A stretch of DNA of 64,000 nt. Source: Patescibacteria group bacterium. Lineage in GTDB: Bacteria; Patescibacteriota; Kazan-3B-28; UBA10110. The position numbers and the translations under genes are program-made. A model generated the notes under the pieces. The model was not told where the DNA came from and searched no databases. It saw nothing but the letters and a program-made list of their open reading frames with translations. Shown here piece by piece: positions 1 to 64,000 of the stretch. Positions within the stretch are counted from its first letter, which is position 1; the number at the start of each line of letters is the position of its first letter. The DNA lies in NCBI GenBank assembly GCA_041659905.1, contig JBAZXK010000002.1, positions 128,593-192,592 on the forward strand. The letters run 5' to 3'.

Positions 1-576
1 ACCGAATTTCAGCGGAAATTTGGTATTAGTAAGCCGTATGTTTTATATGTAGGGCAATGGCGGCAACACAAAAACGTGGTGCGGCTGATCCGAGCTTTCC
101 ATCTTTTACGGCGAAGATACAACCTAGATTACCAGTTGGTTTTAGTAGGTAAAATTGATCAAAAATGTCCGGAAGTTCTCGCCACCATTAAACAATTAGA
201 TCTTAAGTCAGAAGTAATTCTGACTGGGTATGTGCCTGACGCAGATCTTCCTTATATTTATAATGGAGCCGATCTATTTGTTTTCCCTTCTCTCTATGAA
301 GGATTCGGCTTACCTCCCCTGGAAGCGATGGCCTGCGGGACACCAGTAGTAGCTTCGCGGGCTTCTTGTATGCCAGAGGTACTGGGAGAGGCGGCGCATT
401 ATTTTGATCCGGACAGCGTGGAAGATATGGTCAGAGCCATGGCAGAAGTGGCGAAGAATTATTCATTGAAACAGCAACTCCGGGCAGCCGGGTTTAAACA
501 GGTTAAAAAATATTCGTTTGATCAAATGGCAGTCGAAACCCTAAAAGTTTATCGCCGGGTTTTGGATCGTTTATAA
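1..576 (+). CDS. Glycosyltransferase family 1 (GT-B), C-terminal part; gene starts upstream of window
   Basis: In-frame translation from nt 1 gives ...KPYVLYVGQWRQHKNVVRLIRAF... then the EGFGLPPLEAMACGTPVV motif typical of GT4/GT1 enzymes. The listed ORF 76..576 is only the part after an internal Met. Confidence 0.8.
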   Translation, partial: TEFQRKFGISKPYVLYVGQWRQHKNVVRLIRAFHLLRRRYNLDYQLVLVGKIDQKCPEVLATIKQLDLKSEVILTGYVPDADLPYIYNGADLFVFPSLYEGFGLPPLEAMACGTPVVASRASCMPEVLGEAAHYFDPDSVEDMVRAMAEVAKNYSLKQQLRAAGFKQVKKYSFDQMAVETLKVYRRVLDRL

Positions 577-664
577 TCAGGAAGGACTGCGGTCGTTCTC
601 CTATCAAGAATAAGGCTATATAATACAAGATAAGATTTATTAACGTTAATTATTTATCAAAACC

Positions 665-2665
665 ATGGAATTTGTTAATAGTGTGTTGTGGTTAGCTTCC
701 CTGAGTGCAGTCGTAGCAATTTTGTATGCCAGCGGTTTAGCGTGGTGGGTCTTGCGTTTGCCGGCAGGGAGCGAACGCATGCAAGAAATTGCTGCCGCCA
801 TTCAACAAGGAGCTCGGGCTTTTCTTTCGCGTCAGTATCGGACTATTGCCCTGGTGGCAGTTCTTTTAGCGATATTAATTTGGTTTGCCTTAGGTTATAA
901 GTTGGCTATCGGATTTTTGGTCGGAGCCATCTTTTCTGGTTTAGCCGGATTTATCGGTATGCACGTTTCCGTTCGGGCAAATGTGCGGACAGCGCAAGCA
1001 GCTCACCAGGGACTCGCCGCCGCTTTGAACGTAGCATTCAAGGGCGGCTCGGTTACCGGGCTGTTTGTGGTGGGGTTGGCTTTACTTGCCGTTACCGTTT
1101 TTTATGCTATTTTCCGGGATGTGCCTGCCTTGGTGGGTCTAGGATTTGGCGGCAGTCTTATTTCTATTTTTGCCCGGCTAGGAGGCGGGATTTATACTAA
1201 AGCCGCTGATGTGGGAGCCGATCTAGTTGGCAAGGTTGAAGCGAATATCCCAGAAGACGATCCCCGCAACCCAGCCGTGATCGCTGATAACGTGGGAGAT
1301 AATGTGGGAGATTGTGCCGGTATGGCAGCAGATTTATTTGAAACGTATGCAGTAACTGCTATAGCGGCGATGATCTTAGGCGAACTTCTGTATGGGGTTA
1401 ATTCGGAATTGTCCATCTATCCCTTACTACTGGGGGCGATTGCGATTATTGCTTCAATTATCGGCACTTTGTGCGTGCGATTAGGCAAGAGTAAAAATAT
1501 TATGGGAGCGCTTTATCTAGGACTAAGCGTCAGCGGAATATTGGCGGCGATAGGATTCTATCTCACCAGCCAAAGAGTGGTTAGTTCTGAACTGACCTCT
1601 GCCAGCTTATTCTGGACGACGGTTGTCGGCTTGGTTGTGACGGCTTTGATCGTAGTGATTACAGAATATTACACTTCTACCAATTTTTCACCAGTTAGGC
1701 ATATTGCCGCCGCTTCTGAAACCGGCCCAGGCACTAATATTATTGCCGGGCTGGCTGTGGGAATGAAATCTGTCGCCCTGCCTGTATTAGTAATCGTGGC
1801 GGCTATTTGGGCAGCGTATGCTTTGGCTGGGTTGTACGGTATTGCCTTAGCGGCAATGTCGATGCTGTCGATGACCGGGATTATTGTGGCTATTGATGCT
1901 TACGGTCCGATTACGGATAACGCCGGAGGCATCGCCGAAATGGCCGAATTACCCGAGTCAGTCCGACAAGTCACTGATCCGCTGGACGCAGTTGGTAATA
2001 CCACTAAAGCCATTACGAAGGGGTATGCTATCGGTTCAGCCGGGTTAGCAGCGGTAGTTTTGTTCGCAGCTTATGCGGAAGAATTGCAGCAAGTGGCGGT
2101 GCAGGCTTATCAATTTAAGTTGGGCGATCCGAAAGTTTTAGTGGGGTTGTTTATTGGCGGATTATTGCCGTATCTATTTGCAGCTATCTCTATGGAAGCC
2201 GTGGGTAAAGCCGCCGGTAGCGTAGTGCGAGAAGTCCGGCGCCAGTTCAAAGAAATTGCTGGGTTGATGGAGAGAAAAGCTAAACCAGATTATGCGAAAG
2301 CGGTTGATATTGTAACGCAAGCGGCTATTCAGGAGATGTTGTTGCCGGCATTGATCCCGGTGATCACCCCTATTTTAGTCGGTGTGTTATTAGGTCCGGT
2401 GGCTTTAGGCGGCATGTTGGTTGGCAGTATTGTCACGGGTATCTTTGTGGCCATTTCTATGACTACAGGTGGAGCTGCTTGGGATAATGCTAAAAAATAT
2501 ATTGAATCGGGGCATCTGGGAGGTAAAGGTTCCGAGAGCCACAAAGCGGCTGTCACCGGAGACACCGTCGGCGATCCTTACAAAGATACCGCCGGTCCTG
2601 CCATTAACCCCATGATTAAAATAGTTAATATTGTAGCGCTGCTAATTATTAGACTGATTATTTAA
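665..2665 (+). CDS. hppA: Membrane-bound proton/sodium-translocating pyrophosphatase
   Basis: 666 aa polytopic membrane protein with [19 protein letters not shown] and [21 protein letters not shown] motifs diagnostic of H+-PPases. Confidence 0.9.
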
Positions 2666-2685
2666 TACTTTAATCAAACACTGGG

Positions 2686-2907
2686 GTGCAAACAGAACGG
2701 TTAGTGGACCACCAAATTACAGTAGAAGTAGTGAGCCAGGATGGTCGACTAATTATTAGGTTGCCGGATGGGCAACAGTTACCGTGGCCAGTTTCTGATC
2801 CAGAGATGCGTCCGGGTACTTACTATCTCACCCTATCTCCTCTGCCCACATTACCAACCAAGACAGAACTAGCCAAATTGGTATTGCAAGAAATCCTTAA
2901 AGTATAA
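2686..2907 (+). CDS. Hypothetical small protein
   Basis: 73 aa ORF ending 2 nt before the downstream VanW-like gene; no recognisable motif. Confidence 0.35.
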   Translation: MQTERLVDHQITVEVVSQDGRLIIRLPDGQQLPWPVSDPEMRPGTYYLTLSPLPTLPTKTELAKLVLQEILKV

Positions 2908-2909
2908 AT

Positions 2910-4739
2910 ATGAAGCGATTGCATTCAACTAAACACACCACCGGCTGGCTGATTATTATTAGCTTAATTCTCTTGGCCACATTGTTTTATTGGGTGTGGG
3001 ACGTCGCTTATGCTGGTCGAGTTTTTCCAGGTGTTTTTGTGGGCGAGACACGGTTTGGCGGGCAAACGCTGGCAGTAGCTAATCAGACGGCTAAAAGTTT
3101 AGTGCAAAACGCGAGAAAACAAGAATTGGTTTTAGAAGCCATTGGATTTTCAGAAAGTTATCTCCCAGAAGAATTCGGAATAATTTGGGCTCCAGAAACC
3201 ATAGCGCAATCAACCATACAATTCGGCCGCAGCCGTTCAGTAGTAAACAATCTCTATCAGCGGCTGCGGGCGGCACTAGTCGGGGCTACCATCCCTGCCA
3301 TTTATCAAGAACAACTAGATAAAACTGATCAGATTATTACTAAGCTAAGACGAAAGATTGATCAGGCGGGAGTAGATAGTGAGGTGTTGATTGAGTCCGG
3401 CCAGGCCGTGACCAAACCAGCGGTAGTGGGAAAGCGTTTAGATGAAGTTGAGCTCGGAAGATTATTGCAGCAGCGCTGGCAGCGGTTAAACTTCTCAGCT
3501 CTGCCGCTTCCGATTAGCGAATCCTTGCCGGTGTTTGACGATGGATTGGCGAAAATGACGGCTGATAAAATTAACCAAAGCTTGGCTACCCCCTATACCT
3601 TGGTCCTAAAAGACCGGGAAATAATCTTATCCACAGATGATTTATGGAAATGGATCGAAGTGGTCAAGCAGAACAACTCGTTTCTAGTGCATTTGCGGCC
3701 GAACGATCTCGCTAAATATCTGCAAGACATGAAAACAAGTACCGATCAACCCGTTCAAGATGCTAGTTTAACTATTAAAGATAAAAAAGTTACTAAATTT
3801 CAACCGGATCAGCTAGGTATTAGCGTGCAAGTGGTAGCGACAGCTGCAATTATTCAAGCGAGTCTACTAACTGACCAACGCAAATTAGAGGTAGCAGCCA
3901 ACTATGTTAATCCAAAGGTGCGCTTGAGTGAATTAAACGATTTGGGTATCAACGAATTAGTGGCTCGCGGAGAATCTAATTTTGCCGGCAGTCCTAATAA
4001 CCGGCGGCATAACATTAAAACCGGAGCCGCCAAATTCGATAAAGTTTTAGTAGCCCCCGAAGAAAAATTTTCTTTTAATAAAACATTAGGAGAAGTTAGT
4101 GGCGCCACCGGCTATTTACCAGAGTTGGTGATCAAAGGTGACGCTACCACTCCCGAATTTGGCGGCGGCTTGTGCCAAGTTTCAACCACGGCTTTTAGGG
4201 CGGCATTGCAAGGAGGTTATCCGATTTTGGCACGGAAGAACCACAGCTACAGAGTATCTTATTACGAACCAGCCGGGACAGATGCCACAGTTTACCAACC
4301 TTATCCGGATATGCAATTTCTCAATGATAGCCAGGGTCACATTTTAATTCATACGCGCGTCGAAGGTGATAAGCTCTATTTTGATTTTTATGGCACCAAA
4401 ACCGGACAACGCGTTGAATTAGAAGGCCCGCGGATCTTTAATATTACGGAACCGCCCGCGCCAGTCTATATTGAAACCTCTACTTTGCCAGAGGGAAGCC
4501 AGAAAAAAATTGATACCGCGCATCGGGGGGCCGATACTGTGCTCTATCGGCACATCTATAATGAAAGTGGCAGAGAGATTCGCAAGGATACTTTCAAGAG
4601 CCATTATGTGCCGTGGCCGGCTAAATATTTAGTGGGCGCTAAAGCAGCCCCACCGGTAGAAACTAATTTAGGGAATGTGCCGCCAGAAACCACAGCTAAA
4701 GAAACTACTCCGGTGACTATTCCCCCTAACACCACCTAA
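2910..4739 (+). CDS. VanW-family protein with N-terminal transmembrane anchor
   Basis: N-terminal TM helix; C-terminal region with GGGLCQVSTTAFRAALQGGYPILARKNHSYRVSYY resembling the VanW domain. Confidence 0.7.
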   Translation: MKRLHSTKHTTGWLIIISLILLATLFYWVWDVAYAGRVFPGVFVGETRFGGQTLAVANQTAKSLVQNARKQELVLEAIGFSESYLPEEFGIIWAPETIAQSTIQFGRSRSVVNNLYQRLRAALVGATIPAIYQEQLDKTDQIITKLRRKIDQAGVDSEVLIESGQAVTKPAVVGKRLDEVELGRLLQQRWQRLNFSALPLPISESLPVFDDGLAKMTADKINQSLATPYTLVLKDREIILSTDDLWKWIEVVKQNNSFLVHLRPNDLAKYLQDMKTSTDQPVQDASLTIKDKKVTKFQPDQLGISVQVVATAAIIQASLLTDQRKLEVAANYVNPKVRLSELNDLGINELVARGESNFAGSPNNRRHNIKTGAAKFDKVLVAPEEKFSFNKTLGEVSGATGYLPELVIKGDATTPEFGGGLCQVSTTAFRAALQGGYPILARKNHSYRVSYYEPAGTDATVYQPYPDMQFLNDSQGHILIHTRVEGDKLYFDFYGTKTGQRVELEGPRIFNITEPPAPVYIETSTLPEGSQKKIDTAHRGADTVLYRHIYNESGREIRKDTFKSHYVPWPAKYLVGAKAAPPVETNLGNVPPETTAKETTPVTIPPNTT

Positions 4740-4740
4740 G

Positions 4741-5688
4741 ATGATCTATTGTTTATTTGGCAGTGATGAGTTTAGTGTGCGGGCCAGACTGCAAGCGCTA
4801 AGAGCGGAGGCAGAAAAAGCTACTCCCGGACTAGATTATTCATTTGTCGAAGCCAGTAAATGCAGTTTAGAAGAAATAGTTAATTTAATTGAAGCGCAAT
4901 CATTGATGGCAGCGCGAAAGTTTTTAGTGATCCAAAACTTGTTGGCGGACGGAGCGCCGGAAGTGCAGCAGTGGTTAACGCAGCGGCTAACTAAAATAGA
5001 CTCCGCAGACCCGACGGTCATAATTTTTATAGAAACCCAACCTCCAGCCAAAAAGAATCTTCTGGGCCAGCAGTTGGCGGCTTATCCGACAGAGCTCTAT
5101 GAACCGCTCAATTCCACTCAAACCAAACTTTGGCTGCAAAGCCAAACTAAGTTACGGGGATTGGCTCTCGATCCCCCGGTGGCTAACTATCTCCTAACTA
5201 ATTTTAGCGGCGATTTGCTTCGGCTAAGCAACGAACTGGATAAATTAGCTGCTTTTGCTGCGGGACAGAAAATTACCCTCATGATGACGCAAACATTGGC
5301 CGTTCCTTTGATTCATGATCATATTTTCCAAATGATTGATGCCCTGGCTCACAAAAAATTATCTTTAGCCAACCAGTTAATCAACACCCAGCTGGCTTTG
5401 GGCACAGCCGAACACGAACTCCTGGCCATGGTGGCTTATCAATTCCGCAATATTTTATTAGTACGGACATTAAGAGACCAAAAGCTGTCTCAGGCGCAAA
5501 TTGCTGCGCGGACAAAGCTACATCCGTTTGTGGTCCGCAAAAGCTGGGATTTTTCTGGAGATTTTTCCCTATCCCAACTGCAGAGGATCTTTTATTTACT
5601 GCAAAAGGTTGATGTAGCGATCAAGCAAAACCAAACTCCCCCACGGGTGGGGTTAGATATCCTGGCGGCGCAGATCGTTAGCTGTTAA
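4741..5688 (+). CDS. holA: DNA polymerase III delta subunit
   Basis: 315 aa; N-terminus MIYCLFGSDEFSVRARL and overall helical architecture typical of HolA. Confidence 0.7.
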   Translation: MIYCLFGSDEFSVRARLQALRAEAEKATPGLDYSFVEASKCSLEEIVNLIEAQSLMAARKFLVIQNLLADGAPEVQQWLTQRLTKIDSADPTVIIFIETQPPAKKNLLGQQLAAYPTELYEPLNSTQTKLWLQSQTKLRGLALDPPVANYLLTNFSGDLLRLSNELDKLAAFAAGQKITLMMTQTLAVPLIHDHIFQMIDALAHKKLSLANQLINTQLALGTAEHELLAMVAYQFRNILLVRTLRDQKLSQAQIAARTKLHPFVVRKSWDFSGDFSLSQLQRIFYLLQKVDVAIKQNQTPPRVGLDILAAQIVSC

Positions 5689-5927
5689 ACAGTCGTCTTA
5701 GCTTTTTTAGCCAGGCGTGATTTCAGGCGGGCAGCCTTGTTGGCGTGGATTAATTTGGCGCGCACAGCTTTATCCAGAGCTTTCTGGGCAGCCTTGAGGG
5801 AGGCAGTATTGGTATCCTGCCGGGCTGTTTTGACAGCCTTTTTGAAGGCCAGCTTGTAAACCAAATTATGAGCTCGTTTCCTGAGGTCAGACCGCATCTT
5901 CTTTTTGGCTGAATGAGTGATTGGCAT
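5685..5927 (-). CDS. rpsT: 30S ribosomal protein S20
   Basis: 80 aa basic protein; MPITHSAKKKMRSDLRKRAHNL... matches the bS20 N-terminus. Confidence 0.85.
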   Translation of the reverse strand: MPITHSAKKKMRSDLRKRAHNLVYKLAFKKAVKTARQDTNTASLKAAQKALDKAVRAKLIHANKAARLKSRLAKKAKTTV

Positions 5928-5997
5928 AATGATTTATTTTTACCTTGCCATTCTAGGGCAAAACTTCGCTGTAGTAAATACTTTTTCCTTTTCTGGT

Positions 5998-6026
5998 TTG
6001 ACAGGGGTGGGGTTATTTACTATGAT
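5998..6026 (+). promoter_or_regulatory. Sigma70-like promoter (TTGACA-17-TATGAT) upstream of the DHH phosphoesterase gene
   Basis: ttgaca at 5998-6003, 17 nt spacer, tatgat at 6021-6026. Confidence 0.45.
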
Positions 6027-6063
6027 AGCTTCTTATTATTCAGACTCCAAATAAATTTTTATT

Positions 6064-7350
6064 ATGGAACTTACCCCCAAACAACAAGCTCTCGAGCTAA
6101 TCAATAAATCCAAGAATATCCTACTAGCTACACACGACAAGCCAGATGGCGATGCCGTTGGGAGTACCTTGGCACTCTATTTGGTGTTAAATAAATTGGG
6201 TAAAAAGGCTACTGCCGTGGTCGTGGAGCCAGTCTCGGGGCGGTATCAGTTCTTGCCGAAGGTGGATGAGTTTACTCCCCATTTGGTCGCGCCGCGGGAT
6301 TTTGTGATTAGTTTAGATTGTGCCAATGCGCAAGCTGATAAGTTGGCGTACAATTTTCAAGACGGCAAACTGAATATTGTCATTACCCCTAAAGACGGCA
6401 ATTTTAATCCGCAAGATGTGAGTTTTGCCGAAGGCAATTTCCAGTTCGATTTAATTATCGTGTTGGATGCAGCCGATTGGGATCAGGTCGGACCGCTCTA
6501 TGCCAATAATGTAAAATTATTCCAAGGCGTCCCCGTGGTGAATATCGATCACCATTCCAGTAATGATTATTACGGAACCATCAATCTAGTTGATCTGACT
6601 GCTACCGCTACCGCCGAAGTCCTTGTCGGTTTAATTGAAGCTCTGGGGCCTTCGTTGGTGGACGAAGACGTGGCGACAGCCCTGCTTACCGGCATCATCA
6701 GCGATACCGGCAGTTTTCAGCATAGTAATACCACGCCGAAGTCTTTAACGATCGCGGCGCAAATGGTGGGCTTGGGGGCACGGCAGCAAGAGATTATCAA
6801 ATACCTCTTCAAGACCAAATCCCTCACTACGTTGAAATTATGGGGCAAAATCCTGTCCAACATCCGCTTAGACGAAGAGCATAAATTTAGTTGGAGCACA
6901 GTGCCTTTGACTTACTTTGACGAGACTGGAGCAGCTAAAGAAGAAACCACTGGAGTGATTGACGAATTAATGACTTCCGTGCCGGGAGCGGATGTGGTGG
7001 TTTTGCTGACCGAAAAGGAACCGCGAATAATTTCTGGCAGTATCCGAACCAAAAAAGGAGTGAATTCAGCTGAAATCGCTGCTCTCTTTGGCGGAGGAGG
7101 CCATCCGGGAGCCGCTGGTTTTAAGCTTTCCGATATCGAATTGGCCGCTGCTGAGGAAATCGTGACAGGTAAGAATCGGGAATACCAAGCCAGGAAGCCT
7201 AAATTGACCCCTGAGGAAGAAGATGCCATACTAGAACAACCTTCTCCTTCAGAAGTAGTGGAAGCCACAATTTCCCCAGAGGCAGTGCCAGAAGCGAATT
7301 TACCTCAGGAAATGGCTGTGGGAGCGGAAAATCTTGATCAAACAGAATAA
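6064..7350 (+). CDS. nrnA: DHH/DHHA1 phosphoesterase (NrnA-like nanoRNase/pAp phosphatase) with acidic C-terminal extension
   Basis: DHH motif (NIDHHSSNDYYG), DHHA1 GGGGHPGAAGF motif; C-terminal ~70 aa E/P-rich tail. Confidence 0.8.
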   Translation: MELTPKQQALELINKSKNILLATHDKPDGDAVGSTLALYLVLNKLGKKATAVVVEPVSGRYQFLPKVDEFTPHLVAPRDFVISLDCANAQADKLAYNFQDGKLNIVITPKDGNFNPQDVSFAEGNFQFDLIIVLDAADWDQVGPLYANNVKLFQGVPVVNIDHHSSNDYYGTINLVDLTATATAEVLVGLIEALGPSLVDEDVATALLTGIISDTGSFQHSNTTPKSLTIAAQMVGLGARQQEIIKYLFKTKSLTTLKLWGKILSNIRLDEEHKFSWSTVPLTYFDETGAAKEETTGVIDELMTSVPGADVVVLLTEKEPRIISGSIRTKKGVNSAEIAALFGGGGHPGAAGFKLSDIELAAAEEIVTGKNREYQARKPKLTPEEEDAILEQPSPSEVVEATISPEAVPEANLPQEMAVGAENLDQTE

Positions 7351-7371
7351 ATATGGTATAATAGAATAAGT

Positions 7372-7641
7372 ATGACATTACGTCCTGACAAAAAAAAGAA
7401 GATCATTGGCGCTTTCCAGGCGCACAAGAAAGACACCGGCTCCTCGGAGGTCCAAATCGCGCTGCTCACCGAAAAGGTGAAAGAGCTGACCAAACATCTG
7501 AAAGCCCATGCCAAAGATTTCCATTCTCGCCAAGGGCTATTTAAGATTGTCGGGAACCGCCGGAGACTGTTAAATTATTTAAAGAAATCTCATCCGAGAA
7601 AATATTCCGCGTTAATTAAAGAATTAAAAATTAGGAAGTAA
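7372..7641 (+). CDS. rpsO: 30S ribosomal protein S15
   Basis: 89 aa; ...GSSEVQIALLTEKVKELTKHLKAHAKDFHSRQGL... typical uS15; the classic rpsO-pnp pair. Confidence 0.9.
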   Translation: MTLRPDKKKKIIGAFQAHKKDTGSSEVQIALLTEKVKELTKHLKAHAKDFHSRQGLFKIVGNRRRLLNYLKKSHPRKYSALIKELKIRK

Positions 7642-7751
7642 GGAGTTTTAGGATTGTCATAGAGCCTAGAGTTAAGTAAATTCCCAAAAATTTGTTTGAC
7701 TCTAAGCTTTATCTACTGCAATCCCCCGCTCTGCTCTTCTGGAAAGGACAA

Positions 7752-9857
7752 ATGGAAAAATTTGAGACTAAAGTTGGCGATGCCACTTTAACTATCGAGA
7801 CCGGGAAACTGGCATTGCTCGCTTCCGGTTCAGTCACTGTGCGCCTAGGCGATACCGTGCTTTTGGCATCAGCAGTCATCGCCAACAAACCCAAAGAGGG
7901 CGTCAGTTTCTTCCCTCTGCTGATCGATTTCGAAGAGAAAATGTATGCTTCGGGTAAAATTTCCGGAAGCAGATTTATTAAAAGAGAAGGCCGCGCTTCC
8001 GATAACGCTATTTTGACAGCGCGCTTAACCGATCGGCCGCTCCGTCCCCTCTTCGCTAAAGGCTTCTATAACGATGTCCAAGTAGTAATTACTGTTTTAT
8101 CTGCCGACTTAGTGCATGATCCGGATACCTTGTCTATTATTGGCGCTTCGGCAGCCTTAATGCTCACGGATGCGCCTTTTGCGGGTCCGGTCGGAGCCGT
8201 GCGCGTGGGGTTGATTAACGGCGAATTGGTCGTTAATCCTTCCTATGAGCAATTAGAAAAAGATAGCCAGTTAGACTTGGTTATTGCCGGAACGCGCGAC
8301 AAAATATTGATGATTGAAGCTGGAGCTAAAGAGGTAGACGAAGCGACTTTCGCGAAAGCTTTGCAGTTTGCTCATCAGGCTTTGCAACCAACTCTGGATA
8401 TTCAAGAGCAGCTAATGAAATTGCGAGACAAGTCAGCTAGTAAAGAATATAGCCTAATGCGGCCTACTCCGGAGTTAATGTCTGAAATGCGTGAATTTGT
8501 TGGCAGCCAAGCGAGTGAGGCTATTTATCAGGCAGACAAAATTCAGCGTGACGCATCCCTGCATGTATTAAGAGAAAAAGTTTGGCAAAAATTTGCCACA
8601 GAGGAACTCACAGAGTTAATCATGGCGGATGCGTTCGACCATCTTTTAGAAGAAGAGCTGCGGGCCAATATCTTGAAATCAGATAAACGGCCAGACGGAC
8701 GCAAATTAACCGAAATCCGTCCTCTCTCTTGTGAGGTTAGCGTATTGCCGCGCACACATGGGTCAGCTCTGTTTAATCGTGGTGAAACCCAAGCTCTGAC
8801 GTCCACCACCCTAGGCTCGGTAGCTGATGAACAAATGATTGATACGATGGATGCCAGTACAACCAAAAGGTACCTCCATCACTATAATTTTCCTCCCTAT
8901 GCTGTGGGTGAAGTTAGACCGATGCGGGGTCCGGGTCGGAGAGAAATCGGTCATGGCGCCTTAGCAGAAAAAGCTCTCCTCCCGATGATTCCTTCTAAAG
9001 AAGAATTTCCTTATACTATTCGGGTAGTTTCGGAAATATTAGGCAGTAATGGCAGTAGCTCGATGGCGGCCACTTGCGGCAGTACGCTAAGTTTGATGGA
9101 CGCCGGCGTTCCGATTAAAAAGCCGGTCGCCGGGATTGCCATGGGAGTAATTACGGACGATAAGGGTAAATTCAAAATTCTCACCGACATTGCCGGGATC
9201 GAAGATTTTAACGGCGACATGGACTTTAAGGTGGCCGGAACCCGTGACGGCATTACCGCCGTGCAATTAGATATGAAAGTGGCCGGTTTAGGTCTAGATA
9301 TTCTGGAGAAAGCGCTGGAACAAGCTTATCCTGCCCGGCAAGAGATTCTGGCAGTGATTAGTAAATGTCTGACCGGTCCGAGAAAAGAATTGTCTATCTA
9401 TGCTCCTCGTGTCGAGACAATTAAAATTAATCAAGACAAGATCCGCGACGTCATTGGCTCGGGCGGAAAGATTATTAATGGAATTATTGATCGTGCGGGT
9501 GGAAAAAATATCACCGAAATCAACATCGAAGACGATGGCACTATTTATGTTTCTTCTACTGATGCTAAATTAGCTGCCCAGGCGATCAAAGAAATCGAAA
9601 ATCTAACTCGGGAAGCCGAAGTCGGGGCACTCTACGAAGGAAAAGTTACCCGGATTATGGATTTCGGAGCTTTTGTAGAAATTTTCCCCGGTACAGAAGG
9701 ATTGGTCCATATTTCTCAACTAGCACCGGAACGAGTTAATAAAGTAACTGATATAGTAAAAGAAGGAGATATTATTCCCGTCATCGTTACGGAAATAGAT
9801 TCTCAAGGGCGAGTTAATTTGTCGCGGAAAGCGGCATTAAAACGCCAAGGAAAATAG
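7752..9857 (+). CDS. pnp: Polyribonucleotide nucleotidyltransferase (PNPase)
   Basis: Two RNase PH domains, KH and C-terminal S1 domain; the likely true start is MEKFETKV at 7752 rather than the upstream listed start 7692. Confidence 0.9.
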   Translation: MEKFETKVGDATLTIETGKLALLASGSVTVRLGDTVLLASAVIANKPKEGVSFFPLLIDFEEKMYASGKISGSRFIKREGRASDNAILTARLTDRPLRPLFAKGFYNDVQVVITVLSADLVHDPDTLSIIGASAALMLTDAPFAGPVGAVRVGLINGELVVNPSYEQLEKDSQLDLVIAGTRDKILMIEAGAKEVDEATFAKALQFAHQALQPTLDIQEQLMKLRDKSASKEYSLMRPTPELMSEMREFVGSQASEAIYQADKIQRDASLHVLREKVWQKFATEELTELIMADAFDHLLEEELRANILKSDKRPDGRKLTEIRPLSCEVSVLPRTHGSALFNRGETQALTSTTLGSVADEQMIDTMDASTTKRYLHHYNFPPYAVGEVRPMRGPGRREIGHGALAEKALLPMIPSKEEFPYTIRVVSEILGSNGSSSMAATCGSTLSLMDAGVPIKKPVAGIAMGVITDDKGKFKILTDIAGIEDFNGDMDFKVAGTRDGITAVQLDMKVAGLGLDILEKALEQAYPARQEILAVISKCLTGPRKELSIYAPRVETIKINQDKIRDVIGSGGKIINGIIDRAGGKNITEINIEDDGTIYVSSTDAKLAAQAIKEIENLTREAEVGALYEGKVTRIMDFGAFVEIFPGTEGLVHISQLAPERVNKVTDIVKEGDIIPVIVTEIDSQGRVNLSRKAALKRQGK

Positions 9858-9875
9858 TACTCTTTTAAATTCGTT

Positions 9876-10202
9876 ATGAAGTGCAGTGAATGTTCTCGTC
9901 GCAATCATGATGACAATCGCTTTTGTATCTTTTGCGGCACTGCTCTCGAGTCTAAACTCGCTACGCGAGAGACTCCCCAATCCATCAGTCGTCAAAAGGT
10001 GTTATTGCCACCCCAGGATATTGATGAGCTGATCAGTTATCGAGATACCTTGAGACGTCCGGCCGTTTCGATTTACCCGGCCGTAGTGGCAAGTTTGGCG
10101 ATTATTATAGTGGCAGCCGGAGCCTATTACTGGTTCTGGTACCGAGATGTTTTTGAAGTTATGGCAATTGATTATCAGTCTACTGAACTAATGGATGAGT
10201 GA
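9876..10202 (+). CDS. Zinc-ribbon domain protein with C-terminal transmembrane helix
   Basis: CSECSRRNHDDNRFCIFCGTAL double CxxC ribbon, then a hydrophobic helix. Confidence 0.5.
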   Translation: MKCSECSRRNHDDNRFCIFCGTALESKLATRETPQSISRQKVLLPPQDIDELISYRDTLRRPAVSIYPAVVASLAIIIVAAGAYYWFWYRDVFEVMAIDYQSTELMDE

Positions 10203-10833
10203 TAAATTAGCAGCTCTGCAAAAAATTATTTCTGACGTGAAATCCCACCAGTGTTCTTTACGGGCGGGTTGCCTGCAAGCTGTTCCGGGTGAGGGCAATC
10301 CCGACAGTCCTATCGTATTTATTGGCGAAGGACCCGGGAGAGTAGAAGACCAGGAGGGGCGCCCTTTTGTCGGTCCAGCTGGGCACGTTTTAGTCAAACT
10401 CCTAGCTAGTATCGGATTGAAACGAGAGGATGTTTACATTACTAATGTAGTAAAATGCCGCCCGCCGGGTAATCGCGATCCTCTCCCCGCCGAAGTAGAC
10501 GAACATCATATATTTTTGCAACAGGAATTGGATTTAATCCAACCTAAGTTAATTGTGCTATTGGGTCGGCATGCCCTGCATTGGTTTTTGCCGAATGAAC
10601 AGATTTCAAAAGCGCGAGGTAAAGCTAAACGACAGGGGCAATACGTTTATTTTCCGATTTATCATCCCGCTGCCACCTTGCATAATCCCAATCTCGCGCA
10701 GGATTTACAAAATGATTTCTTGAAAATCCCGGTTGTTCTCCAAAAAATAGCCGAATTGCCGGCTCCCGCCGCGGCCTCACCAACTGCCATCAATCCATCC
10801 CCTCAACCGCCTGCTCAACTCGCCATATTTTAA
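10195..10833 (+). CDS. udg: Uracil-DNA glycosylase, family 4
   Basis: IVFIGEGPGRVEDQEGRPFVGPAGHVL motif (the GEGPG family-4 UDG signature). Confidence 0.85.
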   Translation: MSDKLAALQKIISDVKSHQCSLRAGCLQAVPGEGNPDSPIVFIGEGPGRVEDQEGRPFVGPAGHVLVKLLASIGLKREDVYITNVVKCRPPGNRDPLPAEVDEHHIFLQQELDLIQPKLIVLLGRHALHWFLPNEQISKARGKAKRQGQYVYFPIYHPAATLHNPNLAQDLQNDFLKIPVVLQKIAELPAPAAASPTAINPSPQPPAQLAIF

Positions 10834-10843
10834 TTAATCAATT

Positions 10844-12586
10844 ATGAAAACAAGATCGGACAGACCTCACAAATCCCAGCGGCCCCATAAACCGACTAAA
10901 CCAGTTTATCCCATTAACTCCAAGGGCGTTTTAAGGTTCATTCCTTTAGGCGGATTAGATGGAATTGGGATGAATATGCTGTTGCTGGAATACGGGGATG
11001 ATATTGTAGCTTTGGATTGCGGCATGATGTTTCCCGATGAAACTATGCTCGGGATCGATTATGTCATTCCTGACATTTCTTATTTAAGAAAACACCGGAA
11101 AAAACTTAGAGGAGTAATTATCTCGCATGGCCATGAAGACCATGTCGGTGGCATTCCCCATCTCCTCCCCGAGTTAGGCGTGCCAGTTTATGCCAGCGTG
11201 CTCGCGAGTGCTCTGATTGAGGCGCGTTTAAGCGAATTCCCCGGGGCTAAGCAGGTCAAAGTTTATAAATACCAAGAGAATGATGAGTTAAAGCTCGGCG
11301 TGTTTCGGATCAAATTCTTCCGGGTGCTCCACAGCATTCCGGATAGTTTCGGCATTATTATTGATACTCCCCTTGGCCGAGTGGTGTATACCGGTGATTT
11401 TAAATTTGATTTAACTGCCCCTGAACCGATCACACTCGATTTCGATCGGATCACTAATGGCGGGCAGGAACAACCCCTGCTTCTCCTCTCGGAAAGCACT
11501 AATGCGGAAATGCCGGGTTCCACTATTTCGGAGCAGGAGGTGGTAGAGAGTTTTGATCGCATCTTCTCCGCTTCTAAGGGCCGATTAATCGTGTCTTCGT
11601 TCGCCTCCCGGATTGACCGGATGCAATATGTGTTAACTGCCGCCCAAAAATATGGGCGGAGAGTCACCATCTCCGGACGCAGTATGTTGAAATATTTTGA
11701 TGCCGCCTCGCGCCTGGGTTATCTGAAATACCCGAAAGAATTATTAGTCCCCTTAAAAGGCGTTAGTAAAATTCCCGATGAGCAACTAGTGGTCTTGAGT
11801 ACCGGTAGCCAGGGTCAACAAGGTTCGTCACTCGCGCGGATGGCCTTTAACGAACATACTCAAGTCAAAATTAAATCCGGCGATACGGTCGTGATTTCAT
11901 CGTCCCCTATCCCCGGCAATGAACGGTCGGTTTCCGCGATTATTAATAATTTGTGTCGGGAAGGCGCCGAGGTTATTCATAATCGGACAATGCAGGTACA
12001 TGTCACCGGCCATGCTTTCCAGGACGAGCTCAAGCTCGTATTAGATAAGCTGCGGCCCAAGTACTTTATTCCGGTGCACGGCGAATATCATATGCGCACC
12101 GCCCATAAAAAACTGGCCACTGGCTTGGGGATGACAGAAGACCATATTTTTATGATTGATAATGGCGATGTAGTGGAAATTGATAAAACCAGTGCTCGGA
12201 AGCTCAGGGAAACCGTTCCGGCCGGCGTGATTATGGTAGACGGTTTAGGTGTCGGTGACGTGGGAGAGATTGTGTTGCGGGATCGCCAAGCTATGGCCAA
12301 GGAAGGCATGTTTGTGATTATCGCCACAATAGAACGGAAAACCGGCCAGCTGGTGAGCAGTCCGGACATTATCTCGCGCGGATTTGTCTATATGCGGGAG
12401 CAGGAAGACCTGATCAATCGCACCCGAAACGAAGTCAAACGGATTCTCGGCGGTAAGCGCAAAGGTAAAAAGATGCCGGATGACTGGAACAATATCAAAC
12501 AAAAAGTCCGGGAAGAGATTGGTCAATTTCTCTACAGAGAAACTGAACGTCGCCCGATGATCCTACCGGTAATAATCGAAGTCTAA
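10844..12586 (+). CDS. rnj: Ribonuclease J
   Basis: Metallo-beta-lactamase HGHEDHVGG motif, beta-CASP and C-terminal domain, 580 aa. Confidence 0.85.
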   Translation: MKTRSDRPHKSQRPHKPTKPVYPINSKGVLRFIPLGGLDGIGMNMLLLEYGDDIVALDCGMMFPDETMLGIDYVIPDISYLRKHRKKLRGVIISHGHEDHVGGIPHLLPELGVPVYASVLASALIEARLSEFPGAKQVKVYKYQENDELKLGVFRIKFFRVLHSIPDSFGIIIDTPLGRVVYTGDFKFDLTAPEPITLDFDRITNGGQEQPLLLLSESTNAEMPGSTISEQEVVESFDRIFSASKGRLIVSSFASRIDRMQYVLTAAQKYGRRVTISGRSMLKYFDAASRLGYLKYPKELLVPLKGVSKIPDEQLVVLSTGSQGQQGSSLARMAFNEHTQVKIKSGDTVVISSSPIPGNERSVSAIINNLCREGAEVIHNRTMQVHVTGHAFQDELKLVLDKLRPKYFIPVHGEYHMRTAHKKLATGLGMTEDHIFMIDNGDVVEIDKTSARKLRETVPAGVIMVDGLGVGDVGEIVLRDRQAMAKEGMFVIIATIERKTGQLVSSPDIISRGFVYMREQEDLINRTRNEVKRILGGKRKGKKMPDDWNNIKQKVREEIGQFLYRETERRPMILPVIIEV

Positions 12587-12599
12587 ATTGCCGTAGAAT

Positions 12600-12896
12600 T
12601 TATTCAGATTTGGCAGTATCTTCCAGATCTTTGCGGACAGCTGCCTGAATGGTTTGGCTATCCTGTTCTAATTTCCGGATGGCTGATTCTTGCATGGCTT
12701 CATCGGCCTGGCGAATTTTATCTACCACTTCTGCTATGGGTTGATCAGCTGCCAAATCAGCCAAGGCTTGTTGAACTGCCGTCTTGGACTGCATTAAATT
12801 ATCAGCCTGATTAGCCAGGGTTTGGGCTTTGTTAGAATTATCTAAAACCTGCTGAGTCAGGTCGGAAATTTTAGATTTGAGTTCGTCGAATTTCAT
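12600..12896 (-). CDS. Hypothetical coiled-coil protein
   Basis: 98 aa, Q/A/D-rich helical, immediately downstream of the larger coiled-coil gene on the same strand. Confidence 0.4.
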   Translation of the reverse strand: MKFDELKSKISDLTQQVLDNSNKAQTLANQADNLMQSKTAVQQALADLAADQPIAEVVDKIRQADEAMQESAIRKLEQDSQTIQAAVRKDLEDTAKSE

Positions 12897-12913
12897 ATTA
12901 ATTCTTTATTAAT

Positions 12914-14713
12914 TTAAGGGGTGCCTTTGGTGCGTGTAATTTCTTCTTCAATGGCTTCTTTTTTGCGTTTAGCGGCCTGATGCGCAATTTCCTTAGGATG
13001 TAGTGTGGTAGTTTTGAATTTAGCGGCAGCTTGTTTACTTTTATCAAGCTTTTGCATCAGCGCTTCAATTTCTTTATTTGCTTCGAGTATTCGATGAGTG
13101 TGGATGTCATTCCCCTCTCTTACTAAGGTGTCTTTTTTGTTTTGCAGTAAGTTAAGAGCCTGACTAATTGTCGATGATTCTTGTTTAGCCTCTCTGAGGG
13201 TGTCATCATATTCGCCCGCTTGGGTCAAAGCTTCATCCAGTGCAGCATTAGCAGCGTCTGTTTCTGTTTGTGCCTCAGTTATCAAAAGAGCATCTGGTGC
13301 GTTTTGTCCTCCTCTAACTTGCCGATACTCCAATCGTTCAAGCTTCTTTTGGGCAGCCTCTGCTTTACGCTTCGCCTTCCCGATGATAACAGCCTGTTCT
13401 CTCTTCTTTTTTTCTGCCTCAACTTGTTCGCCCCGAGCTCTTTCTAACTCCAAGCTTTTTTGGGAAATATTTTCGTCCAATTCCGCTATTTTTTGCGTGA
13501 TAGTTTTTAACTTGTCTCTTAAGTCTTCTCTCTCGCTTTGGGTAGTTCGCAAGTCATATTCCAAAGTGCTGATAGCTTCCCCCTGTTCTGCTAAAGCATC
13601 TTTGAGCTGTTCCAATTCAGTGCTTAATTTGGCTTCGGCTATGCTTTCGGGTTGTAATTTTTCTTCTAAGATGGCAATTTTCCGATCTAACTCAGCTTGT
13701 TTAATATTTTTTTCCTGTTCGGCTTGGCTGCGCTTTTTGGTCCTTTTAACTTCTATTTTTTCTTTGGCAAACTTTTCCGCAGCCTGGACTTGTTTGCTAA
13801 AAGCTTCCTCTCGAAGGTGAGTATCTTTTTGAGTTGATTGTTTAGCCAGTTCTGCTCGTAAGCGATTTTGTTCTTGCTGGTGTTGAAGATCCAACGCTGC
13901 TAAACTTAGCAGATCAGCCTGTTCGAAATCAGACCTGCTATCACCCATCCGATAGGCCGTTTGGTCTTTTCTAGGCCGATGCATTTGTTTAATCGCCAAA
14001 ACTATTTCAGTTTCCTGAACTTTTTGCTGAGCCTCTTTAATGGCGGTGCCATATTCTGTGACCAGTTGGGAACGATTTTTATTCCAGTCCGATGTGTATT
14101 TTTCATAGTCTTTTTGCTTATATTGCAAGAAGTGTTCTTGAGCGTCCAGACTCCACTTGATCGATTCTAAATCAGCCATCGCTTCGACTTGCTCGGCTTC
14201 AGTAAATTCTTCTCCGGGCTGGAGGACAATCCCTTCTAATAAAGAACACTGTTGTTTTAACTCTAAAACATTGGCTTCGGCTTCTCGTAAGTCTCTCTCG
14301 ATCATTCTTTCTTCGTCGCGGATTTTTCCTAATTCAGCATAAAGTTGACCTTCTAATTGACGCTTATTACGCTTGGCTTCAAATTGCAAATCTTTTTGGC
14401 GCCGAGTTTCTTTATTCCGGAGCCATGTTCCGATGGGATTGGTCCAAATGTTATTCAGCCGATGAGGGGGGCGATATTTTTTCTCAATACTGGGGTAACG
14501 CTCGAACACGTCTTCGGCTCGAGCAATTTGTTTAATGACATCTGTCTGTTCCTTTTCCTTAATTTCCCTCTCATATAACAGAGGTTCAGCATCTGAGGTA
14601 TCTTCAAATGATTTTCTTAGTCTAGAGGCTTTCTCTCTCGCACCTTGCCGGATTTCATCAAAATCATCCTCTGGGGATTCAGATGAAATAGGTTGTTCTC
14701 TTTGCTCTGCCAT
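12914..14713 (-). CDS. Large E/K-rich coiled-coil protein, function unknown
   Basis: 599 aa, long heptad-like charged stretches; the many plus-strand ORFs inside it (13181-14759) are shadow ORFs. Confidence 0.6.
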   Translation of the reverse strand: MAEQREQPISSESPEDDFDEIRQGAREKASRLRKSFEDTSDAEPLLYEREIKEKEQTDVIKQIARAEDVFERYPSIEKKYRPPHRLNNIWTNPIGTWLRNKETRRQKDLQFEAKRNKRQLEGQLYAELGKIRDEERMIERDLREAEANVLELKQQCSLLEGIVLQPGEEFTEAEQVEAMADLESIKWSLDAQEHFLQYKQKDYEKYTSDWNKNRSQLVTEYGTAIKEAQQKVQETEIVLAIKQMHRPRKDQTAYRMGDSRSDFEQADLLSLAALDLQHQQEQNRLRAELAKQSTQKDTHLREEAFSKQVQAAEKFAKEKIEVKRTKKRSQAEQEKNIKQAELDRKIAILEEKLQPESIAEAKLSTELEQLKDALAEQGEAISTLEYDLRTTQSEREDLRDKLKTITQKIAELDENISQKSLELERARGEQVEAEKKKREQAVIIGKAKRKAEAAQKKLERLEYRQVRGGQNAPDALLITEAQTETDAANAALDEALTQAGEYDDTLREAKQESSTISQALNLLQNKKDTLVREGNDIHTHRILEANKEIEALMQKLDKSKQAAAKFKTTTLHPKEIAHQAAKRKKEAIEEEITRTKGTP

Positions 14714-14850
14714 GGATTTCTTGCTTAGTTTTACTATTATTTTATTATATCACCAATAGAGTTTTTTGTCAATAAGAGATTAGTTCCAGGGTTTCTCCTC
14801 CTCTAAATCGCTCTATGCTATAATTAACCTGTTATTGAGGCGATTTTTTA

Positions 14851-17064
14851 ATGGCAAAACCCCGAAAAAAGAAAAAACAGTACCGCTACCGTTCCTATCA
14901 GACCTCTAAATGGGTAGATGGACTGAATTTAGATTTGGAATTAGAGCCGCATATCTTACGCGAGATTGTGGCAGTATTGTTGATAGGGTTGGGAGTGTTT
15001 ACTTTACTGGCAATCTTAGGAGCAGCAGGCGGTGTCGGCAGTGTCTTCTTTACGGCTTTGCGGATAGGATTGGGTTGGACTAGTTTTATCTTGCCGGTAG
15101 TATTAGTCGGTGCTGGCCTAGCTTTGTTTTATCCAGTGAAATATAAATTTACCACTACAAATACTGTGGGCTTGATTATGTTAGTCGTGGCTCTGTCGGC
15201 TTTACTGCATTTGTTTGTTGTCCCAGAAAACAGTGTGGGCGTAGCCCAAAGTGGAGCCGGCGGGGGTTATATTGGACTCGGCATTGCCGCAGGGTTAATT
15301 AAACTGGTCGATTTCTGGGCAGCCTTGTTGATTGTCGGTATGGCACTAGCCATTGCTTTATTGTTTGTGTTTGGCCAACCTCTGCGCGAGCTTTATTATC
15401 GAGCCAAACTGAATGTGCCTGCTCTCCCCCATTCACCCAAATTGATTATTCATAATGCGGGAGCGAAGGGTGGCCGAGCGCAAAAAGAAGAAGATACCGA
15501 CACTAAAGAAAATCAGGAACAAATTAAAACAGATGAACCCGAATTAGAGGTAGCTAAGACCTTTGTGCGTAAGAAGGTATCCGAGCAAGAGCCAGATTTT
15601 GTGCCCCAACTCACTACTGCCGGCGATTTTAAGTTGCCCCCGCTCGATTTATTGAGCGACACGGTAACTAAAGTCGATAGCGGCAATATTCGCCAAAATG
15701 TCGGTATTATCCAAGAAGCTTTGGAAGATTTCGGTATTCAAGTGGAGATGTCAGAAGTAAATGTCGGCCCGACAGTCACGCAATACACCTTGAAACCGGC
15801 GGCGGGAGTTAAATTATCTAAGATCAGTAATTTATCTAATGATTTATCGCTCGCTTTGGCGGCCCATCCTATCAGAATTGAAGCACCTATTCCAGGGCGG
15901 TCGTTGGTCGGGATTGAAGTACCCAATAAGAAATCTTCGATGGTGCGCCTGCGCGAACTAATCGAATCTGATGCCTTCAAAGCGATCCGCTCCCCTTTGC
16001 GGATGCCCTTGGGACGCGATGTAGCGGGGACGCCGGTAGCCGCCGATTTAGTGCGGATGCCGCATTTACTGATTGCGGGAGCCACCGGTATGGGTAAAAG
16101 CGTTTTTCTTAATTCATTATTAGTAAGTTTGATTTATCAGAATTCTCCGGCGGATTTGAGATTGGTCCTGGTCGATCCGAAGCGGGTAGAGTTTACGGCC
16201 TACAACGATGTCCCGCACTTACTGGCGCCGGTGATTGTCGATCCCTACAAAACCATTAGTGCTTTAAAGTGGTTAGTGATGGAGATGGAGCGCCGCTATA
16301 AAGTTTTTGCCGATCATAAAGTGCGCTTTATCGAAGCGTTTAACCGGGAATATCCGGATGCCAAAATGCCTTACATTGTTTTAGCTATTGATGAGTTAGC
16401 TGATTTGATGGCAGTGTCGGCCCGCGAGGTCGAAGCTTACATTTGTCGTTTAGCGCAAATGTCTCGGGCAGTAGGCATCCACTTAGTCTTAGCCACCCAA
16501 AGACCTTCCGTGGATGTCATTACCGGGCTGATTAAAGCCAATTTCCCCTCCCGGCTAGCTTTTGCAGTTACCTCCGGCACCGATTCTCGCACTATTTTAG
16601 ATACGGTCGGAGCGGACAAATTGCTGGGTAATGGAGATATGCTCTTCCAACCTTCTGATGCCAGCAAGCCGCGCCGGATTCAAGGAGTGTTTGTAAGCGA
16701 TAAAGAGGTTAAAGCCGTGACCGATTTTGTGAAACAGCAAGACAATCCCCAATACATTAGCGAATTGATCGCTGAAACCAAAGAATCCAAGCAATCCGAG
16801 ATTGAATCCGAAGGCGATCCCTTATTAAATGAAGCTGTTGAATTGGTGGTGCGGACTGGCAAGGCCTCAGCCTCGTATTTGCAAAGAAGATTTCGGATTG
16901 GTTATGCGCGGGCGGCCCGCCTCCTAGATTTATTAGAAATGAAAGGAATTGTCGGTCCGGGCGAAGGGGCCAAACCGCGCGAGATTTTAATGTCGCGCAC
17001 CGAATTGGTGGGGCAAGCCGCCAGCCCGACTGAGGCGGAATATAAAGAGGGCGAAGACTATTAA
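14851..17064 (+). CDS. ftsK: DNA translocase FtsK/SpoIIIE
   Basis: N-terminal TM segments, linker, motor domain with Walker A GATGMGKS and C-terminal gamma (winged-helix) domain. Confidence 0.9.
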   Translation: MAKPRKKKKQYRYRSYQTSKWVDGLNLDLELEPHILREIVAVLLIGLGVFTLLAILGAAGGVGSVFFTALRIGLGWTSFILPVVLVGAGLALFYPVKYKFTTTNTVGLIMLVVALSALLHLFVVPENSVGVAQSGAGGGYIGLGIAAGLIKLVDFWAALLIVGMALAIALLFVFGQPLRELYYRAKLNVPALPHSPKLIIHNAGAKGGRAQKEEDTDTKENQEQIKTDEPELEVAKTFVRKKVSEQEPDFVPQLTTAGDFKLPPLDLLSDTVTKVDSGNIRQNVGIIQEALEDFGIQVEMSEVNVGPTVTQYTLKPAAGVKLSKISNLSNDLSLALAAHPIRIEAPIPGRSLVGIEVPNKKSSMVRLRELIESDAFKAIRSPLRMPLGRDVAGTPVAADLVRMPHLLIAGATGMGKSVFLNSLLVSLIYQNSPADLRLVLVDPKRVEFTAYNDVPHLLAPVIVDPYKTISALKWLVMEMERRYKVFADHKVRFIEAFNREYPDAKMPYIVLAIDELADLMAVSAREVEAYICRLAQMSRAVGIHLVLATQRPSVDVITGLIKANFPSRLAFAVTSGTDSRTILDTVGADKLLGNGDMLFQPSDASKPRRIQGVFVSDKEVKAVTDFVKQQDNPQYISELIAETKESKQSEIESEGDPLLNEAVELVVRTGKASASYLQRRFRIGYARAARLLDLLEMKGIVGPGEGAKPREILMSRTELVGQAASPTEAEYKEGEDY

Positions 17065-17161
17065 ATAATATGTCATCCTCGGGCTTGACCCGAGGATCCA
17101 GGCCTAGACTCGGCGAGGCTGGCAGGCCTGGATTCCCGATCGAGTCGGGAATGACAAAGAA
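17065..17161. repeat. GC-rich palindromic REP-like element; left arm of an inverted-repeat pair (partner 20297-20380)
   Basis: Nested hairpins gtcatcctcgggcttgacccgaggatgac and gattcccgatcgagtcgggaatc. The reverse complement of 20297-20407 is identical to 17038-17161 apart from a 24 nt indel. Confidence 0.8.
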
Positions 17162-17169
17162 TAAACAGT

Positions 17170-17664
17170 ATGGCTACAGAATCTTCTTTCGATATCGTGT
17201 CCGAAATTGATCAGCAAGAGCTCGCCAACGCTTTAGATCAAACCCGCCGTGAAATTGCCGGGCGCTATGATTTTAAAGATGCTCCTGTCGAGATTAAAGA
17301 GGAGAAAGATCAATTAGTCATTTTAGCGCCAACCGAGTTTAAATTTAATGCGGCGCTGGATATTATTAAATCAAAACTGATCCGGCGGCAACTGGATTTG
17401 CGGATTTTGGGAGAGAATAAGATCGAACCGGCCAGCGGCGGTGCCGTGCGCGTAACCATTCCCCTGGTCGCTGGCATATCGGCGGATCGGGCTAAGTTAA
17501 TCAATAAAATAATTCGAGATCAGTTGCCAAAAGTAAAGGCCACTATCCAAGGGGATACCATCAGGGTCAGTTCCAAAAGCCGCGACGACTTACAGGCAGT
17601 GATGGCTCTATTTAAAGACAAGCCGGAAGTTACTATCCCCCTCCAGTTTACTAATTATCGTTAA
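17170..17664 (+). CDS. yajQ: YajQ-family (UPF0234) nucleotide-binding protein
   Basis: 164 aa, MATESSFDIVSEIDQQELANALDQTRREIAGRYDFKD matches the YajQ N-terminus. Confidence 0.8.
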   Translation: MATESSFDIVSEIDQQELANALDQTRREIAGRYDFKDAPVEIKEEKDQLVILAPTEFKFNAALDIIKSKLIRRQLDLRILGENKIEPASGGAVRVTIPLVAGISADRAKLINKIIRDQLPKVKATIQGDTIRVSSKSRDDLQAVMALFKDKPEVTIPLQFTNYR

Positions 17665-17691
17665 ATAGTTTATTTAACTAATATAAAAGAT

Positions 17692-18693
17692 ATGAATCCC
17701 ACTAAAACTTTAACTAAATCTGTACCCACGGATACCCTATCTGATACGCTAAGCCAGATTGAGAAGAAATACGGCCAAGGCGCCGTCATGCGTTTGGGTG
17801 ATGCTAAGCATGCCGAAGTAGAAGCTGTCCCGACCGGGTCACTCACTTTGGATCTGGCTTTAGGCGTGGGTGGGATTCCCAAAGGTCGAGTGATTGAGAT
17901 CTTCGGGCCGGAATCATCCGGCAAAACCACTTTGGCTTTGCATATGATCGCCCAATTTCAAAAACGGGGCGAAACGGCGGCATTTGTGGATGCCGAACAT
18001 GCTCTGGATCCGGATTACGCTAAACGGATCGGCGTGGACACTCAAAATCTGCTGATTTCTCAGCCGGACAATGGCGAACAAGCCCTAGATATTGTCGAAG
18101 CCTTAGTGAAATCTAATTCGGTCGGTATTATTGTGATCGATTCGGTGGCGGCATTAGTCCCCCGGGCGGAAATTGAGGGCGATATGGGAGATTCCCATAT
18201 GGGACTGCAAGCCCGGTTAATGAGTCAAGCTCTCCGGAAAATTACAGCTTATGTGAGCAAGTCGCGGACGGCAGTCATTTTTATTAATCAGTTGCGCATG
18301 AAGATTGGAATTATGTTCGGTAACCCCGAAACTACCACCGGTGGCAATGCTTTAAAATATTATTCTTCGGTTAGATTGGATATTCGGCGGGTCGAGTCGA
18401 TTAAATCAGGCGAAGAAGCAGTTGGCAACCGCGTGCGGGTGAAAGTAGTTAAAAATAAAATCGCTGCTCCATTCCGCCAAGCCGAGTTTGATTTGATGTT
18501 TGCGCAAGGTATCTCCCGCGAGGGCGAACTGATCGATCTGGGCTTGAGCCGCGGCTTTGTTATTAAATCCGGCTCGTGGTACGAGTGGGAAGGATCCAAA
18601 ATCGGTCAAGGTAAGGAAGCGGCCAAAGAATTCCTAAAAACCGACAAAAAAGCCGCCGAGAAGCTCGAGAAGATGATCCGCTCACTCGCGTAA
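17692..18693 (+). CDS. recA: Recombinase RecA
   Basis: [20 protein letters not shown] Walker A, characteristic L1/L2 region, 333 aa. Confidence 0.95.
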
Positions 18694-18704
18694 ATTGCAA
18701 TAAT

Positions 18705-19661
18705 TTAGGCAATAGTAACCAGAGTGTTATTTGGGGCCCAGTCGTACAGCACTTTAGAAGCCTCAATACCCACGCGGACGCAACCGTGTGACATTGGTTT
18801 GCCTAAATGCATATAATCTTCGTACAGTTTACCATTGGTATATAAACGACCATCAACCACTTCCCCTTCGATACGTTTACCTTGTTTAACTTTCCAGTGC
18901 GGTAGGGCGTGCAAACCATAGCCGATAAACCCGTATTCCCTGTTATAGAGCGCCATCCAATTATCCATAAACAAACTGTACTTACTAGAATAGGCCGTAT
19001 CGATGTGGTTAAGAATTTTGAATTTTCCTTTCGGAGTGTTATAGCCAGATTTGCCGCTAGAAATGGGAGTGTCTAACATTACGACATTATTTTCAACAAC
19101 CCAGAGCCGTTGGTCGCTTAACCAAATATAAATCTGTTTGCCCATCGCATCTTGATAGCTAAGCTCATTGCCTACCTGGAGCAACCATTTAATAGTGGGG
19201 CCGGTAATTACAGTAGTACCTAAATGTAATTTGAAGGATTCTTGGTATAAGGCTTTGCGAGTGACGGTCTGAATCGGAATATTAAAAGTAATTGTGCCAC
19301 GCGGGCGAATACTGTCTTGGTCAACCGAGCTACCAGCTAAAATCCGATTTTGGTCGATCCAAACGGAAGTAGCAAAGGGGCTTTTATGGTCGGGAGTGCC
19401 ATCGAAATAAATACTGCTTAGATAAAGCTGGTACAGGGGCCAAGGTTCCGACCCGATATTTTTTAGCTTAAGCGTAAGAAACCCCGGCTGGTTGGGTTCT
19501 AGGATAGGGTCGGCGCTCTGTTCAACAATTTCATATTGATAAGAGGGCAACAGCTCTTGGGCGCGGGTAGTTTGGGCAAAGAAGATAAAGCCGCCGGCGA
19601 TTAAACAAGACGACATCACGACTACACCTATGGTTTGGAAGATTTTTATGTTTATTTTCAC
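18705..19661 (-). CDS. L,D-transpeptidase (YkuD domain) with N-terminal signal/anchor
   Basis: C-terminal SHGCVRV catalytic motif of L,D-transpeptidases; N-terminal hydrophobic segment. Confidence 0.75.
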   Translation of the reverse strand: MKINIKIFQTIGVVVMSSCLIAGGFIFFAQTTRAQELLPSYQYEIVEQSADPILEPNQPGFLTLKLKNIGSEPWPLYQLYLSSIYFDGTPDHKSPFATSVWIDQNRILAGSSVDQDSIRPRGTITFNIPIQTVTRKALYQESFKLHLGTTVITGPTIKWLLQVGNELSYQDAMGKQIYIWLSDQRLWVVENNVVMLDTPISSGKSGYNTPKGKFKILNHIDTAYSSKYSLFMDNWMALYNREYGFIGYGLHALPHWKVKQGKRIEGEVVDGRLYTNGKLYEDYMHLGKPMSHGCVRVGIEASKVLYDWAPNNTLVTIA

Positions 19662-20027
19662 CGATTCTTATGGTTTTAACTAAGATTTCATTATACCAAA
19701 AAAATCGCCTCTGGTCAAGATAATTCTTGACACATAGGAGTAGATATGATAGGTTATAATGATTTCGTGAAGCTAGGTGTACCTTGGAGACCATAATGAT
19801 AAAGAAGACCAGAAAGTCGGCCATCGCAAAGAAGCAGCTGAAAATCAAGAAGCAATACTGCGAAAGATCCTGCGATTGTGCGAGGGAGGATCAAGGCCAT
19901 TGTCCCCTTCAAAACAATCAACCTATGTCTAACTGCTCTTCGGCAGTGCCCGACGAGACTGTTGCGCAGAGAAAGCCGAGAAAGCGCAAAGTATCAGCGG
20001 CCTGACCAAGGCCTAACTAACCAAAGA

Positions 20028-20058
20028 AACCCCTCTGAATCAGAGGGGTTCTTCTATT
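20028..20058. terminator. Rho-independent terminator hairpin (bidirectional)
   Basis: aacccctctg-aat-cagaggggtt perfect 10 bp stem followed by a T-rich tract; sits between convergent units. Confidence 0.7.
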
Positions 20059-20073
20059 AAATGTTTGGCGATA

Positions 20074-20292
20074 TTAAAACAATAACGAGAGGGTGGTGGG
20101 AAGATCGGTGTAATTAATTACCACGGCGCTGGCGGCAAGTAATACTAGTAAAATTATCAAAACCCAAAACAGCCAATGCGCGCCATCTTCAATTTCATCA
20201 GGCAGAACAATAATATAATTGGTTTTTTTGGGAACCAATTTTTTTAGCTTCTGGACTTTCGATGATTTTTTGTCTGATTTAATTTCTGTCAT
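20074..20292 (-). CDS. Small hypothetical membrane protein
   Basis: 72 aa with one strong TM helix (HWLFWVLIILLVLLAASAVVINY). Confidence 0.4.
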   Translation of the reverse strand: MTEIKSDKKSSKVQKLKKLVPKKTNYIIVLPDEIEDGAHWLFWVLIILLVLLAASAVVINYTDLPTTLSLLF

Positions 20293-20296
20293 ATTG

Positions 20297-20380
20297 TTTC
20301 TTCTTTGTCATTCCCGACTCGATCGGGAATCCAGGCCTGGATCCTCGGGTCAAGCCCGAGGATGACATATTATTTAATAG
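20297..20380. repeat. Right arm of the inverted-repeat pair (inverted copy of 17065-17161); 20381-20407 additionally copies the last 27 nt of ftsK
   Basis: Reverse complement matches 17038-17161 except for the 24 nt indel. Confidence 0.8.
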
Positions 20381-20413
20381 TCTTCGCCCTCTTTATATTC
20401 TGTCTCAGTCAGG

Positions 20414-21127
20414 CTAGCGGCTTGTCTTGCCGAATTGAGCGGGCTTGCCTCGCTGCGAAGCAGCGGGTAAGATCATTATAACAAACTCGCCTTTAGGAAG
20501 TTTGCTGGCGAAGTAGTTAATTAGTTCGTTAGTCTCCCCTATTTTGACTTCTTCAAACTTTTTAGTGAGTTCGCGAAAAGCCAGAATCTTTCTTTGGCCT
20601 AAAAATTTTTCAATATCTCTCAAGGTGCGGCCTACCCGCATCGGTGATTCATAAATTAAAATGGGCAAATCCCAGCCGCTGATCTTTTTGAAGAGAGTTT
20701 CCCGGCCTTTCTTTTTCGGGAGGAATCCCAGGAAGATAAAATTATCAGCCGATTCCCCAGCGATGCTGAGGGCAGCGGTCAGGGCAGAAGGGCCAGGGAG
20801 AGCCATGACTTCAGCACCGGCAGCGCGAGCGGCCCCTACGAGCCTCCCGGCCGGGTCTTGGATACCGGGAGTACCCGCATCAGTGATCAAGGCAATGTTT
20901 TTGCCTTCCACTAGCTGCTCCACCAGGTAATCCAGTTTATTATCTCGGCTGTGTTGGTGATATGAAATCAGCGGAGTTCCAATATTATAGTGGTTTAGTA
21001 ATTTTTTACTAGTGCGCGTATCTTCGGCTGCGATCAAGTCAACTGTCCGCAAGGTTTCTAAAGCCCGCAGAGTAATATCTCCCAGGTTCCCGATCGGTGT
21101 GGCGACCACATAAATTTTTCCCATCAT
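20414..21127 (-). CDS. rsmI: 16S rRNA (cytidine1402-2'-O)-methyltransferase
   Basis: MMGKIYVVATPIGNLGDITLRALETLRTVDLIAAEDTRTSKKLL, tetrapyrrole-methylase fold typical of RsmI. Confidence 0.85.
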   Translation of the reverse strand: MMGKIYVVATPIGNLGDITLRALETLRTVDLIAAEDTRTSKKLLNHYNIGTPLISYHQHSRDNKLDYLVEQLVEGKNIALITDAGTPGIQDPAGRLVGAARAAGAEVMALPGPSALTAALSIAGESADNFIFLGFLPKKKGRETLFKKISGWDLPILIYESPMRVGRTLRDIEKFLGQRKILAFRELTKKFEEVKIGETNELINYFASKLPKGEFVIMILPAASQRGKPAQFGKTSR

Positions 21128-21246
21128 CTGTTAATTGAGTAAATAATTACGTATCCGTCATTCTGGGGAGCCCCTGGGGCGACTCCAGAATCGTACATAT
21201 TATTTATACGATCCTGGACGATGCCAGGATGACGGCCAAAAGAGTC

Positions 21247-21708
21247 TTAATATTTTTTAGAGACTAAATCTTTAAGTAATTTAGTTTGTTCCAGTATCTC
21301 TTTATCTTGTTCGTCCAAGTGAGTCAAAATATGTTCGATGTCTTTGTAGATAGATTCGGTGGTTTTGAATTCCTCCTCGGCTCTCAGTTCGGCGTGGCGG
21401 TTTTGAATATTCTGCCCCACCAGAATCAGCGGCATCAAGAGGAGTTGGATAATATTACCTATAAATAGCAAAAAGGCGAAGGGATAAGGATCAAACGGCT
21501 GATTGGCGGAATTAGTCTGCCAGAGAATCCATCCTGCCATAAACAAGGTAAAGAAATAAACCGCATACATGGTGCCTATAGCTGCTGTGATAGTTACGGC
21601 AATCCTATCGTTTAGTCCAAGCTGGTTTTTATGAATTATGTTAACGTTTTTAGGATGATGCCGTTTACTCGGCTCTCTCTGTTCAAGTGACGACATTACT
21701 TCCTCCAC
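21247..21708 (-). CDS. DUF1003-like membrane protein
   Basis: 153 aa, two TM helices and a PFDPYPFAFLLF motif resembling DUF1003. Confidence 0.5.
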   Translation of the reverse strand: MEEVMSSLEQREPSKRHHPKNVNIIHKNQLGLNDRIAVTITAAIGTMYAVYFFTLFMAGWILWQTNSANQPFDPYPFAFLLFIGNIIQLLLMPLILVGQNIQNRHAELRAEEEFKTTESIYKDIEHILTHLDEQDKEILEQTKLLKDLVSKKY

Positions 21709-21715
21709 AATTTAC

Positions 21716-22588
21716 TTATAATTTATCGATATTTTGATATAACTTGATCCAGTCTGGGATGGTGAGGGTTTGCGCGCGGCGCTCCGGGGCGATCCGACTT
21801 TTGGCCAAAACCTGTTTAACCTTGGCGTCGTCCAAATGCAGTCCGCCGGACAAAGAATTATGCAGTTGCTTGCGGCGCTCGCCAAAACCTGCTTTGACTA
21901 GCCGAAAAAACTTTTTTTCATCAATCTCGCCTGCCCGTGCCGGGCTTGAACGGCCAGGGGTCGGTAATTTCTGATGGGGAATAATTCTGATCACCGCTGA
22001 ATCGACTTTTGGTATTGGCCAGAAATTCTGTTTGGGGACCAGCGTGATGATTTCAGCAGTGCTATAGAATTGTACGGCAACGCTTAGGAGATTGGCGTCG
22101 GGAGGTAACGCAATCATGCGCTCGGCGACCTCCTTTTGCACCATCAATACCATCATAACAGGGCGGTATTTGCTTTCTAGAAAGAAACGAATAATTGCGG
22201 AAGTTAGATAATAAGGCAAATTGGCTACTAACTTATATTTCTTTTTCGGGAAATATTCTTTAAAGAAAGCATCGCTCAAAGCCAGCGCATTGCCTTCCAC
22301 GATCTTCATATTAGAAAGATCCGAATTGATTCCCCGGCAAGCTTTAGCCATACTGATATCTTTTTCAATAGCTACCACGCGCTGGGCGGTTTGGGCTAAA
22401 GCTCTCGTCAGGGTGCCGAGTCCCGGACCGATTTCGAGCACCTCGTCGGTATCGGTCAGGCGGGCTGCTTGCGTAATTTCTTGTAGAACCTGTGTATTAG
22501 TTAAAAAATGTTGCCCCAGCCTTTTTTGAGCCGACATATTATACTCGCGGAGAATTAGACGAATAGTATCAATATTAGTTAGGTCCAT
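21716..22588 (-). CDS. rsmA: 16S rRNA (adenine1518/1519-N6)-dimethyltransferase
   Basis: LGQHFLTN and EIGPGLGTLT SAM-binding motifs of KsgA/RsmA. Confidence 0.9.
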   Translation of the reverse strand: MDLTNIDTIRLILREYNMSAQKRLGQHFLTNTQVLQEITQAARLTDTDEVLEIGPGLGTLTRALAQTAQRVVAIEKDISMAKACRGINSDLSNMKIVEGNALALSDAFFKEYFPKKKYKLVANLPYYLTSAIIRFFLESKYRPVMMVLMVQKEVAERMIALPPDANLLSVAVQFYSTAEIITLVPKQNFWPIPKVDSAVIRIIPHQKLPTPGRSSPARAGEIDEKKFFRLVKAGFGERRKQLHNSLSGGLHLDDAKVKQVLAKSRIAPERRAQTLTIPDWIKLYQNIDKL

Positions 22589-22725
22589 AGGTCAGTATTT
22601 AGCGTTTAGCGTCTAGCATTTAAAATATAGTTCCTCCCCTCACGGAGGGGAGGTTAGGTGGGGAGTGATTAATCTTCTACTCCCACCTCCCCCTAACCCC
22701 TCCTCGGGCAGGAGGGGAATATTAT

Positions 22726-23406
22726 CTAGATTTTATAGTAGCGGACATTGATAATCCCGGCACCTAAGGGAGCGAGTTTAGCAAAGGCGGTATGATTCAA
22801 ATCCAGCGACATACCCGTCCAATCCTCCGGGCCAAAGTCGTTTACCACGACATCCACGGATTTGCCGGATTTGATGGCAATGACGTGCACCTTGGTGCCC
22901 CGGGGAAATTCTCGGCTAGCAGTATTCATGCCGTTGCCGAAGACATACCAACTGGCGTAGCCTTCCCGAACCGGTGATTTAGGAACTTTTAGGGCCTCTT
23001 CTTGTTTCTTAATATCAGCCGCAACCTTGTCTATAGTGGCTTGCATGTTAGCAGCCACAATAGAATTTCTGTCAGTCGGCTTAGTAGTGACGGTAACTAA
23101 AGTTGCGGCAGTCAGCCGACTCTCTGGCCGGGGGGTGACAGCGACGATCGGCTCTTGGATGTTGAGTTCGGCAATTAAATCCCCTACCTCAGTCGCCTTG
23201 GTAGTATAAATGTCAGTTAAACCATTAATCGAAACAGTCACGGCTTTGATAGTCTTGATAGTGGCATTTCCTAACTGGCCCAGACCGAAGATAAGAAAAA
23301 TCAATAGCCCTAAAGTTATAGCGGTGGCAAAAGATTTCTTTCTAGTTTCGGGGGCGAGATGAGGATAATTTAAATCCGTCAACCTGTGCCTAAAGAGTTT
23401 GCTCAC
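22726..23406 (-). CDS. RlpA-like double-psi beta-barrel (DPBB) lipoprotein
   Basis: N-terminal TM/signal; C-terminal EGYASWYVFGNGMNTASREFPRGTKVHV...NDFGPE resembles the RlpA/3D DPBB domain. Confidence 0.6.
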   Translation of the reverse strand: MSKLFRHRLTDLNYPHLAPETRKKSFATAITLGLLIFLIFGLGQLGNATIKTIKAVTVSINGLTDIYTTKATEVGDLIAELNIQEPIVAVTPRPESRLTAATLVTVTTKPTDRNSIVAANMQATIDKVAADIKKQEEALKVPKSPVREGYASWYVFGNGMNTASREFPRGTKVHVIAIKSGKSVDVVVNDFGPEDWTGMSLDLNHTAFAKLAPLGAGIINVRYYKI

Positions 23407-23429
23407 AGTTACATTATACTGTAAAAGCT

Positions 23430-25574
23430 TTAGAGGGAGGCTGAGGTGGGAGCAACTATTTTTTTGATCGGAGCCAAATTGCGCGCCAATCGTTTGATAC
23501 CGAATTGTTGGAAGGCGGCGATTACTTCCAATTTATCTACGGTAATCACTTTACCGGGACCGAAATGCTTATGTTCGATCCAATCCCCAGGTTTAACCTT
23601 GAGGGCTGGGGAAACTTCTTCAATGGTAGTAGTGGTATGAGACATTTCGTTGCCGTCAACTTTTAACTCTTCTGGTATATCATCAATAAACCGAGATGGC
23701 AAACTGGGGGTAAAAGTGCCGAAGATCAGACGCTGGACCGTATAGATTAAATAAAGCTTTTTCTTGGCTCGGGTCATCCCGACATAACACAAGCGACGTT
23801 CTTCTTCTAATTCCTCTTCGTCTAGGATACTGCGGGAATGCGGAAACAGGTTTTCTTCCATTCCGGCAATAAACACATAATCAAATTCCAATCCTTTAGC
23901 CGAGTGCAAAGTCATTAAACTAACAGCGTTTTCGTCTGCATCATATCTATCAATATCTTGGATCAAACTGACTTCTTCCAAAAAGAGTGGTAAAGCGATT
24001 TTGATATCTAGAATATCATATTTTTCGATGACGCTCTTAAGTTCCCGGACGTTTTCAATGCGAGTTTCACCTTCAATAGTTTTATCATTAAGCCAAACCA
24101 AATAGCCAGTTTTTTCTAAGAGATAATCGAACAATTTAGAAAGCACTCGTTTACCCGACCTGGCTTCGGTAAATACTTGTCCCAGTTTTCGGAGTTCGGC
24201 TTGGGCTTTAGCTCCTACCGGCACATCTAACAGAATTTCGCTGGTCGGCTGATTGTGCACTGTGGCGTATTTGACTAGTTCTTCCCAGGTTTTCTCCCCT
24301 ACTCCCCGGGGCGGCAAATTGATGATTCGCTTTAAACTCAAATCATCCTGCGGGTTATTAATTACTTTCATAAACGCCAGCACATCTTTAATTTCTTTGC
24401 GATCGTAGAACCGAGTACCGCCGATGATCCGGTATGGGATGTTTTGTTGCAGAAAAGCTTCTTCTAAAGCGCGGGACTGGGCGTTGGTGCGATACAAAAT
24501 CACAAAATCATTAAAGTCGAGTTTAGGGTCAGCCGATTTGCGCTGGAGAATTTCTTGGATGATGTATTTTCCCTCCATCTCTTCGTTAAAGACTTGTTTG
24601 ATAGTGATCGGCTCGCCTTCGCCGTTTTTGGTCCAGAGTTCTTTTTCGCTCCGATTTTTGTTGGCGGAAATGACAGCTGCCGCGCTATTTAGGAGATTTT
24701 GGGTAGAACGGTAGTTTTCTTCCAGTTTAATGGTTTTGGCTTTTGGGTAATCTTTGTGGAAATTCAAGATATTGCGGTAATTCGCCCCCCGCCAACTGTA
24801 AATCGATTGCCAATCGTCGCCTACCACAAACAGATTCTTATGTTTTTCGGCCAACAACTTGGTTAATTGGTATTGGGCGGTGTTGGTATCTTGATACTCG
24901 TCCACCATAATATATTTAAATTTGGTTTGGTATTTCTTCAAAACATCCGGATTATTGCGGAATAAAACTACTGTTTGCATCAAGAGGTCGTCAAAATCCA
25001 AGCTGTTGTTGGCGAGGATAATTTCTTGGTAGCGGGGGTAAACTTTAGCCACTACTTTTTGAAAGTAGCCATACGCCATTTCGGGATATTCTTCGGCATT
25101 GATCAGTTCGCTTTTGGCGGAAGAGATGTAATTTAATACCGCGCCGGGGGCGAATTTCTGGGTGTCCACATTTAAGTCGTTCATGGCCTGTTTTACCGCT
25201 GTGGTTTGTTCGTCAGTGTCTAAAATAGTGAAATTTTGATTGCGGCCGATGTGTTGAATGTCGGCCCGCAAAATCCGCGAACAGAGCGAATGGAAGGTAC
25301 TGATATGAAAAGCTTTATCGGATTTTAACTTCAGCAGATGCATGATCCGTTGTTTCATCTCGCCGGCCGCCTTGTTGGTAAAGGTGACGGCCAAGATCTC
25401 GCTGGGGGTAGCTTTTTTGGTTTGCACCAAATAAGCCACCCGGGATGTGAGGGTTTTGGTTTTGCCGCTCCCGGCTCCCGCCAAGATCAGCACCGGCCCT
25501 TCCGTGGCCTGCACCGCTTTAATCTGCTCCGGGTTCAACTTGTCTAATAAATCTGTCATACAACCTTGTGTCAT
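23430..25574 (-). CDS. pcrA: ATP-dependent DNA helicase PcrA/UvrD
   Basis: Walker A ILAGAGSGKTKTLT, UvrD helicase motifs throughout, 714 aa. Confidence 0.9.
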   Translation of the reverse strand: MTQGCMTDLLDKLNPEQIKAVQATEGPVLILAGAGSGKTKTLTSRVAYLVQTKKATPSEILAVTFTNKAAGEMKQRIMHLLKLKSDKAFHISTFHSLCSRILRADIQHIGRNQNFTILDTDEQTTAVKQAMNDLNVDTQKFAPGAVLNYISSAKSELINAEEYPEMAYGYFQKVVAKVYPRYQEIILANNSLDFDDLLMQTVVLFRNNPDVLKKYQTKFKYIMVDEYQDTNTAQYQLTKLLAEKHKNLFVVGDDWQSIYSWRGANYRNILNFHKDYPKAKTIKLEENYRSTQNLLNSAAAVISANKNRSEKELWTKNGEGEPITIKQVFNEEMEGKYIIQEILQRKSADPKLDFNDFVILYRTNAQSRALEEAFLQQNIPYRIIGGTRFYDRKEIKDVLAFMKVINNPQDDLSLKRIINLPPRGVGEKTWEELVKYATVHNQPTSEILLDVPVGAKAQAELRKLGQVFTEARSGKRVLSKLFDYLLEKTGYLVWLNDKTIEGETRIENVRELKSVIEKYDILDIKIALPLFLEEVSLIQDIDRYDADENAVSLMTLHSAKGLEFDYVFIAGMEENLFPHSRSILDEEELEEERRLCYVGMTRAKKKLYLIYTVQRLIFGTFTPSLPSRFIDDIPEELKVDGNEMSHTTTTIEEVSPALKVKPGDWIEHKHFGPGKVITVDKLEVIAAFQQFGIKRLARNLAPIKKIVAPTSASL

Positions 25575-25633
25575 CCCGAGCGTAGTCGAGGGATCTTATA
25601 TATTACTCATATTAACTTATCCTATTATCCCAC

Positions 25634-25658
25634 AACAAAAAACCCACCTCTCGGTGGG
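25634..25658 (-). terminator. Rho-independent terminator of the minus-strand hypothetical operon
   Basis: cccacc-tctc-ggtggg hairpin followed on the minus strand by a T6 run. Confidence 0.6.
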
Positions 25659-25670
25659 CTGATATTTTCC

Positions 25671-26333
25671 CTAGCGACCTAGAGAGTTGCGAACAAATTT
25701 CTGTGCAAGTTTCTCCCCTTCTCGCACGAGATTTTGCACAGTTTCTGATCTGAAGCTGCAATTTGGCCAATTCATAGGATCAGCACTATCCAAACCTCCT
25801 TCTTTGGCAGCCGCTTCTATCAGGGAGTTGACTGTATCAACAAGCTGTTGTCCGGTCTGAGCATCAGCAAAGGGAAGATTTCCCATTATCTTTCGAGCGG
25901 TCGATGCGTACCAATACAATCGGGCAATAGTCGCGGACGAGATAGTTGTTGGATTACCGACCATGTCCCTTTCCTGCCAAGAACTTCCTACCTTTTTTAC
26001 ATCAATCACTCCAGCGATTTCTTTCATAATCTGAGCGAAAGGTTCGAAGTCTGATTCCTCAGTCAATGCGAAACGTCTAACCAATGCTGTCGAATAATCT
26101 GTGAATGTTCCACTTTCGGCAAAGCAACCAGACATATATAAGTTGCCCTTCAGTTTGCCTTGGACAGCTTCATTGATTTTTTCATTATCCATAAGAACAG
26201 AGAAATGTTCCATTTCGACGATTACGTCATACTTTGCGAGCTCCTCTTTCTTTTCTGTTGGTATGACTGATGGTTCTACGACGTTTTGTTTCTTTCCCTT
26301 AAACTTCTCGATCAATCTCAGGAAGATATTCAT
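25671..26333 (-). CDS. Hypothetical protein (no recognisable domain)
   Basis: 220 aa ORF, last gene of a three-gene minus-strand operon divergent from TrmB-like regulator 1. Confidence 0.5.
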   Translation of the reverse strand: MNIFLRLIEKFKGKKQNVVEPSVIPTEKKEELAKYDVIVEMEHFSVLMDNEKINEAVQGKLKGNLYMSGCFAESGTFTDYSTALVRRFALTEESDFEPFAQIMKEIAGVIDVKKVGSSWQERDMVGNPTTISSATIARLYWYASTARKIMGNLPFADAQTGQQLVDTVNSLIEAAAKEGGLDSADPMNWPNCSFRSETVQNLVREGEKLAQKFVRNSLGR

Positions 26334-26360
26334 GGCTTTTGCTCCTTATTTCATTCGAGA

Positions 26361-26663
26361 TTAGCCCGCCACTTTCGTGGCGGGTTCCAGAGACCATTTA
26401 ACACAACGCCGACGGTCATTTTTATTAGTCAGAATTGTGAATGCTTTTCTTTGCTGCAATAGGGTCGTTGCAAAAGGTTCGATGACATCAGTTTTTATAA
26501 TGATTGGATCTGGCCACTCAATGTCTCCAACAGTTTCATCGCAGCGCTCCCCTGTAATAACAAGCTCACCAAAACTGATCTGGAACTTTTCATTCTTCTT
26601 AACGAAACAATTTCCGCCACTAATGAGCTTGACCAATTCGTCAAAGGTATTTACGTGTCGCAT
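26361..26663 (-). CDS. Hypothetical protein
   Basis: The listed ORF 26361..26765 overlaps the upstream gene by >100 nt; the internal Met (MRHVNTFDEL...) gives a ~100 aa product overlapping by only 13 nt. Confidence 0.4.
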   Translation of the reverse strand: MRHVNTFDELVKLISGGNCFVKKNEKFQISFGELVITGERCDETVGDIEWPDPIIIKTDVIEPFATTLLQQRKAFTILTNKNDRRRCVKWSLEPATKVAG

Positions 26664-27208
26664 TGTGTCGCCTCCTTGGCCTTGGATGGGGTAACAAGAT
26701 AGACAATGTATTTTGTGGCATCGTAGCCGACGGTGTAGAAGAGGAAGATCCAGAACACTCGCCAATCACCGCTGAATCCGCTATATATCACAGCTGGAAC
26801 TGGATAGTACAACATACCTTCATACAGGTTTCTGACAAACCTATTTGGCGCTTTGCCTCGCCATCGATCTTTGATTGAGCCGAACAGAACAAATACCAGG
26901 TAGAATGTCAGAAGCAAACCAATTTCTGGCTTAGCGACTGCTAAGAAAGTGATTATGATCATGGTTGTGGCGATTTGGTGATTTAGGTAGTCTAGTCTGC
27001 CTCTCACCAAGAACGCTAGGTTCATGGCCAACATAATGTTGGCTGTAGCTGGCCCTCCTAGCATAACTAATGCGGCTCCCATAATTCCCCAGACAATGCC
27101 GAACAGAATATCGGCTCCGGAGAACCAATAGAAACCATGTTCGTTATGGAGATCAGCAATTTTCATACTGATTCCATAGCCGATGGCAATCAGCAATAAT
27201 AGCCCCAT
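26651..27208 (-). CDS. Hypothetical polytopic membrane protein
   Basis: 185 aa with 5-6 predicted TM helices. Confidence 0.55.
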   Translation of the reverse strand: MGLLLLIAIGYGISMKIADLHNEHGFYWFSGADILFGIVWGIMGAALVMLGGPATANIMLAMNLAFLVRGRLDYLNHQIATTMIIITFLAVAKPEIGLLLTFYLVFVLFGSIKDRWRGKAPNRFVRNLYEGMLYYPVPAVIYSGFSGDWRVFWIFLFYTVGYDATKYIVYLVTPSKAKEATQCDT

Positions 27209-27410
27209 GGTTATTCTCCTTATTTTTTCGTTTTTCTGTTTTCAAGATTGCAATTTTCTGCTTCCAGACTACATTATTTGTAGATTTGTGTCAATAAGTT
27301 CGGACAATTAGAAAACTGTTTTACGGTCATTTATAATCTGATATTGCTATATAAAACCAGATATGCTATAATATTTGTTGGTACGAATGAACAAAATTTA
27401 AGATTTTGAA

Positions 27411-28184
27411 ATGGCTAAGACAATCGAAAGATTATTAGGAGAAATCGGGCTGAGCGCCAAGGAACAGGCGGTTTACCGAGCAGTAGTTGAACTGGGTGAT
27501 GCGCCAGTGTCCCCGATCGCCAAAAGAGCTCGCATTAATCGAGCAACAGCTTATAGTATTTTGGATCATTTGATCGGAAAAGGATTAGTTGCTAAATCCG
27601 AGCAGAAGAAAAAACTGCATTATTCGGCTAAGGGTACCGGTGAACTTGAAGAATATCTGATGTCCCAAAAGGCTAACTGGGATGGCATCATCCATACCTT
27701 TCATCATTTAAAACCTGAACTGGAAGCATTGTTAGGCAGCGCGGGAGTAAAGCCGACGGTAAGATTCTTTGAAGGGAAGTTAGGAGTAAAAGAAGTTTTT
27801 TTTGATCAGATTCGCGGTGATCATAAAGAAATCTTAGCCTATGGTTCGGCGGGCAAATTAGAGGAACTAATGGGGAGTGATTATTTAAAGATGTTTACTA
27901 AACAAAAATCTAAAACCAATATCGTTACCAGAGCGATTTTGCCGGACGAACCCATTTCGCGAGAATATGTCAAAAAATATTATCCTGAAAAAGGCAAACA
28001 GCTATTCGATATTAAAGTTGTGTCTCCCGATGAATTCCCGATGGAGATGGAAATGAACATTTATGGTAATAAAGTTTCCATGATCTCGCTTAACCCTGCC
28101 GAGCCGGTTGCGGTTATTATCGAAAGCCCTGCTCTAGTTCGCAATCAACGTATCATCTTTAATCTTCTTTGGAAGCGATTATAA
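27411..28184 (+). CDS. TrmB-family HTH transcriptional regulator (paralog 1)
   Basis: N-terminal winged HTH (LSAKEQAVYRAVVELGDAPVSPIAKRARINRATAYSILDHLIGKGLV) plus C-terminal TrmB-like domain; ~60% identical to 30348..31121. Confidence 0.7.
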   Translation: MAKTIERLLGEIGLSAKEQAVYRAVVELGDAPVSPIAKRARINRATAYSILDHLIGKGLVAKSEQKKKLHYSAKGTGELEEYLMSQKANWDGIIHTFHHLKPELEALLGSAGVKPTVRFFEGKLGVKEVFFDQIRGDHKEILAYGSAGKLEELMGSDYLKMFTKQKSKTNIVTRAILPDEPISREYVKKYYPEKGKQLFDIKVVSPDEFPMEMEMNIYGNKVSMISLNPAEPVAVIIESPALVRNQRIIFNLLWKRL

Positions 28185-28289
28185 TAGCCAAACTTTTTAG
28201 CAAGTTAAAACCCCTGTCAGAGATCTGGCAGGGGTTTTAGTTCTTAAAGATGAAAGAACTTTCCTAGATTGTTTTATACCATCAAAGCT

Positions 28290-28634
28290 CTATAGAAACC
28301 TTACAAACTTATTATTTTTATCAACTAATACATTCTTAGCTTTGATTAATTTATTAGTCAATTCAAAACCCATAATAATAATTTCATCGCCAGTTTTTAT
28401 CAGAAGGGCGGCTGCTCCATTCATGCAAATAGTACCCGAACCTTTTGCTCCAACAATTACATAAGTTTCTAGTCGCGCACCGTTGGTGTTGTCTACAACG
28501 AGAACTTTTTCGCCTGGCCAAAAACCGGCTTTAATGATCAAATCCTTGTCTATAGTAATACTGCCAATATAGTTTATATTGGCTTCTGTTACAGTTGCTT
28601 TATGAATTTTTGATCTCATTAAATATCTCATCAT
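28290..28634 (-). CDS. panD: Aspartate 1-decarboxylase (pyruvoyl-dependent)
   Basis: [29 protein letters not shown]... aligns with PanD, including the Gly-Ser self-cleavage site (YIGSITID). Confidence 0.8.
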
Positions 28635-28707
28635 TTTTTCTAATAAAAACTAAATAAGAGTATTAAGAAAGTAGAGGAGACTCCCTAAGAAGTCTCCATT
28701 TAATCAA

Positions 28708-30153
28708 TCATTTGGGCCATTCTCTATTGGAGAACCAGAGTTCTCCTCGATCTCCATTGATGTGCCGTATAGCCGAGAAGAATAAGTCGCTCACCTCTTG
28801 AAAGGTGAAATTTCTTGAGTTCAACTGAGGGATGTTTATGGAATACCTACTCCAGTTTTGCCATCCCCCATGTAGTTCAATACCGCTTTCCGGCCTGATG
28901 CGGTATTCTCCCCCGCCTATTGATTCCATTATTTCGTGGAACCTTCTTGTCCCTGGGAGCAACGAAAAGCAATAAACCACATGGAAATCTGAGAGTCCCT
29001 CATCTCGTAAGTTCTTTGCGAACTTAATTTGATTCTCCATTCCCAGGATGGTTTGCTCAGGAAAACCCATAATATGAGAGGTGTACACCCAGAGTCCTCT
29101 CTTTTTAGCTGCCCCCAGGATGCTTCTATAGTGAGACATCAGCTGCTCGGGAATTTGGTCGGTTGTCTTTCCTCGCAGATTAATTGGGATAAACAATGTC
29201 CGGCAGTTAGTATCTGCCATGTAGTCGATAAGTTCGGGTGTCAGGTTCTCTAACTCAAGTCCACCATTGTTCTCCCAAGACAGACCATGCTTTTTAAACA
29301 GCCGCATTACTTTTATTGCCCAGTCCCCTCCTCGGGAAAAGTTGTCGTCCTGAACAATGACATGGCTGTAACCATTTTCTCTCAACAGCCTAAGGTGATT
29401 TGAAATCCAGGAAAGGCTGTGTTTCCTAAATTTTTGTCCCCACATCCAAGGAGTGCAACAAAATCCGCATTTATTTGGACATCCTCTACTCAAGATAACA
29501 TCCAAATATTTTTCTCCGTGTGCAGACCCTGCGTAAGTTGGGCTTGGAGTAAGAGGGATCTGCTGAATCAGTTCAAGATCCAAAGACCCCAAGCAGTCCA
29601 AATCTTCTACAAGATCTTCTGGCGGATTAATGCAAAATTTGTTGTTTCTATCCAGATAGGCCACGCTTCCTGACTGCTGGATTATAGAAGGGTTGTCCAG
29701 GTTTGCAACGATATTCCCCATTACAACCTCTCCTTCACCAGTTACTACATAATCAATCAGGCTATCCCTTAAGGTTTTCTCAGGAAGCGCTGAAGCATGA
29801 GCTCCACCACAAACCAGAGGTATATTGGGGAAATACTGCTTCAATAGTTTTGCAGTTGTGAGAAATCCCGTGTACCCCACAGTGGCCAGTAAGGTTATGC
29901 CAATGACATCTGGCTTGAAATCAGATATCCTTTGGGTAATTTCCTTGTCTGGCAATCCATACTCCAACGTTTCCGAGGTAGTCTTTCGGAGGGTGCCCCA
30001 GCCCTCTAGGGCTGAATCAATTACTTGGACTTCGTGATGCCCTAAGTTTTTTAAAGCTGATCCGAGGTACCAAGTCCCCAGATTCAGCGCAGACTTTTTC
30101 AGATCTGCTCTGTTAGTGATCAATGGGGGGATTACCAGAATTACTCGTTTCAT
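28708..30153 (-). CDS. B12-binding domain / radical SAM domain protein
   Basis: N-terminal cobalamin-binding Rossmann-like region (VCGGAHASALPE...VTGEGEVVMGNIV) and canonical CxxxCxxC (RGCPNKCGFCCTP). Confidence 0.8.
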   Translation of the reverse strand: MKRVILVIPPLITNRADLKKSALNLGTWYLGSALKNLGHHEVQVIDSALEGWGTLRKTTSETLEYGLPDKEITQRISDFKPDVIGITLLATVGYTGFLTTAKLLKQYFPNIPLVCGGAHASALPEKTLRDSLIDYVVTGEGEVVMGNIVANLDNPSIIQQSGSVAYLDRNNKFCINPPEDLVEDLDCLGSLDLELIQQIPLTPSPTYAGSAHGEKYLDVILSRGCPNKCGFCCTPWMWGQKFRKHSLSWISNHLRLLRENGYSHVIVQDDNFSRGGDWAIKVMRLFKKHGLSWENNGGLELENLTPELIDYMADTNCRTLFIPINLRGKTTDQIPEQLMSHYRSILGAAKKRGLWVYTSHIMGFPEQTILGMENQIKFAKNLRDEGLSDFHVVYCFSLLPGTRRFHEIMESIGGGEYRIRPESGIELHGGWQNWSRYSINIPQLNSRNFTFQEVSDLFFSAIRHINGDRGELWFSNREWPK

Positions 30154-30347
30154 GGTTACTCTCCTTTTTCAAGCTACATTGATTTTGCGCTCTGATGGCT
30201 CAATACTATGATAAACTAATAAATTTGTCAATTATCATCCACAGTATAAATAAATAAAATAGCTGGATTATATCAGTATTTACAAAAGTAATCAGATATG
30301 TTAATATATTTGTGGGTGCAGTTCCACAAAATATAACTTTTTTTAAG

Positions 30348-31121
30348 ATGGCTAAAACTGTTGAACAATTACTCCAGGAGATCGGGTTGGGCCAGAAAGA
30401 GCAGGCAGTTTATTCGGCGGTGGTGAGTTTGGGCAATGCGGCGGTTTCCCCTATCGCCCAGAAGGCCCAGATCAATCGCTCGACCGCTTACGATATCCTA
30501 GAATCCTTAACCCACAAGGGTTTAGTGTCGCGTTCGGAAGAGAAGAAGAAGATTCACTATTTTGCCACTGGGATTAACGAACTAGAAGAATATATTCTGG
30601 CACAGGAAACCAATTGGCGGACCGTGTCAGATAGCTTTAAGGGGCTTAAGACAGAACTCTCGGCTTTACTGAATAGTTCGGGCACTAAACCGGTGATGCG
30701 ATTCTTTGAAGGCAAAGCCGGAATCAAAGAGGTATGGTTTGACCAAATTCGGGGGGATCATAAAGAAATCCTCTGTTATAGTTCGGCCAGTAAAGTCGAA
30801 CAGGCTTTGGGCGAACAGTATTTAAAAGTTTATGCTAAGCAAAAGATTCGCAGTAAGATTAAAACAAAACTAATTGTCCCTGGTGAAAAAGCGTTGAAGG
30901 ATTATTTCTCCAAGTACTACCAGCATTCCACTAAAGATCTGTTTGCCATCAAAACCGTGCCACCGGATAAGTTCCCTTTCGAGGTGGATATAAACATCTA
31001 TGGCAATAAAATCTCGATGATTTCTTTGAGCAAGCACGAATTAACCGCTGTAATCATTGAGAGTCCTGTTTTAGCCCGCAACCAACGCATGATTTTCGAC
31101 CTCCTGTGGAGTTTACTCTAG
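30348..31121 (+). CDS. TrmB-family HTH transcriptional regulator (paralog 2)
   Basis: MAKTVEQLLQEIGLGQKEQAVYSAVVSLGNAAVSPIAQKAQINRSTAYDILESL...; paralogous to 27411..28184, including a conserved ~25 nt upstream motif (cagatatgYtaWaatatWtttgtKggt at 27360-27386 and 30292-30318). The listed ORF starts 36 nt earlier at 30312. Confidence 0.7.
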   Translation: MAKTVEQLLQEIGLGQKEQAVYSAVVSLGNAAVSPIAQKAQINRSTAYDILESLTHKGLVSRSEEKKKIHYFATGINELEEYILAQETNWRTVSDSFKGLKTELSALLNSSGTKPVMRFFEGKAGIKEVWFDQIRGDHKEILCYSSASKVEQALGEQYLKVYAKQKIRSKIKTKLIVPGEKALKDYFSKYYQHSTKDLFAIKTVPPDKFPFEVDINIYGNKISMISLSKHELTAVIIESPVLARNQRMIFDLLWSLL

Positions 31122-31165
31122 CTTATTGCCCAATTTGGTATACTGGGTCTATAACCAGTTTTTCT

Positions 31166-31909
31166 ATGTCTGGACACTCAAAATGGGCTACAATCAAACG
31201 GAAGAAAGGCGCGCTAGACCAGAAGCGCGGGGCTTTGTTTACCAAATTGGTGAAAATCGTGGAAGTGGCGGCCAGAGGCGGGGCGGACCCGGCGATGAAT
31301 TTTAAATTGAAATTGGCGGTGCAAAAAGCTAAATCGGCCAATGTCCCTCTGGCTACGATTGAGAAGTCCATCAAAAAAGGGAGCGGACAAGACAAAGAAG
31401 CGAGCCGTCTAGAAGAAGCAACTTACGAAGGATTAGCTCCCGGAAATGTGGCGGTAGTTATTCAAGCCCTAACTGACAATAAAAATCGGACTGTGGCGGA
31501 TTTGCGCAATATTTTTACTAAGGCTGGCGGGAATTTTGGCTCCCCGGTGTCTTGGCAGTTTGACCATCGCGGAGTGTTGGAAATCAGCAAATCAGGCAAT
31601 GTTGAGGAGCTCGAGTTAGCTGTGATTGATGCGGGGGCATTGGATTTTTCAGATGCGGGAGATGTGGTGGAGGTATATACCGAGCCGAAAGCATTGGACC
31701 AAGTGAAAAACAAGTTGGAGTCCGCCGGATTTAAAATAACTTCCAGTGCTTTGGGGCTGGTGCCGAAAAATAAAACTGTAATTACTGACTCAAATATGGC
31801 TCGCCGGGTGTTGAATTTTTTGGATGCCTTGGATGATTATGATGATGTAACGGAAGTGGCCAGCACTCTGGATGTTCCGGATGAGATTATGGCAAAACTC
31901 GAAGATTAA
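31166..31909 (+). CDS. yebC: YebC/PmpR-family transcriptional regulatory protein
   Basis: MSGHSKWATIKRKKGALDQKRGALFTKL... canonical YebC start; the listed ORF begins 60 nt upstream at a non-homologous Met. Confidence 0.85.
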   Translation: MSGHSKWATIKRKKGALDQKRGALFTKLVKIVEVAARGGADPAMNFKLKLAVQKAKSANVPLATIEKSIKKGSGQDKEASRLEEATYEGLAPGNVAVVIQALTDNKNRTVADLRNIFTKAGGNFGSPVSWQFDHRGVLEISKSGNVEELELAVIDAGALDFSDAGDVVEVYTEPKALDQVKNKLESAGFKITSSALGLVPKNKTVITDSNMARRVLNFLDALDDYDDVTEVASTLDVPDEIMAKLED

Positions 31910-31934
31910 TTCCCCTCCTGCCGGAGGAGGGGTT

Positions 31935-32018
31935 GGGGGAGGTGGGAGTATATTCCCCGAGCGGAGTCGAGCCTGCCTGCCGGTAGGCAGGGGGCTACCT
32001 TTGATTTTGTAAAATCAA
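31935..32018. repeat. 83-84 nt GC-rich palindromic repeat, copy 1 (second copy 57869-57951)
   Basis: ggggaggtgggagtatattccccgagcggagtcgagcctgcctgccggtaggcagggggctacctttgatttt gtaaaatcaat is identical in both copies apart from a 1 nt indel; it contains the palindromes gcctgcctgccggtaggcagg and ttgattttgtaaaatcaa. Confidence 0.85.
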
Positions 32019-32034
32019 TAAAACTTTTTTCTTA

Positions 32035-32282
32035 TTACCTTTCTAGAAAGGTAACACCAAAGTCCCGGGCAGTCGCCCTCGCTCTGCAGTAAATCATAAA
32101 ATCGCCTTCCTGCTCTCGCCCTAACAGACAACGGGCTACGCAACAGCGATTTTCTGTCTGCAGTACGCTCGGGCTCCAATGCCCGGTTGACGGAGAAAGA
32201 CAAAGAAATATAGTGATTTTGCTATTTGCTATCTGAATTTGCTCAATGGGGTTGAAAGACAAAGTCGTCCTCCTCCAATGGC
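32035..32282 (+). ncRNA. Candidate structured RNA / cis-regulatory element, copy 1 of 3 (unclassified family)
   Basis: Alignable with 35824-36000 and 57964-58185. It has a 5-prime hairpin (ttacctttc-taga-gaaaggtaa here; ttactttcc-cga-ggaaagtaa in the others, with compensatory CC/GG vs CT/AG changes), a conserved aaagtcYYSGGCAGTCG box, a covarying internal hairpin, and conserved ctcgRRctccaatgSCYgg plus cctcctccaaKGSc boxes. ORFs on either strand over it are not conserved between copies. Confidence 0.45.
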
Positions 32283-32388
32283 TTAGAGGAAGGAGAACCA
32301 CAGAAGTCAGGGATAGGAAGGGATTATTATTGACCAGGAGCTATTTTTTGGTATATTTAGATCACATTGACAATAAGGACGGTGAACC

Positions 32389-33189
32389 ATGATGGCCTAT
32401 ATCCCCCCGAAAGCTGATGAACTAGGCCATGGAGCCAATGGTTTATCAGACGAGGAAGATTATTTGGATCAACAAGCGAAAGTAGCGGAGCGCGTTTACA
32501 CTTACTTAGAAAAATTGCATCTTACTTATGAAGAAGAATTCGAAGGAATTATTACTGGAGAACTATTTAAGCGCATTGAGCAAGAGTGTGGAGTAGATGT
32601 CAAACAATTCGGTAAATATTTTGGAATTCTACGCAAGAATGAAGCTCCCATGTGCAACCTATTTTGCCCCGGGGTTATATTGGGATTGGTAGCAGATGCC
32701 CCTCAGCATAGACACGGCCGAGGTGACAACAATGAACTACTAGATACCCAACAGAAACGTGATAAGTACAGGCGCACCAGTTTAAAGCAGCATATAGATG
32801 AATGGCTACTGCTCAAACATATTTATGATCAGATTAATCCGGATAAACAGGACGAGAATACTGGTCGATCTATTTTGGCCGACACAAAAAATTTGATTAA
32901 TCAGATGCATGATTTGATTAACCCGATCATTGAACAAATCATCCACGACCCCTTAGTTATTCGAGAAATTCCAGAGTATCTACTGGAAAAGATAGGCGAA
33001 TTGGAAATGCGTGGTATGGCCAATTTGCGCAAATATGGATTGTTACCAATAGTGGTGCTCTATTATGAGATAGGCGTTACAGGTACGATAGGTAAACCTG
33101 GCAATAGAGTGGATTGGTTTAAAGCGGGTAAACCTACTCCGAAAGAATGGTTTGAAAGATGGGGGTTGACTCCACCAGAAGAAGCCTAG
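32389..33189 (+). CDS. Hypothetical protein (lineage-specific)
   Basis: 266 aa ORF directly downstream of structured element copy 1, followed by a strong terminator; it interrupts the usual yebC-ruvC adjacency. Confidence 0.55.
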   Translation: MMAYIPPKADELGHGANGLSDEEDYLDQQAKVAERVYTYLEKLHLTYEEEFEGIITGELFKRIEQECGVDVKQFGKYFGILRKNEAPMCNLFCPGVILGLVADAPQHRHGRGDNNELLDTQQKRDKYRRTSLKQHIDEWLLLKHIYDQINPDKQDENTGRSILADTKNLINQMHDLINPIIEQIIHDPLVIREIPEYLLEKIGELEMRGMANLRKYGLLPIVVLYYEIGVTGTIGKPGNRVDWFKAGKPTPKEWFERWGLTPPEEA

Positions 33190-33200
33190 TAGTTAGTATT

Positions 33201-33229
33201 CCCACGTTCTAAAAAGCGTGGGTTTTTTA
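33201..33229 (+). terminator. Rho-independent terminator
   Basis: cccacg-ttctaaaaag-cgtggg followed by TTTTTT. Confidence 0.75.
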
Positions 33230-33279
33230 TAACCCCACCCCTCCTCCCCTTATCAAGGGGAGGTTGGGAGGGGTGTAAA

Positions 33280-33870
33280 ATGGAAACAATGAACAAGATT
33301 ATTTTAGGATTGGATCCGGGGACGGCGACAACTGGGTTTGGGGTAGTTAAAGATACTAAAGGCCAAGTTGAATATGTGGATTGCGGGTGTATCATTACTA
33401 CACTCAAAAGTATATCCCCAGCCCGCAAAGCTACGCTTAGCGTTGCTGGCGAGCCTGCCCGCAATGCTCCCGTCACAACTTCGCAGATGTTGGCGGGTGC
33501 TGGCGGGCCTGCCGAACGACTGCTGACCATTCAGAAATCTCTGGAAATTTTAATTAAAAAATATCAGCCGGATATTTTAGCAGTAGAGAAATTGTTTTTT
33601 ACCAAGAATATTACTACCGCCATTTCAGTAGCAGAAGCCCGCGGGGTAATTTTGGTCACAGCCGCCAAACATAACTTGGAAATTGCGGAATATACTCCTT
33701 TGCAAGTGAAACAGACCCTGACCGGATATGGTAAAGCCGATAAGCAACAGATACAGCGGATGGTTAAATCTATCCTGAAGCTTCAAAGCATCCCGAAGCC
33801 GGATGATGCCGCCGACGCCTTAGCGATAGCGATTTGTGCGGTGCACCACACAGTTAAAGTTGGATGTTAG
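33280..33870 (+). CDS. ruvC: Crossover junction endodeoxyribonuclease RuvC (with ~32 aa in-frame insertion)
   Basis: ILGLDPGTATTGFGVV N-terminus, C-terminal DDAADALAIAICA motif; a GC-rich A/G/P-rich insertion at nt ~33408-33505 relative to canonical RuvC. Confidence 0.85.
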   Translation: METMNKIILGLDPGTATTGFGVVKDTKGQVEYVDCGCIITTLKSISPARKATLSVAGEPARNAPVTTSQMLAGAGGPAERLLTIQKSLEILIKKYQPDILAVEKLFFTKNITTAISVAEARGVILVTAAKHNLEIAEYTPLQVKQTLTGYGKADKQQIQRMVKSILKLQSIPKPDDAADALAIAICAVHHTVKVGC

Positions 33871-33879
33871 AATAAAGAT

Positions 33880-34437
33880 ATGATCGCATCGGTTTCGGGA
33901 AACATTATTCATAAGGGTATTGATCATCTGGTGGTGGAAGCCGGCGGGTTGGGTTATAAGGTGTTTGTGACGAGTGATGTGATAGTCAAAACCCTGTTGG
34001 ATCAACCGGTGAGATTATTTACGCAGTTAATTGTGCGGGAAGACAGCCAGTCACTGTATGGGTTTATGACCCTCCAGGAATTAGAATTGTTTAATTTATT
34101 GATTAGCGTGTCGGGGGTAGGCCCTAAAATTGCTTTGGCGGTGCTGTCGGCCGGGAAAATTGAAGAGCTGCGGTCGGCGATCGGGTGCGGCGACAGCGCT
34201 ATTTTTATGGCGGTGAGCGGAATCGGCAAAAGGACAGCTGAACGCATTATTCTGGAATTAAAATCCAAAGTTGGCGAGATCGGCACGAGCGAATTAAACG
34301 GCAGTTCGCAAGAAGTTATCACTGCCCTGTCAGGATTAGGCTATAATATGTATGAAATTCGCGAAGTGATCAGAAAAATTTCTCCGGAATCTCCCATCGA
34401 AGAAAAAGTCAAAGAAGCATTAAAATTATTAGGGTAG
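33880..34437 (+). CDS. ruvA: Holliday junction DNA helicase RuvA
   Basis: MIASVSGNIIHKGIDHLVVEAGGLGYKVFV OB-fold start, two HhH motifs (VSGVGPKIALAVL; VSGIGKRTAERII). Confidence 0.9.
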   Translation: MIASVSGNIIHKGIDHLVVEAGGLGYKVFVTSDVIVKTLLDQPVRLFTQLIVREDSQSLYGFMTLQELELFNLLISVSGVGPKIALAVLSAGKIEELRSAIGCGDSAIFMAVSGIGKRTAERIILELKSKVGEIGTSELNGSSQEVITALSGLGYNMYEIREVIRKISPESPIEEKVKEALKLLG

Positions 34438-34536
34438 TATTTATATTAAATATTGAAGGTAGTCCCGATGTCCCGAATTCGCCTATTGGCGACATCGGGA
34501 AGCGGGACATGTCCTTCGGACATGGAGGGAAATAAT

Positions 34537-34728
34537 ATGGCCAAACATGATGAGTGTAAGTGTGGTGGGGTGCATTTATTCGGTGACTGGTTTTATATCG
34601 TTTTGATTTTATTGGTGGCTTTTGTAGTGTTAGGGGTTAATCTTGGCTTCTTGGGCGTTTATCTATTCGCTTATTGGCCGGTACTGTTGATTGCAGCCGC
34701 TATTAAAGAATTGATTGAGCGCCGCTAA
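34537..34728 (+). CDS. Small membrane protein (hypothetical)
   Basis: MAKHDECKCGGVHLF... followed by two TM helices; the listed ORF 34453..34728 probably starts too early. Confidence 0.4.
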   Translation: MAKHDECKCGGVHLFGDWFYIVLILLVAFVVLGVNLGFLGVYLFAYWPVLLIAAAIKELIERR

Positions 34729-34802
34729 GTTTTTTAGATCAATTTAAGATTAAAAATCCGGCTCCTAAGAGGGCCGGATTTTAGAGTGGTAAAATAAATA
34801 TA

Positions 34803-35786
34803 ATGAAGACTAAATATTGGTGGCTAATTAGTGGCGTGGTGGCCGGCATCCTGATCTTGGGGGGCGGTTATTATGTTTGGTTGGCCCCAGCTGGTTCTAG
34901 CCAGCAACCTAAGCAGTTTGTGGTGCAGTCTGGCGAGGGCATTGGCATCATTGCCGAACACTTGCAGAAAGAGAATTTGATTAAATCTGCCTGGGGTTTT
35001 AAATTATATCTCAAACTAACCGGGCAGATCATTGTGCAGCCCGGCACTTATGAGTTGTCCCCCGCTCAAAGTTTGCCCAAAATAGCTAATTTGATTGCTA
35101 GCGGCTCGACTTCTAATGTAACCCTGACTATTCCGGAAGGATTTACTTTAGAGCAGATTGCCGAAGAAGTTGCCCAAAAGAATATTGCCACTAAAGAAGA
35201 GTTCTTAAAAATTGCCAATGATTTTCCGCCAGATTATGATTTTCTGAAAGCGCGGCCGGCTGGGAAATCTTTGGAAGGATTTTTGTTTCCCGATACCTAC
35301 AAGCTAATCAAAGGCGATCCCACTTTAGCAATCCGGCGGATGCTGGATAATTTTTCGACTAAATATCATTCCGAGATCCAGCCGGATTTGGGCGACCAGG
35401 ATTTGTATAAAATATTGATCATAGCCTCATTAGTTGAACGCGAAGCCCAAAAAACCGAAGACCGCCCGATGATTGCCGGAGTGATTTATAATCGGCTGAA
35501 GATCGGGATGAAATTAGATATCGATGCCACGGTGCGTTTCATTATTAATAATTGGAAGGATCCCCTGACACGAGCCGATCTCACGGTCGATTCGCTCTAC
35601 AATACCCGCCAACATGCGGGGTTGCCTCCGGGGCCGATCTGCAATCCTGGTCTGGCAGCGATCGAAGCGGCGTTGCATCCCGCCGAGCACAAATATTATT
35701 ACTATCTGACTGATCCGGAAGGGGTAACCCATTACGCTAAAACTTTGGCGGAACATAATCAAAACAAAGTCGAATATTTATTATAG
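34803..35786 (+). CDS. mltG: Endolytic murein transglycosylase MltG (YceG family)
   Basis: N-terminal TM anchor, YceG-like domain (LTIPEGFTLEQIAE; PPGPICNPG). Confidence 0.8.
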   Translation: MKTKYWWLISGVVAGILILGGGYYVWLAPAGSSQQPKQFVVQSGEGIGIIAEHLQKENLIKSAWGFKLYLKLTGQIIVQPGTYELSPAQSLPKIANLIASGSTSNVTLTIPEGFTLEQIAEEVAQKNIATKEEFLKIANDFPPDYDFLKARPAGKSLEGFLFPDTYKLIKGDPTLAIRRMLDNFSTKYHSEIQPDLGDQDLYKILIIASLVEREAQKTEDRPMIAGVIYNRLKIGMKLDIDATVRFIINNWKDPLTRADLTVDSLYNTRQHAGLPPGPICNPGLAAIEAALHPAEHKYYYYLTDPEGVTHYAKTLAEHNQNKVEYLL

Positions 35787-35823
35787 TTTTGATACTCTGA
35801 CAGAGTATTGCAGAATTTTTCTT

Positions 35824-36000
35824 GTTACTTTCCCGAGGAAAGTAACCAAAGTCTTCGGGCAGTCGTCCTCACTCGGTATTTAACCAAAAATCTACCTTTC
35901 CGCTCTCGTCGGTGTAACCGACTTTGCAGCGGTAATTTTTGGAATACCTATCGCTCGGACTCCAATGCCCGGATGGGAACAAAAGCCCTCCTCCAATGCC
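35824..36000 (+). ncRNA. Candidate structured RNA / cis-regulatory element, copy 2 of 3
   Basis: ~80% identical to copy 3 over ~175 nt with paired substitutions in helices (gtcggt-gtaa-accgac vs gccggt-atat-accggc; ggta...tacc stems conserved). Loop 1 (aaccaaaaatc) is complementary to loop 2 (atttttgg). Confidence 0.45.
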
Positions 36001-36128
36001 AGGACTGAAGATAAAAACATCTCTCCTTCGATGGTTGGTGATAGAATAGCTTGACGCAAAGAGGATTTTTACATAGTATGCTCATACAGATCAACTGATC
36101 TGATGTTCTTTAAAGGGAGCTAAATCTA

Positions 36129-36425
36129 ATGCCAACCATATTCAGGTATTTGTTGGTAGTAATTTGCTTGGTAGTGATTGTAGCCATCGCACCCCAATAT
36201 CAATCTGTAAGCACAACTGACAGAGAAACCAGTCGTAGTTCTTACTTAGTTAGAGAGGTGTTTGGTCCTAATGACACAGTAACGGTAAGAATATATGATT
36301 TCAGTGATCAGCATGATCCACAGCTGATGACGCTGGTGATGCGAATATACCTCTGTTTAATATTGGGAATAACAGTTATAGGAGCAACCTGCAGTTATAT
36401 CTACCATCATAATGATGCATCCTAA
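36129..36425 (+). CDS. Small hypothetical membrane protein
   Basis: 98 aa, two hydrophobic helices, downstream of structured element copy 2. Confidence 0.4.
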   Translation: MPTIFRYLLVVICLVVIVAIAPQYQSVSTTDRETSRSSYLVREVFGPNDTVTVRIYDFSDQHDPQLMTLVMRIYLCLILGITVIGATCSYIYHHNDAS

Positions 36426-36593
36426 ATCCAAACTAACTGACTGCTCCAACAGAAAACCTCCTGTATAAACTGACCACTTGCTGGTCGGTTTTTTAAATTA
36501 TTCTAACTGGCGCGCTGAATTTAAGCTTAAACTGGGTTAAAGGTAATCTAAGCTCAGTCATGCAAGATAATTAGCTTCCAGAGCCGATAAATC

Positions 36594-36624
36594 TTGACAG
36601 AAAGGTAATTTTTTGCTATATAAT
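36594..36624 (+). promoter_or_regulatory. Sigma70-like promoter (TTGACA-17-TATATA/TATAAT)
   Basis: ttgaca 36594-36599, 17 nt spacer, tatata 36617-36622 (tataat at 36619-36624), directly upstream of 36632 CDS. Confidence 0.5.
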
Positions 36625-36631
36625 AATTACC

Positions 36632-38422
36632 TTGATAACAAGGAATCTATTTCCAAGGAGGAACATCCTGATGCGGATATTCATGGCTATCCTGTTGATT
36701 CTGTCTTTTTTTCAGATCAACTATATTTACACTGGTCAGCCGACAGAAAGAATCAGTCAGCATTCTGAATATGTACCATCGCGGCATGTATTCATAGACA
36801 AGATATGTCAGCTGGATCATTGGATTTGGGAGAGTCCAGGCTTGACTCCGGCGCAATTTGCCGATCTAGCCAAGGAAATCCCTGAACGAAAAGCGTTGAT
36901 TATTCGAATCAAACCGCTTTGTTATCGGCTTGAAGAGCAGGATCAGAGATTAGTTATGATTGCGACTAGTATGATCCGACAAAGGAAGGTTAAACCTTTT
37001 TTTGTTCACTGCTCACCCTCTGGCGATTACGATCCCCGATTTGACACGGTAATGATGCCCAATGGTACCATAGCTGTATTGAATGGGATCGCCCGAGGCC
37101 TTGGTTATGATTCATCGGCCATCGATGAGTCTTATCCGGGACCGAATCTGCAAGGACGAGAACGTGATTTCGTTCTCAACTATCTTAGAAGCGAGATTGA
37201 GAAATCTTGGTCTTCAGGACTTGAACCAGTTGTTTATTGTACGCTCCTGTCTTATAACTCTGAATCGTCATTGGGGTTATTAAAAACTCTCAAAAATGAG
37301 TTCGGGGAAAAAATCAAAACAGGAGTTGGCGGACAATTAGTCCGGGTCATTCCTGAAACTTATCGCAACCTAACATATATCGATCAAGTTGGCGTGGGTG
37401 ATGCAGAAGTTATTCTGCAACCGATGTTGGCTGGTCAAAACTATGCTGAAGGTTGGCTTGATTCTGGTCTAAACTTCTACGCAGAACCTAACTACCATGG
37501 GTATTTAGGTTTGAACAATAGACTGAATGAAAGCTCTCGGTATGCGTTTGGACCATTCACTGGTATACGAAACTTATGCATCGAAAGCGTCAGGGGATGT
37601 TCATGGGCATACTTGACTGGAAAGCCATGCGAAATGTGTGCCCTCCAAGGAGTTTCCAGTCAGCCAGTCTTTAAGCCATTCCAGAACCATTTTGATCTAG
37701 AGAATCAGCTTGCTAGAGAATTTGGGATTAACTGGTTGTTCGATGTGAGTAATCAATTTATTCCAGTTACTGGTAAAAATCAGGCTGATTGGCTGCGAGG
37801 CTATTTGATTGCCAAAAATCAGTATAGCGAGGTTGACATCAATAAGTATGTTTATCTCACTGCAGCATCATTCAGCTCAGAAACCGCTCCTCTTCTACGG
37901 GAAGCAGGGATCAGGATTGCTTACGTGGGGTTTGATGGTTGGGAACGTGGAACGCGGACAGCGTTGCATAAACCAAATATTAATCCCATGAAGGTGCTGC
38001 AACTCTGCCGAGAGAACGATATCTATGTTCGCACATCATTTGTCATTGGAGCCGGTCTGACTGATTCCAATCTAAATAAGCTTCCTAAGCTTGTTGACAA
38101 TATGATGGCGGGTTATGGAGATGTTGTTCTTTCCTGCGGGAGTTTTTTGCAGATCATCATTCCCGGCTCTCCGGCCTGGGCGTTTCTACAGAAAGAAGCT
38201 CTAGAACAAGAATGGGGAGATGTTAACGACATCTATCATTTCTTTATCACAAACGGATTTTTAACTTGGGAGCAAGAAGAGCAACTGACTAAAGCGTATA
38301 TCCAGAGAGTACAAAATCTGGATTATGACAAAGTAGTGGCAGTCAGAAATTACGTCAAAGCGCTAGTAGATTCTGAAACCATCGCCATCACTATCCGTGA
38401 TGGTGGCACATTGTTAAGTTAA
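36632..38422 (+). CDS. B12-binding-domain protein with divergent radical-SAM-like core (non-canonical Cys motif)
   Basis: 596 aa; a GEGE-type cobalamin-binding-like segment (VGVGDAEVILQPMLAG), a Cys cluster CSWAYLTGKPCEMC (Cx9CxxC rather than CxxxCxxC), and a FVIGAGLTD-like segment. Confidence 0.45.
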   Translation: MITRNLFPRRNILMRIFMAILLILSFFQINYIYTGQPTERISQHSEYVPSRHVFIDKICQLDHWIWESPGLTPAQFADLAKEIPERKALIIRIKPLCYRLEEQDQRLVMIATSMIRQRKVKPFFVHCSPSGDYDPRFDTVMMPNGTIAVLNGIARGLGYDSSAIDESYPGPNLQGRERDFVLNYLRSEIEKSWSSGLEPVVYCTLLSYNSESSLGLLKTLKNEFGEKIKTGVGGQLVRVIPETYRNLTYIDQVGVGDAEVILQPMLAGQNYAEGWLDSGLNFYAEPNYHGYLGLNNRLNESSRYAFGPFTGIRNLCIESVRGCSWAYLTGKPCEMCALQGVSSQPVFKPFQNHFDLENQLAREFGINWLFDVSNQFIPVTGKNQADWLRGYLIAKNQYSEVDINKYVYLTAASFSSETAPLLREAGIRIAYVGFDGWERGTRTALHKPNINPMKVLQLCRENDIYVRTSFVIGAGLTDSNLNKLPKLVDNMMAGYGDVVLSCGSFLQIIIPGSPAWAFLQKEALEQEWGDVNDIYHFFITNGFLTWEQEEQLTKAYIQRVQNLDYDKVVAVRNYVKALVDSETIAITIRDGGTLLS

Positions 38423-38425
38423 TAT

Positions 38426-38449
38426 AACCCCGAGGTCCGCCTCGGGGTT
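38426..38449 (+). terminator. Stem-loop downstream of 36632..38422 (possible terminator, no U-tract)
   Basis: aaccccgagg-tccg-cctcggggtt perfect 10 bp stem; lacks a T run, so uncertain as an intrinsic terminator. Confidence 0.35.
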
Positions 38450-38571
38450 AACCATATATAGAGACTTTTTGGCGGATAGCCGTTGATATAATTGACAAAG
38501 CATTCCTTGCTTTGTCATCCTGGCTTCGTCCCTGCCTACCGGCAAGGCAGGCAGGATCGTATAATTAATGT

Positions 38572-40065
38572 ATGGCGATGGGGAGGGTATACACTATTTT
38601 GGCGTGTATCGGGTTTTTGGTGGGGGTAGCTGTCGGGAGTTGGTGGATGCTGCCGAATTGGGGCTTAGCGCTTTATTGCGGGGTCGGACTAGTGGCAATT
38701 AGTCTAATTTTTTATAAATATAGACGCTGGCTGGGGCCAGTTGTTTGGTTTTTACTGCTAGCTCTAGTAGGAAACTGGCGTTTAGGGACTGCCCAGGTTA
38801 TTTCAGCCACAGATATTAGTTATTATGCGGGACAAGTAGTTACCTTGCAGGGAATAATTATGGACGATCCTCAAGTGTCAGTCGATGAGACCAAGTTTAA
38901 TGTGCGAGTTAAATCGTTAGAAGGAGCGTCTAGCGTGTCCGGAAAGATATTGGTTAAAGCGCAACATTATCCAACTTATCAATACGGCAACCTAATCTCT
39001 TTAACCGGGCAGTTAAGCTTGCCCTCGGCCAATACCACTGATAGTTATGTTAAATATCTCGCCAAATCCGGCGTTTATGTAATCTGCAGTTATCCGGAAA
39101 TTACCGTAGTGCAAGATTTCGCTGGCAATAAAATATGGCGCTGGCTATATCAGGTTAAACATTATTTTTTACAGACGACTAATCAGATAATGCCGGAACC
39201 GACTGCTGGTCTTTTGGCTGGCTTACTGCTGGGTATCAGTGCAGCTTTACCTAAAAACTTATTGGAAAGTTTTAATACTACCGGCTTAACTCATATCATT
39301 GCCCTATCAGGTTTTAATATCAGCATTGTAGCTGGTGCGATTCTTAAATTATTGGGTTGGTTGCCGTTAAATTTCCGATTGATTACGGCCATGGTAGCAG
39401 TGTGGCTGTTTGTGTTGCTGACCGGAGCGGCTCCCTCGGCTGTGCGCGCAGCGCTGATGGGTATGTTGATCCTGCTGGCTAGTTTATTGGGGAGGTGGGC
39501 GGATGTGGCGGTGTCTTTGTGTCTTACGGCAGTGGCAATGGTAGCAATTAATCCCAAAATATTAGCTGACGATATTGGTTTTCAGTTATCATTTTTAGCC
39601 ACCGTTGGTATTATTTATCTAAGTCCGGTTTTAGAGAATTGGCTACGGCGTTGGCCGCATTATTTGGGCGGCTTGTTGAGCGCGACTTTATCAGCCTTAG
39701 TCTTGGTGACACCAATTTTGATGATAAACTTTGGTCGCATCTCGTTGGTTGCGCCGTTGACTAATATATTAGTGGTGCCTTTGGTACCTCTCGCGATGTT
39801 GCTGGGGTTTTGGGCAGTTATCGGCGGCATGGTGCAGACTGATTTAGGATTGGTGTTGGGTTGGCTGGCATGGGTACCTCTAAAACTAGTGGCGGTTTTG
39901 GCAGAATACTTTCGCACTCTGCCGGGAGCTAGTCTGGAAATAACAGTTTCCGGCGGCTGGTGGGTAGCTGTTTATTATTTAATACTGATTATAGGTTTAA
40001 TCATTTATTATGGTCAGAAAAAATCAGTTCCACTTAGGGCTGTTAGCCATCCTGATCCTCACTAA
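38572..40065 (+). CDS. comEC: Competence protein ComEC/Rec2, N-terminal part (DUF4131 + competence domain)
   Basis: Multi-TM; LTHIIALSGFNISIVAG motif of the ComEC competence domain. Confidence 0.8.
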   Translation: MAMGRVYTILACIGFLVGVAVGSWWMLPNWGLALYCGVGLVAISLIFYKYRRWLGPVVWFLLLALVGNWRLGTAQVISATDISYYAGQVVTLQGIIMDDPQVSVDETKFNVRVKSLEGASSVSGKILVKAQHYPTYQYGNLISLTGQLSLPSANTTDSYVKYLAKSGVYVICSYPEITVVQDFAGNKIWRWLYQVKHYFLQTTNQIMPEPTAGLLAGLLLGISAALPKNLLESFNTTGLTHIIALSGFNISIVAGAILKLLGWLPLNFRLITAMVAVWLFVLLTGAAPSAVRAALMGMLILLASLLGRWADVAVSLCLTAVAMVAINPKILADDIGFQLSFLATVGIIYLSPVLENWLRRWPHYLGGLLSATLSALVLVTPILMINFGRISLVAPLTNILVVPLVPLAMLLGFWAVIGGMVQTDLGLVLGWLAWVPLKLVAVLAEYFRTLPGASLEITVSGGWWVAVYYLILIIGLIIYYGQKKSVPLRAVSHPDPH

Positions 40066-40885
40066 CTATTTTGTTTGGGTGGCTGTGGGCGAAGCTGCTG
40101 CCCATAGTTTGCGGGTCTACTTTTTGAATGTTGGCCAGGGCGATGCTATTTTATTGCGCACTCCCACCGGCGAGGATATTTTAATTGACGGCGGACCCGA
40201 TGACAGTGTTTTAGCGGAGTTGGGCAAGATCTTGCCCGTGTGGGATACCACGCTAGACTTGGTGGTGGCAACTCATACCGATGCCGATCACATTACCGGC
40301 TTAGTTAGTGTTTTAAAGCGCTACCAAATCAAAGAAGTGCTAACACCACCACCCGGTAGATCCACTAGTATCAGTGCGGCCTGGCAACAGGCGATCATGC
40401 AAGGGCCAATAATCAATTATGTTGATGCAGCGGATGATTATCAGTGGGGAGATGTGAGTTGGGATACGCTACTGCCGCTGTCCAGTATCGATATAGTTAG
40501 TACGGACACTAATAATACTTCCATTGTGGCTAAACTCACCTATGAAAGTAATAGTTTGCTACTGACTGGCGATATGGAAGCGCCCGCAGAAAGCTTGTTT
40601 ATGCAGATTTATCCCGCTCTGTCAGCTGAAATATTAAAAGTGGCTCATCATGGCAGTAAAAATTCATCCAACACCTTGTGGTTACAGATGATTAATCCAG
40701 AAATAGCAGTAATCTCGGTAGGTAAAAATTCTTATGGCCATCCCAGTCCGGATACGCTAGGGCGATTGCAGGCAGTGGGGGCAGATATCTATCGGACGGA
40801 TCAGAATGGTACAATTGAGATGATTTTTACAGATAACGGTTACTCCGTTAAAGCCAATGGACAGAAAAAATTTTATCAAAACTGA
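40010..40885 (+). CDS. comEC: ComEC C-terminal metallo-beta-lactamase domain as a separate overlapping ORF
   Basis: TM helix then MBL motifs (VATHTDADHITGL; HHGSKNSS). Overlaps the upstream ComEC ORF by 56 nt in a different frame around an A6 run at 40018-40023. Confidence 0.7.
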   Translation: MVRKNQFHLGLLAILILTNYFVWVAVGEAAAHSLRVYFLNVGQGDAILLRTPTGEDILIDGGPDDSVLAELGKILPVWDTTLDLVVATHTDADHITGLVSVLKRYQIKEVLTPPPGRSTSISAAWQQAIMQGPIINYVDAADDYQWGDVSWDTLLPLSSIDIVSTDTNNTSIVAKLTYESNSLLLTGDMEAPAESLFMQIYPALSAEILKVAHHGSKNSSNTLWLQMINPEIAVISVGKNSYGHPSPDTLGRLQAVGADIYRTDQNGTIEMIFTDNGYSVKANGQKKFYQN

Positions 40886-41165
40886 AGAAGATTTTACCTG
40901 CGAAAATTGCGGGTATCAGGTTAAGGGCAGTGGTTTTACCAACCATTGTCCTAAATGCTTATATAGTAAACACGTGGACAATGTGCCGGGTGATCGGTTG
41001 AATGCTTGTGGTGGCTTGATGGCACCGACGCGGGCTGAGCTCAAGAGCGGCGATTACGACATTATCCATAAATGCCTGAAGTGCGGTGCACTCAAAACTA
41101 ATAAAATGTCAGCGGATGATGATTTTGACCAAATTATAAAATTGAGCACTAGCTTCCTTGTTTAA
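40857..41165 (+). CDS. RNHCP-domain zinc-ribbon protein
   Basis: CENCGYQVKGSGFTNHCPKCLYSKHVD...CLKCG matches the RNHCP domain pattern. Confidence 0.55.
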   Translation: MDRKNFIKTEEDFTCENCGYQVKGSGFTNHCPKCLYSKHVDNVPGDRLNACGGLMAPTRAELKSGDYDIIHKCLKCGALKTNKMSADDDFDQIIKLSTSFLV

Positions 41166-42180
41166 ATTAATTGCTGTATCTTGGCTGCAATTTCTCTCCC
41201 CTCTTTTGCTGGCGGCGATTTTGAGTTGGGGGTTACTTGCCGGAATAAAATATTTAACAACGAAATATCAGTGGTGGGGGCACCAGAGTGCTCATCATGA
41301 TGCGCGTCAAATCACACGCTTGGGCGGCATCGCGGTTTGGTTGACTTTTTTGATCGTGTTTTTAGGGTTTGTCGACCTTACTCCTCCGCGCTTGGCATTA
41401 CTAGTCGGGATGACACTACTATTTTTAATGGGGCTGGTTGATGACATCTACAATCTTTCACCGATTACTAAATTGATTTGGCAAATCGGAGCAGTGGCGA
41501 TCGCGGTCGGTTTGGGACTACATATTGGGCAAGTGACTAATCCTTTCGGTGGAGTAATTGTTTTATCTCCCATCTGGGATTATTTATTAAGTGGGTTTTG
41601 GTTACTCATCGTAGTGAATGCTGTGAATATGTTAGATGGCCTGGATGGTCTGTCCGCGGGAGCTACTAGTATTTTTTCGATTATCATTTTCTTCTTAAGT
41701 CTCTTTGTAATTGTTAATCAGCCGACGACTGCTACGATGGCAGTAATTCTTTTAGGCACGATGCTGGGTTATTTGTGGTGGAATTGGCATCCCGCTAAAA
41801 TCTTTTATGGTGATGCCGGCAGCAACATGGTGGGATTTATCATGGGGGCCTTAGCCATTGTGAGCGGTGGGAAGATTGCTACAGCTGCCTTAGTGTTGGG
41901 ATTCCCGATTATGGATCTGCTGTGGGCAGCGTTCCGCCGGATAAAACAAGGCCGATCTCCTTTTGCGGCCGACCGCGAACATCTCCATCATCGTTTGCTG
42001 GATGCGGGAGTGCCTCACCAGAGTGCTGTGGTGATCATTTTAGCACTAGTAGCTCTGTTCGGGGTGGTTTCATTGCTATCGGGCACTTGGGCTAAACTGA
42101 TCGCTCTTTTTGGGGTAGCTTTGCTAATGATTATCCTCGTCAGGACTGTATTTTTCTTGCAAAGGAGAAAAAGCCATTGA
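41158..42180 (+). CDS. MraY/WecA-family polyprenyl-phosphate N-acetylhexosamine-1-phosphate transferase
   Basis: VNAVNMLDGLDGLSAG and the rest of the glycosyltransferase family 4 (MraY-like) membrane topology. Confidence 0.8.
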   Translation: MFKLIAVSWLQFLSPLLLAAILSWGLLAGIKYLTTKYQWWGHQSAHHDARQITRLGGIAVWLTFLIVFLGFVDLTPPRLALLVGMTLLFLMGLVDDIYNLSPITKLIWQIGAVAIAVGLGLHIGQVTNPFGGVIVLSPIWDYLLSGFWLLIVVNAVNMLDGLDGLSAGATSIFSIIIFFLSLFVIVNQPTTATMAVILLGTMLGYLWWNWHPAKIFYGDAGSNMVGFIMGALAIVSGGKIATAALVLGFPIMDLLWAAFRRIKQGRSPFAADREHLHHRLLDAGVPHQSAVVIILALVALFGVVSLLSGTWAKLIALFGVALLMIILVRTVFFLQRRKSH

Positions 42181-42205
42181 CAAAACTCTCTCCTTGAGTT
42201 ACAAT
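42177..42205 (+). promoter_or_regulatory. Sigma70-like promoter (TTGACA-17-TACAAT)
   Basis: ttgaca 42177-42182; tacaat 42200-42205; upstream of 42252 CDS. Confidence 0.4.
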
Positions 42206-42251
42206 GATATAATTTGCTGAATGTCGTTGTAACATTAAAACAAAAACCAAC

Positions 42252-42617
42252 ATGAATGATCAGCAATTCGAAAAATTAGTCGCCAATCTACAGGATGTGA
42301 TGCGTTGCCCTAATTGTTCTTCGGGGTATTTTCTGGACGACATCCATTATTTAGGCCAGATGGAAACTATGACCTTTCTACACCTGCGTTGCCATAAGTG
42401 CGGTACTCCTGTTTTTGCGAGTGTGGCTGTAGCGGCCGGTGATGGCACTATCCTAGAATCTGACTTTATTGATAATCAGGTAATTAAGACGCGCAAGCTG
42501 GCGATTGAGGAAAAACCTCAGATTTTTCGGTCCATTACCCATGATGATGTGATCGATATTCATGAGGCTCTCGGCAAGGCGGTGGATGATTGGGACAAAT
42601 TCTTGCAAGTGCGCTAA
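42252..42617 (+). CDS. Hypothetical zinc-finger protein
   Basis: 121 aa with CPNCSSG ... CHKCG Cys pairs. Confidence 0.45.
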   Translation: MNDQQFEKLVANLQDVMRCPNCSSGYFLDDIHYLGQMETMTFLHLRCHKCGTPVFASVAVAAGDGTILESDFIDNQVIKTRKLAIEEKPQIFRSITHDDVIDIHEALGKAVDDWDKFLQVR

Positions 42618-42701
42618 AAGCTAATTTTTAACCTCTGAACTAGAAAACCTTGCTTTGGCAGGGTTTTTTGGATATATTGGCAGGGTTAACGATAAGCGAG
42701 A

Positions 42702-43385
42702 ATGAATAAACCAGCCGAAAAACTCGAACTCTCAGCCGAAATTAGGGATACCAGTATCTCCCCTAAAGCTTTCCGGACCCAAGGCAAGGTGCCGGGAGTA
42801 GCTTATGGCAAAGACGTTGTCCCCACTCCCCTGGCAGTCAAGCTGCTTGATTTTAAGAAAATTTATCGGAGTGCGGGTGAAACCACTATTATCAATTTAA
42901 AATTAGGCGATGCCTTGCCTAAAATGGTATTGATCAAAGATGTGCAGTTGAGTCCCGATCAAGACGAATATTTAAATATTGATTTTTTGCAAATCAAAGT
43001 AGGTGAGAAGTTGCGGGTGACGGTGCCATTGAAATTTGAGAACGAAGCTCCGGCGGTAAAAGATTTTGGCGGAATTCTAATCACTAATAAAAATGAAGTG
43101 GAAGTAGAGTGTATGCCGCAAGATCTTCCGCATGAAATTATTGTGGACCTAACTAAGTTGGCTAATGTTGACGACAGCATTCTAGTTAAAGATTTACATG
43201 TTAACGCTGGCGTAGAGCTGTTAGATCAGCCAGAGGATTCTATTATTATGGTGGCGCCACCAGCAGCTGAAGAGGTAGAGCCGGTCGTATCAGAGGCAGA
43301 AGCCGTGGCGGCAGTGGAGGCTACTGGAGAAAAAACAGAATCAGCCGAAGGAGAAACCACTAAAGAAGAGAAAAAATCAGAATAA
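42702..43385 (+). CDS. rplY: 50S ribosomal protein L25/general stress protein Ctc
   Basis: LELSAEIRDTSISPKAFRTQGKVPGVAYGKD typical bL25 N-terminus; acidic C-terminal tail (Ctc form). Confidence 0.85.
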   Translation: MNKPAEKLELSAEIRDTSISPKAFRTQGKVPGVAYGKDVVPTPLAVKLLDFKKIYRSAGETTIINLKLGDALPKMVLIKDVQLSPDQDEYLNIDFLQIKVGEKLRVTVPLKFENEAPAVKDFGGILITNKNEVEVECMPQDLPHEIIVDLTKLANVDDSILVKDLHVNAGVELLDQPEDSIIMVAPPAAEEVEPVVSEAEAVAAVEATGEKTESAEGETTKEEKKSE

Positions 43386-43645
43386 TTCGTTCAAAATTAT
43401 TAAAACAATTAATTTAACAGAAACTTTCATCATCACGGTGAAAGTTTTTAAATAATTTTTTTTGTTTACAAGTTATTTAATAAGATTCTAGGCTAAGTCA
43501 GAATGACAAAGCAAAGAAAACTTTGTCAATTTTTGAAAATGTTGACAATAACTATTGTATTTGATTAGTAAAGTATTTATAATTTAAGTTGTTGTTGTAA
43601 ATGCAACACAAAAGAATAATATTAATAACCCAAGGAGGGTAGACA

Positions 43646-43750
43646 ATGCCTGCAAAGAAAAAGCGCAAAGTCGCAAAGAAAGCTGCTCCAAAGAAAAAGA
43701 AGGCAGCTCCCAAAAAGAAGAAGGCCGTCCGTCGCAAAAAGAGAAAGTAA
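43646..43750 (+). CDS. 34-aa lysine/alanine-rich basic peptide (unlisted small ORF)
   Basis: MPAKKKRKVAKKAAPKKKKAAPKKKKAVRRKKRK; strong RBS aaggaggg 7 nt upstream of the ATG; followed by the hairpin terminator at 43772-43799. The antisense 43552..43737 ORF in the track is its shadow. Confidence 0.6.
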   Translation: MPAKKKRKVAKKAAPKKKKAAPKKKKAVRRKKRK

Positions 43751-43771
43751 AAAGATTCACTAAGAATCGTT

Positions 43772-43799
43772 AAAGAACACTCAGTAATGAGTGTTCTTT
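43772..43799 (+). terminator. Hairpin terminator
   Basis: aaagaacactca-gtaa-tgagtgttcttt, perfect 12 bp stem. Confidence 0.5.
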
Positions 43800-43886
43800 A
43801 GTAGAAATAAAAATTACACTGCCAAAGCGGAATTTTTTATAATATGATAGAGGTAGTACAGTTTATTAATAGGTTATCTACGGAAA

Positions 43887-45647
43887 ATGGATTACCCAAC
43901 CGTCCGGAAAAATTTTATTCAGTTTTTTGTCGATAAACAGCATCAATTAGTGCCTTCGGCTGCGTTAATTCCTGAGCATGATGCCTCAGTTTTATTCACC
44001 ACTGCGGGGATGCAACAATTTAAACCGTACTACACGGGTGTTCCCTCTCCATATGGAGAGGGAGTAGTTAGTATTCAAAAATGTTTTCGGACTGCTGACA
44101 TTAACGAAGTGGGTGATGAATCACATCTGACTTTTTTCGAAATGCTAGGCAATTTTGCTTTTAATGGTTCAGTCAGCAAGCGAGAGGCGATTAATTGGGG
44201 CTGGGAATTTTTGACTTCTCCTGATGGGATGGGCATTGATAAGGCTCGGCTGTCAGCCACCTACTATAACGGCAATCGTTCCGGGACTTTTCCGGATAAT
44301 GAAGCTAAAGAAGTTCTAGAATCATTACGAGTTGATGGATTAAATCAGATTACAGCGCAGCCGGATACAGATAATTTCTGGGGACCGACTGGCAACGAAG
44401 GTCCTTGCGGTCCGACCGTAGAATTTTATGTGGATGGAGTAGAAATCTGGAATATCGTCTTCAATGAATTCTATTATCAGGAAGCCACTGGTTTGCGACC
44501 ACCAACCAGCGGTTTAGGCATTGATACAGGCATGGGGCTAGAGAGATTATTGGTGGCCGTTAATCCGGAAACAAGTAATGTTTACGAAACCGACGCTTTT
44601 ACTGATATCATTACTAAAATCCAAGATCATACTCCCGATATTGATATCGGAGCTGACCGCTCTATGCGCATCATTGCTGATCATCTGCGGGCCAGTGTTT
44701 TTTTGCTAGCCGACCATGTTCAACCCAGCAATAAAGAGCAGGGGTACTTGTTGCGGCGGATTTTACGCCGAGCTATTTTACATTTAGATCGACTAGAAGC
44801 TTTGGCCGGTTTCCGAGAAATTATTGAAACCATTATTAATTATTACGGAGAATTTTATCCTGAATTAGTTGCTGATAAGGATAATATTGTGCAATTTGCT
44901 GAATTAGAAAGAGACAAGTTCCTAAAAACCATCACTCAGGGTCGGAAAGAATTAGTTAAGCTCTTGAGTTCTGCTGACACTACCATTTCGGGTCTAGCCG
45001 CATTCGATTTATTCGCTACGTATGGGTTACCGCTGGACTTTATTAAAGAAGAATCTCTCCAAGCCGGCAAAGACATAGATGAGGTTGGTTTTGAACAAGC
45101 CTTTAAAGAGCACCAGAACGTGTCTCGGGCCGGGGTAGAACAAAAATTTGGCGGTCATGGTCTGTCTTCTGGCGCAGAGGTGAGCGAGACTGATAAACAG
45201 ATCATTACGCGTTATCACACAGCTACCCATCTCTTGCATGCTGCTCTGATGAAATTCTTAGGCAATGAAGTTAAACAAGCCGGGTCTGATTTAAATACCG
45301 AACGAGCCCGATTTGATTTTACTTTTCCGCGTCCTCTCACTTCTGCAGAAAAACAACAGATAGAAGATTGGGTCAACCAACAGATTACGCAAGATCTGGT
45401 CGTGAAAAAAGAGGTTAAGCCTCTTGCGGAAGCCTTGGCGGAAGGAGCCACTGCCTTCTTCCGAGAAAAATATCCGGATCCAGTGAATGTCTACACTATA
45501 TATAATGAGAATAGCGGTGAAGTGATTTCTAAGGAATTATGCGGAGGGCCGCATGTAGAAAATACTTCCGCAATCGGCAAGTTTAAAATTATCAAAGAGC
45601 AGAGCAGTTCAGCGGGAGTGCGCCGAATTAGAGCTGTGATCGATTAA
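43887..45647 (+). CDS. alaS: Alanine--tRNA ligase (short form lacking C-Ala domain)
   Basis: Class II core (FTTAGMQQFKP), editing-domain HxxxH (HTATHLLH) and CGGPHV motifs; 586 aa versus ~870 in typical bacteria. Confidence 0.85.
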   Translation: MDYPTVRKNFIQFFVDKQHQLVPSAALIPEHDASVLFTTAGMQQFKPYYTGVPSPYGEGVVSIQKCFRTADINEVGDESHLTFFEMLGNFAFNGSVSKREAINWGWEFLTSPDGMGIDKARLSATYYNGNRSGTFPDNEAKEVLESLRVDGLNQITAQPDTDNFWGPTGNEGPCGPTVEFYVDGVEIWNIVFNEFYYQEATGLRPPTSGLGIDTGMGLERLLVAVNPETSNVYETDAFTDIITKIQDHTPDIDIGADRSMRIIADHLRASVFLLADHVQPSNKEQGYLLRRILRRAILHLDRLEALAGFREIIETIINYYGEFYPELVADKDNIVQFAELERDKFLKTITQGRKELVKLLSSADTTISGLAAFDLFATYGLPLDFIKEESLQAGKDIDEVGFEQAFKEHQNVSRAGVEQKFGGHGLSSGAEVSETDKQIITRYHTATHLLHAALMKFLGNEVKQAGSDLNTERARFDFTFPRPLTSAEKQQIEDWVNQQITQDLVVKKEVKPLAEALAEGATAFFREKYPDPVNVYTIYNENSGEVISKELCGGPHVENTSAIGKFKIIKEQSSSAGVRRIRAVID

Positions 45648-45651
45648 ATTT

Positions 45652-46905
45652 ATGGCGTTTTTTTCCGTAAATAAAGCGAAAAAAAGCCGGGGGGAAGCTT
45701 ACATTGCCGTTGATTTAGGCACAGAGGCTGTTAAATCCCTAGTTTTTGAAAGAAGAGAGCAGCAATGCTCCATTTTGGGTAAAGGTAGGGCGTTTCATCC
45801 AGGCGGGATTATGCGGGGAGGCATGGTGATCAATATCTCGGAAGCGGTGCCCAGTTTGCGGCAAGCAGTTGAGGCCGCCTGTGCTCAGGCCGATATCCAA
45901 CCCAAAAATCTAGTCATGAGCTTATCGGGAGATTTAGTTAAAAGCCTAGTCACGACAGTGCATTATCATCGAGCCCGACCAGATGCCCATATTGATAGCA
46001 ATGAATTAAAAAATATTCTTTATAAAGCCCAATGGAAGGCGTTTGAGCAAATTCGCAGCTTAGTGGCTAAAGAACAAAAAGAATCGGATCTGGGATTTAA
46101 GTTAATCAATACCACCATTGTGGATACGCGCATTGATGGTTATAAGGTAAGCAATCCCTTAAATTTTCAAGGGAGCATGATCACCCTCAGTATTTTTAAT
46201 GCCTTTGCTCCTTTGGTGCATCTGGGAGCTCTCCAGGCCTTAGCTGATGAATTAGGTTTAAATTTAGTCAGTGTGGCGGCTGGCCCCTATGCTTTAACTA
46301 AGAGTTTGTTGGTCGATAATCCAGAATTCAGTGCGGTATTTATTGATATGGGAGCCTATTTGACCGATGTAGCCGTGGTCAGCGAAGGTGGTATTTTTGG
46401 CATGCAAAATTTTGCTTTGGGCAGTAATGCTTTCAGTAAAAACATAGCTACTAGCCTAAAAGTTACTCCCGATAAGGCCGAGCAAATTAAAATTGATTAT
46501 AGTAGCGGATTGATCGATAAACGCTCAGAAAACAAATTGCATCGGATCTGCAAAGAAACGGCGGCACTGTGGGTGCAAGGTGTAGCGGAAAGTTTGGACG
46601 AATTCAGTCATCTCGATATTTTGCCTAATAAAATTTTTTTGGCGGGAGGAGGCGCTGTTTTACCGGAGATAAAACAGGCTTTGTTGATGAAAGCCTGGGC
46701 GGAACACTTGCCGTTTGCCAAGAAACCAGCTCCAGCTGTGATCGAGCCTACGGATATTCCTAATATAGTCCTACATAATCAAGTTACGATTGATTTAGGT
46801 GATATGGTAGTCTTGGGTCTGGCTAATTTAACTTTAGCCTTGCCAGGTAAAGAAGATGTGTTAGGAGATATGTTGCGGCGCTTAGTTGTTAATATGCAAG
46901 CCTAA
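45652..46905 (+). CDS. Actin-fold ATPase, FtsA/PilM-like
   Basis: AVDLGTEAVKSLVF phosphate-1-like and IDMGAYLTDVAVV motifs of the FtsA/PilM/MreB superfamily. Confidence 0.55.
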   Translation: MAFFSVNKAKKSRGEAYIAVDLGTEAVKSLVFERREQQCSILGKGRAFHPGGIMRGGMVINISEAVPSLRQAVEAACAQADIQPKNLVMSLSGDLVKSLVTTVHYHRARPDAHIDSNELKNILYKAQWKAFEQIRSLVAKEQKESDLGFKLINTTIVDTRIDGYKVSNPLNFQGSMITLSIFNAFAPLVHLGALQALADELGLNLVSVAAGPYALTKSLLVDNPEFSAVFIDMGAYLTDVAVVSEGGIFGMQNFALGSNAFSKNIATSLKVTPDKAEQIKIDYSSGLIDKRSENKLHRICKETAALWVQGVAESLDEFSHLDILPNKIFLAGGGAVLPEIKQALLMKAWAEHLPFAKKPAPAVIEPTDIPNIVLHNQVTIDLGDMVVLGLANLTLALPGKEDVLGDMLRRLVVNMQA

Positions 46906-46910
46906 ATTAG

Positions 46911-48557
46911 ATGAAACGAAAAGCCATCTATCTTGATGCCAGTAATGATCTCTATACCACTATGATGAAAGTGGATCGAATCGATGCGGAAGAAGTGATC
47001 CTAGTGATTCCGCAAAGTTCAGTCTTATTTCACAGCGCGGTTAACTTTAAGATTTTACGGTCGGCGGCCCATCGTCTGCACAAAACTCTGGCCGTGGTGA
47101 CGGCTGATCCAAAGGGTCAGAGCTTGGCTCAACGGGCTGGTCTACCCGCCTACAAGGATGTGGAATTGAATGAGGAAATCGCAACGGCAGCGGTAACGGT
47201 TTCCTCTCCCCCGCTAGTTAATCCTGACGAATTACCAGTTGCGGCGCGGGAAATTAAAATTAAATACAAGCGTAAATTACCCGTGTCTCGGCCTGTGCCG
47301 CCACCGGTAGCCGTAATTACTACAGCGGCCGCAGCAACCAGATCTTCAGAGCGTGAAACTTCTCGTTGGTTGCGGCCTAAGCTAAAACCCAATTTTCTAC
47401 ATCGGCTAACCGTTTTAGGTTGGGTAGCCATCTCGCTGACAGTCTTAGGCTTCGTGATTTATTTAGTAATTCCTAAGGCTACGATTAATTTAGAGATCAG
47501 CGCCGAACCATTTATGCATAAATTCCAATTAGTCTTAGCTGACAAGAATGACAAAGAGGCTGCTGGACAAAATGTTTTTAAAGGGAGGTTTGTGGTTGTA
47601 GAAAAAAAACTTACTCAGACTTTTGCCGCTACTGGCACTAAGAATAATGGTAATAAAGCTGGCGGTATAGTTACGATCTACAACTATACTCGAGCAGTTA
47701 AACCTTTGGGTCTGCGAGCTCAAACTAGACTGCAAGCTCCGGATGGACAGATTTTTAAATTGCAGGACGAGATATTAATTTCCTCAGCCACTGTAGGTGC
47801 TGGTGGGAAGCTGGTTCCGGGTCGAGCTAACGTGAGAGTAGAAGCGGCCGAAGGTGGCACCCAGGGCAATTTAGCGGCTGCCACCAAATTTACTATTCCG
47901 GGACTCGGGACGACCGGCGTAGATATGGTGTATGGCCAAAACGACAATCCCTTCTCGGGAGCCACGGATGAGGAATCAAAAATGATTTCGGAAGAAGATA
48001 TTAAACTAGCTCAAGATTCGATTAGTAAAAATGTCTTTATAGATGCGGAAGCGGAACTCCAAAAACAAATTGGCCGTAAAGAAGAGCTTATCCCAACGCT
48101 AATTAAAAACGATATCATTAACGTAGTTCCCTCGGCGGCAGCTGGCACTGCCCGCGACAATTTTGATTTAGATATCCAAGTGCGCAGTTGGACTCTGCTT
48201 CCTGATAAAGGCCAGTTAGATAAAATCATGCAAAACACCATTAACTCAGTAGTGCCTGCTAACCGCGAACTAACTTCTCCCACGCTCCGGGGAGTTAAAA
48301 TCGTGTTAGGGAATGCTGATTTTAATACTCACATTATTGATTTCACTGTGGATATTGATGGGTCGGTAGCGCCTAAAATTAGCACCGCGGAATTGTCCGA
48401 AAGTTTAGCTAATCGCAGCCTAAAAAGTGTAGAAGCCCTTTTCAATAGTATCCCAGATATTATTTCTCATCGGATAACTTTGTGGCCATTCTGGGTAAAA
48501 AAAATGCCTTTGTTGGAGAGCAATATTAAGATCGACTTCTCGTATATTAATCAGTAA
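46911..48557 (+). CDS. Hypothetical bitopic membrane protein
   Basis: 548 aa, single TM (~aa 165-185), large C-terminal extracytoplasmic domain; immediately follows the FtsA/PilM-like gene. Confidence 0.5.
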   Translation: MKRKAIYLDASNDLYTTMMKVDRIDAEEVILVIPQSSVLFHSAVNFKILRSAAHRLHKTLAVVTADPKGQSLAQRAGLPAYKDVELNEEIATAAVTVSSPPLVNPDELPVAAREIKIKYKRKLPVSRPVPPPVAVITTAAAATRSSERETSRWLRPKLKPNFLHRLTVLGWVAISLTVLGFVIYLVIPKATINLEISAEPFMHKFQLVLADKNDKEAAGQNVFKGRFVVVEKKLTQTFAATGTKNNGNKAGGIVTIYNYTRAVKPLGLRAQTRLQAPDGQIFKLQDEILISSATVGAGGKLVPGRANVRVEAAEGGTQGNLAAATKFTIPGLGTTGVDMVYGQNDNPFSGATDEESKMISEEDIKLAQDSISKNVFIDAEAELQKQIGRKEELIPTLIKNDIINVVPSAAAGTARDNFDLDIQVRSWTLLPDKGQLDKIMQNTINSVVPANRELTSPTLRGVKIVLGNADFNTHIIDFTVDIDGSVAPKISTAELSESLANRSLKSVEALFNSIPDIISHRITLWPFWVKKMPLLESNIKIDFSYINQ

Positions 48558-48573
48558 TATTTTTTTGGAATAA

Positions 48574-48981
48574 ATGCGCGTCTTAAGTATAGATTTAGGT
48601 AGAAAAAGAATTGGGGTGGCCTTGGGCGATACGGAAAATTATGTCGTTGTGGGTTTGCCGACACTGACCAACAATAAAGATTTATTGGATAAGCTAAAAG
48701 AAATTATCGTGCGAGAAAATATTCAAAAGTTAATCATCGGCTGGCCAAAAACTATGAGCGGACAAAACGGCGAACAAACTAATTACACGCAGCAATGGGG
48801 CGATCGGATCAAACGTATTTTGCATATCGATGTGGAATATATTGATGAAAGATTGAGCAGTAAAATGGCGCGCGATAGCTTGGAGAGTCTCGGCGGCAGT
48901 TTGAAGAAAGAGGATATTGACCAAGCCGCGGCTGTGTTGATTTTGCAGGGTTACCTCGACCGGCCCAAAAACTCGATTTGA
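48574..48981 (+). CDS. ruvX: Putative pre-16S rRNA nuclease / Holliday-junction resolvase-like YqgF (RuvX)
   Basis: MRVLSIDLGRKRIGVALGD RNase H-like start typical of YqgF. Confidence 0.8.
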   Translation: MRVLSIDLGRKRIGVALGDTENYVVVGLPTLTNNKDLLDKLKEIIVRENIQKLIIGWPKTMSGQNGEQTNYTQQWGDRIKRILHIDVEYIDERLSSKMARDSLESLGGSLKKEDIDQAAAVLILQGYLDRPKNSI

Positions 48982-49033
48982 CAGCCTTGGGAGAGTGTTT
49001 TAAAATCAAGGTAGTTATCCAAAGGGAGGTAAA

Positions 49034-49306
49034 ATGAATAAGTCGCAGATAGTTGAATTGATCGCCCGTAAAGCCAATGTGTCCAAAAAAACTGCCACGC
49101 AAACGATGGACATTTTTGTGAATGCCGTCAAAAGTAATTTGGCAGCCGGTAAGAGTGTGACCATCACCGGTTTCGGGACTTTCAGTGTTAGTGCTCGTGC
49201 GGCTCGCAATGGGGTCAATCCCCAGACTGGGAAGCCTATCAGAATCCCACAGTCCCGGGTGCCTCGCTTCAAGTCGGGCAAATCATTGCGGTCACTGATC
49301 CACTAA
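49034..49306 (+). CDS. hup: DNA-binding protein HU
   Basis: MNKSQIVELIA...FGTFSVSARAARNGVNPQTGKPIRIP matches the HU/IHF fold; RBS aaagggaggt upstream. Confidence 0.9.
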   Translation: MNKSQIVELIARKANVSKKTATQTMDIFVNAVKSNLAAGKSVTITGFGTFSVSARAARNGVNPQTGKPIRIPQSRVPRFKSGKSLRSLIH

Positions 49307-49404
49307 TCAAGCTTGGGTAACACCCTATAAAAGACTAATCGCGGGTGCCGGTTTTGGCTCCCTCGAGGTTTTCCTGTAAAGTTAATATTGTAATGCCGAA
49401 CGAT

Positions 49405-49478
49405 GCGGGTATCGTATAGTGGCAATACCCCAGTTTTCCAAACTGGCGCCGGGGGTCCGATTCCCCCTACCCGCTCCA
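49405..49478 (+). tRNA. tRNA-Gly (anticodon TCC), CCA encoded
   Basis: Manual cloverleaf: acceptor gcgggta/tacccgc, D-stem gtat/atac, anticodon stem ccagt/actgg with loop ttTCCaa, T-arm ggggg-tccgatt-ccccc, CCA. Confidence 0.85.
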
Positions 49479-49639
49479 GCGTCGCGGTGGACTCCGCTTT
49501 ATCGCCTCACTATGCGTAAGGCTCATAAACGCTTTGTCACCACTCCTCTCCAAATTACAAACAGGTCTGCGACCTTCAGTTTGCGATTTGGGTGGGGAAA
49601 GAGATAGCGCACCGGTTTAGGCCAGTTTAATTAAAATTC

Positions 49640-50137
49640 ATGGTTGATCCTAATACTATTCATGATCGGTTAATTAACCTGCTTGATATCAATCAGGTCG
49701 AGTACAAACTCTTTAACCATCCGGCAGCATTGACTTATGAAGATTTAGCTGCAGTCCAGAAATCAACTGGTTTCTTTGGGACCGAGGCCAAATGTATGGT
49801 ATTAAAGGTAAGCGATAAGTTTATCGTCTATATCACATTGCAAGGCAGTCGGGTTAATTTCAACGCCGTGAAGACAGAATTAGGAGGAGCTAAAGTTCGG
49901 CTGGCCACTGCCGAGGAATTAGCCGAATATTTTGGTGCCCAACCCGGTTGTGCTTACCCATTTGCTTTTGACTCCCAATACGACATTTATGTAGATCCTA
50001 AGATATACGAGCAGGAATGGCTCTTATTTAGTCCCGTTTTACCTACCGAGACAATCCAAGCTAAAGGAGAAGATCTAAGGAGAGTATGGGCCTCTCTAGA
50101 TAATCAGGTCTCGGAAGTAATAAATTTCAATCAGTAA
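49640..50137 (+). CDS. YbaK/ProX-like aminoacyl-tRNA deacylase domain protein
   Basis: 165 aa; family-level resemblance to YbaK/prolyl-tRNA-synthetase-associated editing domains. Confidence 0.45.
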   Translation: MVDPNTIHDRLINLLDINQVEYKLFNHPAALTYEDLAAVQKSTGFFGTEAKCMVLKVSDKFIVYITLQGSRVNFNAVKTELGGAKVRLATAEELAEYFGAQPGCAYPFAFDSQYDIYVDPKIYEQEWLLFSPVLPTETIQAKGEDLRRVWASLDNQVSEVINFNQ

Positions 50138-50215
50138 CCATATCAGTCAAAAACTTGGGGATAAGTGATTAGGTTAAATCTGGGGTTTATTACGCCTAGA
50201 GCTGACTTTTAATTA

Positions 50216-50244
50216 TTGACAGTCCCGTTTTTTTATGATATAAT
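50216..50244 (+). promoter_or_regulatory. Consensus sigma70 promoter (TTGACA-17-TATAAT)
   Basis: ttgaca 50216-50221, 17 nt spacer, tataat 50239-50244; upstream of 50289 CDS. Confidence 0.6.
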
Positions 50245-50288
50245 AGTTATTAACAGGCAAGCCAAATAAAAATCAAAAAACAAACCAA

Positions 50289-50651
50289 ATGATGTTTAAT
50301 AAGCTAAAACGAGTTCTGCTTGAGTCGGGCTATCGGGTAATCCTGACGAGCAATGTCTCTCAAAGTCCGAAAAAGGGCTTTGCCCGGGGCATCAAGGGTT
50401 ATATCGTACCGGATGACCTGACGATTTACATCAATAAGAATATTGGAGTAAATGATCGGGTGATTACTTTGGTACACGAATTATTGCACGAGATTTACCC
50501 AGCTTGGACAGAAGGCAAAGTTAATCAAACCTCTAAAAGAATTTTTCAAAAGCTAACTGTTCCCCAACTGGGTTTCCTCCAGTTTTTTATCATGGTGCCA
50601 ACCGAAATTAGAGCAATGCTCCGTTCCAACAACCTGTCTTCTGTCTGCTAA
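50289..50651 (+). CDS. Hypothetical protein
   Basis: 120 aa ORF downstream of a consensus promoter. Confidence 0.45.
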   Translation: MMFNKLKRVLLESGYRVILTSNVSQSPKKGFARGIKGYIVPDDLTIYINKNIGVNDRVITLVHELLHEIYPAWTEGKVNQTSKRIFQKLTVPQLGFLQFFIMVPTEIRAMLRSNNLSSVC

Positions 50652-50883
50652 AACAATATACTCAAAATGGTGGATGAGCTCTGGCGCCGTGGACAGAGCT
50701 TTTTTATTTTTTCCAATCGTCATTCCGGTAAGTCCGCTTTGCGGACGCATCCAGAATCGTATAATAATAAATCTATACGATCCTGGACGAAGCCAGCCTG
50801 CCTGCCGGTAGGCAGGGACGACAATATAAGGAAAACATTGTCGCTTAAGGTATATTGATATTAGTTGAAAAATTGATTATTGT

Positions 50884-50958
50884 GCCCCTGTAGTTCAATG
50901 GACAGAACAAGAGACTTCTAATCTCTCGATCGAGGTTCGATCCCTCGCGGGGGCGCCA
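50884..50958 (+). tRNA. tRNA-Arg (anticodon TCT), CCA encoded
   Basis: Acceptor gcccctg/cgggggc, D-arm gttc-aatggaca-gaac, anticodon loop ctTCTaa, T-arm cgagg-ttcgatc-cctcg. Confidence 0.85.
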
Positions 50959-51036
50959 TCCCAGTCCCGTGTTGTATAACACAGGACGGGATGAGTCCTG
51001 CATCGCATGGTGCAGGGCCAGGCGTGAATTAACATG

Positions 51037-51111
51037 GTGGGCGTAGCTCAACGGCAGAGCATCTGTTTGTGGAACAGATGGTTATGGGTTCGAATCCCAT
51101 CGTCCACCCCA
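51037..51111 (+). tRNA. tRNA-His (anticodon GTG) with encoded G-1 and CCA
   Basis: G-1 + gtgggcg acceptor pairing with cgtccac, anticodon loop ttGTGga, T-arm atggg-ttcgaat-cccat; a hairpin spacer separates it from tRNA-Arg. Confidence 0.85.
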
Positions 51112-51121
51112 CAAAAATTTT

Positions 51122-51613
51122 ATGGATATACGGATTAGACTAATTGAAGAAGCTGAATTAGAGTCTGTCAGCCAAGTCTTTACCGAAGCATTTAATAATG
51201 CCGGCGTCGGAGAGAACTGGAGTGTAGAGCGGGCTATCAAGTATTTAAGATATTTATATCAACATCAGCCTGATCTGTTTTTTATTGCGGAAGCCGAAGG
51301 AGAAATTGTGGGGGGTGTAGCCGGAGTGATCAGGACATGGGGAACCGGTAATTATTTGGGTGAGTGGGAATTATTTGTGAAGCCGGAATATCAGAAACAA
51401 GGGATAGCTGCCAAACTGCTAACTAATATTGTGCGCAGTGCTATTGATAACCACGCCATAACCATGTTTAGTGGATTAGCTTTTAGCGGCAAGGCATTTC
51501 CGATGGAGTGGTACAAACAGATAGGTTTTCATCCCTCCGGCTGGGTGCATATCGAAGCTGATGCGAAAGAGCTGTTAAGTAATCTTATTGCTGATCATGG
51601 CCAAAATCAATAA
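51122..51613 (+). CDS. GNAT-family N-acetyltransferase
   Basis: 163 aa; acetyl-CoA binding region (QKQGIAAKLLTNIV) typical of GNAT. Confidence 0.65.
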   Translation: MDIRIRLIEEAELESVSQVFTEAFNNAGVGENWSVERAIKYLRYLYQHQPDLFFIAEAEGEIVGGVAGVIRTWGTGNYLGEWELFVKPEYQKQGIAAKLLTNIVRSAIDNHAITMFSGLAFSGKAFPMEWYKQIGFHPSGWVHIEADAKELLSNLIADHGQNQ

Positions 51614-52001
51614 ATCTAAATTCAGCGAAGCGGTGCATAAATTGGTTAGAGCTATTCCGCAAGGCAAGGTGATGACTTACGGACAGGTGGCGGCGTGTTT
51701 GGGGTACCCCCGAGCGGCCCAGTATGTCGGCTGGGTGCTACATTGGTCGGATTTTAATGATGTCCCCTACCAGCGGGTGGTGAATCGGTTTGGCGGGCTG
51801 GCTTCTGGCTATACACGCGGCGGACAGCTGGCCCACAAATTTGATTTAGAAGAAGAAGAAGGGATTAAAGTGCGCGATGATTTTACGATTGATTTGGAAA
51901 AGTACCTGTGGCAGCCGCCGCAGAAGCTGATTCCCAGACTAGATAATGTTACACTATTGGAGGAGCTGCCTTTCTCTGCTAGATTAGTTGGGAAACAGTA
52001 A
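51600..52001 (+). CDS. Alkyltransferase-like (ATL) protein / MGMT-family DNA-binding domain without active-site Cys
   Basis: YGQVAACLGYPRAAQYVGWVL resembles the Ada/Ogt C-terminal domain, but PRAAQ replaces PCHRV; probable start MAKINKSKF at 51600 (the listed ORF begins at 51588). Confidence 0.6.
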   Translation, partial: AKINKSKFSEAVHKLVRAIPQGKVMTYGQVAACLGYPRAAQYVGWVLHWSDFNDVPYQRVVNRFGGLASGYTRGGQLAHKFDLEEEEGIKVRDDFTIDLEKYLWQPPQKLIPRLDNVTLLEELPFSARLVGKQ

Positions 52002-52071
52002 CTTTTAGTAATTGGTCAATTGAGAATTGGGAATGGGTTAAATTAGGTAATTACGCCGTTAGGCGTTATAT

Positions 52072-52146
52072 GCCCTCGTAGTTCAATGGACAGAACGTAG
52101 GATTCCGGATCCTAAGGTGTAGGTTCGATTCCTACCGAGGGTACCA
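52072..52146 (+). tRNA. tRNA-Arg (anticodon CCG), CCA encoded
   Basis: Acceptor gccctcg/cgagggt (terminal G-U), D-arm gttc-aatggaca-gaac, anticodon loop ttCCGga, T-arm gtagg-ttcgatt-cctac. Confidence 0.8.
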
Positions 52147-52213
52147 AGTTTGATAAGAGTTCACCTGTGAGCGAAACCATAAAAGGATTGCCCAAGTTTT
52201 TAAAGTCTCTGTT

Positions 52214-53290
52214 ATGAATGATCAGAAAGTTGTTCTAGAAAAAACTTTTTCTAGAAAGTATAACCTATTCGGAGGTTATATGTGGTATCAGGCCGACTGT
52301 GTGCAAAATGAATATATTCTGGGATTTGATTTAAATCACTCTTTAACTATTTTTCCAAAAGAGGGACCCACGACGTGCTGGTACTATACCGATGAAATTG
52401 CGCATGCTATAGAGCTGATTGTTGCCAAATCAAATTCCGATCCCCTGTTTTGGGAGAACGTCAAAAAAGACTTCTATTTTTACTGGAATAAGATTCTTCC
52501 TTATTTAAAAAAAGACAAAACCATCCAAAACCTAGAAGAACTCAAAAATTATTACTCCACAGCAATTAAATTTTATGGTCCAGATAGTATAGTCATTGTT
52601 TCTCCGGGTGCAGCTGCTCTAGGGGATAATTTTAAAGAAATTGCCCAAAGCTTGAGAAATGAATCACATTATTTTGTGAATAACGTCCCTGATGTTTATG
52701 CAGATTATTTTTGTTCGGCTTATCCTCAATACAAAAAGATTGTAGATGTTTTATTGCCAGAAGAGGTGTTTAACATAGACAAAATTACTCCTGAAATTAT
52801 TGCCGAAGCTGAGAAACGAGCCCAAGAAGGATGTTTTTTGCTAAATGGAAGGCCGTATTGCCTATCAGAATTGAATCAAGTATTAGCAACGAATGGGTAT
52901 GAGTTAAAGGATCCTAGCCAAATTTCTGAGGCGGATCAACGATCTAGTCTGGCGATTAAAGGAGTAGTCGCTCATCCAGGAATCGTTACGGGGCGCGTAT
53001 CTAAAGTAATGTATTACCAAGACATCGGTAAGGTAAAGGAAGGTGATATTTTAGTATCCCCAATGACTATGCCTAAATTCTTACCGGCTATGAGAAAAGC
53101 CGCTGCTTTTATTACTGATGAAGGAGGTATCACTTGCCATGCAGCTATAATCGCTCGGGAACTAAGCAAGCCCTGCATAATAGGTACTAAAGTTGCTACT
53201 AGCCTTTTAGAAGATGGGGATCTAGTTAAAGTCGATGCGGTCAAGGGGGAAGTGATAATAATCGAAAAGACTCACGTTGAGATCAGTTAA
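52214..53290 (+). CDS. Protein with C-terminal PEP-utilising-enzyme mobile (phosphohistidine swivel) domain
   Basis: C-terminus ITDEGGITCHAAIIARELSKPCIIGT matches the PEP-utilizers swivel domain with a conserved His; N-terminal 250 aa has no recognisable ATP-grasp/PEP-binding domain. Confidence 0.6.
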   Translation: MNDQKVVLEKTFSRKYNLFGGYMWYQADCVQNEYILGFDLNHSLTIFPKEGPTTCWYYTDEIAHAIELIVAKSNSDPLFWENVKKDFYFYWNKILPYLKKDKTIQNLEELKNYYSTAIKFYGPDSIVIVSPGAAALGDNFKEIAQSLRNESHYFVNNVPDVYADYFCSAYPQYKKIVDVLLPEEVFNIDKITPEIIAEAEKRAQEGCFLLNGRPYCLSELNQVLATNGYELKDPSQISEADQRSSLAIKGVVAHPGIVTGRVSKVMYYQDIGKVKEGDILVSPMTMPKFLPAMRKAAAFITDEGGITCHAAIIARELSKPCIIGTKVATSLLEDGDLVKVDAVKGEVIIIEKTHVEIS

Positions 53291-53425
53291 ACCGACAGAT
53301 GGCAGCATAGATTAACAGAAAAAATTCTGTTGGGTTATTATTAGCTGGCTACAGTGGACAACAGGTGGTCAAAAAGCTACAATTCACAAGTAGAAAGACA
53401 TTAGCATCAACTTCTAGAAGTATCT

Positions 53426-53500
53426 GGGTTGTTAGCTCAATGGTAGAGCAGCTGCCTCTTAAGCAGTTGGTTACAGGTTCGAATCCTGTACAGCCCACCA
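53426..53500 (+). tRNA. tRNA-Lys (anticodon CTT), CCA encoded
   Basis: Acceptor gggttgt/acagccc, D-arm gctc-aatggta-gagc, anticodon loop ctCTTaa, T-arm acagg-ttcgaat-cctgt. Confidence 0.85.
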
Positions 53501-53501
53501 C

Positions 53502-53576
53502 GGCGCCATCGTCTAGAGGTTAGGACGCCAGGTTTTCATCCTGGTAACCGGGGTTCGATTCCCCGTGGCGCTACCA
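53502..53576 (+). tRNA. tRNA-Glu (anticodon TTC), CCA encoded
   Basis: Acceptor ggcgcca/tggcgct, D-arm gtct-agaggtta-ggac (Glu-typical), anticodon loop ttTTCat, T-arm cgggg-ttcgatt-ccccg. Confidence 0.85.
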
Positions 53577-53745
53577 AAAAACTGGTATTCATGATCTATG
53601 GATAACAGTTTTTTGGTAATGTTATTTGGGGAGTCGAACCGTGGGAAAGGGGTCGGGAAAACGGGAGTTTTCCCGCAGTGGAGGCAGACCGCTTACAAAG
53701 CGGTCGTCGGAACCGCAAGGGTCCGAGGAGCCCCGATCTAACATC

Positions 53746-53790
53746 GGGGCGACGGGTTCTAGCGTAGCGGATTCCCCGTGGCGCTACCAT
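53746..53790 (+). other. Degenerate partial tRNA-Glu copy (pseudo-tRNA / att-like direct repeat of the tRNA-Glu 3-prime end)
   Basis: ggcgacg-g-gttctagcgtagcgg-attccccgtggcgctacca: the last 20 nt are identical to the 3-prime end of tRNA-Glu (53557-53576); a D-arm-like segment is present; the anticodon arm is missing. Confidence 0.6.
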
Positions 53791-53940
53791 AGTTCGATAA
53801 GCTCACATTCCTATGGTGGTTTTGTTGAACCGGTAATGCACGGAGAGTATTAATGCATTGCCTAAAGTTTTATAGAAAGAAAATAGCTCATCACCCATTC
53901 AGGCAAGGAGCTATTTTTTCGCTTAAATTGCAAGGAAGAG

Positions 53941-54687
53941 CTAGTCGTAGCCTACGAAGCTCAGCTGAAGGGATATCTCGAGCTTGTTGCCTGGCTTCAG
54001 GAATTTGCCCTTATCTGCGTCCTGATACCTATCAGGGGACTGAAGAACCGGTTCCACGCAGAAGTACTTGGTTGGTTCGTCACTCCAGAGAGTAAGGATC
54101 GAGTCTGTGTCAAACGATCCCAAAAGTTCCATACGAACCGTTTTCTCGCCAGACCTAATCAGGATCGGATCTGCTGCTGGAATTCTGGCCGACTTCAAAG
54201 GAAATTCGCTAATTACCTTTTCGCCGACCCGTGCAAGGGAGTGCGCAACTGCATATGCGCGTGGATCACTGATGAAATAGGGATGAAACCCTGGGTTTAC
54301 TGGAGTGTCGTAGTGCTCGCCATCGTCTATCCTTTCTACCTCCAAATTGATTGTCAGGGCATCCTCGGACCGCATCAAGATGCTAACCCTATATTTCAGT
54401 AACCATTCGAACGACGTTGTCTTCTCGTTCTGACCAACGAGCACGACGTGGTCTTCCTCCTGTTTAGCCACCTCCAGTGTCTGATGTCTGAGCCAGCCGT
54501 GTTTGGGGATGGTTTCGAAGGGGCTAGACCCAAAAAATGGGAAAGTTATCGGAATGCCGCCTCGAGACTTATCTCCCATCTTCTGCTCTGGAAAAATAAG
54601 ATCTTTTCCATTATGTACCCATCGCACGACGGTTCCTCCAACTTCAGAAACGATTGCGCAGGAATCTTTGCTGCCGATACGAATCAT
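53941..54687 (-). CDS. Aldose 1-epimerase family protein (mutarotase-like)
   Basis: GGIPITFPFFG and the overall beta-sandwich mutarotase pattern; plus-strand ORFs overlapping it are shadows. A hairpin terminator lies at 53881-53916. Confidence 0.65.
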   Translation of the reverse strand: MIRIGSKDSCAIVSEVGGTVVRWVHNGKDLIFPEQKMGDKSRGGIPITFPFFGSSPFETIPKHGWLRHQTLEVAKQEEDHVVLVGQNEKTTSFEWLLKYRVSILMRSEDALTINLEVERIDDGEHYDTPVNPGFHPYFISDPRAYAVAHSLARVGEKVISEFPLKSARIPAADPILIRSGEKTVRMELLGSFDTDSILTLWSDEPTKYFCVEPVLQSPDRYQDADKGKFLKPGNKLEISLQLSFVGYD

Positions 54688-55038
54688 GACTAAATCCTCC
54701 TTAAAAGGGCATGATTTTTCGAATAGGCACTTGCCCAGTTCGATATTAGAGAGTACTTCAAAACACGAAAAAAGTAAATCGTTTATTCAAAGCCACATTT
54801 TTCTTATACAAAAACCAGGCTTGATAGAGCCTTGTTGTGAATTTATATGCCGAGAAAGAATCGAACCCATAAAAGCGTCTTGAGGACTTTTTTAGTGGCT
54901 TCGAACCTGCTGGGCCCCTAACCTGCTGACCTGCTATGAAAATAGTTGACAGCAAAAAATACTATGCTAAATTAGCGTTATGCCTAAAAATTGTTTAGGT
55001 GATTATATCAAGAACTTTATTAATAAATCGGAGGAAAA

Positions 55039-55230
55039 ATGAACGACGATTTTGATATGACCGGCGGTGTTGTGCCGGCAGATGATGAGGAGAAGGATTT
55101 GGAAGAAGAAGGCGTAAAGCCTGAAGTAAAGGAAGATGAAGACGAGTGGGACGATGAGGAAGAAGAGGTTAGTGTAGAGGATGAAGCTGAGAAGGAAAAA
55201 GAAGAAGATAAAGAAGAACCAGAGTTTTAA
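55039..55230 (+). CDS. Small highly acidic (D/E-rich) protein
   Basis: 63 aa, >50% Asp/Glu; RBS ggagg at 55028-55032; a putative promoter ttgaca(54934)-16-taaatt upstream. Confidence 0.45.
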   Translation: MNDDFDMTGGVVPADDEEKDLEEEGVKPEVKEDEDEWDDEEEEVSVEDEAEKEKEEDKEEPEF

Positions 55231-55337
55231 TTAAACAGTCAGTTTATTAGGTATTATCAATGGCGCCTCGATGGATATCGGGGTGCTTTTGTATGTAAAA
55301 CGGGTGCTATACTAAAAAGAGCTAAAATGTTCTAAAT

Positions 55338-56267
55338 ATGACCTACGACGTAATTATTATTGGGACAGGCCCGGCTGGCTTAACGGGGGCGTTGTATACA
55401 TGCCGGAGGTCTTTAAAGACTCTCGTTATCGGACAAACTATGGGCGGGCAAGCAATTCTGCCGGCTTGTGTAGAAAATTATCCTGGTTTTGGCAAAACTG
55501 ACGGTTTAACATTAGTTAAAGAATGGCAAACTCAAACTCTGTCAGCTGGGGCAGAAATCAAAACCGGGTTAGTCACAGAAATTAAAAAAGACGACGATAG
55601 TTTTGAGGTGGAGTTAGAAGACGGTACGGAATATAAAGCCAAGGCGGTGATTTTGGCTATGGGGCGGACTCCGCGCAAATTAAATGTGCCAGGAGAAACT
55701 GAATTTACAGGCAAAGGAGTAGCTTATTGTGCTACTTGTGATGCTCCCCTTTTTGCTGGTCGTGATGTAGCGGTAGTCGGTGGCGGTAATGCGGCAGTGG
55801 ATGCGGCAATACTACTATCAGGCGTAGCCAAAAAGGTTTATTTAATACATCGCAATGATCAATTTAAAGCCGAAGCAGCTTTGTTGCATAAATTAGCAAC
55901 ACTAACTAATATTGAAAAGATTTTGCATACCGAAGTCGAAGAGATCAAAGGCAGTAGTTTTGTTGAACAAGTCAAAATCAATCAAATTTCAGATGGAACC
56001 GAAAGAATTATCGATGTGCAGGGGGTATTTATAGAAATTGGCGGCGATGCCAATACGGGTTTCGTAAAAGGTTTGGTTAAGCTAAATGACAAGCAGGAAA
56101 TTATTATCGACGAGCATAATCAGACATCTGTAGAAGGGATATTTGCAGCCGGAGATGCAACTACAGTGCCATTCAAACAAATGATTGTCGCCGCCGGCGA
56201 AGGTGCCAAAGCAGCCTTATCGGCGTATAATTATATACAGGGCTTGGGGGAAACCGCCGCTAAATAA
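55338..56267 (+). CDS. trxB: Thioredoxin-disulfide reductase
   Basis: FAD motif IIGTGPAG, redox-active CATCDAP, NADPH motif GGGNAAVDAA. Confidence 0.9.
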   Translation: MTYDVIIIGTGPAGLTGALYTCRRSLKTLVIGQTMGGQAILPACVENYPGFGKTDGLTLVKEWQTQTLSAGAEIKTGLVTEIKKDDDSFEVELEDGTEYKAKAVILAMGRTPRKLNVPGETEFTGKGVAYCATCDAPLFAGRDVAVVGGGNAAVDAAILLSGVAKKVYLIHRNDQFKAEAALLHKLATLTNIEKILHTEVEEIKGSSFVEQVKINQISDGTERIIDVQGVFIEIGGDANTGFVKGLVKLNDKQEIIIDEHNQTSVEGIFAAGDATTVPFKQMIVAAGEGAKAALSAYNYIQGLGETAAK

Positions 56268-56272
56268 TTTAT

Positions 56273-57508
56273 ATGGAATCACCTGCCTACCAAGCTGCTT
56301 TAAAAGAAGCTGCCACCCGGATTAATTTATCCGAGGCAGATTTAGTTAAATTATCTACCCCAGAGAATATTATTTCAGTAGAAATACCCTTAGAGCTGGA
56401 TTCAGGGCAGAGATTAAATCTACCCGCTTTTAGAGTCCAGCATAACTCGGCCAGAGGGCCTTACAAAGGCGGAATTCGCTTCCACCTGGCGGTGGACGTG
56501 GAAGAAGCCAAGATATTGGCTTCGCTGATGACCTGGAAGTGTGCCGTGGCTGGCATTCCGTTTGGCGGGGGCAAGGGTGGAGTACAAGTTGACCCCAAAA
56601 AACTATCCAAAACAGAATTAGAAAGATTATCCCGGAGTTATATCCGAGCCATGTTTCCTAAAATCGGCTCTAATTTGGATGTGCCGGCACCGGATGTAAA
56701 TACGGATAGCCAAACGATGGCATGGATGGCAGATGAATATTCGCGCCTGGCCGGAGCTTGGGTGCCTGGGTTTATCACTGGCAAACCAGTGGAGCTGGGA
56801 GGCTCTCGGGGACGAGATATGGCCACATCTCTGGGCGGAAAAATTGTTTTAGATGAGATGTTGCTAAATTTGGACATTGCCCAGCCGCCTTATCTGGTAG
56901 CGATTCAAGGGATTGGCAATGTGGGAGGAGGTTTAGCTAAACTGTTGGCAAAAGATAAAAATTATCAAGTAGTGGGGCTGAGTGATTCACAAACTGCCAT
57001 TTATTCCCCTACCGGATTGGATATAGCAGCTGTGATGAAGTTTAAGCAGCAAACGGGAAGCCTAAATAATTTTCCGAATGTTAAGATTATCTCAAATGCT
57101 GAATTATTAGAATTGGATGTAAATATTTTAGTGCCAGCAGCCCTGGATAATCAAATTACCACTGCCAATGCCGATAAAATTAAAGCTAAATTGATCTTAG
57201 AGATGGCCAATAATCCTATAAGCGAAGCTGGAGATGCTATTTTAAGTTCCCGAGGAGTCACAGTCGTGCCAGATATTCTAGCTAATGCCGGCGGCGTGAC
57301 GGTGAGTTATTTTGAATGGGCACAGAATCGCTCCGGTTATTATTGGGAAGAAGTGGAGGTTAACGAAAAACTCCAAAAGATTATGCTGCAAGCCACGCGA
57401 GAGATTCTTGATGTGGCTAAAATTCAACCGGTTACTTTACGAGTAGCGGCTTTTATTTTAGCTCTCCGGAGAGTTTACGCTGCCATGCATTTGCGTGGTA
57501 AACTATAA
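56273..57508 (+). CDS. gdhA: Glu/Leu/Phe/Val-family (glutamate) dehydrogenase
   Basis: IPFGGGKGGVQVDP catalytic Lys motif, NAD(P) Rossmann GIGNVGG. Confidence 0.85.
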   Translation: MESPAYQAALKEAATRINLSEADLVKLSTPENIISVEIPLELDSGQRLNLPAFRVQHNSARGPYKGGIRFHLAVDVEEAKILASLMTWKCAVAGIPFGGGKGGVQVDPKKLSKTELERLSRSYIRAMFPKIGSNLDVPAPDVNTDSQTMAWMADEYSRLAGAWVPGFITGKPVELGGSRGRDMATSLGGKIVLDEMLLNLDIAQPPYLVAIQGIGNVGGGLAKLLAKDKNYQVVGLSDSQTAIYSPTGLDIAAVMKFKQQTGSLNNFPNVKIISNAELLELDVNILVPAALDNQITTANADKIKAKLILEMANNPISEAGDAILSSRGVTVVPDILANAGGVTVSYFEWAQNRSGYYWEEVEVNEKLQKIMLQATREILDVAKIQPVTLRVAAFILALRRVYAAMHLRGKL

Positions 57509-57530
57509 ATTGGCTAATTAATTTGCAATA

Positions 57531-57788
57531 ATGGCTCGACTAAAAGAGTTCAAAATTTATTCGACTCCAACTTGCGGTTACTGCCATATGTTGAAGGATT
57601 GGCTGACTGAAAAAAAGATCCCTTTTATCAATATTGATGTAGCAGCTGATCCAACTAAAGGAGTGGAAATGATTCAGAAAACCGGGCAAATGGGGGTGCC
57701 GGTGAGTATGATTAGTTTTGAAGATGGCAAAGAAGAGATTGTTTTAGGATTTGATCAAGAGAGGATTGCGAAGATCCTTGGTTTGTAA
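57531..57788 (+). CDS. Glutaredoxin-like protein (NrdH/thioredoxin fold)
   Basis: 85 aa, CGYC redox motif near the N-terminus. Confidence 0.75.
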   Translation: MARLKEFKIYSTPTCGYCHMLKDWLTEKKIPFINIDVAADPTKGVEMIQKTGQMGVPVSMISFEDGKEEIVLGFDQERIAKILGL

Positions 57789-57868
57789 ATTATTCCCCTC
57801 CTGCTCCTCGAGTCTGAGCCTCGGAGTCGAAGACCGGAGCCTGCCTGCCGGTAGGCAGGGAGGGGTGA

Positions 57869-57951
57869 GGGGAGGTGGGAGTATATTCCCCGAGCGGAGT
57901 CGAGCCTGCCTGCCGGTAGGCAGGGGGCTACCTTTGATTTGTAAAATCAAT
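57869..57951. repeat. 83 nt GC-rich palindromic repeat, copy 2 (identical to 31935-32018); preceded by a partial extra copy of its core at 57820-57865
   Basis: Same sequence as copy 1, including the gcctgcctgccggtaggcagg and ttgatttgtaaaatcaa palindromes. Confidence 0.85.
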
Positions 57952-57963
57952 CAACCATTTTCT

Positions 57964-58185
57964 GTTACTTTCCCGAGGAAAGTAACCAAAGTCTTCTCGC
58001 AGTCGCTCTGGCTTGGTATTTAGCTAAAAATTACCTGGCTGTTCTCGCCGGTATATACCGGCTCCACGCACTGGTAATTTTTGGAATACCTAACACTCGA
58101 GCTCCAATGGCTGGAATGTAAAATCAAGACATCCCTCCTCCAAGGGCCGGTTAGATGAAAAGACGCTCAAACTCCAATGGCCACG
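57964..58185 (+). ncRNA. Candidate structured RNA / cis-regulatory element, copy 3 of 3
   Basis: 5-prime hairpin gttactttcc-cga-ggaaagtaac identical to copy 2; conserved boxes as in copies 1-2; fused downstream of the 83 nt repeat exactly as in copy 1. Confidence 0.45.
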
Positions 58186-58337
58186 AAATACAACGGTCGT
58201 TGTATTTCGTGGCCTAGTATACCATCCGTCATTCTGGGGAGCTCATGGGGCGACTCCAGAATCTTTCCTGGTTTTTTTATTGGTTTTAGATGTAGAATAT
58301 AAATATTCATTATATTTATTAACAAATAGGTATTATC

Positions 58338-59471
58338 ATGGGGAAGAAACTAAAGAAAATAAAAACAAACAAGTCCTTGAAGTCTCTCTTCAGCAACAAG
58401 CCACTCCTCTTTATAGTGGCTATTGTGGTATTGGTTGTAATCTTCTCCAATTCAAGCGTAAGAGCTTTTCTTAGAATGCCTAGTCAGGCAGCCGAAATTA
58501 CTCCAGGTACCTCACCATCTACATCAACTTCCTGCATATTCTATGCATCTTCTTTAGGCAACGATCAGAATAATGGCAGTGCTCCCCAAGATCAATACGC
58601 AGTCAGAACTATTAAAAAAGCAATTCAGTTGTCGAAGGCTAATTGTCCAGTCTCGGCGACAATTAAGCTTGTCGGCAGTCAGTATAATGTTTCAGATCTT
58701 GATATAAATACAGCAAATCCAATTACAGTTAATGGAGAGACAAAAAACATCACTATCACTTCGAGTGGCGCTAATAAAACTGAGGTTAAGTATGTTAGTC
58801 CAAATAATGATGATAGTACGGTAACATTTTCTAATGAGGTTAATTTTAATCCGAATGGCACGATCACTATTACAAACATCATATTTAATAATGTTGGGAT
58901 TCGTACTTTAACACGCTCGTATAGTACATATGTCACAGGGAATATTCTTACAAATCAGACTAACCATGATCCAAATGACCAGGCACGATTAGTGGTGGGA
59001 TCTTTCCTTAATGCTGATGCGGGTATTATCAAAATATATAACAATAAGTTTATGTTTGATGAGACTACCTCAGGAAATATAAACGAGGGCGTTATTATAG
59101 ATAATCTATCATATGCCACCCTGTTGGATGTATCTAATAATACCTTTAATTACTTCTCATATCCAAACCAATATAGTGATTCTAATACTGAAGAAACTAA
59201 ATTTATAGGTATCAGATTACATCAAAACAACAGTCAGGCATCAATCGCAAATAATAATTTTGTGACCCAAGGAGTATCTGTTGTAGGAAAAAGCATCATA
59301 TCTGCCAATATCCACAATTTTGGCCTAGTTTCGGATAGGTCTGTTATCAAGACAACAATAGAAAAAAACAATTTCTCAAAGTTCAATGGGATTGATGTTA
59401 GCGTTATTTCTCCACCTGTACAAGGGAGCGAATCCCAGAACATACTCATTCATAATAATATAGGTATATAA
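58338..59471 (+). CDS. Secreted/anchored protein with parallel beta-helix-like repeats (hypothetical)
   Basis: N-terminal signal/TM (LLFIVAIVVLVVIFSNSSVRA); N/T/I-rich repetitive body suggestive of a right-handed beta-helix (pectate-lyase-like) fold. Confidence 0.55.
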   Translation: MGKKLKKIKTNKSLKSLFSNKPLLFIVAIVVLVVIFSNSSVRAFLRMPSQAAEITPGTSPSTSTSCIFYASSLGNDQNNGSAPQDQYAVRTIKKAIQLSKANCPVSATIKLVGSQYNVSDLDINTANPITVNGETKNITITSSGANKTEVKYVSPNNDDSTVTFSNEVNFNPNGTITITNIIFNNVGIRTLTRSYSTYVTGNILTNQTNHDPNDQARLVVGSFLNADAGIIKIYNNKFMFDETTSGNINEGVIIDNLSYATLLDVSNNTFNYFSYPNQYSDSNTEETKFIGIRLHQNNSQASIANNNFVTQGVSVVGKSIISANIHNFGLVSDRSVIKTTIEKNNFSKFNGIDVSVISPPVQGSESQNILIHNNIGI

Positions 59472-59581
59472 TTCTGGTATCTGATCTATTTAAGACTTCA
59501 ACGGCTCATCGATGAGCCGTTGAATACTTTTATAAGATTATAACCTGCCCGTGGCCGAGATTTACCGGCCAGGGAGTCGCT

Positions 59582-60190
59582 TCACTCCCCAGAATGACGG
59601 CTGAAAATGGCTTTACTGATGACGCTGTAATTAAATCCTTTGCGAGCAAGATAGAATTTGAGTTGGTCGGGGGTTTTTGAGTGGCTGAATTTGGCGACGA
59701 GTTTGGTAGCGGTGGCTAATTCTTGATCGGCTAATTCGGGTTGGGCGAGAGTTTCTCGGATAATATTTTCGGCTATCCCCTTTTGGATAAGCTCGGCTTT
59801 TAAGTGGGTAATGCTTCTATTTCGTGTTTGTGATCTTTCTTTTACCCAGTGTTCGGCAAACTTTTGATCATCCAGCCAGCCCTCTTTTTTTAAGCGGGCA
59901 ATCGTTTCGACAATGGTTTCGGGCTCAAATTTGGTTTTGAGTTTTTGGCGGATTTCAAAAATGCTTTGCGGCCGATAAGACAATAATTTCAAAACTTTGT
60001 CGTAGGCCTTGCCATTGATATCCTGTTTTTTGAGCTCTTCACAAAGTTTTGTGGAAATATCTGCTCCCACTTTCAGGTTGTGGGAAATCCAGGTGAATTT
60101 ATCGATCCCGGTCAGGAATTTATCATCCACAAACACATTTACCCGATTAGAGTTATTGGCTTGGCTCACGATTTTGGTGATTGTAGGCAT
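59582..60190 (-). CDS. recX: Regulatory protein RecX
   Basis: 202 aa three-helical-repeat protein; C-terminal half matches RecX family repeats. Confidence 0.65.
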   Translation of the reverse strand: MPTITKIVSQANNSNRVNVFVDDKFLTGIDKFTWISHNLKVGADISTKLCEELKKQDINGKAYDKVLKLLSYRPQSIFEIRQKLKTKFEPETIVETIARLKKEGWLDDQKFAEHWVKERSQTRNRSITHLKAELIQKGIAENIIRETLAQPELADQELATATKLVAKFSHSKTPDQLKFYLARKGFNYSVISKAIFSRHSGE

Positions 60191-60253
60191 TAGCTTATAA
60201 TAGGAGTTGATATTTTGAGCCTGTAGAATACATATTTTCTAGATTTAGTTTAA

Positions 60254-61765
60254 GTGGAAAAGAAATATATCACAACCTCAATTGCCTATATCAATGCGGC
60301 TCCCCATGTGGGGTTTGCTTGGGAACTACTCCAGGCAGATGCCTTGGCACGCTGGTATCGCCTAAATGGTCACCCGACCTGGTTTTTGACGGGGACGGAT
60401 GAGCATGGCAGTAAAATTGCCAAAGTGGCGGAAGAGGAGGGGGTAGCGCCCCAGGTGGTGGCGGATCGCAACTCGGCTTTATTTGCCAATCTCAAGCCAT
60501 TATTAAATTTGTCTAATGATGATTTTATCCGGACGGGCGACCAGGCAAGACACTTCCCGGGAGCGCAAAAATTATGGAAACAATTAGTCGCTGCAGGCGA
60601 TATTTACAAAGACAAATACATCGGGCTGTATTGTGTGGGGTGCGAGGCGTATGTCACAGAAAAAGATTTAATAGAAGGTTGTTGTCCCATTCATAAATCA
60701 GAGCCAGAGCGCATCAAGGAAGAAAACTACTTTTTCAGATTGTCGAAATATGGAGATCGCATCGCGGAGTTAATTGAGAGTAAGGAATTGAAGATTATCC
60801 CGGAAGGACGAGCGAAAGAGATCTTGAATGTGATTAAATCCGGGCTAACTGATATTAGTTTTTCTCGCCCCATGGCTAAATTGCCTTGGGGGATACCGGT
60901 ACCGGATGACCTGAATCAAACTATGTATGTTTGGTGCGATGCACTGTCTAATTACATTAGCGCCATTGGCTATGGCAGGGATGAAACTGAGTTTACCAAA
61001 TGGTGGCCGGCCGATATTCACTGTATCGGCAAAGATATTCTGCGGTTCCATGCGGCCATTTGGCCAGGAATGCTTCTGTCAGCTGGGCTGCCTTTGCCGA
61101 AGAAGATCTTAGTCCACGGATTTATTACTTCGGGTGGACAAAAAATGAGCAAAAGCTTGGGAAATGTGATTGATCCTAAGGAAGCAGTGGACGTTTATGG
61201 CGCCGATGCTTTGCGTTATTATTTACTCCGGGAACTGCCCACTACCGATGATGGCGATTTTTCCTGGAAGCGGTTCGACGAATTATATAATCATGAATTA
61301 GCGGATAACCTGGGCAATTTACTTTCGCGCGTGGTACAAATGACCAGCAAGTTTTGTGCCGGTAAAGTACCGGCAGTTGCCCCCATTTTGCCGGGAGCTG
61401 ACATAACTGCTATAGAGGTACAGAAATATTTTGAAGAATTTGATTTGCAAAAAGCCTTACTGGCCATCAATCAGTACATCAGCCAACTCAATGTATTAGT
61501 AGATACCAAAAAACCCTGGGAGTTAGCTAAACAAGGTCGTCAAGACGAAGTTGAAGAGGTGCTCTATCAACTGCTGGAAGGTTTGCGCGGCATCGCCTTG
61601 TGTCTACTGCCATTTTTGCCGGATACGGCAGACAAAATTGCTGTAACTCTGGGAGTCAATGATTTACTGACTATCACTGATTGGTCAGAGGCAATTAAGT
61701 GGGGGAAATTGTTACCTGGAACACCTATTCAGCCCAGCCCGATCCTGTTTCCTAAAAAAGTCTAG
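60254..61765 (+). CDS. metG: Methionine--tRNA ligase
   Basis: Class I HIGH-region variant (PHVGFAW), zinc knuckle CVGCEAYV...CCPIH, KMSKS motif. Confidence 0.9.
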   Translation: MEKKYITTSIAYINAAPHVGFAWELLQADALARWYRLNGHPTWFLTGTDEHGSKIAKVAEEEGVAPQVVADRNSALFANLKPLLNLSNDDFIRTGDQARHFPGAQKLWKQLVAAGDIYKDKYIGLYCVGCEAYVTEKDLIEGCCPIHKSEPERIKEENYFFRLSKYGDRIAELIESKELKIIPEGRAKEILNVIKSGLTDISFSRPMAKLPWGIPVPDDLNQTMYVWCDALSNYISAIGYGRDETEFTKWWPADIHCIGKDILRFHAAIWPGMLLSAGLPLPKKILVHGFITSGGQKMSKSLGNVIDPKEAVDVYGADALRYYLLRELPTTDDGDFSWKRFDELYNHELADNLGNLLSRVVQMTSKFCAGKVPAVAPILPGADITAIEVQKYFEEFDLQKALLAINQYISQLNVLVDTKKPWELAKQGRQDEVEEVLYQLLEGLRGIALCLLPFLPDTADKIAVTLGVNDLLTITDWSEAIKWGKLLPGTPIQPSPILFPKKV

Positions 61766-61767
61766 CT

Positions 61768-62607
61768 ATGCTCTACCCATTTTTGGCTGTTATTTTTGAT
61801 GTCTTGACCCTGATCTCTACCAAGCGGATTTTTGTTAAATTCAAAAATCTAGATTATAAATCGTTTGCCTGGTGGCTATTTTTCTGGATTGCGGGTGTTG
61901 GCTTGTTAGTTTCTCCTTGGTTTGTAACTATCCAATCCACAGCTACCCAGCCGCATTATTTATGGCTGCTATTGGCCTTAGTATTTTTAGCGGCTAATTA
62001 TAACCTGCTCTTTTATTTTGGGCTCAAATATGAAAAAGTTTCTGAGATCGAACCTTTTCTGTTATTCAATCCCCTTATTGCCATTGTGATCGCTAGCCTA
62101 TTTTTCCCCGGGGAACGGTCTTGGCACGTTTATTTGGCGGCAGCCGTGGCCGGCTTAGCTTTGGCGTGGTCGCATTTGGATCGTCAGCATCTTAAACTGT
62201 CTCGGCCGCTTCTGGCCATCCTAGGTTTTGCTCTATTGCATGGATTGGAGGCTGTCATTATCAAGGAATTATTAATGGTTTACTCACCTCTAGCCCTTTA
62301 TTTAGTGCGTTGCATTACCACTGCTCTGTTTCTGTGGGTGATAGAAAAAGGGAAGATCAAAAAAATTACTCTTCAGCAAGTTCCTTTCTTTCTTCTAATT
62401 GCCGTGGGTGCACTGGTTACAAGTGTGTTAATCTATACTTCATATCATGGCATAGGAATTAGCATGACCATGGCGGTATTACTCTTATCTCCCATATTGG
62501 TTTATTTGCTGTCAGTCCTGTATTTGCGCGAAAAACTGCAATGGAAGAATATAGTGTCTAGCGTGGTGATTATTGGAGCAATTATTTGGTTGAGCGTAGT
62601 GCGATGA
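61768..62607 (+). CDS. Polytopic membrane protein (possible DMT/EamA-like transporter)
   Basis: 279 aa, ~9-10 hydrophobic helices. Confidence 0.5.
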   Translation: MLYPFLAVIFDVLTLISTKRIFVKFKNLDYKSFAWWLFFWIAGVGLLVSPWFVTIQSTATQPHYLWLLLALVFLAANYNLLFYFGLKYEKVSEIEPFLLFNPLIAIVIASLFFPGERSWHVYLAAAVAGLALAWSHLDRQHLKLSRPLLAILGFALLHGLEAVIIKELLMVYSPLALYLVRCITTALFLWVIEKGKIKKITLQQVPFFLLIAVGALVTSVLIYTSYHGIGISMTMAVLLLSPILVYLLSVLYLREKLQWKNIVSSVVIIGAIIWLSVVR

Positions 62608-63386
62608 ATTATATCGATACCCATTGTCATCTTAATTTCCCCCAGTTCCATCGCGATATGGAAAAAACAGTTTTGCGGTCTTTGCAGGCAGGTTTAATTT
62701 ATTTAATTAATGTGGGAACTGATCTGCGTACCTCTAACGAAAGTGTTAATCTCGCCAGCCGGTATAAGGAAATTTATGCGGCCGTGGGGGTGCACCCGCA
62801 TGACGCCAGGAAGAATCTGGTCGGCATCAGCGCCAGCTTAACTCCCCTATTACGCCATCTCAAAGTGGTTGCAGTGGGCGAAATCGGACTAGATTTTTAT
62901 CGCAATTTATCGTCGCAAGAGAATCAGAAAACAATTTTTATTGAACAGCTCCAACTGGCTCTCAAACACCATAAACCAGTGATACTGCATTGTCGTGATG
63001 CCTACCGCGATGTACTGAATATCCTAGACGAGTTTTATTTGCCAGAGCTAAAAGACTCTCTTCCCGGAGTAATCCATTCTTTTTCGGCCGGTCCAAATTA
63101 TTTACAAGAATTTTTGCGGCGTGGGTTCTATATCGGGTTTAACGGCATGATTACTTATCCCGATCATGAAAGTCTATTAGAATCAGTTCGCAATACACCG
63201 CTGGACCGATTACTATTAGAAACTGATGCGCCTTATTTGTCGCCCTTGGCTCATCGGGGAGAACGCAATGAGCCGATGTTGGTTAAAGAAGTGGCAGCGC
63301 GAGTGGCGGAATTAAAAGGCATTGATGTAGAAGAGGTGGTGAACAGGAGTACAGCCAATGCCATAGCTTTATTTAAGCTACAATAA
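62586..63386 (+). CDS. tatD: TatD-family metal-dependent hydrolase/DNase
   Basis: [13 protein letters not shown]-terminus, GEIGLDF and LETDAPYL motifs. Confidence 0.85.
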
Positions 63387-63390
63387 AACC

Positions 63391-64000
63391 ATGGAAGATC
63401 TGTTTGCTCCAGTCGAGTGGCTGCAAGAGGCGGGATACCGGGCTTATCTGGTGGGAAATCAATCACGCAACGCAGTATTACAAGAAAAGCCTGCCGGCCA
63501 AGATATCGATATTGCTACTTCCGCTTTGCCGCGCGAGGTGGGCAAGATTTTATCTCAGCAACAGATTGTGCCAGCCCGCCTGGATGTCAAATTCGGGGTG
63601 GTGGCTTTTTTGTGGCAAGGTCGGGATTACGAAATCACCACTTTTCGGGAAGATATCTATGATCCGCAATTTAACCATATCCGGCGTACTCCCATCGAAA
63701 TAAAATTTCATAAGGACACCAAATTAGATGCGTTACGCCGGGATTTTACGATCAATGCGATCTATTGGAATCCTAAAAACAATCATTTTATCGATCCGGT
63801 AGACGGTATTAAAGATTTAGAGAATAAAACCCTGCGGTTTATTGGGGATGCGGAAACGCGTATCAAAGAAGATCCTCTAAGAGTTCTACGGGCGATTCGG
63901 TTTAAGTATAGTCTGGGTTTGAAATATGCCGCCACGACTTTAAAAGCGTTAATTAAATACGGCAAGCTGGTACATAAACTTCAGCCATCGCTCCTAAAAA
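63391..64000 (+). CDS. cca: tRNA nucleotidyltransferase (CCA-adding enzyme)/poly(A) polymerase-family head domain, 5-prime partial (runs off window)
   Basis: ATG at 63391; [10 protein letters not shown]...DIDIAT...RRDFTINA motifs of class II nucleotidyltransferases. Not in the ORF track because it has no stop codon in the window. Confidence 0.75.

Follow-up and report, generated by a model that had tools for sequence, protein, structure and literature searches.

BIME/REP mosaics of enterobacteria are intergenic, multi-copy combinations of palindromic modules that lie at operon 3' ends or between cistrons. They are transcribed with the upstream gene, and are thought to stabilise the upstream mRNA or to attenuate read-through. 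The REPs themselves are simple imperfect palindromes of about 35 nt with a conserved 5' tetranucleotide; they are found in either orientation and are associated with RAYT (Y1) transposases. Pneumococcal BOX elements have the composition boxA-boxB(n)-boxC, and these, like ERIC and Correia elements, are scattered over intergenic regions and form long hairpins as RNA. All three have been proposed to affect neighbouring transcripts, and the mobilising enzyme is either unknown or provided in trans. Correia and ERIC elements are bounded by terminal inverted repeats and flanked by target-site duplications.

Structured RNAs may also be multi-copy as 5' leaders. The c-di-GMP-I (GEMM) leaders are riboswitches found in many copies beside functionally diverse genes, with conserved junction and loop nucleotides and covarying helices. 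Riboswitches lie between the promoter and the regulated ORF and possess an expression platform. The CPR (Patescibacteria) make up a large, mostly uncultured share of bacterial diversity, and to our knowledge very little has been established about their non-coding RNAs or about how their transcription units are delimited. Comparative genomics has also yielded orphan structured RNA motifs of unknown function, which are lineage-restricted and defined by covariation and context (Weinberg et al. 2017, PMC5737381).

The element under study, named E here, was analysed in the window, a 64,000-nt stretch of Patescibacteria DNA with positions numbered from its first letter. The initial annotation had described three alignable copies of a non-coding structured element, and a covariance model run over the whole 64 kb with filters off finds exactly three, all on the + strand (Table 1); the rest of the window scores 21 bits or less, with no fourth or weaker copy. 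A repeat finder reported two three-copy families in the window, D1 and D4. The sequence CTCCAATGSC has six exact matches in the window, all six within E copies, in agreement with the CTCGRRCTCCAATGSC and CCTCCTCCAAKGSC boxes described at the outset.

The E core is about 150 nt long and consists of a 10-bp 5' hairpin (P1), an CCAAAGUC linker and a multi-helix rod of about 110 nt. The rod contains five to six helices and is closed by P2 and P3. Its internal loops are near-invariant, the single-stranded stretches being GUC opposite UCCAA, UCRCUC, CUUUCY, UCUCG and CUUCAC, and a mid-rod A:U run is invariant. Between one and four tandem 'ACRCUC-RRR-CUCCAAKGSC' boxes follow 3' of the core. The search patterns themselves account for part of the invariance of AAAGTC, GCAGTCG and CTCCAATG; copies found by the model only relax to NGTCG and YTCCAAKG.

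Most of the parts proposed from the three copies are recovered in this fold: the 5' hairpin whose two strands change together, the AAAGTC..GCAGTCG box, and a hairpin with full compensatory replacement, which is the terminal hairpin of the rod. The two stems with complementary loops had been misread, since GGTATT..CCAAAAAT..TACC and GGTA ATTTTTGG AATACC are strands of one long interrupted helix. The kissing-loop or pseudoknot reading of these A/U-rich segments is rejected in favour of that continuous helix.

Helix covariation holds, and strengthens with about 33 homologues. In a MAFFT alignment, made without fitting to the structure, pairing is found in 85.7% of cells, compared with 33-55% in controls with slid partners; both sides change in 23 of 49 pairs, and the covariation score is reached by none of 500 shuffles. 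In the model alignment, 89.3% of cells pair and 29 of 48 pairs are compensatory. At three positions the most frequent pair is U.G, and G.U exceeds A.C by 67 to 43, which favours the + strand as the RNA. By the general standard for a structured RNA under selection, namely compensatory changes above background together with conserved unpaired nucleotides, E is judged from these alignments to be such an RNA. At the 3' base of the rod, an alternative local hairpin, GRGC-UCCAAU-GCYC, includes a covarying pair (226-273) for which 14 sequences have A-U and 13 have G-C. An alternative 5' local hairpin, GGGC-AGUC-GCCC, was rejected for want of covariation. A likeness to the hairpin ribozyme (A|GUC in the P2/P3 loop, GUAUUUAAC in some rods) was dropped, because GUAUUUAAC is not kept in all subtypes and none of the ribozyme models matches.

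About 36 distinct homologues of E were recovered, all in Patescibacteria genomes and groundwater metagenomes: 14 in six Patescibacteria MAGs, about 14 more from metagenomes, and six by the covariance model only. In one MAG, many copies lie near contig ends. All 26 pattern matches outside Patescibacteria fail the covariance model, and the viral contigs scanned contain no E, bar one chance match within a phage polymerase gene that the model rejects. So far, E belongs to a single Patescibacteria (CPR) clade related to 'Kazan', and a compact Kazan relative is without it. Rfam 15 (4227 models) gives no match at gathering score at E in the window, in 13 related loci or in one type-2 copy, and at E-values up to 10 copies 1 and 3 return only noise from lncRNA, miRNA and snoRNA models. 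Elsewhere, the same scan recovers the tRNAs of the window and rRNA and tRNA genes in the 13 related loci. Literature searches on structured RNAs or repeats of CPR, Saccharibacteria or Patescibacteria yielded no description of E. E is a previously unclassified, strongly structured, RNA-type repeat family; the initial annotation was right to place it, as non-coding and structured, outside the known families.

Table 1. Elements, modules, genes and promoter-like sites around the three E copies of the window
Feature	Position	Strand	Remarks
B12/radical-SAM gene	28708-30153	-	distinct from the 596-aa ORF
yebC	31166-31909	+	upstream gene of copy 1, same strand; Pfam TACO1/YebC
D2, mosaic of GC-rich hairpins	31926-32034	+	spans yebC stop codon to copy 1
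Copy 1 core	32035-32186	+	covariance model 121 bits, predicted fold, sequence
Copy 1 P1 hairpin	32035-32054	+	followed by linker CACCAAAGTC
Copy 1 P2	32065-32071 with 32180-32186	+	predicted fold
Copy 1 P3	32075-32078 with 32171-32174	+	predicted fold
Copy 1 rod, CTGCAG strand	32084-32089 with 32158-32163	+	predicted fold
Copy 1 rod, AAAATCGC strand	32098-32105 with 32146-32153	+	predicted fold
Copy 1 terminal hairpin GCCC/GGGC	32118-32121 with 32133-32136	+	predicted fold
Orphan 3' half of related type-2 element, GTGATTTTGCTATT..CTGAATTTGCTCAATGGGGTT	32213-32261	+	5' partner strand missing here
Copy 1 extra 3' box GTCGTCCTCCTCCAATGGC and purine-rich complement GAGGAAGGAG	32264-32296	+	exact CTCCAATGGC at 32273-32282
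Sigma-70-like site TTGACC-16-TATATT, with TG	32330-32357	+	between copy 1 and 266-aa ORF
266-aa ORF	32389-33189	+	downstream of copy 1; no Pfam match
Canonical terminator	33201-33222		after 266-aa ORF
mltG (YceG)	34803-35786	+	upstream gene of copy 2, same strand; stop codon 37 nt before P1
Small hairpin ATACTCTG/CAGAGTAT, then GCAGAATTTTTCTT	35791-35809	+	between mltG stop codon and copy 2
Copy 2 core	35824-35973	+	covariance model 176.6 bits; fold z = -4.0
Copy 2 P1 and linker	35824-35846; 35847-35853	+	predicted fold
Copy 2 P2	35854-35861 with 35966-35973	+	predicted fold
Copy 2 P3	35865-35868 with 35957-35960	+	internal loop GTC / TCCAA
Copy 2 extra 3' box CCCTCCTCCAATGCC	35985-36000	+	exact CTCCAATGCC at 35991-36000
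Sigma-70-like site TTGACG-17-TAGTAT	36051-36079	+	between copy 2 and 98-aa ORF
98-aa and 596-aa ORFs	36129-38422	+	between copy 2 and comEC; no Pfam match
Glutaredoxin gene (grx)	57531-57788	+	upstream gene of copy 3, same strand
D2, second copy	57859-57963	+	between grx and copy 3
Copy 3 core	57964-58115	+	covariance model 151.5 bits; fold z = -7.2 with 3' hairpin included
Copy 3 P1	57964-57986	+	P2 3' strand ends at 58115
Copy 3 extra boxes (two)	58132-58214	+	CTCCAAGGGC at 58138-58147; CTCCAATGGC at 58172-58181
16-bp hairpin GGCCACGAAATACAAC/GTTGTATTTCGTGGCC	58179-58214	+	entered by second extra box of copy 3
377-aa ORF	58338-59471	+	downstream of copy 3; no Pfam match

The copies are embedded in further small modules. 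Upstream of copies 1 and 3, the D2 mosaic (86% identity between 31926-32034 and 57859-57967) includes a weak terminator-like hairpin between the upstream gene and E, so read-through into these two copies is not guaranteed. D2 is also found 5' of E in L042, L056 and L065. The small hairpin ahead of copy 2, which overlaps a weak promoter-like match (35789-35816), is conserved in relatives, where it shows a compensatory change: at the orthologous mltG site in L040 and in L068, and downstream of obg in L017. On the 3' side, the type-2 half is single-copy in the window; the same module lies 3' of the yebC-site element in L065, and in L068 it is the 3' strand of a complete type-2 rod. A hairpin homologous to that of copy 3, with compensatory changes, follows E in L033 and L010.

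Across relatives, the most constant feature of E is what precedes it. E often starts 0-9 nt past the stop codon of a same-strand housekeeping gene, or after 5S rRNA; the distance from stop codon to P1 is -1 to 1 nt in six sequences and 8-9 nt in five. The same-strand upstream features include YebC, MltG (three genomes, namely the window, L040 and L068), Grx, RarA, AstE-like, Obg, HisRS, FtsZ (three), TypA, FtsK and RuvC, and 5S rRNA precedes E in three loci (L043, L028 and L056). By our own count, some 24-25 copies lie on the same strand as the upstream feature and 3-4 on the opposite one, an excess that our own binomial arithmetic, which is not a tool output, puts near 1e-4. The copies antisense to their neighbours are L006, L035, L008b and perhaps L048 (three or four), two of which are degenerate. 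E is kept in genomes whose other spacers shrink to 0-9 nt.

The 3' side is much more variable. The distance to the downstream gene ranges from 47 to >500 nt, and the downstream ORFs are convergent in L006, L033, L035, L054 and L059. The downstream genes (hypotheticals, ruvB, nrdR, yajQ, comEC, a DedA-like gene, a tRNA) form neither a coherent nor a purely accessory set. At the mltG site, three genomes keep E but differ in the downstream gene. Promoter-like sites fall between E and the next gene. Canonical hairpin-plus-U terminators are rare 3' of E, with about ten marginal sites in 36 x 350 nt. P1 and the rod run into CCAAAG.. and GGNU.. and not into U tracts, and E is accordingly not classed as an intrinsic (Rho-independent) terminator.

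E has no conserved -35/-10 in a fixed register that might serve as its own promoter. The TAGAAT/TAAAT found 5' of P1 is the upstream stop codon or the remnant of a duplicated P1 half. Copies that touch a stop codon are preceded by unrelated coding sequence and leave no room for a promoter of their own, which suggests that E would be transcribed with the upstream unit, as its 3' trailer.

By position, E lies at the 3' ends of transcription units, past a housekeeping stop codon or a 5S rRNA gene and ahead of the next promoter-like site. There, it probably serves to mark, process or stabilise the 3' ends of transcripts. On the best reading of the sequences, E would be a co-transcribed 3'-trailer RNA module and part of a mosaic of intergenic repeats like BIME, BOX and ERIC. 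The explanation preferred as a whole, a multi-copy, sense-oriented structured RNA module that is the 3' trailer of the upstream unit, has a 3'-boundary role and is also a repeat, is given about an even chance of being correct. Such a module would act at the RNA level as a folded platform, to which a putative protein probably binds at pyrimidine-rich loops and boxes. The effect would be to stop, process or shield the upstream transcript and to insulate it from the next unit. Because the P3 3' strand can pair locally instead (GRGC-UCCAAU-GCYC), the rod base may alternate between two conformations. It is tempting to go further and regard E as a dedicated RNA 'punctuation' that defines mRNA and rRNA-operon 3' ends in this CPR clade in place of canonical terminators, working through a putative lineage-specific factor at the UCCAAU/CUC loops or through self-cleavage, with the two-state base (P2/P3 or the local box hairpin) tuning read-through, but this stronger version is clearly unlikely.

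The behaviour of E is also that of a repeat. Among themselves, the copies at orthologous mltG sites are 62-75% identical, and copies at other sites in other genomes reach 85-93%. Rod subtypes are common to several genomes but are shuffled among orthologous sites, which suggests that they are swapped through recombination, gene conversion or insertion. Homology between the window and L040 stops at the 3' end of the E core. Individual copies evidently become chimeric, palindrome-decorated, truncated or lost: there are chimeras of E with the type-2 element, small palindromes inserted in E loops (L065, L060 and L054), a mere remnant in the ftsK-yajQ spacer of L065, and a tandem box duplication in L032b, with box number varying among copies. 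E is missing from the same sites in the relatives L066 and L069, so any function must be dispensable site by site.

This turnover is what a selfish mosaic repeat (MITE, BIME, BOX or ERIC-like) without host function would produce, spreading by transposition or recombination. Its pile-up at operon ends would reflect insertions being least harmful there, and the hairpins would be kept for propagation or remade by DNA-level quasi-palindrome correction. The modular multi-copy make-up, the half and remnant copies, the varying presence at orthologous sites and the crowding near contig ends in one MAG all fit. On the other hand, variation sits in stems and is compensated, whereas loops, bulges and U.G pairs are conserved, which argues against neutral decay or DNA palindrome correction, as either would erase them. 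The strong sense-strand bias and the survival of E where other spacers are cut back also weigh against it, as does the identity of copies across genomes, up to 93% compared with 69-80% for flanking genes (DNA; window versus L040, L068, L065 and L066), an indirect contrast because different genome pairs are involved. The ends of E carry no terminal inverted repeats. Among the recurrent families of 101 neighbouring ORFs (top 25 listed), there is no transposase (Y1 included), RAYT, integrase or reverse transcriptase, nor, for the approximately 36 copies, a cognate flanking recombinase or nuclease gene. A purely selfish origin is considered rather unlikely.

E was also compared with several named classes of mobile or mobile-associated DNA. 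Short REP-like palindromes co-occur with E, around and inside copies, but its length and multi-helical fold rule out a REP unit. It is not a MITE, including the Correia/ERIC type: its 5' end (GTTACTTTCC..) is no inverted copy of its 3' end (..CTCCAATGCCCGG or further boxes), P1 pairs only with itself, and both rod arms lie inside the element. The 3' boundary varies from copy to copy, which would blur any target-site duplication. IS110 bridge RNA, TnpB/IscB omega RNA and retron ncRNA were discarded, as the neighbours are housekeeping genes and the neighbour families listed include no cognate gene.

If E were a trans-acting small RNA or a protein sponge, freed from 3' UTRs or transcribed from a promoter of its own, it would use anti-Shine-Dalgarno-like pyrimidine-rich loops (CUCC, CCUCCUCC, CUUUCC) to titrate an RNA-binding protein or to pair with purine-rich ribosome-binding sites. 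The conserved C/U-rich loops, the repeated CUCCAAKGSC boxes, some of which can form small hairpins with a UCCAAU loop, and the several paralogous copies per genome would suit this role; copies antisense to their neighbours would need their own promoter, and weak promoter-like matches do lie upstream of some copies. Against this stand the missing fixed-register promoter, the unrelated coding sequence before stop-codon-abutting copies and the lack of a canonical terminator to set a 3' end, and the box complement is not in excess elsewhere in the window. The idea is quite improbable.

The original suggestion of a cassette-associated RNA survives only in a loose sense. Flanking yebC, ruvC, ruvA, mltG, comEC, grx and recX were confirmed, and lineage-specific genes do lie just downstream of E in the window; these ORFs share no homology, as stated then, although the 'B12/radical-SAM-like' label of the 596-aa ORF and the 'beta-helix' label of the 377-aa ORF have no Pfam support. 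In relatives that have E at the same sites, other cargo or none follows it. The 266-aa ORF is missing between yebC and ruvC in L065, L066, L068 and L069, leaving yebC-element-ruvC in L065, and the 98-aa and 596-aa ORFs are missing in L068, where E directly precedes comEC. A cassette moving as a unit was rejected, since the 266-aa ORF and the 263-aa ORF after E in L068 (ruvC-E-263 aa-S51) are dissimilar, as are the other cargo ORFs. A DNA-level, single-strand hairpin recombination site for cassette entry, in the manner of attC or a landing pad, would explain such lineage-specific neighbours, the break in between-genome homology at the 3' end of the core and a tyrosine recombinase gene adjoining E in L006. 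Yet that recombinase is XerC/D-like and was met only once, the GTTRRRY/RYYYAAC pair of an integron attC is missing, and copies are scattered singly and not in the ORF-attC arrays that go with an IntI integrase. Many copies have housekeeping genes on both sides and no cargo, cargo genes at different copies each have their own promoter and terminator, and the conserved U.G pairs favour RNA. Such a site is highly improbable.

The riboswitch-like or protein-controlled 5' leader first envisaged is largely refuted: all three window copies precede same-strand ORFs by about 110-150 nt, and the conserved loops, variable helices and possible two-state base resemble a leader, but the constant partner of E is the upstream same-strand gene or 5S rRNA, with promoter-like sites, convergent ORFs (about five loci) or functionally unrelated genes on its 3' side. 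As to an expression platform, no hairpin-plus-U terminator follows the core, and the alternative 3'-base hairpin, which one covarying pair supports, is unlinked to any ribosome-binding site.

E combines a well-supported complex RNA fold with a recombining multi-copy repeat, and it lies exactly where genes and rRNA operons end, in genomes that are being strongly reduced in size. Should it function in forming or stabilising transcript 3' ends, this lineage would have found its own answer to a basic problem. As a selfish element, it would be a rare structured repeat thriving in a minimal genome, possibly marking sites of gene gain. Either way, the covariance model can be used to annotate these genomes, and E offers a concrete target for metatranscriptomics.

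Among known systems, E resembles BIME/REP mosaics in organisation, being intergenic, multi-copy, modular and located at 3' ends, and its lineage also carries short REP-like palindromes. It differs in its multi-helix fold of about 150 nt, its invariant asymmetric loops, cross-species covariation and sense-strand bias, and no RAYT was seen near it. Like BOX, ERIC and Correia elements, it is modular, and the number of its internal or 3' units varies. Its sequence is unrelated to theirs, however, and E is found in CPR bacteria, carries its 5' hairpin as a separate unit, conserves several internal loops, lacks terminal inverted repeats, and touches stop codons or 5S rRNA in sense orientation.

The likeness to GEMM leaders lies in the many copies, diverse neighbours, covarying helices and possible alternative pairing at the base. 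In contrast to these leaders, E lies upstream of promoter-like sites, after stop codons or 5S rRNA, and sometimes faces a convergent gene. Like the orphan structured RNA motifs, E is lineage-restricted and defined by covariation and genomic context only; it is unusual among them in joining a complex fold to a mobile-looking, modular, multi-copy repeat.

The repeated element of the window is a new, strongly structured and sense-oriented feature of one CPR clade, where it is found in multiple copies at the 3' ends of transcription units, with modular 3' boxes (short conserved motifs) and repeat-like turnover. As the initial annotation had it, the window contains three alignable copies. They lie on the + strand, each with about 150 nt that can be aligned and a looser 3' extension. 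A covariance model of the element (R1), run over the window with filters off, found these three copies and no others. Two repeat families of three copies each (D1 and D4, from a repeat finder) cover its 5' and 3' parts, and all six exact matches to CTCCAATGSC in the 64 kb lie within the three copies. Single-sequence folds of copies 1, 2 and 3 (z-scores of -1.9, -4.0 and -7.2) give a 5' hairpin, then one long interrupted hairpin. The two stems read earlier as having complementary A/U loops are opposite strands of that long helix, with GGUAUU-CCAAAAAU-UACC paired to GGUA-AUUUUUGG-AAUACC.

Positions of the element and associated features (window positions unless a locus is named; L numbers are related loci or contigs from other genomes or metagenomes)
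Feature	Position	Strand	Source
Copy 1 core	32035-32186	+	covariance model, filters off
Copy 2 core	35824-35973	+	covariance model, filters off
Copy 3 core	57964-58115	+	covariance model, filters off
Element after 5S rRNA	L043:2802-2917	-	
Element after 5S rRNA	L028:1576-1691	+	
Element after 5S rRNA	L056:2298-2413	-	
Type-2 relative, yebC site	L068:10862-11066		
Type-2 relative, mltG site	L066:7576-7760		
REP-like palindromes	31966-31990, 57839-57860, 57905-57925; 21153-21208 and 58224-58279		

The fold comprises a 10-bp hairpin (P1, GUUACUUUCC/GGAAAGUAAC), a linker (CCAAAGUC) and a long multi-helix rod. The base of the rod is closed by P2 (UUCGGGCA/UGCCCGGA) and P3 (GYYC/GRRC), which are separated by an asymmetric loop with GUC opposite UCCAA. 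Beyond P3 the rod continues with a 6x8 loop (CRCUC on each strand), a helix of about 20 bp that includes an invariant A:U run, a CUUUCY loop, a short helix rich in U.G pairs, a further loop (UCUCG/CUUCAC) and a variable terminal hairpin. In a MAFFT alignment of 30 sequences made independently of structure, standard pairs occupy 85.7% of 1448 cells, 23 of the 49 pairs show two-sided changes, and none of 500 shuffles scored as high for covariation; as a control, shifting the 3' partners by 1-3 columns reduced pairing to 33-55%. A model-guided alignment of 33 sequences, which leans towards the structure, is 89.3% paired, with 29 of 48 pairs changed on both sides. Compensatory pairs occur in every helix except the short U.G-rich one, those in P2 (CCAGCCC with GGGCUGG) coming from copies found only by the model. 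At three positions U.G is more frequent than any other pair, and there are 67 G.U cells against 43 A.C cells. These observations, along with the conserved bulges and asymmetric loops, point to an RNA from the + strand rather than a DNA cruciform or an artefact of palindrome correction. The base of the element may switch between two states: an alternative local hairpin from the 3' strand of P3 (GRGC-UCCAAU-GCYC) has one clean covarying pair (A-U, n=14; G-C, n=13). A mirror-image 5' local hairpin was unsupported.

The window matches a metagenome contig (ENA ERZ27249449). For YebC of the window, the closest proteins are those of 'Patescibacteria group bacterium', followed by 'candidate division Kazan' at 54-64% identity. 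A degenerate DNA pattern, searched in one genome per species, returned 36 loci. The element is present in 14, from six Patescibacteria/'Saccharibacteria' MAGs; the other 22, in unrelated phyla, are hits to be expected by chance, and they fail the covariance model. With a second pattern, built around the 5' part, about 14 more distinct copies came from groundwater and other metagenomes, and the covariance-model search of relatives that the initial annotation had proposed gained six that the patterns missed (L032b, L033b, L008b, L068a, L068b and L065). The viral contigs scanned contained no copy. The search patterns themselves account for part of the strict invariance of AAAGTC, GCAGTCG and CTCCAATG, and model-only copies relax these to NGTCG and YTCCAAKG. 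The proposal of an unclassified family is borne out, as none of the 4227 models in Rfam 15 hits the element. At gathering score the window yields six tRNAs only, and at an E-value of up to 10 the surroundings of copies 1 and 3 yield noise only; in thirteen related loci and the diverged type-2 relative the elements are unmatched, the only matches being to rRNA/tRNA genes elsewhere in the loci. Literature searches on CPR/Patescibacteria structured RNAs and repeats turned up no description of the element. The six tRNA genes (49405-53576, +: Gly-TCC, Arg-TCT, His-GTG, Arg-CCG, Lys-CTT and Glu-TTC) are interspersed with small ORFs.

The reading as a riboswitch-like leader fails on position, since the constant partner across the approximately 36 distinct copies considered for context is an upstream feature on the same strand. 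The upstream genes encode YebC, MltG (window, L040 and L068), Grx, RarA, an AstE-like enzyme, Obg, HisRS, FtsZ (three contigs), TypA, FtsK and RuvC. In three independent contigs the element lies 19, 137 and 416 nt downstream of a 5S rRNA gene on the same strand, and thus also marks the end of the rRNA operon. Six sequences have a gap of -1 to 1 nt from stop codon to P1, and five have one of 8-9 nt. By our count, the element lies on the strand of the upstream feature in 24-25 copies and opposite to it in 3-4 (L006, L035, L008b and perhaps L048), an excess with a chance near 1e-4 by our own binomial arithmetic. The genes downstream are unrelated (hypotheticals, ruvB, nrdR, yajQ, comEC, a tRNA); they begin 47 to >500 nt away, and about five ORFs are convergent. 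Between the element and the gene after it are sigma-70-like sites that fit the lineage promoter consensus (32330-32357 and 36051-36079). There is no conserved promoter of the element itself, because the sequence upstream of copies abutting a stop codon is unrelated coding sequence. Canonical hairpin-plus-U terminators are rare 3' of the element. One lies at 33201-33222, directly after the 266-aa ORF downstream of copy 1; unlike this ORF, housekeeping genes with the element behind them lack such terminators. On the simplest reading, transcription of the upstream unit would run on into the element, which would form its 3' trailer.

The promoter consensus, TTGACTGGRAGC-nn-TTTTTTGATATAAT, is lineage-wide (window 32330-32357; L046, L065, L068 and L069), and its -10 box is often a few nt from the start codon, a placement suggestive of short leaders or none. 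A LAGLIDADG endonuclease ORF adjoining a 23S rRNA 3'-end fragment (L028:69-545 and 676-921; also L043) is probably an rRNA intron; such introns have been reported for Patescibacteria.

Nor are the lineage-specific downstream genes its targets, as relatives carry the element at the same sites with other genes following. At the mltG site the window and L040 are collinear (73.5% DNA identity) across mltG, a small conserved hairpin and the element; homology ends at the 3' end of the core, and different genes follow. L065 has yebC-element-ruvC, and L068 has both ruvC-element-263 aa-S51-ruvA and mltG-element-comEC. L066 has no type-1 element. In the Kazan relative L069 the gene order is unchanged, the genes overlap or abut, and there is no element. 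The ftsK-yajQ spacer holds a full element in L046 (3447-3608) and a degenerate P1-like remnant with a REP insertion in L065 (244-334), and the two genes abut in the Kazan relative. The lineage-specific genes behind the window copies have no similarity to the cargo behind other copies. From these orthologous sites, the window's lineage-specific genes are later additions 3' of a pre-existing element, not regulatory targets. After mltG, L066 (8010-10626) carries a restriction-modification-like insert (DUF1508, an HTH protein, a DNA methylase and Vsr); gene calling at this locus gave no comEC. Elsewhere in the window, a 113-nt direct repeat (72% identity; 27750-27862 and 30687-30799) has its second copy within a TrmB-like ORF (30312-31121); related contigs have two TrmB-family genes in the same neighbourhood.

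The three orthologous copies at the mltG site share only 62-75% identity, while each is matched at 85-93% by a copy from a different site in another genome (copy 2 and the ftsZ-site copy L021, 93%; L040 with copy 1 and L042, 85-88%; L068b and L033b, 90%). Rod subtypes therefore predate the species and have been swapped among sites. A type-2 relative is built in the same way, from a 5' hairpin, a CCAAAGGC linker and a rod that contains AAAAUUGCCC/GGGCAAUUUU and ends in CUGAAUUUGCUCAAUGGG, and has fold z-scores near -7; its sequence differs from type-1 and model R1 does not detect it. Its 3' half alone stands behind a type-1 core in the window (32213-32261) and L065, and these copies are chimeras. 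Small palindromes are inserted in loops of the element (L065, L060 and L054), boxes are duplicated in L032b, and half-P1 remnants lie upstream in L033b and L042. Among 101 neighbouring ORFs, the recurrent families include no transposase, integrase or reverse transcriptase; one XerC/D-like gene adjoins L006. Two short REP-like palindrome families (GCCTGCCTGCCGGTAGGCAGG; ATCCGTCATTCTGGGGAGC..GCGACTCCAGAATC) recur around the element in many related loci, even within its loops in the three loci with insertions, and a third family (AACGGCTCA..TGAGCCGTT) occurs in related loci.

Judged from sequence, there is an even chance that the element is transcribed along with the upstream unit and serves as an RNA 3'-boundary module in termination, processing or protection; a protein would probably read it via the pyrimidine-rich loops and boxes. 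A purely selfish repeat of the BIME/BOX/ERIC kind would account for the repeat dynamics, but sits poorly with the conserved loops, bulges and U.G pairs and with the strand bias, and is rather unlikely. Release as an sRNA or protein sponge is doubtful, a DNA recombination or landing site is improbable, and the riboswitch-like leader is the most improbable of all. The fold and family of the element are solid, and its context is unusual in that both stop codons and 5S rRNA precede it. As a type, it falls between orphan structured ncRNA motifs and mosaic intergenic repeats.
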